From: Candidatus Limnocylindrales bacterium
GTDB taxonomy: Bacteria > Chloroflexota > Limnocylindria > Limnocylindrales > CSP1-4
Length of the DNA: 55,533 nt
Reading direction: 5' to 3'
NCBI GenBank assembly: GCA_036561685.1
Contig: DATBOX010000162.1
Location: forward strand, 1-55,533
Below the pieces are notes generated by a model. It made no database searches. It was not told where the DNA came from and was given only the letters and a program-made list of their open reading frames with translations. Below are positions 1-55,533 of the stretch, in pieces (position 1 is the stretch's first letter; each line of letters starts with the position of its first letter). Made by a program: the position numbers and the translations under genes.

Positions 1-332
1 CCGACGAGGTACTCCAGGCGGATCGGGGCGAAGCACTCGTAGAAGACGACGTCCGCCTCGCCCAGCTGGCGAAAGGCGTGGACCCAGTTCGAGGGGATGA
101 CGAGCAGCGAGCCAGGGCCGACCTCCGACTCCTCATCGCCCACCTTGGCCCACAGGCGGCCCTGCTCCACGAGCATGATCTGCTCAGCCTCGTGGGTGTG
201 ATCGGGGATGGTCACGCCGCCCCGATAGACGATGCGGGTGAGCATCGTCTTCTCGCCCGAGACGGCCTGCCGATAGACGCCGGGGATGTACTCGACGGTC
301 GGGAACTCGTCCCACGTCGTGATCTGGCGCAT
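1..332 (-). CDS. Cupin-domain protein (C-terminus runs off the window edge)
   Basis: Not in the ORF track because it is open at the window edge. Reverse-strand reading from ATG (330-332) gives MRQITTWDEFPTVEYIPGVYRQAVSGEKTMLTRIVYRGGVTIPDHTHEAEQIMLVEQGRLWAKVGDEESEVGPGSLLVIPSNWVHAFRQLGE... This shows the two-motif cupin pattern (PDHTHEAEQ ... PGSLLVIPSNWVHAF). GGAGG (complement of 341-345) lies 8 nt upstream of the ATG. Confidence 0.75.
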   Translation of the reverse strand, partial: MRQITTWDEFPTVEYIPGVYRQAVSGEKTMLTRIVYRGGVTIPDHTHEAEQIMLVEQGRLWAKVGDEESEVGPGSLLVIPSNWVHAFRQLGEADVVFYECFAPIRLEYLV

Positions 333-345
333 CCCGGATCCCTCC

Positions 346-1359
346 TCAGTCGCCCACGGCGCGCGCCTTCGCGTCAAGGCCGCGAAGGATCAGCTCGGGG
401 GTCACCGGCAGCTCATCGATGCGCACGCCGGTGGCATGGTAGATGGCGTTGACGATGGCGGGGATGGGCGAGTTGGCGGTCATCTCGCCCACGCCTTTGA
501 CCCCGTACGGGCCGTTCGACGACGGGTACTCCAGCACGACGCACTCGATCTCGGGCATCTCGTAGGCGCCGGGCATGACGTACTCGCTGAAGTCCTTGGC
601 CGCGTGCTCGGGGTCGGGGTAGTAGGGCTGGGTCGTCTCGTACAGGGCGTGCGACATGCCCATCCAGGCACCGCCGACGATCTGGCCCTTGACCAGGGCC
701 GGGTTGACCTGCTGGCCGACCTCGTAGGCGCTCCTGATGCTGAGGACGGTGACCTCGCCGGTCTCGGTGTCCACCTCCACCTCCGCCACGGTGCAGGCGT
801 GAGCTTCGGTCGAGTCGGGGTCCATCGCCCCGGTCTCGGGATCGACGGGACTCTTGGCCTTCATGTACGCGCCGCGCCCGGCGATCGTCTTGCCGTACTT
901 GAACTGGGCCGCGGCGGCGATATCGGCGATCTTCAGCGAGCGATCGGGGGCGCCGCGGACCATCAGGTTGCCCTGCCCGTCGAAGACGAGGTCGCTGCGC
1001 GCGGCCTCGAACTCGTCGACCGCCACGTCCAGCAGCGCCTCGCGGGTCTCGATCGCCGCCGCGATGACGGCATTGCCGACGCGATGCGTGGCGCGGCTGG
1101 CGAAGGTGCCCATGTCATGCGGACCGGTGTCGGTGTCGGCTGTGTCGACGACGACGTCCTCCATGCGTACGCCCAGCGTCTCCGCGGCGATCTGGCCGAT
1201 GACCGTGCGCAGGCCCTGGCCCAGGTCCGTGGCGGAGAGCGAGACGACGAACGAGCCACTGGTCGTGGCGTGGATGAGCGCCTGCGAGGGGTCGCCGCCG
1301 AGGTTCATGCCGGTCGGGTAGTTGACGGCCGACATGCCCGTGCCGCGCAGCTTGGCCAC
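346..1359 (-). CDS. Xanthine dehydrogenase/aldehyde oxidase-family molybdopterin subunit, C-terminal half, encoded as a separate cistron (NdhM-like)
   Basis: Track ORF of 337 aa with GTG start (1357-1359). KLRGTGMS..., LSATDLGQGLRTVIGQIAAETLG and GPYGVKGVGEMT form the second half of the Mo-binding subunit, including the active-site Glu loop. It aligns by eye with roughly the last 300 residues of the fused paralogue at 27719-29965. Confidence 0.85.
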   Translation of the reverse strand: MAKLRGTGMSAVNYPTGMNLGGDPSQALIHATTSGSFVVSLSATDLGQGLRTVIGQIAAETLGVRMEDVVVDTADTDTGPHDMGTFASRATHRVGNAVIAAAIETREALLDVAVDEFEAARSDLVFDGQGNLMVRGAPDRSLKIADIAAAAQFKYGKTIAGRGAYMKAKSPVDPETGAMDPDSTEAHACTVAEVEVDTETGEVTVLSIRSAYEVGQQVNPALVKGQIVGGAWMGMSHALYETTQPYYPDPEHAAKDFSEYVMPGAYEMPEIECVVLEYPSSNGPYGVKGVGEMTANSPIPAIVNAIYHATGVRIDELPVTPELILRGLDAKARAVGD

Positions 1360-1360
1360 G

Positions 1361-2701
1361 TCAGGCGCCTCCGTCCGGCCGTGGAGCCGAGGTCATCGTC
1401 CGGAACGCCTCCGGCAGCTCGTGGTCCACGAGCTTCGCCGCGGCCTGCATCGTCTCGATGAGCGTGGCGTCCTCGACGAGCTTGCGGTGGGGCTTCATGT
1501 CGCCATCGTGGTAGGCGTTGATGAACCGCACCGACCATGGGTCGAGCCCCACGACCTCGGCGATCTTGTCCATCTGGACCTCGATGGCGAACGAGGCCAT
1601 GGTGATGCCGAAGCCGCGCATGGCGCTGGTCGGCTGGCGGTTGGTGTAGACGCAGTAGGCGTCGATCGAGACGTTGGGGATGGCGTACGGACCGGCGGCG
1701 TTCGCCGCGTGCTTGGTGAGGGCGTACGGCGTCTGGCGGCTGTAGGCGCCCGAGTCGGCGTAGCTCGTCACCTTGCGGGCGATGAGCCGTCCGTCGGCCA
1801 TGACGCCGTCCTTCATGTAGATGCGCCACGCGCTGCGCGTCGACGACACCTGCATCTCCTCCGACCGGCTGAAGGCATACCGCACGGGCCGGTTCGTCTT
1901 CATCGCCGCGAGCGTGGCCAACGGCTCCACGATGACGTCGACCTTGCCGCCGAAGCCGCCCCCGACCGTGCCGCCGATGAAGTGCAGCTGGTTGCCCGGG
2001 ACCTGCAGGATGATCGAGGTGTTGTCCAGGCTGAAGTACAAGGCCTGGGTGTTGGTGTAGACGGTGTAGCGGCCGTTGGCTTCCGGGATGGCGATGGCGG
2101 CGGTCGTCTCGGTCGGCGCCTGCTCGATGGGCTTGGTGTCGTAGACGCCCTCGACGATGTGGTCGGCGCGCGCGAAGGCCGCCTCCACGTCCCCGAAACG
2201 GACCCGCCGGCAGGGGTGGCCCTCGTACATGAAGGTGTTGTTGCCCCAGTGGGTCACGATGGGCGCGCCCGGCTTGAGGGCCTCTTCCACGTCGAAGACG
2301 GCGGGCAGCTCCTCCAGATCCAGCTTCACCCGTGCCACCGCGTCATTGGCGGCCTGCTCGGACTCGGCCACGATGGCCACGATGGGCTCGCCCTTGTAGC
2401 GGACGCGATCGACCGCCAGGACGAACTCCTCCTCCGGCTCGACCCCGATGAGCCCCAGGATGGTGTAGACGTTGTGGGGCACGTCCGCGTGCGTGAGGGC
2501 CCGCACGAATCCCGGCACGCGCTCGGCCTCCGACAGGTCCACGCCGCGGATCCGCGCGTGGTGGACGGGGCTGCGCACGACCTTGAGATGGAGGAGGCCG
2601 GGGAACGCCCGGTCGGTCGTGAAGACGGTGCGCCCGGTGACGTGGCCGATCCCATCGGCACGTGGGACCGATCTCCCGACGACGTGGCGGGCGGGGCTCA
2701 T
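1361..2701 (-). CDS. Xanthine dehydrogenase/aldehyde oxidase-family molybdopterin subunit, N-terminal half (NdhL-like)
   Basis: Track ORF of 446 aa. The N-terminus HVVGRSVPRADGIGHVTGRTVFTTD is a/b-hammerhead-like, and SAMRGFG is present. The ATG overlaps the 2Fe-2S gene stop (ATGA 2698-2701). The TGA at 1361-1363 sits one nt before the next cistron's GTG, which is in another frame. Confidence 0.85.
   Translation of the reverse strand: MSPARHVVGRSVPRADGIGHVTGRTVFTTDRAFPGLLHLKVVRSPVHHARIRGVDLSEAERVPGFVRALTHADVPHNVYTILGLIGVEPEEEFVLAVDRVRYKGEPIVAIVAESEQAANDAVARVKLDLEELPAVFDVEEALKPGAPIVTHWGNNTFMYEGHPCRRVRFGDVEAAFARADHIVEGVYDTKPIEQAPTETTAAIAIPEANGRYTVYTNTQALYFSLDNTSIILQVPGNQLHFIGGTVGGGFGGKVDVIVEPLATLAAMKTNRPVRYAFSRSEEMQVSSTRSAWRIYMKDGVMADGRLIARKVTSYADSGAYSRQTPYALTKHAANAAGPYAIPNVSIDAYCVYTNRQPTSAMRGFGITMASFAIEVQMDKIAEVVGLDPWSVRFINAYHDGDMKPHRKLVEDATLIETMQAAAKLVDHELPEAFRTMTSAPRPDGGA
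1368..1372 (-). promoter_or_regulatory. Shine-Dalgarno (GGAGG) for the second Mo-subunit cistron, embedded in the 3' end of the first
   Basis: The complement of 1368-1372 is GGAGG, 8 nt upstream of GTG 1357-1359. Confidence 0.6.
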
Positions 2702-3189
2702 CGGGGCTGCCCGTCCTTGCTCGCGACGGCCCGCGCGGCCGCTTCGACGGCGGCGGTGATCGGCGCGTAGCCCGTGCAGCGGCAGATGTTGCCGGCCAGG
2801 GCGTCGACGATCGTCTCACGCGTCGGGTGTGGATCGTGGTCCAGAAGCGCCTTCGAGACCATGAGCATGCCCGGCGTGCAGTAGCCGCACTGGAACGCGC
2901 CCTGCTCGATGAAGGCCCGCTGGAGGGGGTCGGCCCCGCTGGCCGGCATGGCGGTCTCGAGGGTGTCCACGCGGCGGCCGGCCACCTCCTCCACGGGCAA
3001 GAGGCACGACATGACCGGCTCGCCGTCGACGAGGACGGTGCAGCTGCCGCAGCCGCCCTGGCGGCAGCCTTCCTTGACGGCCGTCTGGCCGAGCTGGTAG
3101 CGCAGGACCGCCTGGAGCGTGGTCATGGGCCCGACCATGACCTCCACGTCGCGGTCACCCAGCTCGAAGGCGACGATCGTCGAGGCCAT
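2698..3189 (-). CDS. [2Fe-2S]-binding small subunit of Mo hydroxylase (CoxS/XdhA-type)
   Basis: 163 aa. It has two Cys clusters: CRQGGCGSCTV...C, and CGYCTPGM...CRCTGY. The ATG follows directly after the TAG (3190-3192) of the FAD-subunit gene. Confidence 0.95.
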   Translation of the reverse strand: MASTIVAFELGDRDVEVMVGPMTTLQAVLRYQLGQTAVKEGCRQGGCGSCTVLVDGEPVMSCLLPVEEVAGRRVDTLETAMPASGADPLQRAFIEQGAFQCGYCTPGMLMVSKALLDHDPHPTRETIVDALAGNICRCTGYAPITAAVEAAARAVASKDGQPR

Positions 3190-4014
3190 CTATAGGGCCT
3201 CCAGCGCGCGCCGCACGAAGACTCCGACCATCCGCCGGCGGTACCACTCGGTGGCGATGCCATCGGTGGACGGCTGGCACTCGGCCGCGGCGGCCTTGGC
3301 CGCCTGCTGGATGACCGCGGCATCCAGCACGGCACCGGTGAGCACGGCCTCTGCGCTCGCGGCCCGGATGGCGTGTGGCCCGGCCGCACCGAGGGCGATG
3401 CGCGCCGTGCCGACACGGCCGTCGCGGCGCTCAACGGCGACGGCCACGGTCACCACGGCAGGCGTGTTGCTGTGCTTGCGGCCGAACTTGAGGAACGCCG
3501 TCTCGCGGGCGGCCCTGGGGACCGTGATCTCCACGAGCAGCTCGTCGGGGGCCAGGGCATTGGTCATGAAGCCGGTGAAGAAGTGGGCCAGCGGGAGGAC
3601 CCGCTCTCCTCGCGGGCCGGCCACGCGCACGTGCGCGTCCAGGGCGAGGAGGGCGACCGCCACGTCACCCCCCGGCGGCGGGGTGAACAGGTTGCCGCCG
3701 ACCGTGCCCATGTTGCGGATGGACCAGCTCGCCGTGTGGCGGGCGGCCTCGCTGAGCAGCGGCACGGCATCCTGCGCCAGGAGTTGGGAGAGCGTCACGG
3801 CGGCGCCGACGGCGAGGCCATCGCCCCGTCGCTCCAGGCGGTCCAGGCCCGCGTGACGCAGGCTCATGACCCGCTCGGGCAGCGAGATGCCGTCATTGAT
3901 GAGGGGCATGACGACCGTGCCGCCGGCCATGACCAGCAGCTCCGGCCCATGGCGCTCGAGCAGGCCGATCGCCTCCGGCACCGACCGGGGCATGAGGTAT
4001 TCGCGGACGCTCAT
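3190..4014 (-). CDS. FAD-binding medium subunit of Mo hydroxylase (CoxM/XdhB-type)
   Basis: 274 aa. FAD-binding PCMH-type motifs are present: LLVMAGGTVVMPLINDG and NMGTVGGNL. The start overlaps the CoxG-like gene stop (4011-4014). Confidence 0.9.
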   Translation of the reverse strand: MSVREYLMPRSVPEAIGLLERHGPELLVMAGGTVVMPLINDGISLPERVMSLRHAGLDRLERRGDGLAVGAAVTLSQLLAQDAVPLLSEAARHTASWSIRNMGTVGGNLFTPPPGGDVAVALLALDAHVRVAGPRGERVLPLAHFFTGFMTNALAPDELLVEITVPRAARETAFLKFGRKHSNTPAVVTVAVAVERRDGRVGTARIALGAAGPHAIRAASAEAVLTGAVLDAAVIQQAAKAAAAECQPSTDGIATEWYRRRMVGVFVRRALEAL

Positions 4015-4475
4015 CGGGCGGCGGCGCTTTCGACCGCGGCGGCCTGAAGGCGCCGGCCGAGCCGCGCCAGCCCCTCGTTCACGAGCGACCGGGCGAAGCC
4101 CTCCAGGAACCGCGAGTCGAGGCGGGCCAGCGGGCCGCCGACCACGCCGGACCCGTCGTATTCGACGACCGTCCCCACGTCTGCTCCGCGGAGGTGGAAC
4201 GTGGCCCGGCCGGTGATCGTCCCCACCCGACCCTCGAGGCGGCCCTCCAGCTCGCCGGAGGTCGGGGCCTCGGCGGTGACGAGCCGCACGACCATGTCAT
4301 AGGTGCCGACGACGGCCGGCAGGCGGATGGCGATGCGGCCGTGGTACTCGTCGGCCGAGACCTGGTGGATCTCCTGGCAGCCCGGGATGACCTCCAGCAG
4401 CGCCCCGGGGTCACAGATCGCCGCGAACACCGCCCCGGGCGGGGCCGCCAGCGTGGCCGAGCCGCGCACCTTCAT
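4011..4475 (-). CDS. SRPBCC / CoxG-family protein
   Basis: 154 aa. MKVRGSATLAAPPGAVFAAICDPGALLEVIPGCQEI... matches the carbon-monoxide-dehydrogenase subunit G family pattern. It is the first gene of the Mo-hydroxylase set. Confidence 0.85.
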   Translation of the reverse strand: MKVRGSATLAAPPGAVFAAICDPGALLEVIPGCQEIHQVSADEYHGRIAIRLPAVVGTYDMVVRLVTAEAPTSGELEGRLEGRVGTITGRATFHLRGADVGTVVEYDGSGVVGGPLARLDSRFLEGFARSLVNEGLARLGRRLQAAAVESAAAR

Positions 4476-4485
4476 CGCGTGTCGG

Positions 4486-4773
4486 TCACGCGACCACTTC
4501 GTACGCCTGGACCACGCTGCTCGAGACGAGCGCGTTGAGGTCGGGCTGGAGGCCCTGGTGCACCGGCGACGTCCGCCAGCCCACGGATGCCTCGAGATCC
4601 AGGAACCGCAGCACCATCTGGTACGTGGTGGCGTCCTCCGCCTCGCGGAGCAGGTCCACGCGCACGTACCCGGGGGAGGCGGCCATGGCCGGCCGGTAGC
4701 GTTCGGTGAAGAAGCGCTCGAAAGCGCTCGACTTGTCGGGGCTCACGGTGAACGTGATATGGCGTTCGATCAT
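4486..4773 (-). CDS. ABM/Dabb-fold (antibiotic-biosynthesis-monooxygenase-like) small protein
   Basis: 95 aa, MIERHITFTVSPDKSSAFERFFTERYRPAMAASPGYVRVDLLREAED..YQMVLRF. The size and alternating pattern fit the ferredoxin-like ABM fold. Codon usage matches its neighbours. Confidence 0.7.
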   Translation of the reverse strand: MIERHITFTVSPDKSSAFERFFTERYRPAMAASPGYVRVDLLREAEDATTYQMVLRFLDLEASVGWRTSPVHQGLQPDLNALVSSSVVQAYEVVA

Positions 4774-4852
4774 GGCCCGGCCATGATGTCACGCGCCGCG
4801 AGAGGCGGGATGGGCCGGTCGGCCCTCTCGAGGGGACCAGTCGGCCCTCCGG

Positions 4853-5950
4853 TCATCTCGCTACCCGCGGCGGCCGCCCCGCCACGAGCGCCTCGACCTC
4901 CGCCAGCGTTGCCATCGACGTATCGCCCGGCGTCGTCATGGCCAGGGCCCCGTGGGCCACGCCGTACTCCAGCGCGCGCTCCAGCGGCAGACCGGTCAGG
5001 AGCCCGTAGATGAGTCCCGAGGCGAACGAGTCACCGCCCCCCACGCGGTCCAGGATCTCCAGGTCGGGGTGGGGTGTCGCCACGGTCAGCCGTCCGTCGG
5101 CGAAGCACGCCGCGCCCCAGTCGTTGCGGGTCGCCGTCCGCGCCACGCGCAGCGTCGTGGCCACGACGGCCAGGTTCGCGTACGTGTCCATGACGGTGGC
5201 CATCATCTCGCCGTACCCGGTGGGGTCCAGCTCGGCCAGGTCCGGGTCGCCGGTGGCCGGGGCGAAGCCCAGGGCGGCGCTGAAGTCCTCCTCGTTGCCC
5301 AGCATCACGTCGACGAGCGGGGCCAGCGACCGATTCACGGCCTGCGCCTGCTCCTTGCCGCCGATGCCCTTCCACAGGCTGGGGCGATAGTTGAGGTCGT
5401 AGCTCACGATCGTCCCGTGCCGCCGGGCGGCGGCCATGGCCTCCGCGGCCACCTCCGCGGTCGACGGCGAGAGCGCGGCGAAGATGCCCCCGGTGTGGAA
5501 CCAGCGTGCGCCTTCCGCCCCGAAGATCGCGTCCCAGTCCACCTCGCCAGGCCGCAGCTGGCTGACCGCCGTGTGGCCGCGGTCAGAGACGCCGACCGCG
5601 CCGCGGACGCCGAAGCCGCGTTCGGTAAAGTTGAGGCCGTTGCGAACCGTCCGCCCGACCCCGTCATAGGGCATCCAGGAGACGTGGCGCAGGTCCACGC
5701 CGCCAGCCAGCATCATGTCCTCGACCAGGCGCCCGACCGGGTTGTCGGCGAGGGCCGTGACGATCGCCGTCCGCAGGCCGAAACAGCGCCGCAAGCCGCG
5801 GGCCACGTTGTACTCACCGCCGCCCTCCCAGACGCGGAACTGGCGCGCGGTATGGATGCGGTCCTCGCCGGGATCCAGCCGCAGCATGACCTCGCCAAGA
5901 GCCACGAGGTCCCAGCGGGCTTCGTCCGCGCCCTTGACCGCAAGCGCCAT
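4853..5950 (-). CDS. kdgK: PfkB-family sugar kinase, 2-dehydro-3-deoxygluconokinase-like
   Basis: 365 aa. Motifs are DLVALGEVMLRLDPG, GGGEYNVARGL and the C-terminal DRVGGGDSFASGL (PfkB signature 2). It lies immediately downstream of a KDPG-aldolase gene. Confidence 0.8.
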   Translation of the reverse strand: MALAVKGADEARWDLVALGEVMLRLDPGEDRIHTARQFRVWEGGGEYNVARGLRRCFGLRTAIVTALADNPVGRLVEDMMLAGGVDLRHVSWMPYDGVGRTVRNGLNFTERGFGVRGAVGVSDRGHTAVSQLRPGEVDWDAIFGAEGARWFHTGGIFAALSPSTAEVAAEAMAAARRHGTIVSYDLNYRPSLWKGIGGKEQAQAVNRSLAPLVDVMLGNEEDFSAALGFAPATGDPDLAELDPTGYGEMMATVMDTYANLAVVATTLRVARTATRNDWGAACFADGRLTVATPHPDLEILDRVGGGDSFASGLIYGLLTGLPLERALEYGVAHGALAMTTPGDTSMATLAEVEALVAGRPPRVAR

Positions 5951-5952
5951 CG

Positions 5953-6609
5953 CTAGACCACGGCCCCGGCCGGAGCGCCGCGGACCCGCCCGACGATGGC
6001 GGCCGCCTCACGAGCCAGCCGTTCGACCTCGTCCCACGCGCCCGACGCGACTGTGCCGGGCCTTGCCAGCCAGGTCCCGCCGACGGCCGCGACACAGTCC
6101 AGGGCGAGGTACTCGGGCAGGCTGGCCGGGGTGACCCCGCCCGTCGGCACGAACCGCATCATGGGATAGGGGGCCTGCAGGGCCTGCAGGAACGCGGGCC
6201 CGCCGAGCACCGCCGCGGGGAAGACCTTGACGACCCGCAGGCCGCGGGCGAGCACGGCCTGGAGCTCGGTCGGCGTGGCGACCCCGGGCAGCACCGCCAC
6301 GCCGCGGGCCAGCGCGTGGTCGACCACGTCGGGACCGAAGCCGGGGCTCACCAGGAACGTGGCGCCGGCGTCGATCGCGGCGTCGGCCTGGGCTGTCGTG
6401 AGGACCGTGCCGGCCCCCACCAGCATCTCCGGCACACCGGACCGGATGGCCCGGATGGCGTCGACCGCGGCATCCGAGCGGAACGTGATCTCCACGCACG
6501 CCAGGCCCCCGGCCAGGAGCGCCCTCGCCAGGGGAACGGCCTGCTCGGGGCTCATGACCGTCACCACCGGCAGCACGCCCGCCCGGGTCAGGGTCGCCCC
6601 AAGGTCCAC
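5953..6609 (-). CDS. eda: 2-dehydro-3-deoxyphosphogluconate (KDPG)/KHG aldolase
   Basis: This is the last 218 codons of track ORF 5953..7068. I place the start at GTG 6607-6609. GVLPVVTVMSPEQAVPLARALLAGGLACVEITFRS, VGAGTVL and VKVFPA (Schiff-base Lys) are present. The upstream part of the track ORF is Arg/Pro-rich and overlaps the SDR gene. Confidence 0.85.
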   Translation of the reverse strand: MDLGATLTRAGVLPVVTVMSPEQAVPLARALLAGGLACVEITFRSDAAVDAIRAIRSGVPEMLVGAGTVLTTAQADAAIDAGATFLVSPGFGPDVVDHALARGVAVLPGVATPTELQAVLARGLRVVKVFPAAVLGGPAFLQALQAPYPMMRFVPTGGVTPASLPEYLALDCVAAVGGTWLARPGTVASGAWDEVERLAREAAAIVGRVRGAPAGAVV

Positions 6610-6620
6610 GGGTCGCGGCC

Positions 6621-7391
6621 TCAACGCGCGGTGTAGCCACCGTCGACGACGACGGTGGAACCGTGGAAGAACGAAGCACGAGGTGAGGCCAGGAACAGGA
6701 TCGCGTCGGCGATCTCCTCCGGCCGGGCCAGCCGCCGGATGACCTGCCGGTCCTCCATCTGGCGGCGCAACGTGGCCACGTCGTCCGCGCCGGCGAGGAT
6801 GCGGTCCACCCACGGCGTGTCGGTCGTGCCGGGGGCGACGCAGTTGGCGCGGATGCCCCGCTCGGCGAACTCGACGGTGAGGCTGCGGGTCAGCGAGATG
6901 AGGGCGGCCTTGGAGGCGCAGTACGCGGCCCGGTTGGGGATGCCGATGAGGCCACCGACGGATGCGACGTTGACGATGGTCCCGCGGCCGTTGGCCAGGA
7001 AATGGGGCAGGAATGCCTGGCACAAGAGGAAGGCGGCCGTGACGTTGACGGCGAACGTCTCGCTCCACTGGGCCAGGGTCGTGTCAAGGACATCGGCCCG
7101 GAAGCCGACCCCGGCGCCGTTCACCAGCACGTCGACCTTGCCCAGGCGCTCCATCGCCTCTGTGGCGACCGCGCCGACCGCTCCAGCATCGGCCAGGTCG
7201 GCCACCAGCGGCACGCAGCGCGGGCCGAATTCGCCCACCAGCGGCGCCAGCTCCGCCGTCCGCCGCCCGACGCAGGCCACGGTCGCGCCGGCGGCAAGGA
7301 AGCGGGACGCGGCCTCGTGGCCGATGCCCGACGTGGCCCCGGTGAGGAAGACGCCCAGGCCGCTGAAGTCGTGGCTCTCGTCAGTCGTCAT
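6621..7391 (-). CDS. SDR-family oxidoreductase
   Basis: 256 aa from ATG 7389-7391 (internal Met of track ORF 6621..7574). GAGGTG lies about 9 nt upstream. Motifs: TGATSGIGHEAA (TGxxxGxG), NGAG and YCASKAA (YxxxK). Confidence 0.9.
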   Translation of the reverse strand: MTTDESHDFSGLGVFLTGATSGIGHEAASRFLAAGATVACVGRRTAELAPLVGEFGPRCVPLVADLADAGAVGAVATEAMERLGKVDVLVNGAGVGFRADVLDTTLAQWSETFAVNVTAAFLLCQAFLPHFLANGRGTIVNVASVGGLIGIPNRAAYCASKAALISLTRSLTVEFAERGIRANCVAPGTTDTPWVDRILAGADDVATLRRQMEDRQVIRRLARPEEIADAILFLASPRASFFHGSTVVVDGGYTAR

Positions 7392-7450
7392 GGGCGCTGC
7401 ACCTCGCTTCCTCGGAGATGCTAGACCCGATGGGCCGCCGCCGACGGCGG

Positions 7451-8239
7451 TCAGCGGTCGGGCATCGCGGCGAAGGTCCGCTCGATGTCGTCGATCTGGC
7501 GGACGGTCGCTGCCGCCACGGCCGCCAGGTAGCGCTCCCCGAACTCGGCTGTCGAGCCACGCGCGTCGCCCCACGTCCCCGAGTGAGTCGCGCGGTGGAC
7601 CGAACCGGGCGACGAGAAGAAGAACGCCGTATGCACCGCGCCGGCGTTGGTCACCGGCGGGAAGGGCGGCATCTCATCGTTGGCGCGGTCCATGTCGACG
7701 AGTGACGGCGCGATCGCCAGGATGGCCGACGTTTCCGCCTGGTTGGCGTGGAGGCCGGTCGTGGAGCTGAAGAACTCGGCCGATTCCTCGGCCGACAGGC
7801 CGTCCCAGTAGTTGACCGGGAAGGCCCGCACGCCTTTGGGCAGGCGGTCCGCCGCGTTGGCGCAGGCATAGGCGATGGCGTAGGTGTTGTCGTAGTGGCC
7901 GTTGAGGAAGACGATCCGGCGGAAGCCCGCCGTGGCGAGCGATACGGCGATGTCCTCGATAAGCGTCATGAAGGTCGGGATCCGGATGTGGACGAGGCCG
8001 GTGAAGCCGACGTGCGGGTACGAGAGGCCGTAGTTGACGGTCGGCGCGACGACAGCCCCCACCGGCGGCGCGATGCGGCGGGCGACTTCCTGGGCCACCA
8101 GGGCGTCGGTCAGGAGCGGGCCATGCGGGCCGTGCTGCTCGGTGGAGCCGACCGGCACGATGACGGTGTGGTCGTGCGTCAGGAACGCCTCGACCTCCAG
8201 GGTCGTCATCTCGCCGAGGGCTACGGTCGGTGGCTTCAT
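7451..8239 (-). CDS. Creatininase/creatinine amidohydrolase-family metal hydrolase
   Basis: 262 aa. VIVPVGSTEQHGPHGPLLTD, FLNGHYDN and HANQAETS match the creatininase-family signature residues. Confidence 0.85.
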   Translation of the reverse strand: MKPPTVALGEMTTLEVEAFLTHDHTVIVPVGSTEQHGPHGPLLTDALVAQEVARRIAPPVGAVVAPTVNYGLSYPHVGFTGLVHIRIPTFMTLIEDIAVSLATAGFRRIVFLNGHYDNTYAIAYACANAADRLPKGVRAFPVNYWDGLSAEESAEFFSSTTGLHANQAETSAILAIAPSLVDMDRANDEMPPFPPVTNAGAVHTAFFFSSPGSVHRATHSGTWGDARGSTAEFGERYLAAVAAATVRQIDDIERTFAAMPDR

Positions 8240-8269
8240 CGGATCCTTGCCTCCTGCTTGCGTCCCGGT

Positions 8270-9118
8270 CTAGCCGATCGTCGTCGTGAGCTCCCCGATC
8301 CCCCCGATCCGGCACGTGACCAGGTCGCCGGGCTGGAGGTGGCGCTCCGGCCCGAGCGGCCCGGCGAGCCTGGCGGGCGTGCCGGTGGCGATCAGGTCCC
8401 CAGGCCGCAGCACCGTGTGGCGGCTGAGGTAGGCGATCACCTCGGCGATCGAGTGGCGCATGTGGCCCGTGGTGCCGGCCTGGATCGGCGTGCCGTTGAT
8501 GGTGCAGCCGAGGCTCGTATCCTGCGCCTCCACCTCGTCGGGCGTGACGACCCAGGGCCCCACGGGGCAGAAGCCGGCGAACGACTTGCCCAGCAGCCAC
8601 TGGTCGCCGTCGAGCCACGGGTCGCGTGACGAGATATCGTCGATGCAGGTGTAGCCGAAGACGTGCTGCAGGGCATCCTCCGGCCGCACGGCCGCGGCCG
8701 TCTCTCCGATGACCACGCCGAGCTCCACCTCGGGGTCCACGTTGGCCGTCAGCGACCGGTCCCACGAGACCGTTGCGCCGTGCCCGATCACCGAGGTGGG
8801 CAGCTTGGCGTAGACGAGCGGCCGCACCGGCCCGGCGGCAGGGTCGTCGGGCGGCGCGTAATTGAGGCCGATGGTGTAGATGGCCCCCGGGTCGGGTACG
8901 GCGGGTCCGAGTCGGATGTCGTCGAGCGACCGGTACAGCCGCGGAGGCTGCTGCCGCGCCCAGTCACCGACGCGCCGGAGGCCCGCCTGGCCGCTCGCGG
9001 CGAGGCCGCGCATCGTGCCCAGGCCCGGGCCTGCCGCGGCCAGCGGCAGGACGTGCCGATCGTCCACCAGCACCACCGCGATCGCGCCACCGTCATCGAT
9101 GACCGTGGCGAAGCGCAT
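8270..9118 (-). CDS. Fumarylacetoacetate hydrolase (FAH)-family protein
   Basis: 282 aa. YAKLPTSVIGHG, EVELGVVIG, DDISSRD, LGKSFAGFCPVGPW and PGDLIATGTP match the typical FAH C-terminal domain. Confidence 0.9.
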   Translation of the reverse strand: MRFATVIDDGGAIAVVLVDDRHVLPLAAAGPGLGTMRGLAASGQAGLRRVGDWARQQPPRLYRSLDDIRLGPAVPDPGAIYTIGLNYAPPDDPAAGPVRPLVYAKLPTSVIGHGATVSWDRSLTANVDPEVELGVVIGETAAAVRPEDALQHVFGYTCIDDISSRDPWLDGDQWLLGKSFAGFCPVGPWVVTPDEVEAQDTSLGCTINGTPIQAGTTGHMRHSIAEVIAYLSRHTVLRPGDLIATGTPARLAGPLGPERHLQPGDLVTCRIGGIGELTTTIG

Positions 9119-9121
9119 GCG

Positions 9122-9979
9122 TCAGGCCCCGGCCGCGACGTCGGCGAGGAGCGGCGCGACCGCCGCCCGCATCACGTCCGCCATCCCGCCCACGCCCGTC
9201 CAGCGCTCGAAGGCGATGGCCGCCTGCTGGATGAGCATCTCGGACCCGTTCGCCGCACGCAGCCCGCGCGCCCGGGCGGCCCGCAGCAGGGGCGTTTCGC
9301 TCGGCACATAGACCAGGTCGAAGACGGTCGCGTCTGCCCGCAACGCCGCGACATCGATCGTGGTGCCGGCGTGAAGCATCCCGACGGTCGTCGCGTTGAC
9401 GGCCAGGTCGGCCGATCGCAGCGCGTCCGTGAAGGCCGGATCGTCCAGCGCGACCGCGGCCACGGCGCCTGACCCGACGCCGCCGAAGCGCTCGGCGAGG
9501 GCCGCCGCGGACGCCAGCGTGCGATTGCCGATCGTCACCCGCTCGGCGCCGGCGCTGAGGCAGGTGAAGACGACGGCGTGCGCGGCGCCGCCGGCGCCGG
9601 CCACGACGACTCGCCGGCCGGCCAGCGGACGGCCCATGGCCAGTTCGACGCCGGCGCGGAAGCCCGGCGCATCCGTGTTGAAGCCCGCCAGCTCCCCGGC
9701 GGCCGTCCGGGCCACGCTGTTGACCGCGCCGATGGCCGCCGCGTCGGCCTCCACCTGGTCGCACAGGCCGGCCACGAGGCGCTTGTAGGGGGCCGTGACC
9801 TGCAGGCCCAGCCAGGCCGGGCCTCGCGCCTGGGCCACGGCCGCCGGCACGTCCGGCTCGTCCAGCTCCAGGAGCTCGTAGCGGGCGTCGATGCCGGCCG
9901 CCACGAACGCTGCGTCGTGCATGACCTGCGAATGACGCCGCCGGAGCGGCTTGCCAAGGAGCGCGACCCGCTGCGTCAC
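9122..9979 (-). CDS. aroE: Shikimate/quinate dehydrogenase (AroE/YdiB family)
   Basis: 285 aa from GTG 9977-9979, which overlaps the stop of the upstream LLM gene (GTGA). Motifs: LLGKPLRRRHSQVMHDAAF, LQVTAPYK, NTDAPGF and VVAGAGGAAHAV. The catabolic context makes a YdiB-like role as likely as a biosynthetic AroE role. Confidence 0.8.
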   Translation of the reverse strand: MTQRVALLGKPLRRRHSQVMHDAAFVAAGIDARYELLELDEPDVPAAVAQARGPAWLGLQVTAPYKRLVAGLCDQVEADAAAIGAVNSVARTAAGELAGFNTDAPGFRAGVELAMGRPLAGRRVVVAGAGGAAHAVVFTCLSAGAERVTIGNRTLASAAALAERFGGVGSGAVAAVALDDPAFTDALRSADLAVNATTVGMLHAGTTIDVAALRADATVFDLVYVPSETPLLRAARARGLRAANGSEMLIQQAAIAFERWTGVGGMADVMRAAVAPLLADVAAGA

Positions 9980-11019
9980 CGCAGGGCCGGTGCCATGCGC
10001 CGCACCGGTCCGGCCGTGGCGGGGAACGTCACGTGGGGGATGATCTCGTCCACCCACGCCTGCAGCTGCGCCGGGTCGGGCGTCATGGTGTGGAGGACGA
10101 AGTACTCCACCCCGGCGTCGACCCGCGCCTGCAGGGAAGCGATGACCTCGTCGGGCGTCCCGAACAGGTAGACCGACTCAAGGTACTTGGGACCGCGCTC
10201 GGCGCTCATGACCTTCAGGAACGCCCGATGCTGCTCCTCGCGCGCCCTGGCAGGGTCGTCGGTCAGCACCAGGTGCAGGAAGTTCTCGTGCGCCACCACG
10301 CACTCGTCGGGATCGCGGCCGTGCTCCCGGTAGTACGCCTGCAGCTCCACCCAGTCGCGGGCGATGTCCTCCGGCGGGCAGGTGGGCCGGGGGATCCAGC
10401 CGTCGGTGCGGAGGACCCGGGCCTTGACCGACTCGACGAAGCGGGGCAGGTCGGGCGACTTGGGGTCGGCCAGCTGCGAACCGCCGCCGATCCAGATCTC
10501 CGGCCGCCGCGAGGCGGTGGGTTCGATGAAGACGTCGTCGACCGAGTAGTAGCGGCCGTGATAGGTGACCGTCTGCCCCTCGAGGAGCGGCGTGATGATG
10601 TCGAGCATCTCGTCGGTGCGTTTGCCACGCTCCGACTTGTGGACGCCGACCGCCTCGTACTCGGCGTCGTTCCAGCCGACCCCCGCCCCCAGGATGACGC
10701 GGTTCTCCGACAGGAACTGGAGCGTGGCCAGCTCTTTGGCCAGGAGCACCGGATTGCGCAGCGGCATGATCAGGATCGAGGTGCCAAGGCGGACCCGCTC
10801 GGTCACCCCGGCCGCCACGGCCAGCGCCGCCAGCGGCTCCAGGAACGAGACCGAGTAGAAGCGCTTCGCGGCCAGCAGATGGTCCGTGATGAAGAGGGAG
10901 TCGAAGCCCAGGTCCTCCACCGCCCGCGCGAAGGTCCGGATGCCACGGGCCCGTTCGGGGCCGTCACCGGCCCAGATGTACGAGGGCAGGAAGACCCCGA
11001 AGCGTCCGATCTCACTCAT
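9976..11019 (-). CDS. LLM-class (luciferase-like) flavin/F420-dependent oxidoreductase
   Basis: 347 aa from ATG 11017-11019 (MSEIGRFGVFLPSY...). FDSLFITDHL, LGTSILIMPLRNPVLLAKELATL, GAGVGW and FGTPDEVI are present. The longer track ORF (to 11937) is antisense to the crotonase gene. Confidence 0.85.
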   Translation of the reverse strand: MSEIGRFGVFLPSYIWAGDGPERARGIRTFARAVEDLGFDSLFITDHLLAAKRFYSVSFLEPLAALAVAAGVTERVRLGTSILIMPLRNPVLLAKELATLQFLSENRVILGAGVGWNDAEYEAVGVHKSERGKRTDEMLDIITPLLEGQTVTYHGRYYSVDDVFIEPTASRRPEIWIGGGSQLADPKSPDLPRFVESVKARVLRTDGWIPRPTCPPEDIARDWVELQAYYREHGRDPDECVVAHENFLHLVLTDDPARAREEQHRAFLKVMSAERGPKYLESVYLFGTPDEVIASLQARVDAGVEYFVLHTMTPDPAQLQAWVDEIIPHVTFPATAGPVRRMAPALR

Positions 11020-11039
11020 GCGATGCGTCCCTCGTGCAT

Positions 11040-11819
11040 TCACCGACCCCGGTAGACGGGGTCGCGCTTGCCGAGGAAGGCGCGGGCTCCCTCCAGCATG
11101 TCGTCGGTGGCGAAGATGCGGTCGGAGGCGTCCAGCTCGGCGGCGAGACCGGCGTCGAGATCCACGTCCAGGGCCCGGTCGATGAGGCGCTTGGCCTCCC
11201 GGACGGCGAGCGGCCCGCGGGCCGCGATGTCGGCCGCCAGCTCGTCGGCGGCGTGACGCGCCTGGCCCGCCGGCACGACCCGGTTGACCAGCCCGATCCG
11301 CACCGCCTCCTCCGCGTCGACGAGGCGGCCGCTGAGGATCAACTCCTTGGCCAAGGCCGGTCCCACGAGGCGCGGCAGCCGCTGTGTGCCGCCGCCGCCG
11401 GGTGTCACCGCCAGGCGGACCTCGGGCAGGCCCAGGCGGGCGCGCGCGGAGGCGATGCGGATGTCGCAGCACAGCGCCAGCTCCAGGCCGCCACCCAGCG
11501 CGTCGCCCTCGATGGCGGCGATGGTGGGCATGGGCAGGCCGGCCAGGCGGCTGGCGACGCGTTCGTCCAGCTCCCGGCGCTCTCGGCCGGCCGGGCCCCG
11601 CTGGACCTCGAATTCGCCGACGTGCGAGCCGGCGCAGAACGCCCGCTCGCCGGCGCCCGTCAGGACCACCGCGCGGACGTCGCCGGCCGGGGCCGCGCCG
11701 AGCGTCGCGAGGGCCAGTTCGAGCTCGTCCAGAAGCTCGCGCGTCACGAGGTTGAGCGGCGGGTTGACCAGCTCCAGGTAGGCGACGAGCCCCAGCTCCA
11801 GGGTGACAAGCCCGCTCAT
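11040..11819 (-). CDS. Enoyl-CoA hydratase/isomerase (crotonase) family protein
   Basis: 259 aa. VVLTGAGERAFCAGSHV, AAIEGDALGGGLELALCCDIRIA and GLPEV are present. The start overlaps the CoA-transferase stop (11816-11819). Confidence 0.9.
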   Translation of the reverse strand: MSGLVTLELGLVAYLELVNPPLNLVTRELLDELELALATLGAAPAGDVRAVVLTGAGERAFCAGSHVGEFEVQRGPAGRERRELDERVASRLAGLPMPTIAAIEGDALGGGLELALCCDIRIASARARLGLPEVRLAVTPGGGGTQRLPRLVGPALAKELILSGRLVDAEEAVRIGLVNRVVPAGQARHAADELAADIAARGPLAVREAKRLIDRALDVDLDAGLAAELDASDRIFATDDMLEGARAFLGKRDPVYRGR

Positions 11820-13375
11820 GTGGACACCCCGAAGTCGGCCGCCAGGCCCATCGGGCCCCTGGCGTAGAGGCGGCGATCCATCGTCTGCAGCTGCTCGGCG
11901 ACGCGGGGGCGGAAGCCCATCCGGCCCAGCACGTCACGCTCGACGTCGATGCCGGGCGCCACCTCCGTCAGCACGAGCCCGTCGTCGGCCAGGGCGAAGA
12001 CCGCCCGATCGGTGATGTAGCGGACCTGCTGGCCGCGCTGGCGGGCCAGGTGGCCGTTGAACGAGACCTGCCGGACGTGGGGCACGAACTTCTGGAGGCC
12101 GCCCTCGTGGACGATGCGCACCCCGTCCTCGATCTCGAGGCGCAGGCCCTGCGCCGTGAGCGTGCCGACGAAGTTGAGGCGGCCTGTCCGCGCGCTGATG
12201 TTGGGGAACCCGCCCGGGCCGCGGACGCGGCCCTCGAAGGCATGGACGTTGACGTTGCCCTCGGCGTCTACCTCGGCGAACGAGAGGCTCGCCACGTCGA
12301 GCCCGCCGCCGTCGTAGAAGTCGAACATGTAGGGCTGGTCGATCATGGCCTGGTAGTTGAACCCCGCCCCGCCCTCATTGCCCGCGACCGGCACGCCGCC
12401 GAAGATGCCCTGCTCCACGGTCAGGACCAGCTGGTCGGTGATGCCCTCCTCCCAGGCCACGCGGCCGATCAGCTGGCTGATGCCGAAGCCCAGGTTGCAG
12501 ATGGCGCCGCGGGGGAACTCGAGCAGGGAGCGGCGGGCGATGATCTTGCGCACGTCGAGCGGCAGTGGCGCCTCCGGCGTGGCCGGCCTGCGGAGAGCCC
12601 CGGCGTAGTACGGCGAGTCCTGCGTGATGTACGTCTGCCACTGGTCCGCGTCGACGTACACGTAGTCGATGAGCGCGGCGGGGACCTTCACGTTCCGCAG
12701 GGGCAGGCTGCCCCGACGGGCGAGCTGCCGGACCTGGGCGATGACGAGGCCGCCGCTGTTGCGGGCGGCCATCGCCATGGCCAGCATCTCGCCCTGGACC
12801 GCCTCGCCCTCCATGGAGAGGTTGCCGTCCTCGTCCGCGGTCGTGCCGCGGATGACGGCCACGTCGATGGGGAAGGCGTGGTACAGGAGCCACTCGCGGC
12901 CGCGCAGGTTGACCAGCTCGACGAGGTCCTCCGTGGTGGCGGCGTTCTGCTTGCCGCCGGTCTCCCGGGGATCCACGTACGTGCCGAGGCCCACGTGCGT
13001 GACCAGCCCGGGCCGCCCGGCCGCGATCTCCCGCATCAGCTGCGACAGCACGCCCTGGGGGAACGAGTAGGCCTGGATCTCGTTGGCTTCCACGAGCGCA
13101 CCAAGGCGCGGCTCGTTGCCGATGTTGCTGCCGATCGTGCGCCGCGCCAGGCCGGGCAGGGCCAGCTGGGAGAAGCCGCGGTCGGCGAAATCGCCGATGC
13201 CCACCACGCGCACGGTCGTCAGGTCCCGCGGGTGGCCCTCCGCGGTGAAGACCGCGGCCAGCTCGTCGATGAAGCGCTGCGGCACGGCGTGGCCGGCCCC
13301 GGAGCCGCCGATCAACAGGGTGCTGCCGTCGCGGACCAGGCCGACCGCCTCACGGACCTCGACCACCTTCGTCAC
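11816..13375 (-). CDS. Acyl-CoA:carboxylate CoA-transferase (YdiF/propionate CoA-transferase family)
   Basis: 519 aa from GTG 13373-13375, which overlaps the upstream SDR stop (GTGA). DGSTLLIGGSGAGHAVP, the single-chain alpha+beta CoA-transferase layout and EQGIFGG are present. The N-terminal extension in the track ORF (to 14368) is antisense junk. Confidence 0.85.
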   Translation of the reverse strand: MTKVVEVREAVGLVRDGSTLLIGGSGAGHAVPQRFIDELAAVFTAEGHPRDLTTVRVVGIGDFADRGFSQLALPGLARRTIGSNIGNEPRLGALVEANEIQAYSFPQGVLSQLMREIAAGRPGLVTHVGLGTYVDPRETGGKQNAATTEDLVELVNLRGREWLLYHAFPIDVAVIRGTTADEDGNLSMEGEAVQGEMLAMAMAARNSGGLVIAQVRQLARRGSLPLRNVKVPAALIDYVYVDADQWQTYITQDSPYYAGALRRPATPEAPLPLDVRKIIARRSLLEFPRGAICNLGFGISQLIGRVAWEEGITDQLVLTVEQGIFGGVPVAGNEGGAGFNYQAMIDQPYMFDFYDGGGLDVASLSFAEVDAEGNVNVHAFEGRVRGPGGFPNISARTGRLNFVGTLTAQGLRLEIEDGVRIVHEGGLQKFVPHVRQVSFNGHLARQRGQQVRYITDRAVFALADDGLVLTEVAPGIDVERDVLGRMGFRPRVAEQLQTMDRRLYARGPMGLAADFGVST

Positions 13376-14127
13376 GGCATGTAGCCCCCGGCGTTGGGGT
13401 TGAGCGTCTGGCCAAGGAACAGGCTGGACGCGTCGGAGAGCAGGAAGATGACCGCCTCGGCCACCTCTTCCGGTCGTCCGAAGCGGCCCAGGGCCATGTC
13501 GCGCAGGCGCCGGCGGCCTTCCTCGCCGTCGACGAGGTCGGTGGTCATGCCGGTCTCCACGACGGCGGGGGCGACGGCGTTGACGCGGATGCCGCGCGCG
13601 CCGAACTCCCGGGCAAGCGCGCGGGTCAGGCCGATCAGGCCCGCCTTGGCGGCACTGTAGGCGGCCGTCTCGGCGACGCCCATCTGGCCAAGCCGCGAGG
13701 CCACGTTGACGATCGATCCGCTGCCTCGCTCCAGCATCGACGGCAGTGCCGCGCGGCACGTGTGGAACGCAGCGGTCAGGTCGGTGCGGATGAGGGCCTC
13801 CCATTCGGCCGGCTCGATGGCCAGGAACGGCCCGACCTGCGTGCGCCCGGCGTTGTTGACCAGCCCGTCCAGGCGCCCGAAGCGGTCGAGCACGCGCGCC
13901 ACCAGGTCCTCCGCCTGCGCCCCGTCGGCGATGTCCGCGGCGAAGCTCTCGGCCTCGGCGCCCTCGCCGCGGGCGCGGGCCACGGTCCGGGCCGCACCGT
14001 CCGCCGACAGGTTGAAGTGGACGGCCACGGTCGCCCCGGCCGCGGCCGCCTTGACGGCCACCTCCGCCCCGATGCCGCGGCTGCTGCCGGTGACGAGCAC
14101 GACCCGGCCCGCCAGGGCGTCCGCCAT
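13372..14127 (-). CDS. SDR-family oxidoreductase (FabG-like)
   Basis: 251 aa. Motifs: VTGSSRGIGAEVA, NNAG and YSAAKAG. The ATG shares one nt with the upstream stop (TGATG at 14125-14129). Confidence 0.9.
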   Translation of the reverse strand: MADALAGRVVLVTGSSRGIGAEVAVKAAAAGATVAVHFNLSADGAARTVARARGEGAEAESFAADIADGAQAEDLVARVLDRFGRLDGLVNNAGRTQVGPFLAIEPAEWEALIRTDLTAAFHTCRAALPSMLERGSGSIVNVASRLGQMGVAETAAYSAAKAGLIGLTRALAREFGARGIRVNAVAPAVVETGMTTDLVDGEEGRRRLRDMALGRFGRPEEVAEAVIFLLSDASSLFLGQTLNPNAGGYMP

Positions 14128-15059
14128 CAGGCGACGCCGGCCGGCGTGAGCAGGTTCGCGGCCTCCAGGGCGGCGCGGATGGCGGCCGAGGCGTCCGTCG
14201 AGGCGGGCAGGAGCGGCGGGCGCATGACCGTGCTGTCGATGACGCCGAGGTGCTTGAGGGCGATCTTGGTGCGGGCGCGGTAGTCACGCACCGGCTGGGC
14301 GTAGACGGCCTCCTCCAGCGGCAGGATGCGTTCCCAGATGGCACGGGCCTCCGCCCAGCGGGCGTCACGGGTGAGGCGGTACATCTGCACCTGGAGGTCG
14401 GTGGCCAGCGTCCCGAAGCCGATGAGGGCGCCCTCGGCGCCCATGACGAACGACTCGTACACGAAGTTGTCGTCGCCGGTCAGCAGGTCGATGGGGCGCT
14501 CGAGGCGCTCGATCATGCGCCGCGTGGCCAGGTAGAGCCGCGCGTCGAAGGAGGCCTCCTTGAGCGCCACGACGCTGTTGATGGCGGCGATCCGCACCAG
14601 GATCTCCTCCGAGAAGATCACCCCGCCAAGGGCCGGCTGGAGCTGGAAGGCGACGAGCGGCAGGCCGCAGCCCGACGCGATGGCCTCGTGGTAGGCCACC
14701 GGGAGCGCGGGATCCAGCGGCGTACCCTGGTAGGCCGGGATGGGGAAGACCAGGAGGCCGCGGGCGCCCGCGCCTTCGGCCCGCTTGGCCTCCTCCACGG
14801 CCTGGGCGGTGAACGAGGCGCTGAGCCCGGCGATCACCGGGACCGCACCCGCCTCGTCGACCGCGACGCGGAGGACGCGCTCGCGCTCGTCCGGCCAGAG
14901 GTGCGGCCCCTCGCCGGTGTCGGCGTTGATGGCCAACGCGACCGGGCCCTGCGGCAGCAGCCACTGCAGGTAGCGGCGATAGGCCGCCTCGTCGAAGCGG
15001 CCGTCGGCGTCGAAGGTGATGACGCAGGCGGGGATGATGCCGTGGAGATCGAGGCTCAT
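14127..15059 (-). CDS. DHDPS/N-acetylneuraminate-lyase-family class I aldolase or dehydratase
   Basis: 310 aa. IPACVITFDADGRFDEAAYRRYLQWLL, the INADTGEG variant of the GTTGE motif, and VVALKEAS (Schiff-base Lys) are present. The start overlaps the LacI stop (ATGA 15056-15059). Confidence 0.85.
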   Translation of the reverse strand: MSLDLHGIIPACVITFDADGRFDEAAYRRYLQWLLPQGPVALAINADTGEGPHLWPDERERVLRVAVDEAGAVPVIAGLSASFTAQAVEEAKRAEGAGARGLLVFPIPAYQGTPLDPALPVAYHEAIASGCGLPLVAFQLQPALGGVIFSEEILVRIAAINSVVALKEASFDARLYLATRRMIERLERPIDLLTGDDNFVYESFVMGAEGALIGFGTLATDLQVQMYRLTRDARWAEARAIWERILPLEEAVYAQPVRDYRARTKIALKHLGVIDSTVMRPPLLPASTDASAAIRAALEAANLLTPAGVA

Positions 15060-16123
15060 GCTGGTGCTCCCCTCGCGGTGGTGGCTCGGGCTGGATCGGT
15101 CGCGGTGGCGGGCGGCGGGGCGGTCGAGCCACGCAGGACGACCGTGGTCGGCATGAGGTCACGCCGGGGATGTCGCCCGGCCAGCAGGCCGGCCGCGTAT
15201 TCGAAGCCGCGGCGCCCCATCTCGCGGAGCGGCATCCGCACCGTGGAGAGGCTCGGCGTGGTCATCGCCGCGACCGCGATGTCGTCGAAACCGGCCACCG
15301 AGACCTGGTCCGGGACGGCGATCCCGAGCTCGCGGAGCCGCCGCATGGCACCCAGGGCCAGCAGGTCGTTGGCACAGCAGATGGCGGTGAAGGGCAGCCC
15401 GAAGGCGAGCAGCCGATCCACGCCCTGCGCGCCGCCTTCCTGGTCGAAGGTGGCGGTCAGGACGAGCCGCTCGTCGAACGGGACGCCGGCGCCGGCCAGG
15501 CCCCGGCGGTAGCCGGCAAGCCGGTCGCGCGCCACGTAGAGGGTCACCGGCCCGGCCAGGAAGGCGATCCGCCGGTGGCCCAGCCCGACGATGGCGGCCA
15601 CCATCGCCGCGACCCCGCCCGCGTTGTCCACACCGACCTCCGGCCCGCCATGCGCGTGCGGCGACAGGTGGACGACGCCGGCGCCGTAGGCCCGCATGGC
15701 CCGGACGTGCTTGGGCAGCTCCTCGTTCAGGGCCGGGTCGTCAAGGCCGCTGCCGGCGAAGATCACGGCCGCGGCGCGCATCGAGCGCAGCAGCCGGACG
15801 TAGGCGTTCTCGCGCTCGGGGATGCGCTCCGAGCTGCAGGTGATGACCAGGTAGCCGCCCGGCGCGGCGGCGTCTTCCACGCCCCGCACCACCTCGGCGA
15901 AGTAGGGGTCGGTGATGTCGTGGACGATGACGCCGACCACCGGGACGTGGCTCTTGAGCAGGCCGCGAGCGAGGGCGTTGGGCACATAATCCAGGGCCCG
16001 GGCCGCGTCAAGGACGCGCTCACGGGTGGCTGGCCGGACGGCGTAGTCGGCCGCTGAGACGACCCGCGAAACGGTCGCCGTGGAGACGCCCGCGAGGCGC
16101 GCGACCTCGGTGATGGATGTCAC
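15056..16123 (-). CDS. LacI-family transcriptional regulator
   Basis: 355 aa. It has the N-terminal HTH ITEVARLAGVSTATVSRVV followed by a periplasmic-binding-protein-like sugar-binding core. Confidence 0.95.
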   Translation of the reverse strand: MTSITEVARLAGVSTATVSRVVSAADYAVRPATRERVLDAARALDYVPNALARGLLKSHVPVVGVIVHDITDPYFAEVVRGVEDAAAPGGYLVITCSSERIPERENAYVRLLRSMRAAAVIFAGSGLDDPALNEELPKHVRAMRAYGAGVVHLSPHAHGGPEVGVDNAGGVAAMVAAIVGLGHRRIAFLAGPVTLYVARDRLAGYRRGLAGAGVPFDERLVLTATFDQEGGAQGVDRLLAFGLPFTAICCANDLLALGAMRRLRELGIAVPDQVSVAGFDDIAVAAMTTPSLSTVRMPLREMGRRGFEYAAGLLAGRHPRRDLMPTTVVLRGSTAPPPATATDPARATTARGAPA

Positions 16124-16133
16124 CTCGCCGGGC

Positions 16134-17597
16134 TCAGTAGGTGGGGCCGAACGAGCGCGGCTTGTCGCGGACGGTCAGCCACTGCCACTCGGTGAACGCC
16201 TCCAGGCTAGCCTCGCCGCCGAAACGGCCGCCGTTGCCGGAGATGCCCATGCCGCCGAACGGGATGATCGCCTCGTCGTTGATGGTCTGGTCGTTGACGT
16301 GGACCATGCCCGCCCGGATGCGGTTGGCGATGGCCAGCCCCCGCGAGATCGAGCGCGAATACACGCCCGCGGCCAGGCCGTACTCGCTGTCGTTGGCCAG
16401 TGCGACCGCCTCGTCGTCGGAGTCGAAGCCGACCACCGGCGCGACCGGGCCGAACGTCTCGTCGGTCCACACCGGCAGCCCGGTCGTGACCTCGGCCAGC
16501 ACGGTCGGCCGGTAGAAGAGCCCCTCGTGCGTGCCGCCGGCCACGAGGCGTGCGCCACCCGCCACGGAGCGCTGGACGATGGCGTCGACGCGGGCGAGCT
16601 GCTTCTCGTTGACGATCGGGCCCAGGTCCACGTCCTCGCGATAGGGATCACCAAGGCGCAGCCTCTTGGCCTTGGTCGCCAGCAACTCGATGTACTCGTC
16701 GGCGACCGAGCGATGGACGATGTGGCGGCCCACCGCGAAGCAGACCTGGCCCTGGAACTGGAAGGACGAGTAGGCCCCGGCCGACGCCGCCGCCTCCAGG
16801 TCGGCGTCGTCCAGGACCACCAAGGCGTTGTTGCCGCCGAGTTCGAGCGAGACCTTCTTGAGCAGGCCCCCGGCGAGGGTGCCGACGCGCCGCCCGGCCG
16901 CCGTCGAACCGGTGAACGACACCATGTCCACGTGGGGGTCGGTGACCAGGGCCTCGCCGGCCTCGGCCCCGCCGATGACGATCTGCAGGAGCCCCTCGGG
17001 CAGGCCCGCCTCGCGGAAGATCGCGGCGAAGACGGCCCCGCCGCACACCGGGGTCTGCGGATCGGGCTTGAGGATGACGGCGTTGCCCAGCGCGAGTGCC
17101 GGCGCGACGACCCGCATGCCGAGGACGCTCGGCGAGTTCCACGGCGTGATGGCACCGACGACGCCGACCGGCACGCGGCGGACCATCGAGAGGCGGTCGG
17201 TCTGCGCCGACGGCAGCAGCGACCCGTACGGCTGGGAGGGCATCGACGAGGCGTTCAGGAGCTCCTGCACGGTGAAGTCCTGTTCGTGGTGCATCTTGTT
17301 GCGGTGAGCGCCCGTCTCCCGCTGCGTCCACGTCCCGAACTCCGGCCGATGGGCCTCGTAGATGTCCGCTGCCCGGCGCAGGATGCGGGCCCGCTCCTGG
17401 TGGTTCGTCTCCGCCCAGGCCGGCTGCGCCGACGCGGCGGCCGCCGCGGCCCGGGCGACGTCGTCGGGCGTCGACTGGTGGAGGGTCGTGAGCGGGATGC
17501 CGGTGGCCGGCTCGCGCTTCTCGACCGGCTCACCGCTGCCCGGTCGCCAGTCGTCGAGGAACGGGTCGAGCCATCGTGCCGGTGCGGTCACAGCCAT
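16134..17597 (-). CDS. NAD(P)-dependent aldehyde dehydrogenase
   Basis: 487 aa. Motifs: ITPWNSP, LELGGNNA (catalytic Glu), FQGQVCFAVGR (catalytic Cys) and ETFGPV. Confidence 0.95.
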   Translation of the reverse strand: MAVTAPARWLDPFLDDWRPGSGEPVEKREPATGIPLTTLHQSTPDDVARAAAAAASAQPAWAETNHQERARILRRAADIYEAHRPEFGTWTQRETGAHRNKMHHEQDFTVQELLNASSMPSQPYGSLLPSAQTDRLSMVRRVPVGVVGAITPWNSPSVLGMRVVAPALALGNAVILKPDPQTPVCGGAVFAAIFREAGLPEGLLQIVIGGAEAGEALVTDPHVDMVSFTGSTAAGRRVGTLAGGLLKKVSLELGGNNALVVLDDADLEAAASAGAYSSFQFQGQVCFAVGRHIVHRSVADEYIELLATKAKRLRLGDPYREDVDLGPIVNEKQLARVDAIVQRSVAGGARLVAGGTHEGLFYRPTVLAEVTTGLPVWTDETFGPVAPVVGFDSDDEAVALANDSEYGLAAGVYSRSISRGLAIANRIRAGMVHVNDQTINDEAIIPFGGMGISGNGGRFGGEASLEAFTEWQWLTVRDKPRSFGPTY

Positions 17598-17608
17598 GTC
17601 GATCTCCC

Positions 17609-18097
17609 CTATGCCGGGCGCTGCGTCGGCGCCGCGGGCGCGGGCCGTGCTTCGATCGCGGTCCGGCCGGTCGCGGGGTCGCGCCAGATCGCCCCACGGG
17701 CCTGCACCCCGTCAAGGAGGCCCTCCTCCAGGTAGACGGGGTACTTCCAGGACTGCAGCACCTTGGCCTCCTGGCCGGGATAGCCCAGGCGTTCCCGGAC
17801 GACCTTGTCGGTGTAGTAGGCGCCCACGACCACCAGCAGGAGCGCCGCGTGGGCGTCTGGCTGGTCGCGCTCCAGGCCCGCCAGCCGCGCGGCGGGATCC
17901 TCCGGCAAGCCTGTCACGAGCGCGGTCCGGAGCGGCTCGACGAGGTCGGGGCGGGCCTCGAGCGCGAAGCGCAGGCGCTTGTCGTCGATGACGTCCCCGG
18001 CCGAGGGCATGCCGTGCGCCGCGGGGATGAGATGTGCCGCCAGCGCGGTCAGCGTCGCCCGCTGGCCGGCATCGAAACGGTCCAGGGCGTCGCTCAC
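17609..18097 (-). CDS. Small partner subunit of GMC oxidoreductase (gluconate 2-dehydrogenase subunit-3-like), without a Tat signal
   Basis: 162 aa. These are the last codons of track ORF 17609..19162. The GTG at 18095-18097 overlaps the GMC stop (GTGA). ATLTALAAHLIPAAHGMPSAGDV resembles the conserved N-terminal motif of that family as I remember it. The assignment is moderate. Confidence 0.65.
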   Translation of the reverse strand: MSDALDRFDAGQRATLTALAAHLIPAAHGMPSAGDVIDDKRLRFALEARPDLVEPLRTALVTGLPEDPAARLAGLERDQPDAHAALLLVVVGAYYTDKVVRERLGYPGQEAKVLQSWKYPVYLEEGLLDGVQARGAIWRDPATGRTAIEARPAPAAPTQRPA

Positions 18098-19707
18098 GCC
18101 GGCACCTGCTGGTCGGCCCGCGTCTCGACCATGTGGTCGGCCGCCCGCAGCGCCAGTGAGACGATGGAGGAGGTCGGATTGACGCCGGCGGAGGTCACGA
18201 AGCAGCTGCCGTCGACGACGTACAGGTTGGGCACATCGTGGGCGCGGTTCCAGCGGTCCAGCACGGACGTCTTCGGATCGTCGCCCATGCGCGCGGTGCC
18301 CAGCAGGTGCCAGCCCGAGTAGCGCATCAGGCGGTCGACCTCGACCGTGTGGGCGCCGGCCTCCTTGAGCGACTGCGTGGCCATCTCGATGTGGAAGTCC
18401 AGCAAGCGCCGCGAGTTCTCGGAGACCTTGTAATGGATCTCGGGGGCGGGGATGCCGGACGCGTCGGTCAGGGTGGGCGACAGCGCGACCTGGTTGGCCG
18501 GATCGGGCAGGTCCTCGCCGAAGAGGCCCCAGTTCGCGCCCCGGCCCAGGTGCGAGCGGACGTGTAGGTGGTGGTCGGGGCCCCAGACCTGCGTCCCGGC
18601 GCGGCTGGGCAGGGCCGCGTTGATCGGCCCGAAGGTGGGCGCGAGGCCCCACTTGGCGCCCCGCAGGAAGCCCCGCCGCTCGTCCGTCTCGTAGAACTGG
18701 AAGGACTCGATGGAGCAGCCGAACTGGCCCTGCCAGCTCTCCAGGTCCTCGTCGAAGAGCCCGCCCACGTTGGCGAAGGGATGCATCATCAGCCGCCGCC
18801 CGACGAGCCCGGACGAGTTGGCCAGGCCGTCCGGATGAGCCGGCGAGGCCGAGAGCAGCAGCAGGCGCGGCGTGCCGATGGCGTTCGCGGCGAGGACCAC
18901 GACCCGGGCCGGCTCGAAGTGCTCCAGGCCCTCGCGATCGAGCCACGTGGCGCCCGTGACCAGCCCGGCCTTGTCGGTCTCCAGCCGCCGCACGCGGGCG
19001 CCGGTCACGAGCCGGGCGCCGGCGGCGATGGCCTTGGGCCAGTGGGTCAGGTCGGTGGAGGCCTTGGCGCCCTCGTTGCAGCCCTGCTGGCAGGTGCCGC
19101 GCTGGACGCAGGGGCGGCGCCCGTCGTAGGGCACCGACAAGATGGAGTTGGGCTCGGGCCACCAGTGCCAGCCCAGGCGGGCGTGGGCACGCGCGACCTT
19201 CAGGCCGCCCGCGCCGATGGGCAGCGGCGGCAGCGGCGGATCCTCGCCGCCGGCCGGGTAGGCCGGGTCACCACCCATGCCCGAGACGCCGAACTCGCGG
19301 TCGGTCCGCTCGTAGTAGGGCCGCAGCTCCTGGTAGTCGAGCGGCCAGTCGTCGGCGATGCCGTCAAGGGAGCGGACGCGGAAGTCGGAGGGCAGCATGC
19401 GTGGCCAGGCCCCGGCGAAGATGAGCATCGAGCCGCCGACGGCCGAGTACATGAGCGGCGAGATCTCGGCGTCCGTCTCGTCGATGGGGTAGTCCTGGGC
19501 CAGGCCGCGGACGTTCGGGCTGGTCGACCACTGCTTGCGCATGGTCAGCTCCCAGTCCAGCTCGGGGCCGCGGTACTCGGCCTTGTCGTGCCAGTCACCC
19601 TGCTCCAGGCAGACGACGCGGAAGCCGGCCTCGGTGAGCCGTCGCGCCACGACGCCGCCCGACGCGCCGGCACCGACGATCAGGACATCCGCGGGTTCCG
19701 TCGCCAA
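18094..19707 (-). CDS. GMC-family FAD-dependent oxidoreductase
   Basis: 537 aa with TTG start and GGAAGGAG 9 nt upstream. DVLIVGAGASGGVVARRL (Rossmann fold) and the C-terminal HLLGTARMG...NLYVVDGS are present. Confidence 0.9.
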   Translation of the reverse strand: MATEPADVLIVGAGASGGVVARRLTEAGFRVVCLEQGDWHDKAEYRGPELDWELTMRKQWSTSPNVRGLAQDYPIDETDAEISPLMYSAVGGSMLIFAGAWPRMLPSDFRVRSLDGIADDWPLDYQELRPYYERTDREFGVSGMGGDPAYPAGGEDPPLPPLPIGAGGLKVARAHARLGWHWWPEPNSILSVPYDGRRPCVQRGTCQQGCNEGAKASTDLTHWPKAIAAGARLVTGARVRRLETDKAGLVTGATWLDREGLEHFEPARVVVLAANAIGTPRLLLLSASPAHPDGLANSSGLVGRRLMMHPFANVGGLFDEDLESWQGQFGCSIESFQFYETDERRGFLRGAKWGLAPTFGPINAALPSRAGTQVWGPDHHLHVRSHLGRGANWGLFGEDLPDPANQVALSPTLTDASGIPAPEIHYKVSENSRRLLDFHIEMATQSLKEAGAHTVEVDRLMRYSGWHLLGTARMGDDPKTSVLDRWNRAHDVPNLYVVDGSCFVTSAGVNPTSSIVSLALRAADHMVETRADQQVPA

Positions 19708-19730
19708 GAGGGTGACTCCTTCCGCGACGG

Positions 19731-19748
19731 ATAGTAAACCTTATCTAT
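19731..19748. promoter_or_regulatory. AT-rich pseudo-palindrome (ATAGTAAACCTTATCTAT), a candidate operator/promoter element
   Basis: This is the only AT-rich patch in the 69-nt gap upstream of the GMC gene. The symmetry is ATAG-N2-AA-N2-TT-N2-CTAT. Confidence 0.3.
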
Positions 19749-19776
19749 GGGGCTCTCGCGGCCGATCCAGCAGCCC

Positions 19777-20670
19777 TCAGCGCCCCTTGGCGTAACCCAG
19801 CGCGGTCAGCTTGTCCCACAGCGACGCGGCGTTGAGGGTCTGGATGTGATCCATCATGTAGCCCTGACCCACGTCGACCGGGTAGCGCTCGTCGAAGCGG
19901 ACGCGCGCGATCGTCTCCTCGCGCGTCCAGCCCTTGGCCACGGCCGCGGCGACGGCGGCCTTCCAGTCGAGCAGGACCGAGCGCTGCGTCTCGATGTACC
20001 GCAGCGTCGTGACCGGCCCGTGCCCCGGCACCAGGATGTCCACGTCCAGCTGGCGGATGCGCTCGAGCGACTCCAGCCACTGGTCCACGTTGGAGGTCAT
20101 GAGCCAGGTCTGGCACTCGCAGAAGATCGTGTCGCCGGTGAAGACGACCCGCTCCTCCGGCACGTGGACGGCGACCTGGCCGGGGGTGTGGCCGGGCGTG
20201 TACAGCAGGTTGAAGGTGTGGTCGCCGACGCGGAGCGTCAGGTCGCCGGTGAAGACGACCGTGCCCTTGTTGGGGTCGGCGTAGTACGTCTCCCGGTCGG
20301 GCACGATGCGGGCCGCCTCGGGGTCGTCGGTCGGGATCGCCTCCAGGGCGTAGGCGTAGGGGTCCAGGTCGGGCGTGGGGACCATGAAGTTGTCGAACAG
20401 GCCGCGGTGCTCGACGACCGTGCCGGCGCCCTTGAAGAAGTAGTTGCCGAAGATGTGGTCGACGTGGTGCTCGGTGTTGATGAGGTAGCGGATCGGGCCG
20501 TGGCTCTCCGCCTCGCGGCGCATCGCCACGGCGCGCGTCGGCAACTGCGGCGTGTCGATGACGACGACGCCCTCGGAGGTCGCGACGAAGCTGGGATTGC
20601 AGCCCCGGAGGCGGGTCGTCGTGAAGACGTGGGGCGTCACTCGCTCCATCATCGAGGCCGCCTGTTCCAT
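19777..20670 (-). CDS. MBL-fold metallo-hydrolase
   Basis: 297 aa. TEHHVDH (HxHxDH), TPGHTPG and VPGHG are present. GGAGGA lies 6 nt upstream of the ATG. Confidence 0.85.
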   Translation of the reverse strand: MEQAASMMERVTPHVFTTTRLRGCNPSFVATSEGVVVIDTPQLPTRAVAMRREAESHGPIRYLINTEHHVDHIFGNYFFKGAGTVVEHRGLFDNFMVPTPDLDPYAYALEAIPTDDPEAARIVPDRETYYADPNKGTVVFTGDLTLRVGDHTFNLLYTPGHTPGQVAVHVPEERVVFTGDTIFCECQTWLMTSNVDQWLESLERIRQLDVDILVPGHGPVTTLRYIETQRSVLLDWKAAVAAAVAKGWTREETIARVRFDERYPVDVGQGYMMDHIQTLNAASLWDKLTALGYAKGR

Positions 20671-20689
20671 GCTGGGTCCTCCGATCCGG

Positions 20690-21490
20690 CTATTGGGTCG
20701 CCGTCAGGCCGCCGTCGATCCCCAGCACCTGGCCGGTGATGAAGGACGCCGCGTCCGAGCACAGGAAGATGGCCGGCCCCGCCAGGTCGCGGGTCTCGCC
20801 CACCCGGCCCAGGGGGATGCGGCCGACGATGCCCGCCTTGAAGGCGGGATCGGCCAGGAGCGTGGCCACCTGCGGCGTGTCGACGAAGGTGGGCATGATG
20901 GCGTTCACCCGGATGGCGTAACGGGCCCATTCGGTCGCCCACTGGCGCGTCAGCGAGCTGATGGCGCCCTTGGCCGCGACATAGGCGGAGTAGCCGGCGT
21001 TGATGCCCAGGTTGGCCCGCACCGACGAGATGTTGAGGACGGCGCCGCCATGGCCGCGCTCGATCATGTGGCGCACGACCGGCTGGGTGGGCACGATCGT
21101 GCTGCGCAGGTTGAGCTCCATGATCCAGTCCCAGTCCTGGCGCGGGTAGGCCTCGGCCGGATGGAGGACCTTGCCGGCGCCGCCACCGACGGCGTTGACC
21201 AGGATGTCGATCGCGCCGAAGTGATCGACCACATGGGCCACCGCGGCCTCCGCCGAGGCCTCGTCGGTCACGTCGGCGAGCACCGCCACGGCCTCCCCGC
21301 CGACGCCCTTCACCCGCTGCACCGCGACATCGAGCGTCTCCGCCGTCCGTCCCACGACCGCGATGCGCGCACCGGCCCCGGCCAGGGCCTCGGCCAGGGC
21401 CGCTCCGATGCCGCCCCCGCCGCCGGTCACGATAGCGACCCGTCCGGCCAGGCTGAAGACGTCGAGGCCGGCCATACCCTGCTCGCTCAT
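20690..21490 (-). CDS. SDR-family oxidoreductase
   Basis: 266 aa. VTGGGGGIGAALA, NAVG and YVAAKGA are present. The start overlaps the transaldolase stop (21487-21490). Confidence 0.9.
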   Translation of the reverse strand: MSEQGMAGLDVFSLAGRVAIVTGGGGGIGAALAEALAGAGARIAVVGRTAETLDVAVQRVKGVGGEAVAVLADVTDEASAEAAVAHVVDHFGAIDILVNAVGGGAGKVLHPAEAYPRQDWDWIMELNLRSTIVPTQPVVRHMIERGHGGAVLNISSVRANLGINAGYSAYVAAKGAISSLTRQWATEWARYAIRVNAIMPTFVDTPQVATLLADPAFKAGIVGRIPLGRVGETRDLAGPAIFLCSDAASFITGQVLGIDGGLTATQ

Positions 21491-22587
21491 GCCGGCCGCA
21501 CGTCGGGGTCCGGCAGCATCACGTCGCGGACGGCGCCGACGAGGTCGTGGTACGACCGGATGAAGCCGCGCAGGGTGCGCACCGTCGCGCCGTACGTGTC
21601 GAACTCGGGGATCGAGAGGCCGTCGGGCTCGCAGGCTCGCCCGAAGTCGGGGATCCGGGCGGCCAGGTCGGCCACGAGGTCCGGGTCGACCGGCACGTCG
21701 ATGCGCGGCTGCGGGTCGATGCCGCTCTCGTTGAAGCGGACCTGCCAGGCGTGCGGCATGGTCAGGATGACGTCGCCGCCGACGAGCTCCGTCCAGTGGA
21801 GCCGGTGGCGATACGCCGCCGCGAGCAGGCGCGTCCGGTAGCCCCGCTCCCGGTAGATGCTGACGGCGCGCTTGAAGGCCGCGATGCCGGCCCAGTCGAG
21901 CGCATCGGGGTCGATGGCGACGCCGTCCCGCTCGACCAGCACGCGCATCCAGTCATCCAGCCGGCCGATCATCATCGTGCACACCGGCGACATGGCCGAG
22001 ACATCGCCGCCCGACGCCGTCCGCGTCTCGAGCCCCCGCTCCACCGCCTCCCCCACCGCCAGGGCCTGGGCGACGGTGAAGCTGACCGTGGCGTTGATGT
22101 TCACGCCTTCGGCGGTCGCCCGCTCCAGGGCCTGCAGGCCGGCGCTGGTGGCCGGGAACTTGACCTGGATGTTCGGGGCGAGGCCGGCGAAGTGGCGGCC
22201 CTGGCTCAGCATCCGGTCGGCGTTGCGGTAGTTGGCCGGGTCGGTCTGCAGCGACAGGCGGCCCTTGCGTCCGCCCGTGGCGCGGAAGACCGGTTCCAGG
22301 ACCGCGGCGCCGCTGACCGCCATCTCCTCGACCAGCGCCCAGGTCAGGTCCACCTCGGTCCAGGACGGGTTCCCGGCGATGAGCTGGGCCAGCCGCGGCA
22401 GCCAGTGCGCCTTCTCCTTGCGCATGACCTCGAGGACGATCGTGGGGTTGGAGGTGGCACCGGTCGCGCCGCGCGCGACGGCGTACTGCAGCTCCTCCAC
22501 CGCGCAGGAGTCGTTCCAGTAGTCGGTGGGTGTGTCCCTGACCATCGCCGCGAGCGGGCTGCGGGCCGGCGCCTCTGCCTGGGTCAT
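21487..22587 (-). CDS. Transaldolase-family protein
   Basis: 366 aa. GATSNPTIV, LSLQTDP, IQVKFPAT (Schiff-base Lys) and NATVSFT are present. Confidence 0.85.
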   Translation of the reverse strand: MTQAEAPARSPLAAMVRDTPTDYWNDSCAVEELQYAVARGATGATSNPTIVLEVMRKEKAHWLPRLAQLIAGNPSWTEVDLTWALVEEMAVSGAAVLEPVFRATGGRKGRLSLQTDPANYRNADRMLSQGRHFAGLAPNIQVKFPATSAGLQALERATAEGVNINATVSFTVAQALAVGEAVERGLETRTASGGDVSAMSPVCTMMIGRLDDWMRVLVERDGVAIDPDALDWAGIAAFKRAVSIYRERGYRTRLLAAAYRHRLHWTELVGGDVILTMPHAWQVRFNESGIDPQPRIDVPVDPDLVADLAARIPDFGRACEPDGLSIPEFDTYGATVRTLRGFIRSYHDLVGAVRDVMLPDPDVRPA

Positions 22588-22610
22588 ATGGGGATGGTAT
22601 CATCATCATC

Positions 22611-22624
22611 GATAATCGATTATC
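22611..22624. promoter_or_regulatory. Perfect 14-bp palindrome GATAATCGATTATC in a 53-bp divergent intergenic region, a candidate operator
   Basis: Read directly from the sequence; it is its own reverse complement. It is centred 23-24 nt upstream of the ABM ATG (22641) and about 30 nt upstream of the transaldolase ATG (22587). Confidence 0.5.
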
Positions 22625-22640
22625 CGTACCGGCAGGTCAC

Positions 22641-22928
22641 ATGTCATACGTCGTCACGGCCACCTGGAAAGCGAAGCCCGGCGAGGAAGAGGCCGTCCGC
22701 GAGCTCCTGGGCCGCATCGCCGCCGCCTCGCGGGAAGAGCCGGGCTGCCTGGCCTTCTGGGCCCACCGGTCCGTGGCCGAGCGCGGCACGTTCTTCCTCT
22801 ACGAGCAGTACACGTCCGAGCAGGCCTTCCGGGAGCATGCGGCGTCGGCTCACGTCCGGGACATCGTCCTGGACGACGCCGTCGCCCGGCTGGCCGTCCG
22901 GCAGCGCGAGTTCTTCGAGACGCTCTGA
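22641..22928 (+). CDS. ABM-domain (antibiotic biosynthesis / quinol-type) monooxygenase
   Basis: 95 aa. MSYVVTATWKAKPGEEEAVRELL...EPGCLAFWAHRS......FFLYEQYTSEQAFREHAASAH is the classic YgiN-like ABM pattern. Confidence 0.85.
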   Translation: MSYVVTATWKAKPGEEEAVRELLGRIAAASREEPGCLAFWAHRSVAERGTFFLYEQYTSEQAFREHAASAHVRDIVLDDAVARLAVRQREFFETL

Positions 22929-22942
22929 AGGAGGCCCCGGCC

Positions 22943-24697
22943 ATGGCGGAGACGGAGGAGATCCTGGGCCAGTTCCTGGGCGACGCGTCGTTCCCCGTCG
23001 CCTGGGCTTCCGACGTCGAGAAGGGCTTCTTCTGGGTCTTCGACGACCTCCACTGCCCCCACCCCATCAGCCCCATGTTCTTCGACATCGGGGGCTGGTG
23101 GCTGAGCTGCGATCACATGTTCCGCCGCTTCGGCACGCCGTTCGCGGTCGACTGGCTGGCCAAGAACGTCAACGGCTACGTCTACACCACGGCCATCCCG
23201 GCCGATCCCGACCTGCGCATCGACGCCACCGAGTACAGCGCCCGCTACGGGGCACGGGTGCCGCGCGATGCCACCTACGCCTCGACGATCGGGCCGTATC
23301 TGGACGCCGTGCTGCCCGTGTACGGCCAGCACTTCGCCGACTGGTGGCGCGAGCGGCTGCGCCCGGAGATGGAGCGCAACTTCGCCTTCCTGGAGGGTCG
23401 CCTGGATGAGGCCGAGCGGCTGAGCCTGCCCGAGATGGCCTGCGTCCTGGAGGACGCCATCGACATCCACGACCGCCACTGGAAGATCCACTGGATGCTC
23501 AACTTCGCCCAGCTGTCGGCCACGCTCAACCTGCGGGCGGTCATGGAGCGCACCCGGGGCAGCGTCGACGAGAGCCTGCTGGGGCGACTGCAGAACTCGG
23601 CCTCGGATCGCAACTGGGACTCCATCGAGGCCCTCTGGCGCCTGAAGAACGAGGTCCGCGACGACGCGTTGCTGCGGGCCGCGTTCGGGGCGACCGGGCC
23701 GGGCGAGATCGGCCGGGCCCTGCAGGCCTCCGAACGGGGCCGCCGCTTCATCAGCGAGCGAGTCGAGCCGTACCAGCGCGAGTTCGGCTGGCACGCCGTG
23801 TGGAGCCACGAGTTCATCTACCCCACCGCGCGCGAGGACATGGGCCCGGTCCTGGAGTTGGTGCGGGGCTACCTGGACACCGACTACGACTACCCCTCGG
23901 CTATCGAGGCCATGCGGCGCGACATCGCCGCCGCCTCACAGGAGATCCTGGCTGGACTCAGCGGCGAGGCCCTGGAGGCGATGCGCGCGGCCAACGAGGT
24001 CAACCTGCGCATGGCGCCGCTGACGCCGGACCACCACTTCTACATCGACCAGGGCGCCAACGCGCACGTGCGCCTGGTGCTCATGGCCATCGGCCGCAAG
24101 CTCGTCGCCGACGGCCGGCTGGACCAGCCCGACGACGTCATGTTCCTGCGCTACAACGAGCTGCGAGCGCTCATCGGGGCGGCCGGGTCCATCGACGCGC
24201 GCGGCCTCATCGGCACGCGACGGGCGGAGCGCAAGGTCGCCGAGGCCATCCATCCGCGTGACTGGGTCGGCACCGTCACCCCGTCGCAGCTGGCCTTCCC
24301 CTACCTCGTCAACTGGGGCTACCCCGACCGGTTCTACCAGCAGCAGTCGGCCGACGACCGCCGCATCACCGGCATCGGGGCGTCACCCGGCACGATCGAG
24401 GGCACCGCGCGGGTCGTCCTCACGGTGGAGGAGTTCGACGAGGTCCGCGAGGGCGACATCCTCGTCTGCCAGATGACCAACCCGGCCTGGGTCGTGCTGT
24501 TCACCAAGATCGCCGGGCTCGTCACCGACACCGGCGGCCTGACCTCGCACCCGGCCGTCCTGTCGCGCGAGTTCGGCATCCCGGCCGTCATCGGCACGTC
24601 GATCGCCACCCACCGCATCTCCACCGGCGACCGCCTCCGCCTGGACGGGTCGGCGGGCGTGGTGGAGATCCTGGCCCGCGCGCGGCTCGCCACCTAG
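22943..24697 (+). CDS. PEP-utilising-enzyme mobile (phosphohistidine swivel) domain protein with an unassigned ~450-aa N-domain; PpsA-like architecture, no ATP-grasp
   Basis: 584 aa. The C-terminal ~90 aa read ITGIGASPGTIEGTARVV...ILVCQMTNPAWVVLFTKIAGLVTDTGGLTSHPAVLSREFGIPAVIG (His536 at 24548-24550). I recognise no ATP-grasp motifs in the N-terminal region. A substrate domain followed by a C-terminal swivel His is the layout of phenylphosphate synthase alpha and of the C-terminal two thirds of rifampicin phosphotransferase. Confidence 0.85.
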   Translation: MAETEEILGQFLGDASFPVAWASDVEKGFFWVFDDLHCPHPISPMFFDIGGWWLSCDHMFRRFGTPFAVDWLAKNVNGYVYTTAIPADPDLRIDATEYSARYGARVPRDATYASTIGPYLDAVLPVYGQHFADWWRERLRPEMERNFAFLEGRLDEAERLSLPEMACVLEDAIDIHDRHWKIHWMLNFAQLSATLNLRAVMERTRGSVDESLLGRLQNSASDRNWDSIEALWRLKNEVRDDALLRAAFGATGPGEIGRALQASERGRRFISERVEPYQREFGWHAVWSHEFIYPTAREDMGPVLELVRGYLDTDYDYPSAIEAMRRDIAAASQEILAGLSGEALEAMRAANEVNLRMAPLTPDHHFYIDQGANAHVRLVLMAIGRKLVADGRLDQPDDVMFLRYNELRALIGAAGSIDARGLIGTRRAERKVAEAIHPRDWVGTVTPSQLAFPYLVNWGYPDRFYQQQSADDRRITGIGASPGTIEGTARVVLTVEEFDEVREGDILVCQMTNPAWVVLFTKIAGLVTDTGGLTSHPAVLSREFGIPAVIGTSIATHRISTGDRLRLDGSAGVVEILARARLAT

Positions 24698-24710
24698 GAG
24701 GCTGGTCACG

Positions 24711-25406
24711 ATGGCCGGCGTCGTGTCGCGCAGCGTGCTGGCGGACCAGATCCGCGACCACCTGCTCGAGGGCATCCTGAGCGGCCGCTTCCCGCCCCAC
24801 TCGCGCATCGTGGAGACGCAGGTGGCCCGTGAGCTCGGCACGAGCCAGGCCCCCGTCCGCGAGGCGTTGCGCGCCCTGGAGGGGATCGGTGTCGTGCAGA
24901 TCTCACCCTTCCGCGGCGCGCGGGTGCGGCGGCCCAGCCGGCAGGAGCTGCTGGGGGCCTACAGCGTCCGGGCCGCCCTGGAGGTGCTGGGGGCCCGCCA
25001 GGCCGTGCCGCGCATGACCGACACCGACGTGGCCGAGTTGCTCGGCTTTGGCGAGGCCATGGAGACCGCCGCCCGGGCGGGCGACGGGCGGGCCGTGGCG
25101 GAGGCCGACGCCGCCTTCCACGGCCGCATCGTCGAGCTGGCCGCCAATCCGACCCTGCTCGGCATGTGGCAGTCACTCGCGCCGTTCTCGCGCACCTACA
25201 TGAGCCTGGTCGGGCCGGGCGCCGACCCCGAATGGTCGGCCCACCTGCACGCGCCGATCCTCGACGGGTTGCGGGCGCGGGACGTGGAGGCCGTCGTGCA
25301 GGCGCTGGAGACCCACTTCGTCGAGGCACGTGAGAACATGGCCGGGCGCCTCGCCGAGGCCGGCGATCCGGCCGGGGACGCCGTCGGAGCACAAGGGAGA
25401 GCATGA
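24711..25406 (+). CDS. GntR-family transcriptional regulator (FadR/FCD subfamily)
   Basis: 231 aa. It has the wHTH ETQVARELGTSQAPVREALRALEGIGVV followed by an all-helical FCD-type C-domain (AFHGRIVELAANP). Confidence 0.9.
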   Translation: MAGVVSRSVLADQIRDHLLEGILSGRFPPHSRIVETQVARELGTSQAPVREALRALEGIGVVQISPFRGARVRRPSRQELLGAYSVRAALEVLGARQAVPRMTDTDVAELLGFGEAMETAARAGDGRAVAEADAAFHGRIVELAANPTLLGMWQSLAPFSRTYMSLVGPGADPEWSAHLHAPILDGLRARDVEAVVQALETHFVEARENMAGRLAEAGDPAGDAVGAQGRA

Positions 25407-26290
25407 CCTCGCAGCTGCAGCTCTCGGAGGAGATGTCGGCCGGGGGCGCCCGTCTCCGCATCGACGTCCATGGCGGGGAACCGCGCGCCCACGTCCTCGA
25501 CGACATGAGCTTCATGAACTACCGCCTGGCCGACGTGCGGATCGCGCCGCAGGTGACGCTCGCCGAGCCGGACATCGTGTGGCTCCACGACGGCGACAAG
25601 GCGGTCACCTACGACGGCCGACGCATGACCTTCCGCGGCTCGTGGCCGGCCGGGCCCATCCAGAAGGTCGTCGTGGCGATGCTCGCCCTGCGCATGGAGG
25701 CGGCCGGCCTGCACCCCTTCCACGCCTCGGCCGTCCGCTACCACGACCGCACGGTGCTCTTCCTGGGCGGCGAGTCCAACCACGGCAAGTCGATGGGCCA
25801 GATCGAGGCCTGCCGCCGCGGCGCCCTGCTGGTCTCGACGGAGACGACGGTCATCGACGAGGGCGGCCGCGCCGTGCTCGGCTCCAAGGAGCCCTTTATC
25901 AAGCGCCGCACGGAAGGCACCGAGCGGGCCGACAAGGCTTCGCCGGACCGGGGCGTGGAGAAGTTCTTCGGCGCCATGCCCACGTGGGAGCTCTACCTGG
26001 AGCCGAGCAACGTGGATGTCGTCGTCGTGCCGGCCATCGACGGCAACTTCGAGCCGTCGCTCAGCCCGATGATCCCCTTCGAGCGCCAGTTCCAGACCTT
26101 CCACTCGCTGCAGAATTACTTCCTGCTCAACGAGCTGCTCGCCCCCGGCGCCCCCATGCCCATGGTCGATACCGAGGCCCTGCGGAAGGCCCGGGCCGGC
26201 TTCGTGGAACGCTTCGCCACCCGTCCCTACTACTTCGTCCGCGCCGCCACGCCGCAGGTGCTCCTGGACGAGGTGGATCGGGTGCTGTAG
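25403..26290 (+). CDS. HPr-kinase/phosphorylase-like P-loop protein, function unknown
   Basis: 295 aa. The ATG overlaps the GntR stop (ATGA 25403-25406). FHASAVRYHDRTVLFLGGESNHGKSMGQIEACRRGALLVSTETTVID lines up with the HprK C-domain core (HG.LV...G.GVLITGDSGVGKSETALEL..RGHRLVADD.V). GESNHGKS fits GxxxxGKS. Confidence 0.7.
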   Translation: MTSQLQLSEEMSAGGARLRIDVHGGEPRAHVLDDMSFMNYRLADVRIAPQVTLAEPDIVWLHDGDKAVTYDGRRMTFRGSWPAGPIQKVVVAMLALRMEAAGLHPFHASAVRYHDRTVLFLGGESNHGKSMGQIEACRRGALLVSTETTVIDEGGRAVLGSKEPFIKRRTEGTERADKASPDRGVEKFFGAMPTWELYLEPSNVDVVVVPAIDGNFEPSLSPMIPFERQFQTFHSLQNYFLLNELLAPGAPMPMVDTEALRKARAGFVERFATRPYYFVRAATPQVLLDEVDRVL

Positions 26291-26295
26291 GCCGG

Positions 26296-27165
26296 ATGCG
26301 GCCGTTCACCTACGAACGCCCCACCAGCCTGGCGGAGGCGTTCCGCATCCTGGAGGCGCACGGCGCGGCCGCCTCGATCCTCGCCGGCGGGACCGACCTC
26401 ATCATCCGGTTGCGTGACGGCACGGTCCGGCCGGAGGTCGTGGTCGACCTCAAGGCCATCAAGGAGCGTGACGACGGCCTCCACGAGCGCGACGGCCGCC
26501 TCGTCATCGGCGGCTGGGCGGTCATGACCGACATCGCCGCCGACGCGCGCGTGCGCCGCGACTTCACGGCCCTCGCGGAGGCGGCCCAGGTCGTGGGCTC
26601 GGCCCAGATCCGCAACCGGGCGACGCTCGCCGGCAACATCTGCAACGCCTCGCCGGCGGCCGACACGGCGCCGGCCCTGCTGGTGTACGGCGCGGAGGTC
26701 GTGGCCACCGGCTCGGGCGGGACCCGGCGCGTCCCCATCGACGACTTCTTCGTCGGCCCCGGGCGGACCGCGCTCGGCGCCGGCGAGATCGTCACGTCCA
26801 TCGAGCTGCCGCTGCCGCCCGGCCGACGAGGTGGCGTCCACCTCCGACGCACGCGCCGCCGCGGGCACGACCTGGCGTCCGTGACGCTCGCCTGCGCGGT
26901 GATGGACGACGGGCGCGCCCGACTGGCCTACGGCAGTGTCGGGCCGCGGCCGCTCCTGGTCACCGACGAGAGCGGGGTCCTGGCCGATAGCACGGCCCCG
27001 GCCGAGGCGCGCGACCGCCTGCTCGACCGGCTGCTGGGGGCGGCCAGCCCCTCGCCGAAGTCGATGCGCGCCAGCCCCGCCTACCGCCTGGCGATGCTGC
27101 GCGTCCTGGCCCTCCGGGCGGCCGACATCGCCGCCCGGCGTGTCGCCGGAGGTGCCGCTGCGTGA
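26296..27165 (+). CDS. FAD-binding medium subunit of Mo hydroxylase
   Basis: 289 aa from ATG 26296, 5 nt after the previous stop (internal Met of track ORF 25330..27165). Motifs: ILAGGTDLIIRLRDG and IRNRATLAGNICNASPAAD. Confidence 0.9.
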   Translation: MRPFTYERPTSLAEAFRILEAHGAAASILAGGTDLIIRLRDGTVRPEVVVDLKAIKERDDGLHERDGRLVIGGWAVMTDIAADARVRRDFTALAEAAQVVGSAQIRNRATLAGNICNASPAADTAPALLVYGAEVVATGSGGTRRVPIDDFFVGPGRTALGAGEIVTSIELPLPPGRRGGVHLRRTRRRGHDLASVTLACAVMDDGRARLAYGSVGPRPLLVTDESGVLADSTAPAEARDRLLDRLLGAASPSPKSMRASPAYRLAMLRVLALRAADIAARRVAGGAAA

Positions 27166-27722
27166 CCGCCACCGTCCCCATCCGCTGCACCGTGAACGGC
27201 CGGCCGCGGGAGCTGGTCGTGGTCGCCCATCACACGCTGCTCGACGCGCTGCGCGACGACCTTGGCCTGACCGGCACCAAGGAGTGCTGCCTCGTCGGGG
27301 AGTGCGGCGCCTGCACCGTGATCCTCAACGGCCGGAGCGTCGATTCGTGCCTCGTCCTGGCCGCCGAGGCCGATGGCGGCACGATCCTCACGGTCGAGGG
27401 GCTGGCCGTGGACGGCCGCCTGAGCGCCCTGCAGCAGGCCTTCCTTGACACGGGGGCCGCCCAGTGCGGCTTCTGCATCCCCGGCCAGCTCCTGGCCGCG
27501 CACGCCCTCCTGGCGCTCACGCCGCATCCCGATCGGGCCGAGGTGGAAGAGGGCCTCGCCGGGAACCTGTGCCGCTGCGCCGGCTACGAGCAGATCATCG
27601 AGGCCGTGCTGCGGGCGGCCGACGAGCCGGCGGGCGGCGCCCGGGCGGTCGAGCAGCCGATGGTGCGCCAGACGACGTCGGATCCGGCGGCCACGCCGGA
27701 CGCGAGCGTGGCGCCGCAATGA
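27162..27722 (+). CDS. [2Fe-2S]-binding small subunit of Mo hydroxylase
   Basis: 186 aa. The GTG overlaps the previous stop (GTGA). Motifs: CLVGECGACTV...C and CGFCIPGQ...CRCAGY. Confidence 0.95.
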   Translation: MTATVPIRCTVNGRPRELVVVAHHTLLDALRDDLGLTGTKECCLVGECGACTVILNGRSVDSCLVLAAEADGGTILTVEGLAVDGRLSALQQAFLDTGAAQCGFCIPGQLLAAHALLALTPHPDRAEVEEGLAGNLCRCAGYEQIIEAVLRAADEPAGGARAVEQPMVRQTTSDPAATPDASVAPQ

Positions 27723-29965
27723 CCGGCCCCGTCGGCAGCTCACCGGCACGGGGCGGCGGCCGCGACCGCGTCACCGGCCACCAGGTGTACGCCGCCGACA
27801 TCCGCCTCGAGGACGTCCTTCACGTCAAGCTCGTGGCCCTCCCCTGCGCGAGGGCGAGGATCCTGGGCATCGATGCCACCGAGGCGCTGCAGGTGCCCGG
27901 CGTGCGCCTTGTGTTCACGGCTGCCGACCTGCCGCAGCCGGCGCCGCGCTTCGGGCCGCAGCTCAGGGACCGGCCGGTGCTCGCCACGGGCGAGACCAAG
28001 TACCACGGCGATCCGGTGGCCGCGGTCGCGGCCGAGACGCTCGATGCGGCCGAGGCCGGCGTGGCGGCCGTGCGGGTCACCTACGAGGAGTTGCCCGCAG
28101 TCACCTCGATCCACGCGGCCCTGGACCCGGCCGCGCCGCTGGTGCAGGACGCCGCGCTCCGACCAGGCGACGCGCTTGCCGGCCGCAACGTCCTGCGCGA
28201 GCACCACTACGCATGGGGCGACCTGGCCGCCGCCGAGGCCCAGGCGGAGGTGGTCGTCGAAGGTTCGTACACCTTCCCCATGGTCACCCAGTTCGCCATC
28301 GAGCCGCATGCGTTCATGGCCGCGCCCGACGGCGACGGGATCGTGGTCTGGAGCGCCATCCAGCATCCCAACTGGCTCCAGCGGGTCATCGCCTCGCTCC
28401 TGGACCTGCCCCTGGCCAGGGTCCGGGTCATCGCTCCCGATCCGGGCGGCGCGTTCGGCGGCAAGCAGCACGCCAAGTACGAGCCGCTGCTGGCGTTCAT
28501 GGCCCGCCGTCTGGGCCGGCCGGTCCGCCTCGTGCTGACCCTGGAAGAGACGTTCCAGGCGGTTCGCCGAGGCGCGTCCGACGTCCACGTGCGCTCGGGC
28601 TTCCGGCGCGACGGCACCCTCGTCTTCCGCGACATCCGGGCCGACTACCTCATCGGCGCGTACGCCGACATCGCCGACCGGACGGTGGCCAAGGGCAGCT
28701 ACACCTCGGCCGGGCCATACCGGGTGCCGGCGGTCCGCATCGTCGCCCGCAGCGTGCTGTCCCACACGGTGCCCTCGACGGCCTTCCGCGGCTTCGGCAA
28801 CCCGCAGCAGATCTGGGCCGGCGAGTCGAACATGGACGAGGCGGCGCGGACCCTGGGCCTGGACCCGCTGGACCTGCGCCTGCGCAACCTGGCCGAGCGG
28901 GGTGAGACGTTCATCCCCGGTGACACGCCTGCCGACGGCCGCTGGGCCGAGTCGGTCGAGCTCGCGGCGCGCCTCATCGACTGGCGCAAGCCCACGGCTC
29001 CCGGCCGCGGCCGCGGCCTCGCCGTCGGCCTCAAGGAAGGGCCCACGACGGGCCTGTCGTACTCCATCGTGCGCCTCCTGGCCGACGGCAGCGTGATCGT
29101 CTACGCCGGCACGTCCGACATGGGCCAGGGGGCGCGCACGATCTTCGCCCAGATCGCGGCCCAGGAGCTGGGGGCGCCCATGGAGGCCGTGACGGTCGTG
29201 ATGGGCGACACGGCCGTCGTGCCGTACGACCAGCAGACGTCGGCCAGCCGCTCATCCGTCCTGATGGGCAACGCCGTCCTGCTTGCCTGTCGCAAAGTCC
29301 AAGACCAGCTGCGCGCCATGGCCGCGCGGCTGGAGCAGGTCGAGGCGTCGGCGGTGGTCGTGGACGGCGGCACGGTGGCGATCGGGGAGCGCCACTGGCC
29401 GATCGGCGAGGTCCTGGCCCGTGGGCTGGGGCGGCTCGGCGGCGAGCTCATCGGCGTGGGCGAGATGCGCAAGGAGGCGCTCGCCGAGCACCCCCTGGGC
29501 GGCACCGCCGCGTTCTACGAGTTCAACTGCACGGCGGTGGAGGTGGAGGTCGACCGCGCCACGGGCGATATCGTCATCGCCCGCCACGTGACGGTCTCCG
29601 ACGTGGGCAAGGCCCTCAACCCCAGCCAGGTCCGCGGCCAGGACGAGGGCGCGGCCATCATGGGCCTGGGCCACACGCTGATGGAGCACTACATCCTGGA
29701 TGACGCGGGTCGCATCCGGAACCTGGGCGCCATCGACTACCGCATCCCCACCAGCATGGACCTGCCGCTCGCCATGGAGAGCGCCATCGTGGAGAACGGC
29801 GACGGCCCGGGCCCGTACGGCGCGAAGGGCATGAGCGAGGGCGCCCTCCTGGCCATCGCCCCGGCCATCGCGGCGGCCGTGCGCGACGCGACCGGGGTCG
29901 TCATCCGCGAGCTGCCGCTCACGCCCGAGACGGTCTGGCGGGCCCTGCAGGACCCGGTCGGGTGA
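27719..29965 (+). CDS. Xanthine dehydrogenase/aldehyde oxidase-family molybdopterin-binding large subunit (single polypeptide)
   Basis: 748 aa from ATG 27719, which overlaps the previous stop (ATGA). Motifs: GRDRVTGHQVYAADI, STAFRGFGNPQ, GTSDMGQGARTIFAQIAAQELG and GPYGAKGMSEGAL (active-site Glu). The CO-dehydrogenase loop AY(R/x)CSFR is absent. Confidence 0.95.
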   Translation: MTGPVGSSPARGGGRDRVTGHQVYAADIRLEDVLHVKLVALPCARARILGIDATEALQVPGVRLVFTAADLPQPAPRFGPQLRDRPVLATGETKYHGDPVAAVAAETLDAAEAGVAAVRVTYEELPAVTSIHAALDPAAPLVQDAALRPGDALAGRNVLREHHYAWGDLAAAEAQAEVVVEGSYTFPMVTQFAIEPHAFMAAPDGDGIVVWSAIQHPNWLQRVIASLLDLPLARVRVIAPDPGGAFGGKQHAKYEPLLAFMARRLGRPVRLVLTLEETFQAVRRGASDVHVRSGFRRDGTLVFRDIRADYLIGAYADIADRTVAKGSYTSAGPYRVPAVRIVARSVLSHTVPSTAFRGFGNPQQIWAGESNMDEAARTLGLDPLDLRLRNLAERGETFIPGDTPADGRWAESVELAARLIDWRKPTAPGRGRGLAVGLKEGPTTGLSYSIVRLLADGSVIVYAGTSDMGQGARTIFAQIAAQELGAPMEAVTVVMGDTAVVPYDQQTSASRSSVLMGNAVLLACRKVQDQLRAMAARLEQVEASAVVVDGGTVAIGERHWPIGEVLARGLGRLGGELIGVGEMRKEALAEHPLGGTAAFYEFNCTAVEVEVDRATGDIVIARHVTVSDVGKALNPSQVRGQDEGAAIMGLGHTLMEHYILDDAGRIRNLGAIDYRIPTSMDLPLAMESAIVENGDGPGPYGAKGMSEGALLAIAPAIAAAVRDATGVVIRELPLTPETVWRALQDPVG

Positions 29966-32103
29966 CGTTCGTCTACGCCCTGGCGCATCCCCACGACCGG
30001 CCCCTGCCCGAGGTGACCGCCCTGGTCGGCGGCAAGGCGGCCAACCTGGGGGTCATGGCGCGGGAGCTCGACCTGCCTGTGCCGCCCGGCCTCGTCATCA
30101 CCACCGCGGCCTGCCGCGCCTACCTGGCGGGCGGATGGCCGGCCGGCCTCGACGAGGAGATCCGGGCCGGCATGGCGGAGGTGGAGCGGCAGGTCGGGCG
30201 CCGCTTCGGCGATGCGGACGACCCGCTGCTCGTCAGCGTGCGTTCGGGCGCCGCGGTCTCGATGCCAGGGATGATGGACACCATCCTTAACCTGGGCCTG
30301 ACCGACACGACGGAGGCCGGCCTGGCGCAGGTGTCCGGTGATGCGGCCTTCGCGCGCGATTGTCACGACCGCCTGCGGACGATGTTCCGCGACATCGTCG
30401 GGCAGGACGCGCCCGACGACCCGTGGCGGCAGCTCCGCCTCGCGGTCGAGGCGGTGTTCCGGTCGTGGAACAGCGACCGTGCCCGGGCGTACCGCCGGCG
30501 CGAGGGGATCCCCGATGACGCCGGCACCGGCGTGACCATCCAGGCCATGGTCTTCGGCAACCGCGGCTCGGCCTCCGCGACCGGGGTGGTCTTCACGCGC
30601 AACCCGGCGACCGGCGAAGCGGGCCTCTACGGCGACGTGATGTTCGTGGCGCAGGGCGAGGACGTCGTTTCGGGCACGCATCGCACGGAGCCGCTGGCCG
30701 CCCTGGAGGAACGGCTGCCCGCGGTCGCCGCGGAGCTGCGCCGCGACGGCGCCCGCCTGGAGGCGTACTACCGCGACCTGTGCGACATCGAGTTCACCAT
30801 CGAGGAGGGGCGCCTGTGGCTCCTCCAGGTGCGCGTCGGCAAGCGCAGCCCGCGGGCGGCACTGCGGATCGCCCTCGAGATGGCCCTCGACGAGCAGTTC
30901 CCGCTCTCGCGCCGCGAGGCCGTCGAGCGGGTCGTGCCGCTGCTGGCGACCCCGCCCCGGGTCGCCACCGGCCGGCACCGGGATGCCCAGCCGCTGGCGA
31001 TCGGTCTGGCCGCGTCGCCGGGCGTGGCGACCGGCGAGATCGTCACGAACCCCGAGGCCGCCCAAGGGGCCGCCGACGAGGGACGAACGCCGATCCTGGT
31101 GCGGGCCGAGACCTCGCCCGATGACGTCCGCGGCATGGCCCGCGCGGCGGGGATCCTGACGAGCCGTGGCGGCCTGGCGAGCCACGCGGCGGTGGTGGCC
31201 CGCGGATGGGGCCTGCCGGCCGTGGTCGGCGCCCGGGACGTGGAGGTCGGCGCCGGGACCGTGCGCTTCCCCGGCCTGACGCTGGCGGCCGGGGACGTCA
31301 TCACGATCGATGGCGACACCGGCGAGGTCTTCCGTGGCGCCGTGGCGGGAGCCACCGATATCGCGCCCGAGGCGCGGACGCTGCTCGACTGGGCCAGGGA
31401 GCTCGGCGTCGCCATCCCGGAACCGGGCCAGGCGGCAGCGGCCGGAGCCACGCCCCCGGCCCCGGCGGCCAAGCCCGGCGGGACCGCCACGACCGACGAC
31501 TGCATCCAGGCGCTGGCGGTGATCGGCATGGTCGCCGCTGAAGGGGTGGCCCGTGCGGTGATGGCACCGGTCGCCGAGGTCCAGCCGCTCCTGGACCGCC
31601 TCGTGGTGGACGGGAGCGCGTCGGCGCCGGGCGGCACGTACCGCCTCACCGATGCCGGGTGGGCCCGCCGCGCGGAGCTCCTGGCCGCCGAGCAGGCCGC
31701 CATCGGAGCGGACGGGGCGGTCGCCGCCCTGGATGGACTGCTGACCTTCGACGGCCGCGTGAAGGCTGTGGTGACCGACCTGCAGCTACGCCAGGCGGAC
31801 GCCGGACCGGTCCTCAACGACCACGCCGATGCGGCCTACGACGCGGCCGTCGTGGCGCGCCTGGCCGAGCTCCACGTGGAGGCCGCGGCCTGGCTCACCG
31901 GCCTCGAGCCCGGCTGGCCGCGCGCCGGCCGGTATCGCCAGCGCCTGGGCGCGGCCCTGGAGCGGGCCCTGGCAGGCGACCTGCGGTTCGTGGCCTCGCC
32001 ACGCGTGGACAGCTACCACGGCGCCTGGTTCGAGCTGCACGAGGAGCTCATCCTGCTGGCCGGCCGGACGCGAGCCGCCGAGGTCGACGCGGGACGCGCG
32101 TGA
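29962..32103 (+). CDS. Pyruvate,phosphate-dikinase-like protein: ATP-grasp plus phosphohistidine swivel domain, lacking the PEP/pyruvate TIM barrel, with an unassigned ~200-aa C-terminal module
   Basis: 713 aa. The GTG overlaps the Mo-subunit stop (GTGA). ATP-grasp motifs: LVGGKAANLGVM, LLVSVRSGAAVSMPGMMDTILNLGL, TGVVFTRNPATGE and DIEFTIEEGRLWLLQVRVGKR. Swivel motif: ILVRAETSPDDVRGMARAAGILTSRGGLASHAAVVARGWGLPAVVG (His408 at 31183-31185). A Pro/Ala linker follows, and then residues ~510-713 (31489-32100) are unlike the barrel. Confidence 0.85.
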   Translation: MTFVYALAHPHDRPLPEVTALVGGKAANLGVMARELDLPVPPGLVITTAACRAYLAGGWPAGLDEEIRAGMAEVERQVGRRFGDADDPLLVSVRSGAAVSMPGMMDTILNLGLTDTTEAGLAQVSGDAAFARDCHDRLRTMFRDIVGQDAPDDPWRQLRLAVEAVFRSWNSDRARAYRRREGIPDDAGTGVTIQAMVFGNRGSASATGVVFTRNPATGEAGLYGDVMFVAQGEDVVSGTHRTEPLAALEERLPAVAAELRRDGARLEAYYRDLCDIEFTIEEGRLWLLQVRVGKRSPRAALRIALEMALDEQFPLSRREAVERVVPLLATPPRVATGRHRDAQPLAIGLAASPGVATGEIVTNPEAAQGAADEGRTPILVRAETSPDDVRGMARAAGILTSRGGLASHAAVVARGWGLPAVVGARDVEVGAGTVRFPGLTLAAGDVITIDGDTGEVFRGAVAGATDIAPEARTLLDWARELGVAIPEPGQAAAAGATPPAPAAKPGGTATTDDCIQALAVIGMVAAEGVARAVMAPVAEVQPLLDRLVVDGSASAPGGTYRLTDAGWARRAELLAAEQAAIGADGAVAALDGLLTFDGRVKAVVTDLQLRQADAGPVLNDHADAAYDAAVVARLAELHVEAAAWLTGLEPGWPRAGRYRQRLGAALERALAGDLRFVASPRVDSYHGAWFELHEELILLAGRTRAAEVDAGRA

Positions 32104-32130
32104 GCACGATCGTCGCCGCGACCCACGCCT

Positions 32131-32619
32131 TCATGACCGTCCGGCGCTCGCGCCCAGGCTGACGAGAAGCTCGTCCAGTTGCCCCAGCGCCTCGGGCATC
32201 CCGGACGTGGACCCGGATGCGATCGCACCGTCCAGCGCCTCCTTCGAGGGGTAGAGATCGTGCACCGTCAACCGCGTCCTGTCCCCCATCTCCTCGAAGG
32301 TCACCGTGGTGATCTGCTCACCGTCATCGCCCTCGTCGTTGGTCCACACCAGGCGCGAGTGCGGTGTCACTTCGAGGTATCGACCGAAGAACTCGAGGGT
32401 CGAGCCTTCGTAGCCGAACACCAGGCGGTAGCGGCCCCCGACACGTGGATCCGTCTCGCAGGACAGCAGCGTGATGGGAAACGACTTCGGCGTCCACCAG
32501 CGCTCGAGCAACTCAGCCTTGGTCCACGCCTCGAACACGAGGCGCGGCGGGCCGTTGACGGTTCGCGTCACGACGAGCTCTCGCTCCGACGTCCGCTCCA
32601 CCGTCGTGTCGTTCTTCAT
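32131..32619 (-). CDS. SRPBCC-domain protein (AHSA1/START-like)
   Basis: 162 aa. ELVVTRTVNGPPRLVFEAWTKAELLERWWTPK...GGRYR is typical of the Aha1-like SRPBCC family that pairs with ArsR regulators. The start overlaps the ArsR stop (ATGA). Confidence 0.85.
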   Translation of the reverse strand: MKNDTTVERTSERELVVTRTVNGPPRLVFEAWTKAELLERWWTPKSFPITLLSCETDPRVGGRYRLVFGYEGSTLEFFGRYLEVTPHSRLVWTNDEGDDGEQITTVTFEEMGDRTRLTVHDLYPSKEALDGAIASGSTSGMPEALGQLDELLVSLGASAGRS

Positions 32620-32963
32620 CGCACGTTCTCCTTCCGCTCCAGTTCCTCAACGACCTTGTCCAGCTCGTCGAAGCGCGAATCCCAGTGCTGGCGGTACTGC
32701 TCGATCCAGGCCGTCTCCGCTTCGAGGCGGCGCGGGCCAAGCCGGCACGTCCGCACGCGCCCGACCTTCTCCGTGGTGACGAGCTCGGCCTGCTCCAGGA
32801 CACCGACGTGCTTCCTCATGCCCGTGAGGGTCATGTGGAACGCCTGGGCCAGATCGGTGATCGACGCGTCGCCACCTCCGAGCTGCTCCAGCACGCCGCG
32901 TCGGGTGGCGTCCGAGAGCGCGGCGAAGGAGGCATCGAGCCGGCCGTTCAAATACTGAACCAT
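32616..32963 (-). CDS. ArsR/SmtB-family transcriptional regulator
   Basis: 115 aa from ATG 32961-32963 (Met37 of track ORF 32616..33071). FAALSDATRRGVLEQLGGGDASITDLAQAFHMTLTGMRKHVGVLEQAELV is the ArsR wHTH. Confidence 0.85.
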   Translation of the reverse strand: MVQYLNGRLDASFAALSDATRRGVLEQLGGGDASITDLAQAFHMTLTGMRKHVGVLEQAELVTTEKVGRVRTCRLGPRRLEAETAWIEQYRQHWDSRFDELDKVVEELERKENVR

Positions 32964-32975
32964 CCAGTTCAGTAT
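32952..32975. promoter_or_regulatory. 9-6-9 inverted repeat ATACTGAAC-N6-GTTCAGTAT, a candidate ArsR/SmtB operator
   Basis: The arms are perfect. The spacer contains the ArsR start codon (32961-32963). The TGAAC/GTTCA half-sites resemble known SmtB/CzrA-type operators. Confidence 0.55.
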
Positions 32976-33073
32976 GCTCTCACGGATCCGGGCGCGCAAG
33001 GGGGCTCGGCGAATCGGCGGAGACCATCGGCATGCTGAAATGACCAGGCAAGCAGTCAGCTCGGAGGACATCG

Positions 33074-33715
33074 ATGGCCGTGCGTGTTGACCTGAACATC
33101 TCGTTGGACGGTTTCGCGACGACGACCGACCAGACGCCCGAGGACCCGTTCGGGCCCGACTGGGCGCGGCTGGTGGAGGCCTATGTCGCGACCCGTACGT
33201 TCCGCGCCCGGGTGCTGCACGAGACGTCCGGCGAGGGCACGATTGGCGTCGACGACCAGTACGCGCAGGCGTACTTCGCCGAGGTCGGGGCGGAGATCAT
33301 GGGGGCCGGCATGTTCGGGCTCCACGCCGCCGGGGACGATCCGGACTGGCGCGGCTGGTGGGGCGACGAGCCTCCGTTCCACGTCCCGGTGTTCGTGCTG
33401 ACCCACAGGCCACGACCGGTGCTCGAGATGGCGGGCGGCACGACGTTCCACTTCCTCGCCGCGACACCGCGCGAGGCGCTCGACCGCGCGTCAGGGGCCG
33501 CGGGCGGCAAGGATGTGCGGATCGGCGGCGGCGCGACCGTAGCGCGCGAGTTCCTCAGGGCCGGACTCGTCGACCGGCTGCACGTCGCGATCGCCCCGAT
33601 CCTGCTCGGCCGGGGCGTCCGGCTGTGGGACGACCTCCGCGGGTTCGAGGACGGCTACAGCGTGACGTCGGAGGTCGCCCCGAGCGGGACGACCCACCTG
33701 ACCTTCTCGCGCTGA
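33074..33715 (+). CDS. Dihydrofolate-reductase-like (RibD C-terminal domain) family protein
   Basis: 213 aa. VDLNISLDGFATT, the VFVLTH..P-type core, GGGATVAREFLRAGLVDRLHVAIAPILLGRG and RLWD are present. GGAGGA lies 5 nt upstream of the ATG. Confidence 0.85.
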   Translation: MAVRVDLNISLDGFATTTDQTPEDPFGPDWARLVEAYVATRTFRARVLHETSGEGTIGVDDQYAQAYFAEVGAEIMGAGMFGLHAAGDDPDWRGWWGDEPPFHVPVFVLTHRPRPVLEMAGGTTFHFLAATPREALDRASGAAGGKDVRIGGGATVAREFLRAGLVDRLHVAIAPILLGRGVRLWDDLRGFEDGYSVTSEVAPSGTTHLTFSR

Positions 33716-33822
33716 AGCCCCGACCGGGCGTCCCGCCCGTCCCGGCAGGCCGTTCGGCCCTGTGCGGGCGCGGCGGGGCGACGCTACGATCGGTCGACCG
33801 TCGGGGCGTCCGGCGGCGATCC

Positions 33823-34752
33823 ATGACACGCGATCGGAGCACGCCGATGGTCGTCCTGGAACGAGCGCCGATCCCCGCCCTGCCGCCGGAGCACGCCTTG
33901 ATCACCGTGCGGGAGGCGGCCGAGGCCGACTGGCGCGAGTGCGGGCGCATCTGCTACGAGGCCTTCGCCACCCTCGCCAACCGCCATGGCTTCCCGCCCG
34001 ACTTCCCGACCGTGGAGGCGGCATCCGAACCGATCCGCCACCTCATCGAGCACCCCCGGATCCACGGCGTGGTCGCCGAGTGCGACGGCCGGATCCTGGG
34101 CAGCAGCTTCCTGGACGAGCGATCCCTGATCTCGGCCATCGGCCCGGTCAGCGTCGACCCGACGGCCCAGGACGACGGCGTCGGCCGCCTGCTGATGGAA
34201 GCAATGCTCGAGCGCGTCGCCGTCCGCCACGCCCCCGGCGTGCGGCTGGTCCAGATCGCGTACCACAACCGGTCCCTCTGCCTGTACACGAAGCTGGGCT
34301 TCGACGTGCGCGCCACATTCGCCGCGCTGCACGGCGAACCGCTCGGGCTGACGATGCCGGGCTACCGCGTTCGCCGCGCCTACCCCGACGACCTGGCGGC
34401 GTGCGACGCGCTGTGCGTCCGCGTCCACGGCCACGACCGCTCCGGCGAACTCGGGGAGGCCGTCGCGAGCGGCACGGCGCGCGTCGTCGAGCACCTCGGG
34501 CGCATCACCGGCTATACCGCCGGCATCGACTACTGGGACCACTCGGTGGCCGAGACGACCCGCGACCTGCAGGCGCTCGTCGGCGCGGCCGAGGACTTCG
34601 GCACGCCGGGCTTCCTCGTGCCGCTCGACGATGGTGAGCTCTTCCGATGGAGCCTGGCCCACGGGCTGCGCGTCTACTTCGTGACCACGCTCATGACCCG
34701 CGGCATCTACCAGGAGCCGCGCGGCGCCTACATGCCGTCGGTGGGCTACTGA
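33823..34752 (+). CDS. GNAT-family N-acetyltransferase (two-lobed, second lobe degenerate)
   Basis: 309 aa from ATG 33823 (in frame within track ORF 33358..34752). An alternative start is Met at 33847. Acetyl-CoA motif A reads VDPTAQDDGVGRLLMEAM, followed by LYTKLGF. Confidence 0.75.
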   Translation: MTRDRSTPMVVLERAPIPALPPEHALITVREAAEADWRECGRICYEAFATLANRHGFPPDFPTVEAASEPIRHLIEHPRIHGVVAECDGRILGSSFLDERSLISAIGPVSVDPTAQDDGVGRLLMEAMLERVAVRHAPGVRLVQIAYHNRSLCLYTKLGFDVRATFAALHGEPLGLTMPGYRVRRAYPDDLAACDALCVRVHGHDRSGELGEAVASGTARVVEHLGRITGYTAGIDYWDHSVAETTRDLQALVGAAEDFGTPGFLVPLDDGELFRWSLAHGLRVYFVTTLMTRGIYQEPRGAYMPSVGY

Positions 34753-34814
34753 ACCGGCCGGGGCCGAGCTCGGCCGGATCGGCCGAGCCGCGGGTCGTCA
34801 CCGTCCTTGGCCCC

Positions 34815-35732
34815 ATGCCCGCTCGCGCCATGGGGACCGTCGACGCCCACGAGCACCTGTTCATCGCCTCGCCGGCGATGCGGGGCGGCGAGATCCAGGA
34901 CACGGGGCGCGTCCTCCAGGAGATCCGCGACGGGCAGGCGAGCGGCCTCACCGCGTTCGTCGAGCTGACCCCCATCGGCCTGGGGCGCCGGCCCGAGCTC
35001 ATGCGGCGGGTCGCCGCGGAGACCGGCGCCGTGGTCATCGGCGCGACGGGCTACCACCGCGACGAGCACTACCCGCCGGGCCACTGGGTCCACGAGGCGA
35101 CCACGGACCTGCTGGCCCAGCGGATCGTCGCCGACCTGCGCGACGGGATGCACCCCCACGACTGGGAAGGTGACGCCCCGCCGGACCTGGCACGGGCCGG
35201 GGTGATCAAGGTCGGCGCGTCGTACCAGCACGTCTCGGCCGGCGAACGCCGGCGGCTCGAGGCGGCCGCCATCGGCAGCGCCACCTGCGGGGCGGCCATC
35301 GTCGTCCACACGGAGATCGGCACGTTCGGCCACGAGATCATCGACATCCTCGAGGCGGCCGGCGCCTCGCCACACCGCATCGTCCTGGCGCACCTGGACC
35401 GCAACCCGGACCTGGAGCTCCACACCGAGATCGTGGCCCGCGGCACAAGCCTGGTCTACGACACGATCGGGCGGATCAAGTACCGCCCCGACAGCATCCT
35501 GCTGGATCTCATGGAGGGGATGCTGGCGGCTGGTCACGGCGCCCGGCTCATGGTCGGCCTGGACCTCGGCCGGAACGACTACTACCGCGCCTACGGCGGC
35601 GGGCCCGGCCTCCGCACGCTGATGACCTCGTTCGTGCCGCGCCTCCGGCGGCGCATCGGCGACGAGGCGACGGAGGCCATCCTGCGGGCCAACCCGGCGC
35701 GCATCTTCGCCATCGCCGGGGAGCCGGCGTGA
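34815..35732 (+). CDS. Phosphotriesterase-family (PTE/Php-like) amidohydrolase-fold protein
   Basis: 305 aa from the first canonical start (ATG 34815). MGTVDAHEHLF (HxH), VIKVGAS, VHTE and LAHLD are present. Family similarity (TVLGPM....G) continues upstream of this ATG, so the true start may be the CTG at 34749 (see findings). Confidence 0.8.
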   Translation: MPARAMGTVDAHEHLFIASPAMRGGEIQDTGRVLQEIRDGQASGLTAFVELTPIGLGRRPELMRRVAAETGAVVIGATGYHRDEHYPPGHWVHEATTDLLAQRIVADLRDGMHPHDWEGDAPPDLARAGVIKVGASYQHVSAGERRRLEAAAIGSATCGAAIVVHTEIGTFGHEIIDILEAAGASPHRIVLAHLDRNPDLELHTEIVARGTSLVYDTIGRIKYRPDSILLDLMEGMLAAGHGARLMVGLDLGRNDYYRAYGGGPGLRTLMTSFVPRLRRRIGDEATEAILRANPARIFAIAGEPA

Positions 35733-37036
35733 TGACCGCCGAGGAGCGCTTCGACGTCGTGGTGGTGGGTGCCGGCGCGGCCGGCTCGAGCGCCGCCATC
35801 TGCGCCGCGCGGGCCGGGGCGCGCACGCTGCTCATCGACCGCCTGGCGTTCATGGGCGGCACGTCGACGGCGGTCCTTGACACCTTCTACGCCTTCTACA
35901 CGCCCGGCGCCGCGCCACGCCGCGACGTGGGGGGGCTGGGCTGGGAGGTCGTGTCTCGGCTGACGCAGGACGGGGCAGCCTTCGAGCGGCCGAACACGTA
36001 CGGCGCCGGGACCGGCGTGACCTACGACCCCGAGGCCCTCAAGATCGTCTGGGAGGCGCTGGCGGCCGAGGCGGGCGTGGACCTGCTGCTGCACGCATGG
36101 GCCACCGGCGTACGGGTCCGTGACGGCCGAGTGGAGGCGGTGCGAACCTGGAGCAAGGGCGGCGAACGGTGGTTCGCGGGAGGCGCCCTCGTCGACGCCT
36201 CCGGCGACGCGGACGTCTCGGCGATGGCCGGCGCCGGCTACGACGATGCGCGGACCACGCCGGCGACCCAGGCGCTCTCGACGCTGTTCAAGCTGGCCAA
36301 CGTCGACGTCGCACGGGCCTCCGCGGTGCCCAAGTCCGTCCTATGGGAGCTGATGCGCGAGGCCGCCGCGACGGGCGACTACCAGCTGCCGCGGCTCGAG
36401 GGCTCATGGCACCGCACGCCCCACCCGGGGGTCGTGATGGTCCACATGACGCGCATCCCGCACGTCGACGCGACCGATCCGGTGGCCCTCACCCACGCCG
36501 AGATCGAGGGCCGGCGCCAGGTGCGCGAATACCACCGTTTCCTGCGCGACCGCGTGCCGGGCTTCGAGCAGGCCGTGGTGGTGGCCACGTCGCCGGCCAT
36601 CGGGGTGCGCGAGAGCCGCCGGGTCCTCGGCGACTATCGCCTGACTCGCGACGACGTCCTCGCCGCGCGCCGCTTCCCCGACGAGGTCGCCCTGTGCGGT
36701 GCGCCCATCGAGGATCACGGCGACGGTGGAGGCACGACGTGGGAGTACGTCGCGGCAGGCGGCGTGTACGGCATCCCCTACGGCACGCTCCTGCCGGCCG
36801 GCCTGGAGGGCCTCCTCGTGGCGGGGCGATGCTTCTCGGCGACCCACGACGCCCACGCCTCGGCGCGGTCGATGGCGACCTGCATGGCGATGGGCCAGGC
36901 GGCCGGCACCGCGGCGGCCCTGGCCGTGGCGGGGGGCAGCACGCCGCGGGCGGTCGCGGCGGCCGACCTCCGGGCACGGCTGGGCCGCGACGGCGCGCTC
37001 CTCGAACCGGTCGACGCGGCGGAGGTCAGGGCATGA
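35729..37036 (+). CDS. FAD-dependent oxidoreductase (FAD_oxidored/GIDA-like fold)
   Basis: 435 aa. FDVVVVGAGAAGSSAAICAARAGARTLLIDR is a dinucleotide-binding motif. The start overlaps the previous stop. Confidence 0.85.
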   Translation: MMTAEERFDVVVVGAGAAGSSAAICAARAGARTLLIDRLAFMGGTSTAVLDTFYAFYTPGAAPRRDVGGLGWEVVSRLTQDGAAFERPNTYGAGTGVTYDPEALKIVWEALAAEAGVDLLLHAWATGVRVRDGRVEAVRTWSKGGERWFAGGALVDASGDADVSAMAGAGYDDARTTPATQALSTLFKLANVDVARASAVPKSVLWELMREAAATGDYQLPRLEGSWHRTPHPGVVMVHMTRIPHVDATDPVALTHAEIEGRRQVREYHRFLRDRVPGFEQAVVVATSPAIGVRESRRVLGDYRLTRDDVLAARRFPDEVALCGAPIEDHGDGGGTTWEYVAAGGVYGIPYGTLLPAGLEGLLVAGRCFSATHDAHASARSMATCMAMGQAAGTAAALAVAGGSTPRAVAAADLRARLGRDGALLEPVDAAEVRA

Positions 37037-37845
37037 GCGCCCCCTCCAGAGGCCGTTTCGCCGGCCGGACGTGCCTCATCACCGGGTCGACGGGGATGGG
37101 CGGGTCGGCGGCGCGCGCGATCGCCGCCGAGGGCGGCACCGTCTTCGTCGTGTCGCGCACGCCGGGGCACGCCGAGGCGCTGGCCCGCCAGATCAGGGCC
37201 GAGGGCGGCAAGGCCGCGTGGCACACGGCGGACGTGTCCGTGGAGGCGGAGGTCGAGGCGGCGGTCGCCGCCTGCCTGGAGCTCACCGGCCGTCTCGACG
37301 CGGTCTACAGCGCGGCGGGCATCAGCGGCCGCCGGTTCGGCGACGGGCCCCTCGACACGGCGACCCTCGAGGGCTGGGAGACGGTCATGCGGACGAACGC
37401 GACGAGCCAGTTCCTGGTCTGTCGCGCGGCCATCCGGCGCATGCTGGTCCAGGAGCCGGACGAGGTCGGCGCTCGCGGCGCGGTCCTGACGATGTCGAGC
37501 ACGCTCGCCACGCGCCCCGGCCCCCGCCACTTCGCGACCCATGCCTATGCCGCCAGCAAGGGCGCCATCGAGGGCCTCACCCGTGCCGCGGCGGCGTACT
37601 ACGCCCCGCACGGCATCCGCGTCAATGCCATCGCGCCCGGCCTCGTCGCGACCCCGATGAGCCGGCGGGCCCAGGAGGACCCCACGATCCGGGCTTACCT
37701 GGCGCGCAAGCAGCCCCTGGCCGGCGGCCCGGTCACCGCCGATGCCGTCACGCGTGCGGCCCTCTTCCTGCTGAGCGACGAGGCGAGCATGGTGACGGGC
37801 CAGGTGATCGCCGTGGACGGCGGCTGGAGCGTCAGCGAGGGCTGA
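37033..37845 (+). CDS. SDR-family oxidoreductase
   Basis: 270 aa from ATG 37033, which overlaps the previous stop (ATGA). Motifs: ITGSTGMGGSAA and YAASKGA. Confidence 0.9.
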   Translation: MSAPSRGRFAGRTCLITGSTGMGGSAARAIAAEGGTVFVVSRTPGHAEALARQIRAEGGKAAWHTADVSVEAEVEAAVAACLELTGRLDAVYSAAGISGRRFGDGPLDTATLEGWETVMRTNATSQFLVCRAAIRRMLVQEPDEVGARGAVLTMSSTLATRPGPRHFATHAYAASKGAIEGLTRAAAAYYAPHGIRVNAIAPGLVATPMSRRAQEDPTIRAYLARKQPLAGGPVTADAVTRAALFLLSDEASMVTGQVIAVDGGWSVSEG

Positions 37846-37860
37846 ACCGGTAAGGCGCGG

Positions 37861-38598
37861 TCAGGCTGCGCCGGCGCGCCCGTCGTCCACCTCGAAGCGG
37901 ACGTCAAGGGCGTACCGCTCGCCCGGGTAGCGCGATTCGGTCGCCTCGACGGGCCGGCCGTGGACATCCAGGATGACGCGGCGCTCGACCAGCAGGGCGT
38001 CGCCCTCGGCCACGCCGAGCAGGCGCGCGTCATCCGGGGTCGCCGCCTCCGCGGTGATCGTGGCGTGGCCGCGCCGGAGGTGCAGGCCGGCGCCGGCGAG
38101 GGCCTCGTGCAGGGACCCCTTTTCCAGGTCCGCGGCCATGACGATGTCCGACGTGCGGCGCACCAGGACCGCCGTCTCGACCGCCGTGGCCACCCCGTCC
38201 ACCTTGCGGATGCGACGGACCGTCACCACCGGCTCGGCGGGGCGGATCTGCAGCGCGCTGGCCTCGCCGTCGGTGGCCGGCCGGATCTCGCGGGCCAGGA
38301 GACGGGAGCTCGGCACACGGCCCTGGCGCCGCATCTCGTGGGTGAAGGCGAGCAGCCGGTCGGCGTAGCGGTGCGAGGGCGGCTCGACCACGAACGAGCC
38401 AAGGCCGGGGATGCGCTGGACCAGGCCGTCCTCGGCGAGGCGCTGCATCGCGTTGCGGGCGGTCATGCGGCTCACCCCGAACTCGCGGCACAGGTCGCTG
38501 TCCGACGGCAGGCGGTCACCGGGGTGCATCGTGCGCAGCCGCGCCCGCAGGTCCAGCTCGATCGAGCGGTAGGTGGGCGTCCAGGCCAGGCGCGTCAT
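37861..38598 (-). CDS. GntR-family transcriptional regulator (HutC/UTRA subfamily)
   Basis: 245 aa from ATG 38596-38598, which overlaps the ROK stop (ATGA). It has the wHTH LPSDSDLCREFGVSRMTARNAMQRLAEDGLVQR followed by a UTRA-like C-domain. Confidence 0.9.
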   Translation of the reverse strand: MTRLAWTPTYRSIELDLRARLRTMHPGDRLPSDSDLCREFGVSRMTARNAMQRLAEDGLVQRIPGLGSFVVEPPSHRYADRLLAFTHEMRRQGRVPSSRLLAREIRPATDGEASALQIRPAEPVVTVRRIRKVDGVATAVETAVLVRRTSDIVMAADLEKGSLHEALAGAGLHLRRGHATITAEAATPDDARLLGVAEGDALLVERRVILDVHGRPVEATESRYPGERYALDVRFEVDDGRAGAA

Positions 38599-39512
38599 GC
38601 CGCCGCCGCCCGCTCGGCGCCGTGCACCGCGGCGCCGATGGCGCCGGCCCAGATGCCGAGCTCGGCCCGCAGGAGGGCCACGTCCGCGACCGACGTGGTC
38701 CTGACGCGGCGCGCGATCTCGGCGCGGATCGGCCCGAAGAGCAGCTCGCCGGCGGCGGCCACGCCGCCGCCCAGGATGACGCGATCGGGGGAGATGACCG
38801 TGATCACGTTGGCGATGCCGATGCCCAGGTAGCGGCCCACATCGGCCAGGCCCGCCCGGGCCCGCTCGTTGCCCGCCTCCGCTGCGCGGACCGCCTCCTC
38901 GGCGGTCGCCGTGCCACAGGCCGCGGCGATCTGGTCGGCTCGCGCGAAGGCCTCCAGGCAGCCCCGGTTGCCGCAGTGGCACCACGGGCCGTCGGGGTCG
39001 ATCGTCTGGTGGCCGATCTCGCCGGCCGTGCCGTCGTGGCCTTCGTGGACCCGCCCGTCGATGGCGAAGACGCCGCCCACCCCCGTGCCCAGGGTCAGGC
39101 CGACCATCGACGAGGCACCGCGGCCGGCGCCCAGGTTGAGCTCGGCCAGGCCGAACGCCCGCGCGTCGTTGATGAGGAACGCCGGGAGACCCACCGCGTC
39201 ACCCACCGGGCCGGCCACGGGATGCCCGGCCCACGGGCCGGGCACGTTGACGAGGAAGCGCGTGCAGCCGGTGGCCGGGTCGTACAGGCCTGGCACCCCG
39301 ATGCCCACGCTGCGCACCGGGCCCCACGCGCCGATGGCGGTGGCGGCGACCTCCCCCAGCTGGGCCACGACCGAGGCCGGTACTGCATCGGTGTCAGCCA
39401 CGACCCGCGTCGCGACCTGGCCCGTGGCGACCGTCGTCCAGGTGCCAGCGGCGTGCGCCACGACGGCCCACTTGAGGTTCGTGGCGCCGAGATCGAGGCC
39501 CAGGTGGCGGAT
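38595..39512 (-). CDS. ROK-family protein (sugar kinase or regulator)
   Basis: The track ORF begins at GTG 39461. However, the in-frame upstream sequence encodes the ASKHA phosphate-1 motif (IRHLGLDLGATNLKWAVV), so I extend to the ATC at 39510-39512. That start is non-canonical and uncertain; the minimum CDS is 38595..39461. The ROK Zn motif GHQTIDPDGPWCHCGNRGCLE is present. Confidence 0.75.
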   Translation of the reverse strand: MRHLGLDLGATNLKWAVVAHAAGTWTTVATGQVATRVVADTDAVPASVVAQLGEVAATAIGAWGPVRSVGIGVPGLYDPATGCTRFLVNVPGPWAGHPVAGPVGDAVGLPAFLINDARAFGLAELNLGAGRGASSMVGLTLGTGVGGVFAIDGRVHEGHDGTAGEIGHQTIDPDGPWCHCGNRGCLEAFARADQIAAACGTATAEEAVRAAEAGNERARAGLADVGRYLGIGIANVITVISPDRVILGGGVAAAGELLFGPIRAEIARRVRTTSVADVALLRAELGIWAGAIGAAVHGAERAAAA

Positions 39513-39558
39513 CTCGACCCCTTTGCTCTTCGTCTGGATCGCCTCCCCCCTACGACCC

Positions 39559-40554
39559 TCAGGCTTCGGCGGTGACGCGGGTGTAGGCGGCGGCCACGAG
39601 CACGACGATCGAGCCGAACACGATCTGGCGCCACGGCTCGGGCAGGATGATGCTCAGGTACCCGGTCAGCACGGTCAGGATGAGTGCACCGACGATCGTG
39701 CCCGAGTAGCCGCCCCGGCCGCCCAGGATGGATGTCCCGCCGATGACCGCCGCGGCCACCGACGGCAGCAGGTACGGCACGACGAGCGTGACGCTGGCAG
39801 TGTTCGAGAGGCCCGACTGGAGCAGTCCGGCGATGCCGGCCAGCAGGGCCGAGATGACGTACAGCACGACCAGGACCTGCCAGGAGCGCACGCCGGACAG
39901 GCGCGCCGCGACCGGGTTGTCGCCGACGGCGTACAGCATCCGGCCGTAGCCGGTCCGTCTCAGGAGCACGAGCAGCACGATCGCGATCGGCACGAAGACG
40001 ACCAAGTTGTAGGGGATCAGATCGCCCGCCAGACTCGAGCCCACGGTCCGCAGCTCGCTCGGCACCCCCGACCCGGTCTGCACGTTCTGCAGCTGCCAGA
40101 CGTTCGAGAAGCCATACACGATCAGGCCCATGCCCAGGGTCATGATCAGCGGGTGGACGCGGAACACGCCGACGCCGACGCCGTTGACCAGCCCCGCCAG
40201 CGCGGCGGCCGCGAGGGCGACGGTGATGCCGAGGACCCAGCCGCCCGGCTGGTGGACGAACGTGGCGGTGACGAAGCCCGACATCGACGCGACGTAGGCG
40301 ACCGACAGGTCGATGCCGCCGGTCAGCATCGTCAGCGTCTGGCAACCGGCCAGGATGGCCAGCACGACCGCCTGGCGGATGTTGACGGCCGCCCAGCCCG
40401 CATTCACCGTGCCCGGCTGGGTCAGCTGGACGACGACGACGAGCAGGACCAGGAGGATGACCAGCGGGACGACCGGGTAGTCGCGCGGCAGGTTGCGCCA
40501 GACGGCGGGCCGCCACCAGGCCTGAGGGGTGACGGTGTCGGTGGCCGCGGTCAC
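39559..40554 (-). CDS. Sugar ABC transporter permease (RbsC/AraH type)
   Basis: 331 aa, multi-span hydrophobic, with LTGGIDLSV. The GTG overlaps the upstream stop (GTGA). Confidence 0.9.
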   Translation of the reverse strand: MTAATDTVTPQAWWRPAVWRNLPRDYPVVPLVILLVLLVVVVQLTQPGTVNAGWAAVNIRQAVVLAILAGCQTLTMLTGGIDLSVAYVASMSGFVTATFVHQPGGWVLGITVALAAAALAGLVNGVGVGVFRVHPLIMTLGMGLIVYGFSNVWQLQNVQTGSGVPSELRTVGSSLAGDLIPYNLVVFVPIAIVLLVLLRRTGYGRMLYAVGDNPVAARLSGVRSWQVLVVLYVISALLAGIAGLLQSGLSNTASVTLVVPYLLPSVAAAVIGGTSILGGRGGYSGTIVGALILTVLTGYLSIILPEPWRQIVFGSIVVLVAAAYTRVTAEA

Positions 40555-41567
40555 GTGCGTCTCCTCCGCATCTGGATGAGGCTGCCGGCCATCAGCACCC
40601 CGATGAGGATGAAGCCCTGCGCGACGAGCCCGTAGTTGGAATCGACGTGCATGAACGTCATGTCGTCACGGATCAGCTGGAGGACGACCACGGCGACGAG
40701 CGGGCCGAAGACGCCCCCGACGCCACCGGCCAGGCTGACCCCGCCGAGCACGACCGCACCGATGCTGACCAGCGTGTAGGTCGGCTCCGGGACGGGCGAT
40801 CCGATCCCGGTGCTGGCCGTCAGGGACAGCCCGGCGAAGGCCGCGATGAAGCCGGTGATGATGTATGAGAGGAGCTTCGTGCGGTTGACCGGCACCCCAC
40901 TGCGGAAGGCGGCCAGGCGATTGCTGCCGATCGCGTACAGCGACAGGCCAAGCCGGGCCCGCGACAGCGGGATCCAGATGACGGCGACGATGACGACGAG
41001 GAGGACCGCCGCCTTGGGCACGAAGTCGACGCCCGGGATGAGGGGGCCGACGACCAGGTCCTTCAGCCACCCCGCGGCGCTGCCGCCGGGCGCCGGTCGC
41101 ACGAGCAGGGCGAAGCCGGCCCAGACGAACGAGGTCGCCAGCGTCACCACGATATCGGGCACCCTGGTGACCACCACGAGCCCGCCGTTGATGGCCCCCA
41201 ACAGCATCCCCAGCAGGAGCACGCCGATGACGATCGCCACGGCCGTCCCGTCGCCCGGATTTTCCTTCATGAGGGTCGCGGCGACGCAGCTGGTGAGCGC
41301 CATCTGGGCGCTGACGGACAGGTCGATGCCGCCGGAGATGACGACGACCGCCTGGGCCACGGCGGCCAGGGCCAGCGGCAGCACCGCGGTCGCCGTGCTG
41401 GCGAGGCTCTTGAGGTCGTAGTTGTGGTTGACGAACTTGGTGAAGAGGAGCAGCACCGCGAGGAAGACGAGGAGGCCCAGCGTCCAGGCGTGGTCGCGGC
41501 CGAACGAGCCCAGCGAGTCCGCGGCTCTCGACCGCGGCCGGCCGATGCTGGCGGCAGGTGCGCTCAT
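40551..41567 (-). CDS. Sugar ABC transporter permease (RbsC/AraH type)
   Basis: 338 aa with ISGGIDLSV. The ATG overlaps the ATPase stop (ATGA). Confidence 0.9.
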   Translation of the reverse strand: MSAPAASIGRPRSRAADSLGSFGRDHAWTLGLLVFLAVLLLFTKFVNHNYDLKSLASTATAVLPLALAAVAQAVVVISGGIDLSVSAQMALTSCVAATLMKENPGDGTAVAIVIGVLLLGMLLGAINGGLVVVTRVPDIVVTLATSFVWAGFALLVRPAPGGSAAGWLKDLVVGPLIPGVDFVPKAAVLLVVIVAVIWIPLSRARLGLSLYAIGSNRLAAFRSGVPVNRTKLLSYIITGFIAAFAGLSLTASTGIGSPVPEPTYTLVSIGAVVLGGVSLAGGVGGVFGPLVAVVVLQLIRDDMTFMHVDSNYGLVAQGFILIGVLMAGSLIQMRRRRT

Positions 41568-43186
41568 GGCTGCTCCACCGGCGCGGCCGATCCCCCGTCG
41601 ACGTCGGCCTGGATGGCGGCCTCCACGGCTGCCTTGTCGGCCGACGTCGCGGCGACGACCTCCTCGGGCAGCGCGGCCCCCGGCTTGAGGTTGTGGGCGG
41701 CGCGCAGGAGGGTCGCCTCGTCGGCGCCGGCCGCCGGCATCTCGGCGACGACCTGGCCGCCGAAGATGACGATGACGCGGTCGCAGGCGAGCTGGATCTC
41801 CTTCAGCTCCGAGGTGTAGAGGAGGATGGCTGCGCCGGCTGCCGCCAGGTCACGCAGCAGGATGTAGATCTGGGTCTTGGTGCGGATGTCGATCCCGCGC
41901 GTGGGATCGAAGCAAAGCATCGTCTTCACGCCGCTGGCGACCCAGCGCGCGATGGTGACCTTCTGCTGGTTCCCGCCGGAGAGGCGCCGCACCTCGCTGC
42001 CGGCACGGGCGTCGATCTGGAGCGTGGCGACGGCCTCGTCGACCTTCTTGCCCTCGCGGCCGAGGTTGATCCAGCCCCACTGCGTCAGGCGCGCCGAGAA
42101 CGGCAGCGAGATGTTCTCGCGAACCGAGCGCTGCATCAGCAGCGCCTCCGCCCGGTCGGCGGCCACGAAGACCATGCCCTTGCGGATGGCGTCGGCGGGG
42201 TGCCGGAAGGAAACGGGCTTGCCGTCGACCGACAGGGTGCCGGCCGCCGGCCGCTCGGCGCCCGAGAGCAGGTCGAAGAGCTCGTCCTGCCCCTGGCCCT
42301 CAAGGGCGACCACCCCGAGCACCTCGCCGGGGTAGAGGTCGAACGTGGCGTCGTGCAGGCGACGGCCGTCGCTGAGCGCTTGGGCGCTGACGCGGGGCTG
42401 CCGATCCGCCTGGGCGGCCGCGGCCACGACCGACGCGACCTGCTGGCCGAGCGCGACGGCGCCTTCACCGAGCATCAGGTCGACGATCTTGTCCTCCGAG
42501 CCGGCGGTCACGTCGACCACGCCGACGGTCTCGCCGTTGCGCAGGACCGTGGCGCGATCGCAGATCGCCGCGATCTCGATAAGGCGATGCGAGATGAAGA
42601 TGACCGCCCGGTCGTTGCCCTGCTGCTGGACCACCCGGAGCACCAGCTCGGTCAGGTTGGCCGGGAGCGCCGCTGTGATCTCGTCAAGGAGCAGCACGTC
42701 GGGCTCGATGGCCAGCGCACGGGCCAGGTCGACGATGCGGAGCGAGGCGAGCGGCAGCCGTCGCGCCAGGCGCGTCAGGCTCAGGTTCGCCAGACCGAGC
42801 TCGTTCAGCCAGTGGCGGAACGGCTCCAGCGGTGTCGAGGTGAGACGGAGGTTGTCCCGGATGTCGAGATCCAGGATGACCGCGGGCTCCTGGTAGACGG
42901 ACACGAGCCCGTTGCGGCGCGCGTCGGCCGGCGAGTGCGACATGCGCTCGCGGCCCCGCACGACGATGCGCCCGCTATCAGGCGTGACCGCACCGGTCAG
43001 GATCTTGACCAGCGTGCTCTTGCCGGCACCGTTGGCGCCCATCAGGGCGTGGACCTCGCCCGGGCGGACCGACAGCGATGCGTGGTCGAGCGCGACCACG
43101 GCGCCGTACGTCTTGGAGACGTCGGTCGCCTCGAGCAGCAGTCCGTTGGTGGTGGCGGCGGCGGTGACGGTCGCGGTAGCTGTCAT
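41564..43186 (-). CDS. Sugar ABC transporter ATP-binding protein (duplicated ABC cassette)
   Basis: 540 aa. Walker A is GANGAGKST. Two signature motifs are present: LSGGNQQK and a degenerate first copy. Confidence 0.95.
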   Translation of the reverse strand: MTATATVTAAATTNGLLLEATDVSKTYGAVVALDHASLSVRPGEVHALMGANGAGKSTLVKILTGAVTPDSGRIVVRGRERMSHSPADARRNGLVSVYQEPAVILDLDIRDNLRLTSTPLEPFRHWLNELGLANLSLTRLARRLPLASLRIVDLARALAIEPDVLLLDEITAALPANLTELVLRVVQQQGNDRAVIFISHRLIEIAAICDRATVLRNGETVGVVDVTAGSEDKIVDLMLGEGAVALGQQVASVVAAAAQADRQPRVSAQALSDGRRLHDATFDLYPGEVLGVVALEGQGQDELFDLLSGAERPAAGTLSVDGKPVSFRHPADAIRKGMVFVAADRAEALLMQRSVRENISLPFSARLTQWGWINLGREGKKVDEAVATLQIDARAGSEVRRLSGGNQQKVTIARWVASGVKTMLCFDPTRGIDIRTKTQIYILLRDLAAAGAAILLYTSELKEIQLACDRVIVIFGGQVVAEMPAAGADEATLLRAAHNLKPGAALPEEVVAATSADKAAVEAAIQADVDGGSAAPVEQP

Positions 43187-43205
43187 CGGCCTCTGGGGTG
43201 ATGGA

Positions 43206-43238
43206 CCGAAGGACGCCGGCGTGGCCGGCGTCCTTCGG
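43206..43238 (-). other. Intercistronic GC-rich stem-loop (15-bp perfect arms, 3-nt centre) between the binding-protein and ATPase genes
   Basis: CCGAAGGACGCCGGC-GTG-GCCGGCGTCCTTCGG. There is no U-tract on either strand. Confidence 0.6.
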
Positions 43239-43253
43239 AGTTAGCGAATGATG

Positions 43254-44429
43254 CTAGGCGCCCTTGCAGGACGACGGGACCGTGTTCGGGTCGTAGTCGG
43301 TCCAGTTCGGGATCGAAAGGCTGAGCGGCCACAGCGGATCCATGCCCGGGACCGAGATCCACTTCTGGAGGTCGGCCTTGCCCTGATCCGTCGTGTTGTC
43401 GAGGATCTGGGGGTCAAGCAGGATCGTGTTGGGCCGGCCGGCGCCGGCGGTCTGGGCGACCGTCTGGCCGGTGAGCAGCTTGTAGGCGAGGTTGACGCCG
43501 GCACCACCGACGGAGGCCGTGTTGGTCACGGCCGCACCGACGAGGCCCGGATAGTCAGCAGGGGTAAGGAGCTGATGGACGAAGGCGCCGATGTCGGCGT
43601 CCGCGATCGGGACGAAGGCCTTCTTCGCGCCCTTGATCGCATCCACGATCTGCGCGCCCATGCCGGACGCCCAGATGCCCTGGATCTTGTCGTACTTGCC
43701 GCTGGCGATCTCGTCATTGGTGATCTGGGTGGCCGTGGCCGGATCCCAGCCAGTGAACGTTCCGCCGGGGTTCTGGACCTTGATGTTGGGGTACTTCTTG
43801 AGGGCGTTGTTGAAGCCGATGTCGCGGTCGGAGTCGGCCGGGTGGCCGGCGAGCCCGCGGGTGTACCAGACCGTGCCGGTGCCGCCCATCTGCTTGAACA
43901 GCCACTCGGCGCCAAGCTGGGCGTACTTGATCTGGTTGTTATAGAGGTTCCAGGTGTTCGGATCGGTGACGTAGGCGTCGACCGAGACCGTCACGATGCC
44001 GGCCGCGTGGGCCTCGGCGAGGGCCGGGTTCAGCGCGTCGGGATCGTTCGGGTTGAACACCAGGGCGTTGACGTTCTGCGAGATCAGGGTCCGCAGGTCG
44101 GCCAGCTGGCCGGCCGCATCGGTATTCCGATGGATGACGGTGAGGTTGGAGATCTTGCCCGTGCCGAGCGCCTTGACCTCGGCCTTGGCGGTGCAGACCT
44201 GCTCCTCGCGGAAGCCGTTGCCGACGCCGCCGCCATTGGAGTAGCCGATCGTAAAGGGGCCAGTGGCCGACGTCGATCCCGCCGGCGTGGGCGAGCCTGC
44301 AGCGGGCGTCGGCGTGGCGCCGGTGCCCGTGGTCGCCGGCGCCGTGGTGGCGCCGCTGGAGCAAGCGCCCGCGATGACCATCACGGTGGTCAGCGCTGCG
44401 AGCGCCCGTCCGATTCCGGAATGTTTCAT
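43254..44429 (-). CDS. Sugar ABC transporter substrate-binding lipoprotein
   Basis: 391 aa from ATG 44427-44429 (Met14 of the track ORF), with GGAGG 10 nt upstream. The signal peptide has the lipobox VIAGAC, followed by a Thr/Ala/Pro-rich tether and a periplasmic-binding-protein type I core. Confidence 0.9.
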   Translation of the reverse strand: MKHSGIGRALAALTTVMVIAGACSSGATTAPATTGTGATPTPAAGSPTPAGSTSATGPFTIGYSNGGGVGNGFREEQVCTAKAEVKALGTGKISNLTVIHRNTDAAGQLADLRTLISQNVNALVFNPNDPDALNPALAEAHAAGIVTVSVDAYVTDPNTWNLYNNQIKYAQLGAEWLFKQMGGTGTVWYTRGLAGHPADSDRDIGFNNALKKYPNIKVQNPGGTFTGWDPATATQITNDEIASGKYDKIQGIWASGMGAQIVDAIKGAKKAFVPIADADIGAFVHQLLTPADYPGLVGAAVTNTASVGGAGVNLAYKLLTGQTVAQTAGAGRPNTILLDPQILDNTTDQGKADLQKWISVPGMDPLWPLSLSIPNWTDYDPNTVPSSCKGA

Positions 44430-44489
44430 GGAGATAGAACCTCCGCACTGCTGCTGCCGGCGGCCCATTCTGCTACCACCGGCGCGAGC

Positions 44490-45320
44490 CTATGTCGTGG
44501 ACCCGAAGAGCGCGTCGCTTCCTCCTCCACCTCCTTGCTGGTCGATCGCGCGGGCTAGCCGCCGCGCATGCTCTCGATATGCCGCATCGAACAGGGCCCT
44601 GGACCGCTCGGCGCCCACGACGCTTGCGCGCGTGATGACCGGCGGCATGACCCCCCGAGCCACGAGTAGTTCGGCGGTCCGGACCTTGATCGCGTTGACG
44701 ATGGCGACCGCCCCGATCGTGGACCCGGGCCCAATGGGGGTTTCTAATGAGCCGATGGTCACCATCGCGTCGGCCGGCGGCGAGCACGTGTCGAGCACGA
44801 GGTCGGCCACTTCCATGAGCCGCGCCCCGGCCGCCGGCTCGGGTTCGCCCGACATCGACTGGGCCACCGACGTGACGGCGATCACGCGCAGGCCGCGCCG
44901 CTTCGCCACTCGCGCCATCTCCACGGGCAGGGCCGTCAGGCCGCTGGCGGAGAAGACCATCATCACGTCGCGCGGGCCGAAGCGGAAGTTGGAGAGGATC
45001 ACCTCCGCCAGCCCGGGGACGCGTTCGATGAACATCGCCTGGCGCTGCCCGTTCGAGCCCACCACCTGGGTGTGGAACGTGACCGACAGCTCGACCATCG
45101 GGTTGAAGCCGGGGTAGGACCCGTAGCGCGGGAACATCTCCTCGACGGGGATCCGCGAATGGCCCGCCCCGAACAGGTGGACCAACCCGTCGCTGCCGAT
45201 CGCCTCGGCGCACCACTGACTGGCCGTCTCGAGCCCTTCCGCCTGGGTCGCGCCGACGCGCTCGATGAGCGCCGCGGCTTCGCGGAGCCACGTCGTGGCA
45301 CCGGTCTCGATGGCGTTCAT
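44490..45320 (-). CDS. SIS (sugar isomerase) domain protein, UPF0309-like
   Basis: 276 aa. LFGAGHS, VMMVFSASGLTALPVEMA and VIAVTS match the phosphosugar-binding SIS fold. Confidence 0.8.
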   Translation of the reverse strand: MNAIETGATTWLREAAALIERVGATQAEGLETASQWCAEAIGSDGLVHLFGAGHSRIPVEEMFPRYGSYPGFNPMVELSVTFHTQVVGSNGQRQAMFIERVPGLAEVILSNFRFGPRDVMMVFSASGLTALPVEMARVAKRRGLRVIAVTSVAQSMSGEPEPAAGARLMEVADLVLDTCSPPADAMVTIGSLETPIGPGSTIGAVAIVNAIKVRTAELLVARGVMPPVITRASVVGAERSRALFDAAYREHARRLARAIDQQGGGGGSDALFGSTT

Positions 45321-45342
45321 GCGGCGATCGCCGAGCAGGGCA

Positions 45343-46077
45343 TCAGTAGCCGCCGTCCGCGGCGGTGGCGACGGCCGTGCGGCCGGCCTTGCGGGCGCGG
45401 AAGTCGTCGATGATGGTGGCCGTGGCGGTGGCCCCGATGCGCGTCACGCCGAGGTCCATCACCGCCAGCAGCGCGTCCAGCGTGCGCACCCCGCCGGCGG
45501 CCTTGACGCCGATGGTCGGCGACGTGTTGGCCCGCATGAGGCGCAGGTCGTCGTGGGTCGCCCCGCTCGGCGCGAAGCCCGTGCTGGTCTTGACGAAGTC
45601 GCCGCCGGCGGCCGCCGTCAGGTGGCAGGCGCGGATCTTCTCCTCGTCGGTCAGGTAGGCGTTCTCGAAGATGACCTTGAGGATCGCCCCACCGGCGTGC
45701 GCCACCTGCGCCACGGCGCGGATGTCGGCCTCCACGTCGGCGTCGCGGCCGGACTTGAGGGCCCCGATCTGGATGACCATGTCCAGCTCGGTCGCGCCGT
45801 CGGCGAGGGCCCGCTGGGCCTCGAAGACCTTGACCTCGGTGGTGTGGTTGCCGTGCGGGAAGCCGATCGTCGTGCCCACCGCCACGTCGGTCCCCTCCAG
45901 GATCGCCCTGGCGCGCCGGACATCAGCTGGACGGACGCAGACGGAGGCCACGTCGTACCGCGCCGCCAGCCGGCAACCGTCCTCCACGAAGGCATCGTCC
46001 AGCTCGGGTCGCAGGAGCGAGTGGTCGATCGCCTTGGCGATGTCGTGTTCGGTCAGGTCGTCGACGGTGAGTGCCAT
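45343..46077 (-). CDS. deoC: Deoxyribose-phosphate aldolase (DeoC family)
   Basis: 244 aa from ATG 46075-46077 (internal Met of track ORF 45343..47169). IDHSLL, ASVCV, ELDMVI, LKVIFE and FVKTSTGF (Schiff-base Lys) are present. Confidence 0.85.
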   Translation of the reverse strand: MALTVDDLTEHDIAKAIDHSLLRPELDDAFVEDGCRLAARYDVASVCVRPADVRRARAILEGTDVAVGTTIGFPHGNHTTEVKVFEAQRALADGATELDMVIQIGALKSGRDADVEADIRAVAQVAHAGGAILKVIFENAYLTDEEKIRACHLTAAAGGDFVKTSTGFAPSGATHDDLRLMRANTSPTIGVKAAGGVRTLDALLAVMDLGVTRIGATATATIIDDFRARKAGRTAVATAADGGY

Positions 46078-46103
46078 GGCTGGCTCCTGCAGCGGATGAG
46101 CCG

Positions 46104-47018
46104 CTACTTGCAGTACGGGCGCAGGACGTCCCGCGCGATGAGGAATCCCTGCTTGACCTTGTCGTCGGTGCCTTCGAAGCGGCGGTCCTCGTGCTCGATG
46201 ATGCAGTCGCCCTCGAAGCCGGCCCGGTAGAGCTCGGAGAAGACGGCCGACCAGTCCACCTCGCCAAGGCCGGGGATGCGCGGGATCTGCCAGCCCATGC
46301 CCATGGAGAAGACGCCGCGCTCGTACAGCCCGTCGCGGTCGATCATCAGGTCCTTGGCCTGGTAGTGGAGGACGTGCGGCCCGAACTCCTTGAGGAAGCG
46401 TCGCGTGTCGATCATCTGGAGGACCAGGTGGCTGGGGTCGAAGTTGAGGCCGATCGTGTCGCCCCACTGCTCCAGGATCCGCCGCCACATGCGGGGCGTC
46501 GTGGCGATGTTGTGGCCGCCCGGCCACTCGTCGTACGAGAAGAGCATGGGGCAGTTCTCGAGGGTGATCCTGCGCCCGTGATCCTTGGCGAAGGCCACGA
46601 TGGCGGGCCAGACGCGCAGCGCCTCTTCCCAGTTCTGGTCCTGGTTGCGGGCCGCGTCGCCGCCCATGAAGGTGTTGACGAGGGGCACGTCCATCTTTTC
46701 GGCGGCCGTGATGACGTGCTTCAGGTGGGTGATGACCTGTTCTCGGTGGGCCGCATCGGGGTGCAGCGGGTTGGGGTAGAAACCCAGGCCGGAGATGGCC
46801 AGGCCCTTGGCCCGCAACTCGCCCACGAGCTCCGTCGCCTGCGAGGCCGAGAGGTTCGCCACGTCGATGTGGCTCGTGCCGGCGTAGCGGCGGGTGGGCC
46901 CGCTGCTGCGCGGCCAGCAGGCGATCTCCAGGACCTCGAAGCCGGCCGACGCCCCCCAGGCGGCGACGTCCATCAGCGGGGTGGCGGGGAACGGGGCGGT
47001 GAGGAATCCCAGCTTCAT
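46104..47018 (-). CDS. Sugar phosphate isomerase/epimerase (xylose-isomerase-like TIM barrel)
   Basis: 304 aa. GFEVLEI, ITLENCP, FDPSHL and IIEHED (metal ligands) are present. The start overlaps the upstream stop (ATGA). Confidence 0.9.
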   Translation of the reverse strand: MKLGFLTAPFPATPLMDVAAWGASAGFEVLEIACWPRSSGPTRRYAGTSHIDVANLSASQATELVGELRAKGLAISGLGFYPNPLHPDAAHREQVITHLKHVITAAEKMDVPLVNTFMGGDAARNQDQNWEEALRVWPAIVAFAKDHGRRITLENCPMLFSYDEWPGGHNIATTPRMWRRILEQWGDTIGLNFDPSHLVLQMIDTRRFLKEFGPHVLHYQAKDLMIDRDGLYERGVFSMGMGWQIPRIPGLGEVDWSAVFSELYRAGFEGDCIIEHEDRRFEGTDDKVKQGFLIARDVLRPYCK

Positions 47019-48193
47019 GGCGCTTCGACCTCCTGGCGCGCTCGGGCGACCTCGACCCAGCGGCCCTGGCGGGAGCTTTCGAGCACGGCGTCCCCGACGA
47101 GCATCTCGTCATGGCCGTCGGCGAAGTTCGCGTACGTCCGCGTCGCGGACGGGGCGCCCGCGACGACATCGGCGTAGATGGCCCGGAAGACCGCCCCGAA
47201 CGTGTCGGCGAAACCCTCGACGTGCCCGCCGGGCAGCCGTGCGGCGGCGCTGCCGACGGCGTTCATGAGGGCCGGGTTGCGCAGCAACAGCTCGTTGGGA
47301 CGGTCGCGATGCCCGATCCACAGCTCCTCGGGCCGCTCCGACTCCCAGGCCGCCGCGGAGGTGGCGCCATCGATCTGGTAGGCGATGCTGTTCTTCCGCC
47401 CCGGGCTCAGCTGGGAGATGGCGCAGCTGCCGCGAGCGCCGCCCTCGAAGCGCAGCATGATCGTGGCCACGTCCTCGGTGTCGATCTCCACGGGCACCGT
47501 CTCGGCGGCCCGCTCGGTCGAGAAGGTCACGACCCGCCCGGCCGGCCGACGCCGCACCGGGATGAAGGTCGTCAGGTCGGCCATGACCGCGTCGACCCGC
47601 CGCCCGATGAGGAAGCTCGTCAGGTCGAGCCAGTGCGAGCCGATGTCGCCCACGGCCCGCAGGGCGCCGCCCTTGTCCTTCTCCAGGCGCCAGTTCCAGT
47701 CGGTGTCGAAGAGCAGCCAGTCCTGGAAGTAGTGGCCCGTGACGAGGCGCACGTCGCCCAGGCCACCCTGCGCGATGAAGCCGGCCAGGTGCTGGTTGAG
47801 GGGGTAGAAGCGGAGGTTGAAGTTGACCGCGTTCACCAGCCCGCTGGCGGCGGCCAGCGCGACCAGCTCGCCCGACTCGGCCGAGGTCATGGCCAGCGGC
47901 TTCTCGCAGATGACGTGGCGGCCGGCGGCCAGGATCTGCTTGACCTGGGCGTGATGGAGCGCGTTCGGCGAGGTGACGTGGACCACGCGCACGGCATCGT
48001 CGGCGAGCATCTCGGCGAGGCCGGCATACGACCGCGGCAGGCCCAGCTCATCCGCCCGCGTGGCACCCAGTTCGGGCGACGACTCGACCAGGCCCCTGAC
48101 CGGCACGCCGATGCGCCGCAGGGCCTCGATGTGGACCGTGCCGATGAATCCGGAGCCGATGACCGCGGCTCCGACATCAGCAAGGCGCGTCAT
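47015..48193 (-). CDS. Gfo/Idh/MocA-family oxidoreductase
   Basis: 392 aa. Motifs: AAVIGSGFIGTVH and HVICEKPLA. Confidence 0.9.
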   Translation of the reverse strand: MTRLADVGAAVIGSGFIGTVHIEALRRIGVPVRGLVESSPELGATRADELGLPRSYAGLAEMLADDAVRVVHVTSPNALHHAQVKQILAAGRHVICEKPLAMTSAESGELVALAAASGLVNAVNFNLRFYPLNQHLAGFIAQGGLGDVRLVTGHYFQDWLLFDTDWNWRLEKDKGGALRAVGDIGSHWLDLTSFLIGRRVDAVMADLTTFIPVRRRPAGRVVTFSTERAAETVPVEIDTEDVATIMLRFEGGARGSCAISQLSPGRKNSIAYQIDGATSAAAWESERPEELWIGHRDRPNELLLRNPALMNAVGSAAARLPGGHVEGFADTFGAVFRAIYADVVAGAPSATRTYANFADGHDEMLVGDAVLESSRQGRWVEVARARQEVEAP

Positions 48194-48247
48194 CCCCGGC
48201 TCCTCCTCCCACCCGCCGGCTCAAGCCCCCGAGCCACCGGGCGCAGC

Positions 48248-48261
48248 CAGTCTATACGACT
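48248..48261. promoter_or_regulatory. HutC/DasR-type operator-like box (CAGTCTATACGACT; core GT-N-TA-N-AC)
   Basis: An AT-containing patch in the 114-nt gap upstream of the Gfo/Idh/MocA gene at 47015-48193. A HutC-type GntR is encoded at the end of the same gene string. Confidence 0.3.
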
Positions 48262-48307
48262 AGAGGGGTGCCGAATGAGCGCGATGTGACGAGGCCGCAC
48301 CGCCACG

Positions 48308-49510
48308 TCAGCCTCCGGCGACCGTGCGGTCGGTGAAGTCCCCACTGACGGGGTCCTTGAGGATCAGCTTGGCCCGCCCGTCCGGCAGCACCTCGCGCTT
48401 GATGACGACCTGGCCCTCGAACGTCTCGGGCGACTTGGCGATGCGGGGCGTCGACCCGCCACGCCACGTGAACAGGTCCACCGGCTCCCACGCGCCGCTG
48501 CGGGCGGAGCGGTAGGCCGCGTCCATCACGGCGTTGACGACGTAGCCGTCGTACAGCGTCTCGCGCGGGGTCGTGCCGCCGTCCAGGGCGTCGAACATGT
48601 CGCTGAACATGTCCACGTACCCCAGCTCCGAGACCTCGTCCCCGACGGGGAAGAGCCAGCCCGCGGCCGTCTCGGCCTTCTCCGCCACGTAGCCGCCCGT
48701 GCCGCCGGCGGTGAAGACCTCGTACCCGGTGCGCAGGAAGTGGTTGAGCCAGATCGTGCCGTTCGTGCCGGCCACCTCGTCGCGCAGGTCCATGCCGCCG
48801 CGGAAGGTCCAGCTCACCTCGAACTGGCCGATGGCGCCCGACTCGAAGCGGATGAAGGCGACCGCGTTGTCCTCGTCGGCGATGGGATGGACCAGCGTGT
48901 CGGTGTGGCACATCACCTCGACCGGTCGATTGCCCTTGCCCACGAAGCTGCGGATGATCTCGATGCAGTGGCAGCCCAGGTCGATGATCGCGCCACCGCC
49001 GGTCAGCCGGCCGTCCCAGAACCAGGCGCTATGGGGTCCCGGATGGGCCTCGCGGGAGCGCACCCACGTCACGTCGCCGATCACGCCGTCCTGGACGGAC
49101 CGCACCGACTTGAGCGTCTTGGGCGTGTAGCAGAGGTCCTCCAGGTAACCCCCGAAGACGCCCGCCGCCTCGACCGCCTCAAGCATCCGCTGCGCCTCGG
49201 CGGCGTTGCGGCCCAGGGGCTTGGTCACCAGCACGGCCTTGCCGGCCGCGGCGACGGCCTTGACCGCCTCCTCATGGAGGTGGTTGGGGAGTGCCACCAC
49301 GACCACATCGGTCGCCGGGTGGCGGATCGCCGCCTGCATGTCGGTGGTGGTCTCGGGGATGGCCCACTGCTTCCCGAACTCGGCCGCCCGGGCCGCTGTC
49401 CGCGAGTGGACGACCCGCACGCGGTCGCGGCCGCGCTGCCCATGGAGCGTCATGGCGTAGAAGCCCGCGATGAGCCCCGTGCCGAGCAGCGAGATCGAGT
49501 GGGCCTTCAT
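48308..49510 (-). CDS. Gfo/Idh/MocA-family oxidoreductase
   Basis: 400 aa. [13 protein letters not shown] and AVLVTKPLG are present. The start overlaps the stop of the OYE/FadH-like gene (ATGA 49507-49510). Confidence 0.9.
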
Positions 49511-51690
49511 GCGACCGGCACCTCCGTGTGGACCGCGGCCAGCGCCGCCATCTGCTGGGCGGTGTATGACGGCCCGGTCTCGCGGATGAGCTGGGCCCGC
49601 ACGTCCAGTGGCAGGTCGTTCAGGATCGCGCCGTTGGGGTTGAACAGCAGATCCTCGTCGACCTCATAGCCGAACGCCGACCCCTCCTTCACCGCGTGGT
49701 ACAGGTTACGGGGTCGGACCGAGTCGCCGACGTTGAGGACGGCCACGCCGGCCTCGCGGAGCTGGCCAAGGAGGGCCACCTCCGGCCGGGTGTGGCACGT
49801 CACGACGTCGTCGATGGCGAGGGTCGTGCGCACGAAGTCCTTGTCCTGCAGGACGACCTCGCCGGGCCGGATCTCCACCACGGTGGTGCTCGTGAGCACG
49901 GTCACCGGGTGCGGGTAGGGCCGCGACTCCAGGACCTCCGCGTCGCCCTGCGCGAAACGCTTGCGCAGGACGTACATGTGGATGACCTCGCAGTCGGCGG
50001 CGAACTCAGGGTTCTCGGTCACGATCGTGACCTGCTTGCCGATGTGGGCCAGGAAGGCCGCCGTGTCGGTGGCGGCATAGCTGTCGCCCCACAGCAGGAC
50101 GCGTGCGCCCAGCTTGTGCAGCCGCCGCCCGCCCGGATAGCACTCGCAGGCCACCTTGGGGCAGGCCATGGCGTCCTCGAAGGGGATGACCCGGGAGGTG
50201 TCACCGGCCACCTCCGGCACGTACGAGCGGGCGCCCGTGGCGTTGAGCACGACGTCGAACTCGCCGAGCTCCTCGACGGTCGGCGCGTGGTTCAGGCGGA
50301 TGTCTACGTTGAGCTCGACGAGCTGGTCGCGGACCCAGTCCAGGTACCAGCGCATCTTCTCCTTGCCCGGCACGAGGCACACGTACTTCATGGCCCCGCC
50401 AAGCTCACCGGCCTGCTCGAACAGCGTCACGAGGTGGCCCCGCTCGGTGGCGATGCGGGCGGCCTCCATGCCGGCCGGCCCGCCGCCGACCACGGCCACC
50501 TGGACCGGCTTGGCCGTCCGCTTCATCTGCGCGTAGGCAGGGTTGCCGCACGCCGCGTTGATGGAGCAGGCGATCTCCTTCTTGGCCATCAGCGATTCCT
50601 GCCAGCAGCCGCCGAGGCAGGAGATGCAGCGCCGGATGGACTTGACCTTGCCGTAGCGGGCCTTGACCGGCCAGTACGGGTCGGCCAGCAGCTGCCGCGC
50701 GAGGCCCACGAGGTCGGTCTGGCCCTCGGCCAGGATCTGCTCGCAATAGGCCGGGTCGCGCAGCGAGTGGCTGGTGATGACGGGGATCCTGATGACCTTC
50801 TTGACCGCCGCGGCGGCATAGGTCGCCCAGCCCTGCGGGTAGGGCATAGGGTCGAAGCCCGCCCCGGCGCTCTCCTGCATGCCCATGGAGAGGTCGACCG
50901 CGGCGCAGCCCGCTCGCTCGAGGAGGCGGGCGATCTCAAGGCCCTCCTCCGTCGTGCGGCCGCCTTCGCACCACTCGTCGAAGGAGTAGCGGACCAGGAG
51001 CGGGAAGCTCCGGCCGCACTTCTTCTGGATGGAGTCCACCACCGCCAGCGGGAACCGCATGCGGTTCTCCAGGCTGCCGCCGAACCGGTCGGTGCGCATG
51101 TTGAGGAACGGGCTCATGAACTCCGACAGCAGGTAGCCGTGCGCGGCGTGCAGCTCGACCGCGTCATAGCCAGCCTGCTTCACCCGCCAGGCAGCCTCGC
51201 TGAACAGATCGACCAGCTCCAGGATCTCGGCGATCGAAGCCTCGCGGATCTCCTTGCCTTTCTCCTCGGCGTTCTCGTAGATGATCTCGTGGCCGGCCGA
51301 CCAGGGCAGTTTGAGGACGCGGTCGGTGGCGCCCAGCGTGTTGTAGCGCGGGATGGCGCACTGGCGCCCGGGATGCTGGAGCTGCACGGCGCACTTCGCG
51401 CCGTAGCGATGCATGCTCTCGGCGAGGCGGGCCAGGCCGGGGATGTAGTTGTCGCCGTCCGCCACGAGGCAGGTGACGGTGGGCCGGCCGGTCTTCATGT
51501 CCGGCGTCGTGGCGCCCACGATGATGAAGCCGGTGCCGCCGCGGGCGATGTCGCCGTGGTGGGCGATGTCACGCTCGCTGACCTCGCCGTCGGCGTGCGA
51601 GGAGCTGATGTCCGTCGGCACGTGGACGATGCGGTTGGGGAGTTCGAGGCTGCCCATCCGGAGGGGGCTGAACAGGTTCGGGAAGTCCAT
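49507..51690 (-). CDS. NADH:flavin oxidoreductase (Old Yellow Enzyme TIM barrel) fused to an FAD/NAD(P)-binding domain; 2,4-dienoyl-CoA-reductase/FadH-like
   Basis: 727 aa. Motifs: [18 protein letters not shown], the Cys cluster [10 protein letters not shown]...C (4Fe-4S) and [14 protein letters not shown]. Confidence 0.9.
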
Positions 51691-51762
51691 GGCCTGGTTG
51701 CTCCTGCGTGACGAGGCAAGCGCCGTGGCTGGAGGGTGCCAGCGGCCACGCCCGACCGGACA

Positions 51763-51853
51763 GGGCCGTTCGGACCGATTCAGAGGGACTCACCGCTCCC
51801 GCCCGGGAGGCGCCGGGCGGGCGGCCGAACGGCCCCCGCGAAGGCGCCCTTCG
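51763..51853. other. Nested GC-rich inverted repeats (possible structured leader or protein-binding region)
   Basis: Outer 11-bp arms are GGGCCGTTCGG (51763-51773) and CCGAACGGCCC (51825-51835). They enclose a 9-bp hairpin, CCCGCCCGG (51798-51806) and CCGGGCGGG (51813-51821). A further CGAAGG-CGC-CCTTCG hairpin follows at 51839-51853. Confidence 0.5.
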
Positions 51854-51903
51854 GCACTCCCCCATCTCCCCACCCGCACGTACGGTCTGGTCGGAGGTGG
51901 TCG

Positions 51904-52149
51904 GTGGTCAGCGCCGTCAACCAGGTGTTCCAGCCCCTCGACATCGACGCCGCCCACTGCAAGGGCTGCGGACTCTGTATCGACGTCTGCCCCCATCACC
52001 TGCTCGAGCTGGACACGTCGATCGTGAACGAGCTCGGCTATCACCCCACCCGGCTGACCGACGCCGCGGCCTGCACAAGCTGCGTCCTCTGCGCCCGTGT
52101 CTGTCCCGACGCCGTCTTCACCGTCTTCGCTCGCCCGAAGGGGACGTGA
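51904..52149 (+). CDS. 2x[4Fe-4S] ferredoxin-type delta subunit of 2-oxoacid:ferredoxin oxidoreductase
   Basis: 81 aa from GTG 51904, with GGAGG 6 nt upstream (in frame within track ORF 51736..52149). Motifs: [12 protein letters not shown] and [12 protein letters not shown]. Confidence 0.8.
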
Positions 52150-52150
52150 G

Positions 52151-53307
52151 ATGGTCCTCATGACGACCGCCACCGTGGCACCCGCCGGCCAGGCCGCCGA
52201 AGCCGTCCGCCCGGTCCTGATGAAGGGCAACGAGGCGATGGCGGAGGCCGCCATCCAGGCCGGCTGCGAGGCCTACTTCGGCTACCCCATCACGCCGCAG
52301 GCGGAGCTGCTGGAGTGGATGGCGCGCCGCATGCCGGAGCTCGGCCGGGTCTTCGTGCAGGCGGAGAGCGAGCTAGGGGCGATCAACATGGCCCTCGGCG
52401 CGGCGGCCACCGGGGCACGTGTCCTGGCCTCGTCGTCAAGCCCCGGCATCAGCCTCATGGCCGAGGCGATGAGCTACATGGCCGGCTCGGAAGTGCCGAT
52501 GGTGCTCATCAACGTCATGCGAGGCGGGCCCGGGCTCGGCAGCATCGGGCCGTCGCAGGCCGACTACTTCCAGGCCACCAAGGGCCACGGCCACGGCGAC
52601 TACCGGCTGCCGGTGCTGGCCCCCTCGTCCATCGCCGAGGCGGTCGCCCTCACGGCCGATGCCTTCGAGGTCGCCGAGCGGTACCGGACCCCCGTCATCA
52701 TCCTGGCCGACGGCGTGATGGGCCAGGCCATGGAGCCGGTCGTGCCCGTCTACCGGACGCCGCCTCGCGAGTCGGCGGGATGGGAGCTCACCGGGGCCGT
52801 CGGGCGCGAGCCGCGGGTCGTCCGCTCCCTGCACCTCCGCCCGGAGGAGCTGGAGGCCCACAACCACCACCTGCAGGCCAAGTTCGCCGCCATCGCCGAG
52901 CACGAGGTGCGCTGGGCGGTCGAGGACCTCGACGACGCCGACGTCGTGATCGTCGCCTACGGCACGTCGGCCCGTGTCGCCCGCACGGCGGTCGAGCGGG
53001 CCCGCGAGCAGGGCGTCCGCGCCGGCATCTTCCGGCCCATCAGCCTGTGGCCCTTCCCCTCGGCCGAACTGGCCGCCGTCGCCTTGGGCGCGCGCGCGGT
53101 CGTCGTCGTCGAGATGTCGGCCGGGCAGATGGTGGAGGACGTGCGCCTGGCGCTCGGGGGCCGCACGCCGATCTTCTTCCAGGGTCGCACCGGCGGCATG
53201 GTGCCGACGCCGAGCGAGGTGGTCGAGGCGGTGGTCCACGCCGCCGCGGTGACGGCCCCGCACCTGGCCGGCCATCCCGTGTCTGATGACGAGAAGGCGG
53301 AGATCCG

Positions 53308-53311
<4 letters not shown>
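52151..53311 (+). CDS. 2-oxoacid:ferredoxin oxidoreductase alpha subunit
   Basis: 386 aa from ATG 52151, 1 nt after the delta-subunit TGA stop (52147-52149). Motifs: [27 protein letters not shown] and [16 protein letters not shown]. Confidence 0.9.
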
Positions 53312-54099
<788 letters not shown>

Positions 54100-54101
54100 C
54101 C

Positions 54102-54692
54102 ATGCAGCACGCGACGGTCTTCAGCGGGTTCGGCGGCCAGGGGCTGCTGTTCGCCGGGAAGGTCCTGGCGGAAGCTGCCGTCATCGAGGGCCGCGACGTG
54201 TCGTGGATGCCCTCGTACGGCCCCGAGATGCGCGGCGGCACGGCTTCCTGCACGGTCATCATCGCCGACCGCCCCATCGGCTCGCCGATCGTGGATGCGG
54301 CGGAGAGCGTGGTCGCCCTCAACCCGCCGTCGCTCGCCAAGTTCGAGCCGTTGCTGGTCCCCGGCGGCCTCCTCATCATCAACGCCTCACTCGTCGAGGC
54401 GGAGCCACGCCGGGCGGACATCGAGGCGGTCCCGATCGCCTGCTCCGCCCTGGCACGGGAGGCCGGTGACGATCGTTTCGTCAGCATCGTCGCCCTCGGC
54501 GCGCTCATCGCGCGACGGCCGATCGTCAGCGCGGCCTCCATCCGGGAGGCGCTTGGCGTGGTGCTGGGCGACCGTCCGGCGCTCGTGGCGGCCGACTTCG
54601 CGGCGTTCGAGCGCGGTCATCAAGCGGCGTCGAGCGCGGTCATCAAGCGGCGTCGAGCGCGCTGGAGGTACCGGCGTAGACTCAGGCCGTGA
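54102..54692 (+). CDS. 2-oxoacid:ferredoxin oxidoreductase gamma subunit; the 3' end is altered by a 23-bp tandem duplication
   Basis: 196 aa from ATG 54102. Motifs: FSGFGGQGLLFAGKVLAEAA and SYGPEMRGGTASCTVII. The last 17 aa (VIKRRRARWRYRRRLRP) arise from the frameshifting duplication at 54609-54654. Confidence 0.85.
   Translation: MQHATVFSGFGGQGLLFAGKVLAEAAVIEGRDVSWMPSYGPEMRGGTASCTVIIADRPIGSPIVDAAESVVALNPPSLAKFEPLLVPGGLLIINASLVEAEPRRADIEAVPIACSALAREAGDDRFVSIVALGALIARRPIVSAASIREALGVVLGDRPALVAADFAAFERGHQAASSAVIKRRRARWRYRRRLRP
54609..54661 (+). repeat. Perfect tandem direct repeat, 23-bp unit GAGCGCGGTCATCAAGCGGCGTC, 2.3 copies
   Basis: Units at 54609-54631 and 54632-54654 are identical, and the next 7 nt repeat the unit start. 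Confidence 0.9.
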
Positions 54693-55183
54693 GCGGGCAG
54701 GCCCCACGATCGGGTCAGACAAGCCTTGGCAGGACGGGCGACGCCGCGCGCATGCGGCAGGCCGTCCAGGGACCGGTCCGCGTCGAGCGCGCCCCGGAGG
54801 CCCTGGGAGGCGACACCGCCACGTGGCTCGGGGAGCGCGTCTCGGACCCGCGGCCGGGCCTGCGCAGCTTCCGCTGTGACTTCGAGATCGACACCCGGAC
54901 CGGCACCGACCGGGCGCTACACGCGTCGGCGCTGGTGACCCTAGGCCAGGTCACGCCGTCGGACACGGGCTGGACGCTCGTCGTCGAGTGGCGCCCCGGC
55001 GACGCCACGGCCCGCCTCCCGGTCTTCACCGGCCAGCTCAACGTGGGGCCGGGTCGCCTCGAGCTCGTCGGCTACTACACCCCACCGGGCGGACACCGCC
55101 GGACGTCCGATGTCGCGCCCCCTGACACCGCCACCGAGGCCGCCGGGCGCTGGTTCCTGCGCCGCGTGGCGGCCGTCCTCTAG
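54689..55183 (+). CDS. Hypothetical protein
   Basis: Track ORF of 164 aa (GTG overlaps the gamma-subunit stop). G/C third-position bias becomes convincing only from about the ATG at 54752, so the start may be there (143 aa). I recognise no motif. Confidence 0.5.
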   Translation: MSGQAPRSGQTSLGRTGDAARMRQAVQGPVRVERAPEALGGDTATWLGERVSDPRPGLRSFRCDFEIDTRTGTDRALHASALVTLGQVTPSDTGWTLVVEWRPGDATARLPVFTGQLNVGPGRLELVGYYTPPGGHRRTSDVAPPDTATEAAGRWFLRRVAAVL

Positions 55184-55192
55184 GCCGCCGCC

Positions 55193-55471
55193 CTAGTAGG
55201 CGATCTCGTCCGCCTGCGGGAGGCGGAGGGTATGGACGTCCTCGGAGCCGGACCCGATCCGCACCGACACGTCCCAGTAGCCCTGGCCCTCCTTGATGCC
55301 CATGTCCATGACCGGCCCGGTGACCACCAGCCGGGCCACGGCCTCGTCGCCGCGCGCGTAGCGCACCTGCGTCTCGGTCGGCCCGTACCGGTCCACGCTG
55401 CGGACCGTGAGGTCCCCGGGCGAGCAGCCGATGAGGCCCGCCAGCCAGGTCCTCGCATCCCATGTGGCCAC
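55193..55471 (-). CDS. Hypothetical small protein
   Basis: 92 aa with a GTG start and AAGGAG 7 nt upstream. The composition is balanced and non-repetitive. I recognise no motif. Confidence 0.55.
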   Translation of the reverse strand: MATWDARTWLAGLIGCSPGDLTVRSVDRYGPTETQVRYARGDEAVARLVVTGPVMDMGIKEGQGYWDVSVRIGSGSEDVHTLRLPQADEIAY

Positions 55472-55533
55472 GTGGAGACTCCTTAGAGGACCGGCGCGAT
55501 CTGCGGCGGAGCCCCTAGCATCGGCGGTCCCGC

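Follow-up and report, generated by a model that had tools for sequence, protein, structure and literature searches.

Within the window, the whole 55,533-nucleotide stretch of DNA analysed here, a soil Chloroflexota bacterium whose sequence matches uncultured Limnocylindria carries an operon that links a molybdenum oxidoreductase with a putative ATP-driven phosphotransferase made up of two proteins and with a small PEPCK-like protein. From the gene content, domain architecture and conserved linkage of this operon, together with the predicted fold of its 295-aa protein, we propose with a probability of roughly 0.45 that it is a catabolic operon controlled by a GntR/FCD regulator, in which an XDH-family Mo enzyme cooperates with a PEPCK-like phosphotransferase and with a dikinase that uses ATP to phosphorylate small molecules.

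Operon layout and divergent promoter region

All eight genes of the preliminary description are present on the plus strand where it had placed them (Table 1), and direct reading of the sequence bore out each of its seven junctions. A 14-nt gap with GAAGGAGG inside separates the ABM gene from the 584-aa gene, which is followed after 13 nt, including TAGGAGG, by the GntR gene. The GntR and 295-aa genes overlap by ATGA (25403-25406), the 295-aa and FAD subunit genes stand 5 nt apart, and the FAD/FeS, FeS/Mo and Mo/713-aa gene pairs overlap by GTGA (27162-27165), ATGA (27719-27722) and GTGA (29962-29965), respectively. This tight packing, along with a gene linkage that is kept across genomes, supports the reading of the genes as one unit. 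Pfam profile searches recovered all of the domains anticipated for the eight proteins except the HprK C-domain in the 295-aa protein.

Table 1. Features of the operon and its surroundings, in window coordinates
Feature	Position	Strand	Evidence or context
Metallo-beta-lactamase-fold (MBL) hydrolase	19777-20670	-	Pfam and PDB matches
SDR, gluconate-5-dehydrogenase-like	20690-21490	-	Pfam and PDB matches
Transaldolase/FSA-family gene, 366 aa, divergent	21487..22587	-	Pfam TAL_FSA
Palindromic element TCATCGATAATCGATTAT	22605..22624	none	Divergent promoter region
ABM-family small protein, 95 aa, first operon gene	22641..22928	+	Pfam ABM, E 1.2e-19
584-aa 'H' component, two-component dikinase (by sequence)	22943..24697	+	Pfam PEP-utilizers, residues 502-572
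GntR/FCD transcriptional regulator, 231 aa	24711..25406	+	Pfam GntR and FCD
295-aa P-loop protein, PEPCK/HprK superfamily (predicted)	25403..26290	+	AlphaFold2 model, Foldseek, family profile
FAD-binding subunit, XDH family, 289 aa	26296..27165	+	Pfam FAD_binding_5 and CO_deh_flav_C
2x[2Fe-2S] subunit, 186 aa	27162..27722	+	Pfam Fer2 and Fer2_2
Molybdopterin-binding catalytic subunit, 748 aa	27719..29965	+	Pfam Ald_Xan_dh_C, MoCoBD_1 and MoCoBD_2
713-aa ATP module	29962..32103	+	Pfam PPDK_N and PEP-utilizers; NCBIfam NF004531

In a simple consensus scan of positions 21400-33200, the operon strand showed no sigma-70-like promoter and intrinsic terminators were absent; the sole promoter-like match, on the minus strand of the divergent intergenic region, falls at the palindromic element. 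This element includes a perfect 10-nt overlapping palindrome (22611-22624), and in the orthologous intergenic regions of three loci (L007, L009 and L011) the palindrome core is invariant while the flanks have diverged. It is probably the operator of the GntR/FCD regulator.

A putative two-component dikinase

Judged from sequence, the 584-aa and 713-aa proteins together have the build of the dikinases PpsAB, CreHI, AcvAB and HpeHI, in which a separate ATP-grasp protein likewise accompanies a protein with an RPH-type domain and a C-terminal swivel His. These dikinases, like the single-chain rifampin phosphotransferase, convert ATP to AMP and Pi through a phospho-His (PMC12167813). The swivel motifs had been read correctly: GGLTSHPAVLSRE places the swivel His of the 584-aa protein at His536, and GGLASHAAVVARG places that of the 713-aa protein at His408. 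The 584-aa protein aligns over its full length to NCBIfam PRK08296, and its last ~430 residues can be aligned with the corresponding C-terminal regions of RedH, PigC and RPH. Among PDB entries the Listeria rifampin phosphotransferase 5FBS (residues 681-866) matches it best, and precomputed Pfam annotation assigns its orthologues to PF27448 Rph_4th. With a substrate domain of the RPH type ahead of the swivel His at its C-terminus, it fits the role of substrate-binding phospho-carrier first suggested for it. That the ATP-grasp protein is its partner agrees with the characterised two-component systems, where HpeI is the ATP-grasp part and HpeH holds RIF-binding-like and swivel domains, a His to Gln exchange abolishes activity, and the H component alone moves phosphate between phenols (PMC12167813). 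We also judge the earlier comparison with phenylphosphate synthase to be apt.

Identity between the 584-aa protein and the PEP-utilizing enzymes encoded in cre/hpe-like clusters of Rhodococcus is only ~25%, whereas PpsA, CreH and HpeH share ~45% identity among themselves, so the 584-aa protein may not act on phenols. Two residues before the swivel His stands Thr or Val here, as opposed to Met in the known two-component dikinases, which feed P450, carboxylase or UbiD-type steps and no pterin enzyme. Unlike theirs, the ATP module of Limnocylindria is of the PPDK type and brings with it both another swivel and an accessory domain joined to the same chain.

Over residues 20-483 the 713-aa protein matches NCBIfam NF004531, truncated PPDK, with 504 bits (cut-off 456); we take this to be the type of M. 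tuberculosis PpdK. The same residues are ~45-49% identical to truncated PPDKs encoded on plasmids of Rhodococcus and Streptomyces, among others. Alignment with PPDK structures ends at residue ~480, there is no PEP/pyruvate TIM barrel, and a wHTH-like accessory domain is fused on from about residue 500. This tail (window 31372-32103) shares 41% identity (E 9e-23) with a separate 206-aa protein of Diaphorobacter, whose gene sits just upstream of a truncated PPDK and whose family has 4014 matches. The preliminary description missed that a widespread ~204-aa protein, elsewhere a chain of its own, is here fused on as the tail. In actinobacteria and proteobacteria the truncated PPDK and its ~204-aa wHTH-like partner form separate pairs, whereas here they are one chain which, unlike those pairs, sits in a Mo-enzyme operon.

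A small protein closest to ATP-dependent PEPCK

The 295-aa protein holds the two motifs claimed for it, GGESNHGKS from residue 122 and LVSTETTVID from residue 143, its P-loop being G123-ESNH-G128-K129-S130. It matched no Pfam or NCBIfam model, PEPCK_ATP and the HprK C-domain (Hpr_kinase_C) included. It has 2870 close homologues, yet only 176 representatives remain at 50% clustering, and these sequences indicate that it founds a narrow, previously undescribed family with invariant residues K88 (nearly), H107, E147, R169, E174, R175, D177 and D213. In a Foldseek search, its AlphaFold2 model (pLDDT 92.5) matched ATP-dependent PEPCKs best and along its entire length (E 1.8e-7), with HprK/P next as a partial match (113-200 aligned columns, TM 0.23-0.29), and the family profile matches Thermus PEPCK (E 5.6e-4) with the GEIKK, HASA and P-loop motifs aligned. 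The original label of 'HprK-like' holds at the level of the fold, the superfamily being the same, but both the sequence and the predicted structure point to ATP-dependent PEPCK as the nearest relative and to HPr kinase as a more distant one.

With ATP-dependent PEPCK the protein shares its P-loop, the GEIKK/HASA-aligned motifs and a predicted fold that extends over both domains, and it has the Lys and His that belong to a PEPCK-type Mn site; its invariant Glu after the P-loop corresponds to an invariant acidic residue in HprK/P. It is half the size of PEPCK, the TM-score is only ~0.45, and the residue aligned to what we take to be Tyr207 in E. coli PEPCK numbering is not conserved. Its gene context is entirely unlike that of PEPCK and HPr kinase/phosphorylase.

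Since HprK/P is among its structural matches, the 295-aa protein could instead be a kinase/phosphorylase like HprK/P or the PPDK regulatory protein, acting as a switch on either the swivel protein or the oxidoreductase so that phosphotransfer serves as a control relay, and the 584-aa protein, like regulated PPDK and PEP synthase, does have a Thr two positions ahead of its swivel His (His536). This Thr is, however, not conserved: the partner proteins read TSH, VSH, ASH, LSH, LAH, VAH or LCH, and with no adjacent hydroxyl residue conserved, a phospho-relay onto the position two before the swivel His is unlikely. Moreover, the PEPCK matches span both domains, including PEPCK-specific motifs outside the part that matches HprK/P, and identity across distant loci (52-69%) is in the range of the Mo and FeS subunits. 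We give such a control function little credence.

Conservation of the module across lineages

The association seen in the window recurs in related genomes, where homologues of the 584-aa and PPDK-like proteins co-occur with XDH-family genes. The order Rph-like/swivel, GntR, 295-aa protein, FAD, FeS, Mo is kept across 80 species-level genomes, usually with the PPDK-like gene last, and an arrangement recurring in dozens of species lies far beyond chance. Across 65 Limnocylindria loci, each of at least 12 kb, the 295-aa gene stands beside the FAD and FeS genes in every case and the Mo gene is present in 63, the Rph-like (584-aa type) gene in 61, the GntR gene in 59 (and in most distant loci) and the PPDK-like (713-aa type) gene in 53.

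The same module occurs in distant lineages at 36-60% identity, and the 295-aa protein accompanies a dikinase and a pterin enzyme in both Bacteria and Archaea. The Rph-like gene lies before, inside or after the Mo genes depending on the lineage; in a Nitrososphaerales MAG it stands between the FeS and Mo genes. The PPDK-type ATP-grasp protein is confined to the 53 Limnocylindria loci, with none elsewhere, and a stand-alone PPDK_N is found in 23 of 27 non-Limnocylindria loci and in none of the 65: the two ATP-grasp proteins replace each other. In favour of our proposal, a cultured organism, Thermomicrobium roseum, has a related cluster in which PPDK_N, FAD subunit, ABM, Rph-like (50% identity), Mo, FeS, GntR and cyclase-family genes lie together. 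That no 295-aa homologue was found in this megaplasmid cluster counts against it. The ABM gene lies directly upstream of the Rph-like gene there too; tblastn detected it in 5/65 Limnocylindria loci, a count that is low partly because the protein is short, and it is an accessory operon member rather than part of the core.

In lower-GC lineages the partner pterin enzyme is a tungsten-type AOR, sometimes joined by an acetylene-hydratase-like DMSO-reductase-family enzyme. The AOR partner also speaks against the proposed mechanism; to our knowledge, AOR-type enzymes do not hydroxylate rings. An association with three unrelated pterin enzyme families (XDH, AOR and the DMSO-reductase-family enzyme) could mean that the target of the phosphotransfer proteins is no substrate but the pterin enzyme itself or its cofactor, in a step such as ATP-dependent activation, insertion or repair. 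No XdhC-type chaperone gene was found in the operon or the scanned neighbouring genes, and the 3hpd result described below is compatible with such a role as well. The three families use different cofactor forms, however, so a common cofactor step is not obvious; the RPH-type domain binds small molecules in all studied members, and XDH-family clusters generally do without these phosphotransfer proteins. A maturation role seems to us very improbable.

The Mo enzyme and its sugar-like neighbourhood

The Mo subunit reaches no NCBIfam equivalog cut-off. Among solved structures, 4-hydroxybenzoyl-CoA reductase alpha (1RM6, E 2.6e-91) comes closest to it, followed by quinoline 2-oxidoreductase, and the C-terminal GAKGMSEG of the Mo subunit retains the Glu at what is presumably the catalytic Glu position of the family. 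For the FeS subunit, the NCBIfam models XdhC and glyceraldehyde-DH gamma each scored ~177 bits, under their cut-offs. With only 2 Cys, the FAD subunit would lack the additional Fe-S insertion known from 4-hydroxybenzoyl-CoA reductase.

The neighbours in the window resemble sugar or sugar-acid catabolism, not aromatic catabolism, a further point against our proposal. A minus-strand sugar-oxidation operon is headed by the TAL/FSA-like gene, whose product scores 109 bits against a transaldolase cut-off of 367 and stays so far below every such cut-off that it must be a divergent family member. The gene lies inside the cluster in two loci (L139 and L147) and downstream of the Mo gene in another (L167). 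MBL homologues occur in 39/65 Limnocylindria loci and 7/11 other XDH loci, and the SDR and MBL-fold neighbours may belong to the pathway of the operon.

These genes could point to an oxidative, non-phosphorylative sugar pathway that oxidises first and phosphorylates second, an order close to that of the preliminary description: an aldolase would free glyceraldehyde, glycolaldehyde or lactaldehyde, the Mo enzyme (AOR in anaerobes) would turn it into the acid, and the dikinase and/or the PEPCK-like protein would phosphorylate the hydroxy-acid or pyruvate, sending the carbon to glycolysis. XDH-type and AOR-type enzymes are interchangeable as partners of the module, and the oxidation of glyceraldehyde in archaeal modified Entner-Doudoroff pathways is one textbook job done by both families. 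Aldolases recur, as TAL/FSA-like (35 of the 65 loci), DHDPS-family (window) and HMGL-like (low-GC loci) genes; the neighbours include sugar dehydrogenase-like GMC and SDR proteins, lactonase-like folds, SIS, ROK and sugar ABC transporters; GAPDH and PGK adjoin the module in 4/10 AOR loci and in the archaeal locus; and pyruvate enolate is a matter of PEPCK chemistry. Against this, glycerate is phosphorylated by ordinary kinases and an AMP-forming dikinase would be costly, all characterised RPH-type dikinases target hydrophobic or aromatic hydroxyls, and in the 3hpd genetics the dikinase is required for the Mo step itself. The structures nearest to the Mo subunit, moreover, are not aldehyde oxidoreductases, and its score against the XdhA model exceeds that against the glyceraldehyde-DH model. 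We consider an aldehyde route unlikely.

The 3hpd precedent and a proposed mechanism

The preliminary description knew of no characterised Mo-hydroxylase operon with such partners, which is contradicted by the 3hpd cluster of Ensifer adhaerens HP1 (bioRxiv 10.1101/2020.01.08.898148). There, conversion of 3-hydroxypyridine by the XDH-family dehydrogenase HpdA1-4 depends on the presence of orf9 (PPDK-like) and orf10 (PEP-utilizing), growth is lost in both the orf9 and the orf10 knock-out, a GntR gene adjoins the 3hpd genes, and no phosphorylated intermediate was detected, the last of these a point against our proposal (bioRxiv 10.1101/2020.01.08.898148). Likened by gene content, both clusters place a multi-subunit XDH-family Mo enzyme beside PPDK-like, PEP-utilizing and GntR genes. 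HpdA has a fourth, membrane-anchored SRPBCC subunit and its cluster runs on into a maleamate pathway, whereas neither is found among the Pfam-scanned genes of the window; conversely, no PEPCK-like P-loop gene is reported for the 3hpd cluster, unlike the 295-aa gene here.

Because the 3hpd hydroxylase alone is inactive in vivo, the dikinase there acts before or together with the Mo enzyme. This disfavours the order originally put forward, in which the Mo enzyme would introduce a hydroxyl into an N-heterocycle or aromatic compound for the dikinase to phosphorylate afterwards: the only studied case shows no conversion by the hydroxylase alone, contrary to what that order predicts. It requires the same gene content as the explanation that we favour, phenolic dikinases take many phenols, and the PPDK-like gene comes last in the gene order, but the position of the Rph-like gene relative to the Mo genes differs between lineages. 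Hydroxylation before phosphorylation is, in our estimate, distinctly unlikely.

In the mechanism that we propose instead, whose order of steps is modelled on the 3hpd genetics, ATP would be presented by an ATP-grasp module, which in the window is the 713-aa protein and in other lineages a separate ~320-aa PPDK_N protein, and His536 of the 584-aa protein would take the beta-phosphate with release of AMP and Pi. The RPH-type domain of the 584-aa protein would then hand the phosphate to a phenolic or enolic hydroxyl of a small substrate, and the Mo enzyme would oxidise or hydroxylate the phosphorylated compound. The 713-aa protein's own swivel His, His408, is superfluous in this simple model. By analogy of fold, the 295-aa protein could handle the resulting phosphate ester, most plausibly by passing the phosphate to ADP or otherwise by removing it; the model for this step is PEPCK, which moves phosphate between a nucleotide and an enolate oxygen. 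The substrate that such an operon would serve to break down may be a hydroxylated (hetero)aromatic compound or a sugar-derived aldehyde or hydroxy-acid.

The operon and its molybdenum enzyme

All eight open reading frames of the preliminary description were found on the + strand where it had placed them, and the seven junctions it listed are borne out as spacers of 14 nt, 13 nt and 5 nt together with four 4-nt overlaps, with GGAGG-type ribosome-binding sites readable inside the 14-nt and 13-nt spacers. The residues it singled out also hold, namely His536 (GGLTSHPAVLSRE) of the 584-aa Rph-like swivel protein, His408 (GGLASHAAVVARG) of the 713-aa PPDK-like protein, and the P-loop GGESNHGKS at residue 122 of the 295-aa protein, here called H295. 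Its domain assignments were recovered by Pfam for seven of the eight proteins; the HPr-kinase-like label on H295 was not, as this protein has no Pfam or NCBIfam match at E ≤ 0.01, including Hpr_kinase_C (PF07475). The window has a G+C content of 72%, and a consensus scan of the operon strand from 21400 to 33200 returned neither a terminator nor a promoter-like site. The divergent promoter region contains a palindrome, TCATCGATAATCGATTAT, that is conserved in four species and is likely, as predicted from sequence, to be the operator of the GntR/FCD regulator.

The molybdenum enzyme shows the features of the XDH family, with Pfam recognizing a FAD subunit, a 2×[2Fe-2S] subunit and a Mo-pterin subunit with hammerhead and MoCoBD domains, the last of which retains the Glu of GAKGMSEG near its C-terminus. 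The Mo subunit reached no NCBIfam equivalog cut-off, and its closest solved structures are 4-hydroxybenzoyl-CoA reductase and quinoline 2-oxidoreductase.

Coordinates of features in the window and in related loci (L-numbers; L171 is the Thermomicrobium roseum megaplasmid, L166 a Nitrososphaerales archaeon MAG)
Feature	Locus	Position	Strand	Remark
Eight-gene operon	window	22641-32103	+	
Palindrome	window	22605-22624		divergent promoter region
ATGA overlaps	window	25403; 27719	+	
GTGA overlaps	window	27162; 29962	+	
Divergent gene row, apparent oxidative sugar/sugar-acid catabolism	window	13372-22587	-	promoter region common with operon
ArsR-type HTH_20 and AHSA1/SRPBCC genes	window	32131-33071	-	directly after operon; AHSA1-type 32131-32619
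Phosphotriesterase-family gene	window	34647-35732		2.5 kb downstream of operon
Phosphotriesterase-family gene	L166	13488-14561		near archaeal module
713-aa tail / ~204-aa wHTH-like protein	window	31372-32103		
713-aa tail / ~204-aa wHTH-like protein	L173	8297-8917		
713-aa tail / ~204-aa wHTH-like protein	L159	254-877		
XDH-linked loci with stand-alone PPDK_N	L113, L116, L122, L124, L126, L127, L167, L170			examples
AOR-linked loci	L089, L100, L106, L132, L138, L153, L169			
Acetylene-hydratase-like gene	L180	11104-13776		E 9e-113 to PDB 2E7Z; also L093, L103, L089, L115
AOR gene with in-frame TAA	L153	6864-6866		also L158
Tm-1-like ATP-binding protein (UPF0261)	L170	2429-5488		recurrent beside module
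Tm-1-like ATP-binding protein (UPF0261)	L171	4490-6593		recurrent beside module
Tm-1-like ATP-binding protein (UPF0261)	L169	6982-8232		recurrent beside module

A putative two-component dikinase beside an XDH-family enzyme

Two-component small-molecule dikinases include PpsAB (phenol), CreHI (4-cresol), AcvAB and HpeHI (hydroxyphenylethanones), in which ATP-grasp is the task of the I component, the H component joins RIF-binding-like and swivel domains, and the dikinase His accepts the ATP β-phosphate for transfer to a phenolic hydroxyl (PMC12167813); the reaction runs through phospho-His and yields AMP + Pi. The 584-aa protein can be aligned end to end with the PRK08296 family, and its last ~200-430 residues with the equivalent C-terminal region of RedH, PigC and rifampin phosphotransferase. 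Its orthologues match PF27448 (Rph_4th), PF00391 covers residues 502-572 of the window protein, and His536 sits in GGLTSH, which fits the GGxxxH motif and lies no more than ~50 residues from the C-terminus; in one genome two genes take its place, coding for a 428-aa Rph_4th protein and a 124-aa swivel protein. Unlike the phenolic kinases, which share ~45% pairwise identity and have Met two residues before the His, the 584-aa family has Thr, Val, Ala or Leu there, and the window protein is ~25% identical to Rhodococcus and Bacillus PEP-utilizing enzymes, used as indirect stand-ins for PpsA, CreH and HpeH.

The ATP-grasp domain is carried separately, by the 713-aa protein (PF01326, 156 bits), and is of the PPDK type, not the PEP-synthase type. 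Residues 20-483 score 504 bits against the truncated-PPDK family NF004531, whose cut-off is 456, and PPDK structures align only to residue ~480, which leaves no PEP/pyruvate barrel in this protein. The C-terminal ~230 residues instead resemble (41% identity, E 9e-23) a 206-aa protein that stands alone on a Diaphorobacter plasmid, where its gene immediately precedes one for a truncated PPDK. This ~204-aa wHTH-like family, sometimes named MarR-family wHTH, returned 4014 matches and is frequent in Nocardia, Mycobacterium and Gordonia; in Actinomycetes and some Proteobacteria its gene usually stands immediately before that of a truncated PPDK, and on one low-GC contig (L159) a stand-alone copy lies two genes upstream of H295 with a cupin gene between. 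By sequence comparison, the 713-aa tail is a fused copy of this widespread protein and not an orphan.

The preliminary description knew of no characterized operon of this kind, a claim that has to be given up in view of the 3-hydroxypyridine cluster (3hpd) of Ensifer adhaerens HP1, which provides one genetically characterized precedent. Its XDH-family dehydrogenase HpdA1-4 converts 3-hydroxypyridine only with the adjacent orf9 (PPDK-like) and orf10 (PEP-utilizing), and growth is lost when either is knocked out; the study, in which a GntR gene neighbors the cluster, left open how this works (bioRxiv 10.1101/2020.01.08.898148). Because of these genetics the pairing of an XDH-family enzyme with a dikinase is not unprecedented, and we treat both the pairing and the dikinase family as already known. 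The two systems have in common XDH-family subunit genes adjoining PPDK-like and PEP-utilizing genes and a GntR regulator, whereas 3hpd has a fourth, SRPBCC subunit and the maleamate-pathway genes hpdBCDE, and the window operon is without an SRPBCC gene. Among those window genes that were run against Pfam, there was no set of dioxygenase, deformylase, amidase or isomerase genes. By analogy with the 3hpd genetics we infer that phosphorylation would precede the molybdenum enzyme; the opposite order suggested in the preliminary description, with hydroxylation first and phosphorylation second, seems to us distinctly unlikely.

H295 is a half-size relative of PEP carboxykinase

A phmmer search with H295 against 1.84 billion representatives gave only 176 matches at E ≤ 0.001, many of them fragments, and identity to H295 was ≥ 35% for all among the 150 matches listed; by these searches the H295 family is narrow, and a precomputed PF01293 match is present on some of its members. 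An AlphaFold2 model built from a diverse 50-sequence alignment (pLDDT 92.5) was compared with known structures by Foldseek, and the top 36 matches were PEP carboxykinases (PEPCKs), with alignments spanning both domains (best E 1.8e-7, TM 0.45; target-normalized TM-score 0.25-0.29), all but two of them labelled or known as the ATP-dependent type. HprK/P followed with partial matches (E 3e-5 to 1e-3, TM just 0.23-0.29, 113-200 aligned columns). The family profile also finds Thermus PEPCK by sequence (E 5.6e-4), and the G..GEIQK, HPFHASA and P-loop (GxxxxGK[ST]) segments align gap-free to PEPCK GEIKK, MHASA and GLSGTGKT. Because the model, the Foldseek matches and the profile alignment are all PEPCK-like, H295 is a half-size member of the PEPCK/HprK superfamily with its P-loop intact; a full-size ATP-dependent PEPCK has ~530 aa in two domains, with residues that bind oxaloacetate and CO2, compared with only 295 aa here.

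Within the family K88 is nearly invariant, H107, K129 and E147 are invariant, and the P-loop is kept. The Lys and His are what we take to be the PEPCK-type Mn-site residues, and the position aligned to Tyr207 of E. coli PEPCK, in the numbering we presume, is Pro or variable. A reading in which H295 is a regulatory kinase, phosphorylating a Thr two residues before the swivel His in the manner of the PPDK regulatory protein, is weakened by the finding that no conserved hydroxyl residue stands beside that His, and we consider it very unlikely.

The module is conserved in Limnocylindria

A scan of 185,579 species-representative genomes (one per GTDB species) with the H295 alignment yielded about 400 relatives. 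The best 80 of these 400 are nearly all MAGs labelled Limnocylindria/CSP1-4 or Chloroflexi/Chloroflexia/Chloroflexota, one of them 98% identical to the window. Dikinase genes recur beside XDH-family genes across the related loci. In nearly all loci, searched by tblastn with the window proteins, the order is Rph-like 584, GntR, H295, FAD, FeS, Mo, with the PPDK-like 713 gene mostly directly 3′ of this row. In some loci it instead follows after another 2 kb, lies upstream on the opposite strand, or sits between the GntR and H295 genes. Among the 65 Limnocylindria loci that reach 12 kb or more, tblastn found the FAD and FeS genes in all 65, Mo in 63, Rph-like 584 in 61, GntR in 59 and PPDK-like 713 in 53; the neighboring MBL-fold hydrolase (39/65) and TAL/FSA-like (35/65) genes are less frequent. 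These neighbor counts vary with the tblastn thresholds. H295 occurs with a dikinase and a pterin enzyme wherever the flanking DNA read sufficed. It appeared at first to be the most conserved gene (median 80% versus 62-75% in the GTDB set), but this figure is biased because the 80 genomes were picked by H295 similarity, and in distant, independently chosen loci H295 stands at about the level of Mo and FeS.

Every locus outside Thermomicrobium roseum comes from a metagenome or MAG. In this cultured Thermomicrobia strain, the DSM 5159 megaplasmid NC_011961 carries at 56-67 kb a related XDH and dikinase cluster in the order Tm-1-like, PEP hydrolase, GntR, cyclase, PPDK_N, 205-aa gene, FAD subunit, FAH, ABM, Rph-like, Mo, FeS, and its Rph-like protein is 50% identical to the 584-aa protein. 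The 205-aa gene, in the position equivalent to H295, was rejected as a homologue of H295 or of the 713-aa tail (hhalign probability 0.2%, BLASTP E 0.78) and has a weak Pfam DUF4202 match. H295 itself had no match in a plasmid collection of cultured bacteria, and comparison ruled out a Diaphorobacter 304-aa gene upstream of a PEP-utilizing gene as an H295 homologue. The closest plasmid-borne XDH relatives reach ≤ 38% identity. Matches on Ensifer adhaerens plasmids proved to be UbiD/amidohydrolase-type clusters without dikinase genes and not the 3hpd cluster, and dikinase genes were absent from the Variovorax and Arthrobacter XDH clusters.

Around the operon, the divergent row encodes a TAL/FSA-like protein, an SDR (gluconate-5-DH-like), an MBL hydrolase, a GMC protein (FAD glucose/fructose-DH-like), an aldehyde dehydrogenase, a LacI regulator, a DHDPS-family protein and a further SDR. 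The GMC, SDR and MBL neighbors had raised the idea of vitamin-B6 (3-hydroxypyridine aldehyde) degradation, which was dropped: in the PDB they match FAD glucose/fructose dehydrogenase, gluconate 5-dehydrogenase and MBL proteins of a generic kind, and no enzymes of the pyridoxal pathway are among these matches. The HTH_20 and AHSA1 genes are probably unrelated to the operon, since they are absent from all 65 related loci. Further downstream, the phosphotriesterase-family gene has phospho-furanose lactonase as its top NCBIfam match (142 bits, below cut-off), and such a gene also lies near the archaeal module.

Other lineages exchange the ATP module and the pterin enzyme

More distant loci were collected by a metagenome scan seeded with low-GC H295 members and by gene-context look-ups; the low-GC organisms have full-length H295 members at 36-44% identity, and three patterns emerged. 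In the first, XDH-linked loci replace the 713-aa protein with a stand-alone ~320-aa PPDK_N protein; these include the Nitrososphaerales archaeon MAG, where the Rph-like gene lies between FeS and Mo. In the second (G+C 0.40-0.67) no XDH genes were found and tungsten-type AOR genes (PF02730/PF01314) occur instead, accompanied by Rph-like, cyclase (PF04199), UPF0261, PPDK_N, H295 and GntR genes; a short Bathyarchaeia contig (L179) likewise has H295, a cyclase gene and an AOR gene. In the third, five AOR-linked loci add a gene of the DMSO reductase family, for which acetylene hydratase is the closest structure, and a Fer4_11 gene comes after it. The acetylene-hydratase-like gene lies directly 3′ of the H295 homologue in L093, L103 and L180, with two AOR genes nearby.

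The stand-alone PPDK_N of these lineages is of the PEPS type and matches HpeI (PDB 9GOJ, E 6e-55). The PPDK-type ATP-grasp is present in 53/65 Limnocylindria loci versus 0/27 others and the stand-alone PPDK_N in 0/65 versus 23/27, so that the two ATP-grasp types substitute for each other cleanly in a complementary distribution.

The Tm-1-like protein, which recurs beside the module in several lineages, has a PEP-hydrolase-family TIM barrel as its partner in L170 and T. roseum; a gene for a ComB-like 2-phosphosulfolactate phosphatase is present in L170 as well. Separately, the AOR genes of L153 and L158 have an in-frame TAA in a Cys-rich motif (…TTGC*TCPTKC…), which could reflect a pseudogene, an assembly error or recoding; the homologues in L100, L106, L132 and L089 have no such interruption. 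The idea of a conserved 'split' AOR, or of selenocysteine, was discarded as a split-query artefact, the TAA being confined to these two loci.

The interchangeability of XDH-type and AOR-type enzymes also supports a route for sugars or aldehydes. Further in its favor are aldolase neighbors (TAL/FSA-like, DHDPS-family, HMGL-like), GMC and SDR genes resembling sugar dehydrogenases, folds like those of lactonases, SIS and ROK genes, sugar transporters, and GAPDH and PGK; we hold this route to be unlikely.

Proposed mechanism and significance

Our preferred reading, to which we assign a probability of roughly 45%, is that the dikinase phosphorylates the substrate, the molybdenum enzyme acts on the ester and H295 handles the phosphate. 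In the first step, the 713-aa protein (PPDK_N elsewhere) would serve as the ATP module and the 584-aa protein as carrier and substrate site, together phosphorylating a substrate hydroxyl. The resulting phosphate ester would then be the substrate of the molybdenum enzyme, and H295 would dispose of or recycle the phosphate through chemistry like that of PEPCK, acting on an enol or aryl phosphate. The data show the architecture, the fold, the conservation and the complementary distribution of the ATP modules, whereas the order of the steps, the part played by H295 and the nature of the pathway substrate are inferences. A maturation role strikes us as highly improbable.

A broader reading, which we consider unlikely, is a general 'phospho-handle' cycle for pterin enzymes built on the dikinase and the PEPCK-like protein. 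Here a substrate hydroxyl would be phosphorylated with conversion of ATP to AMP, the product would then fit an XDH- or AOR-family Mo/W enzyme, and the PEPCK-like protein would pass the energy-rich phosphate back to ADP. If true, this would be an undescribed form of ATP-coupled Mo/W catalysis conserved in Bacteria and Archaea. An acetylene-hydratase-like enzyme adjoins the module in some anaerobe-type loci.

The literature searched yielded no paper on H295, on the AOR-linked form or on the operon of Limnocylindria. New here are the dedicated PEPCK-like third protein, the truncated PPDK fused to a small partner, the exchange of the molybdenum enzyme for AOR and acetylene-hydratase-like enzymes, and the spread into Archaea. 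Why a molybdenum hydroxylase needs an ATP-driven dikinase has been a question since the 3-hydroxypyridine study, and the window locus shows that the pairing is no one-off: it reaches Archaea, survives a swap from a molybdenum to a tungsten-type enzyme, and brings an undescribed third, putative phosphotransferase. The locus offers a defined protein set, conserved residues for mutation and a predicted operator, and T. roseum, as a cultured relative, is a possible experimental entry point to the mechanism. Since the Limnocylindria, uncultured Chloroflexota that come here mostly from soil, peat and freshwater metagenomes, commonly carry the module, it may mark an unrecognized route of carbon turnover.
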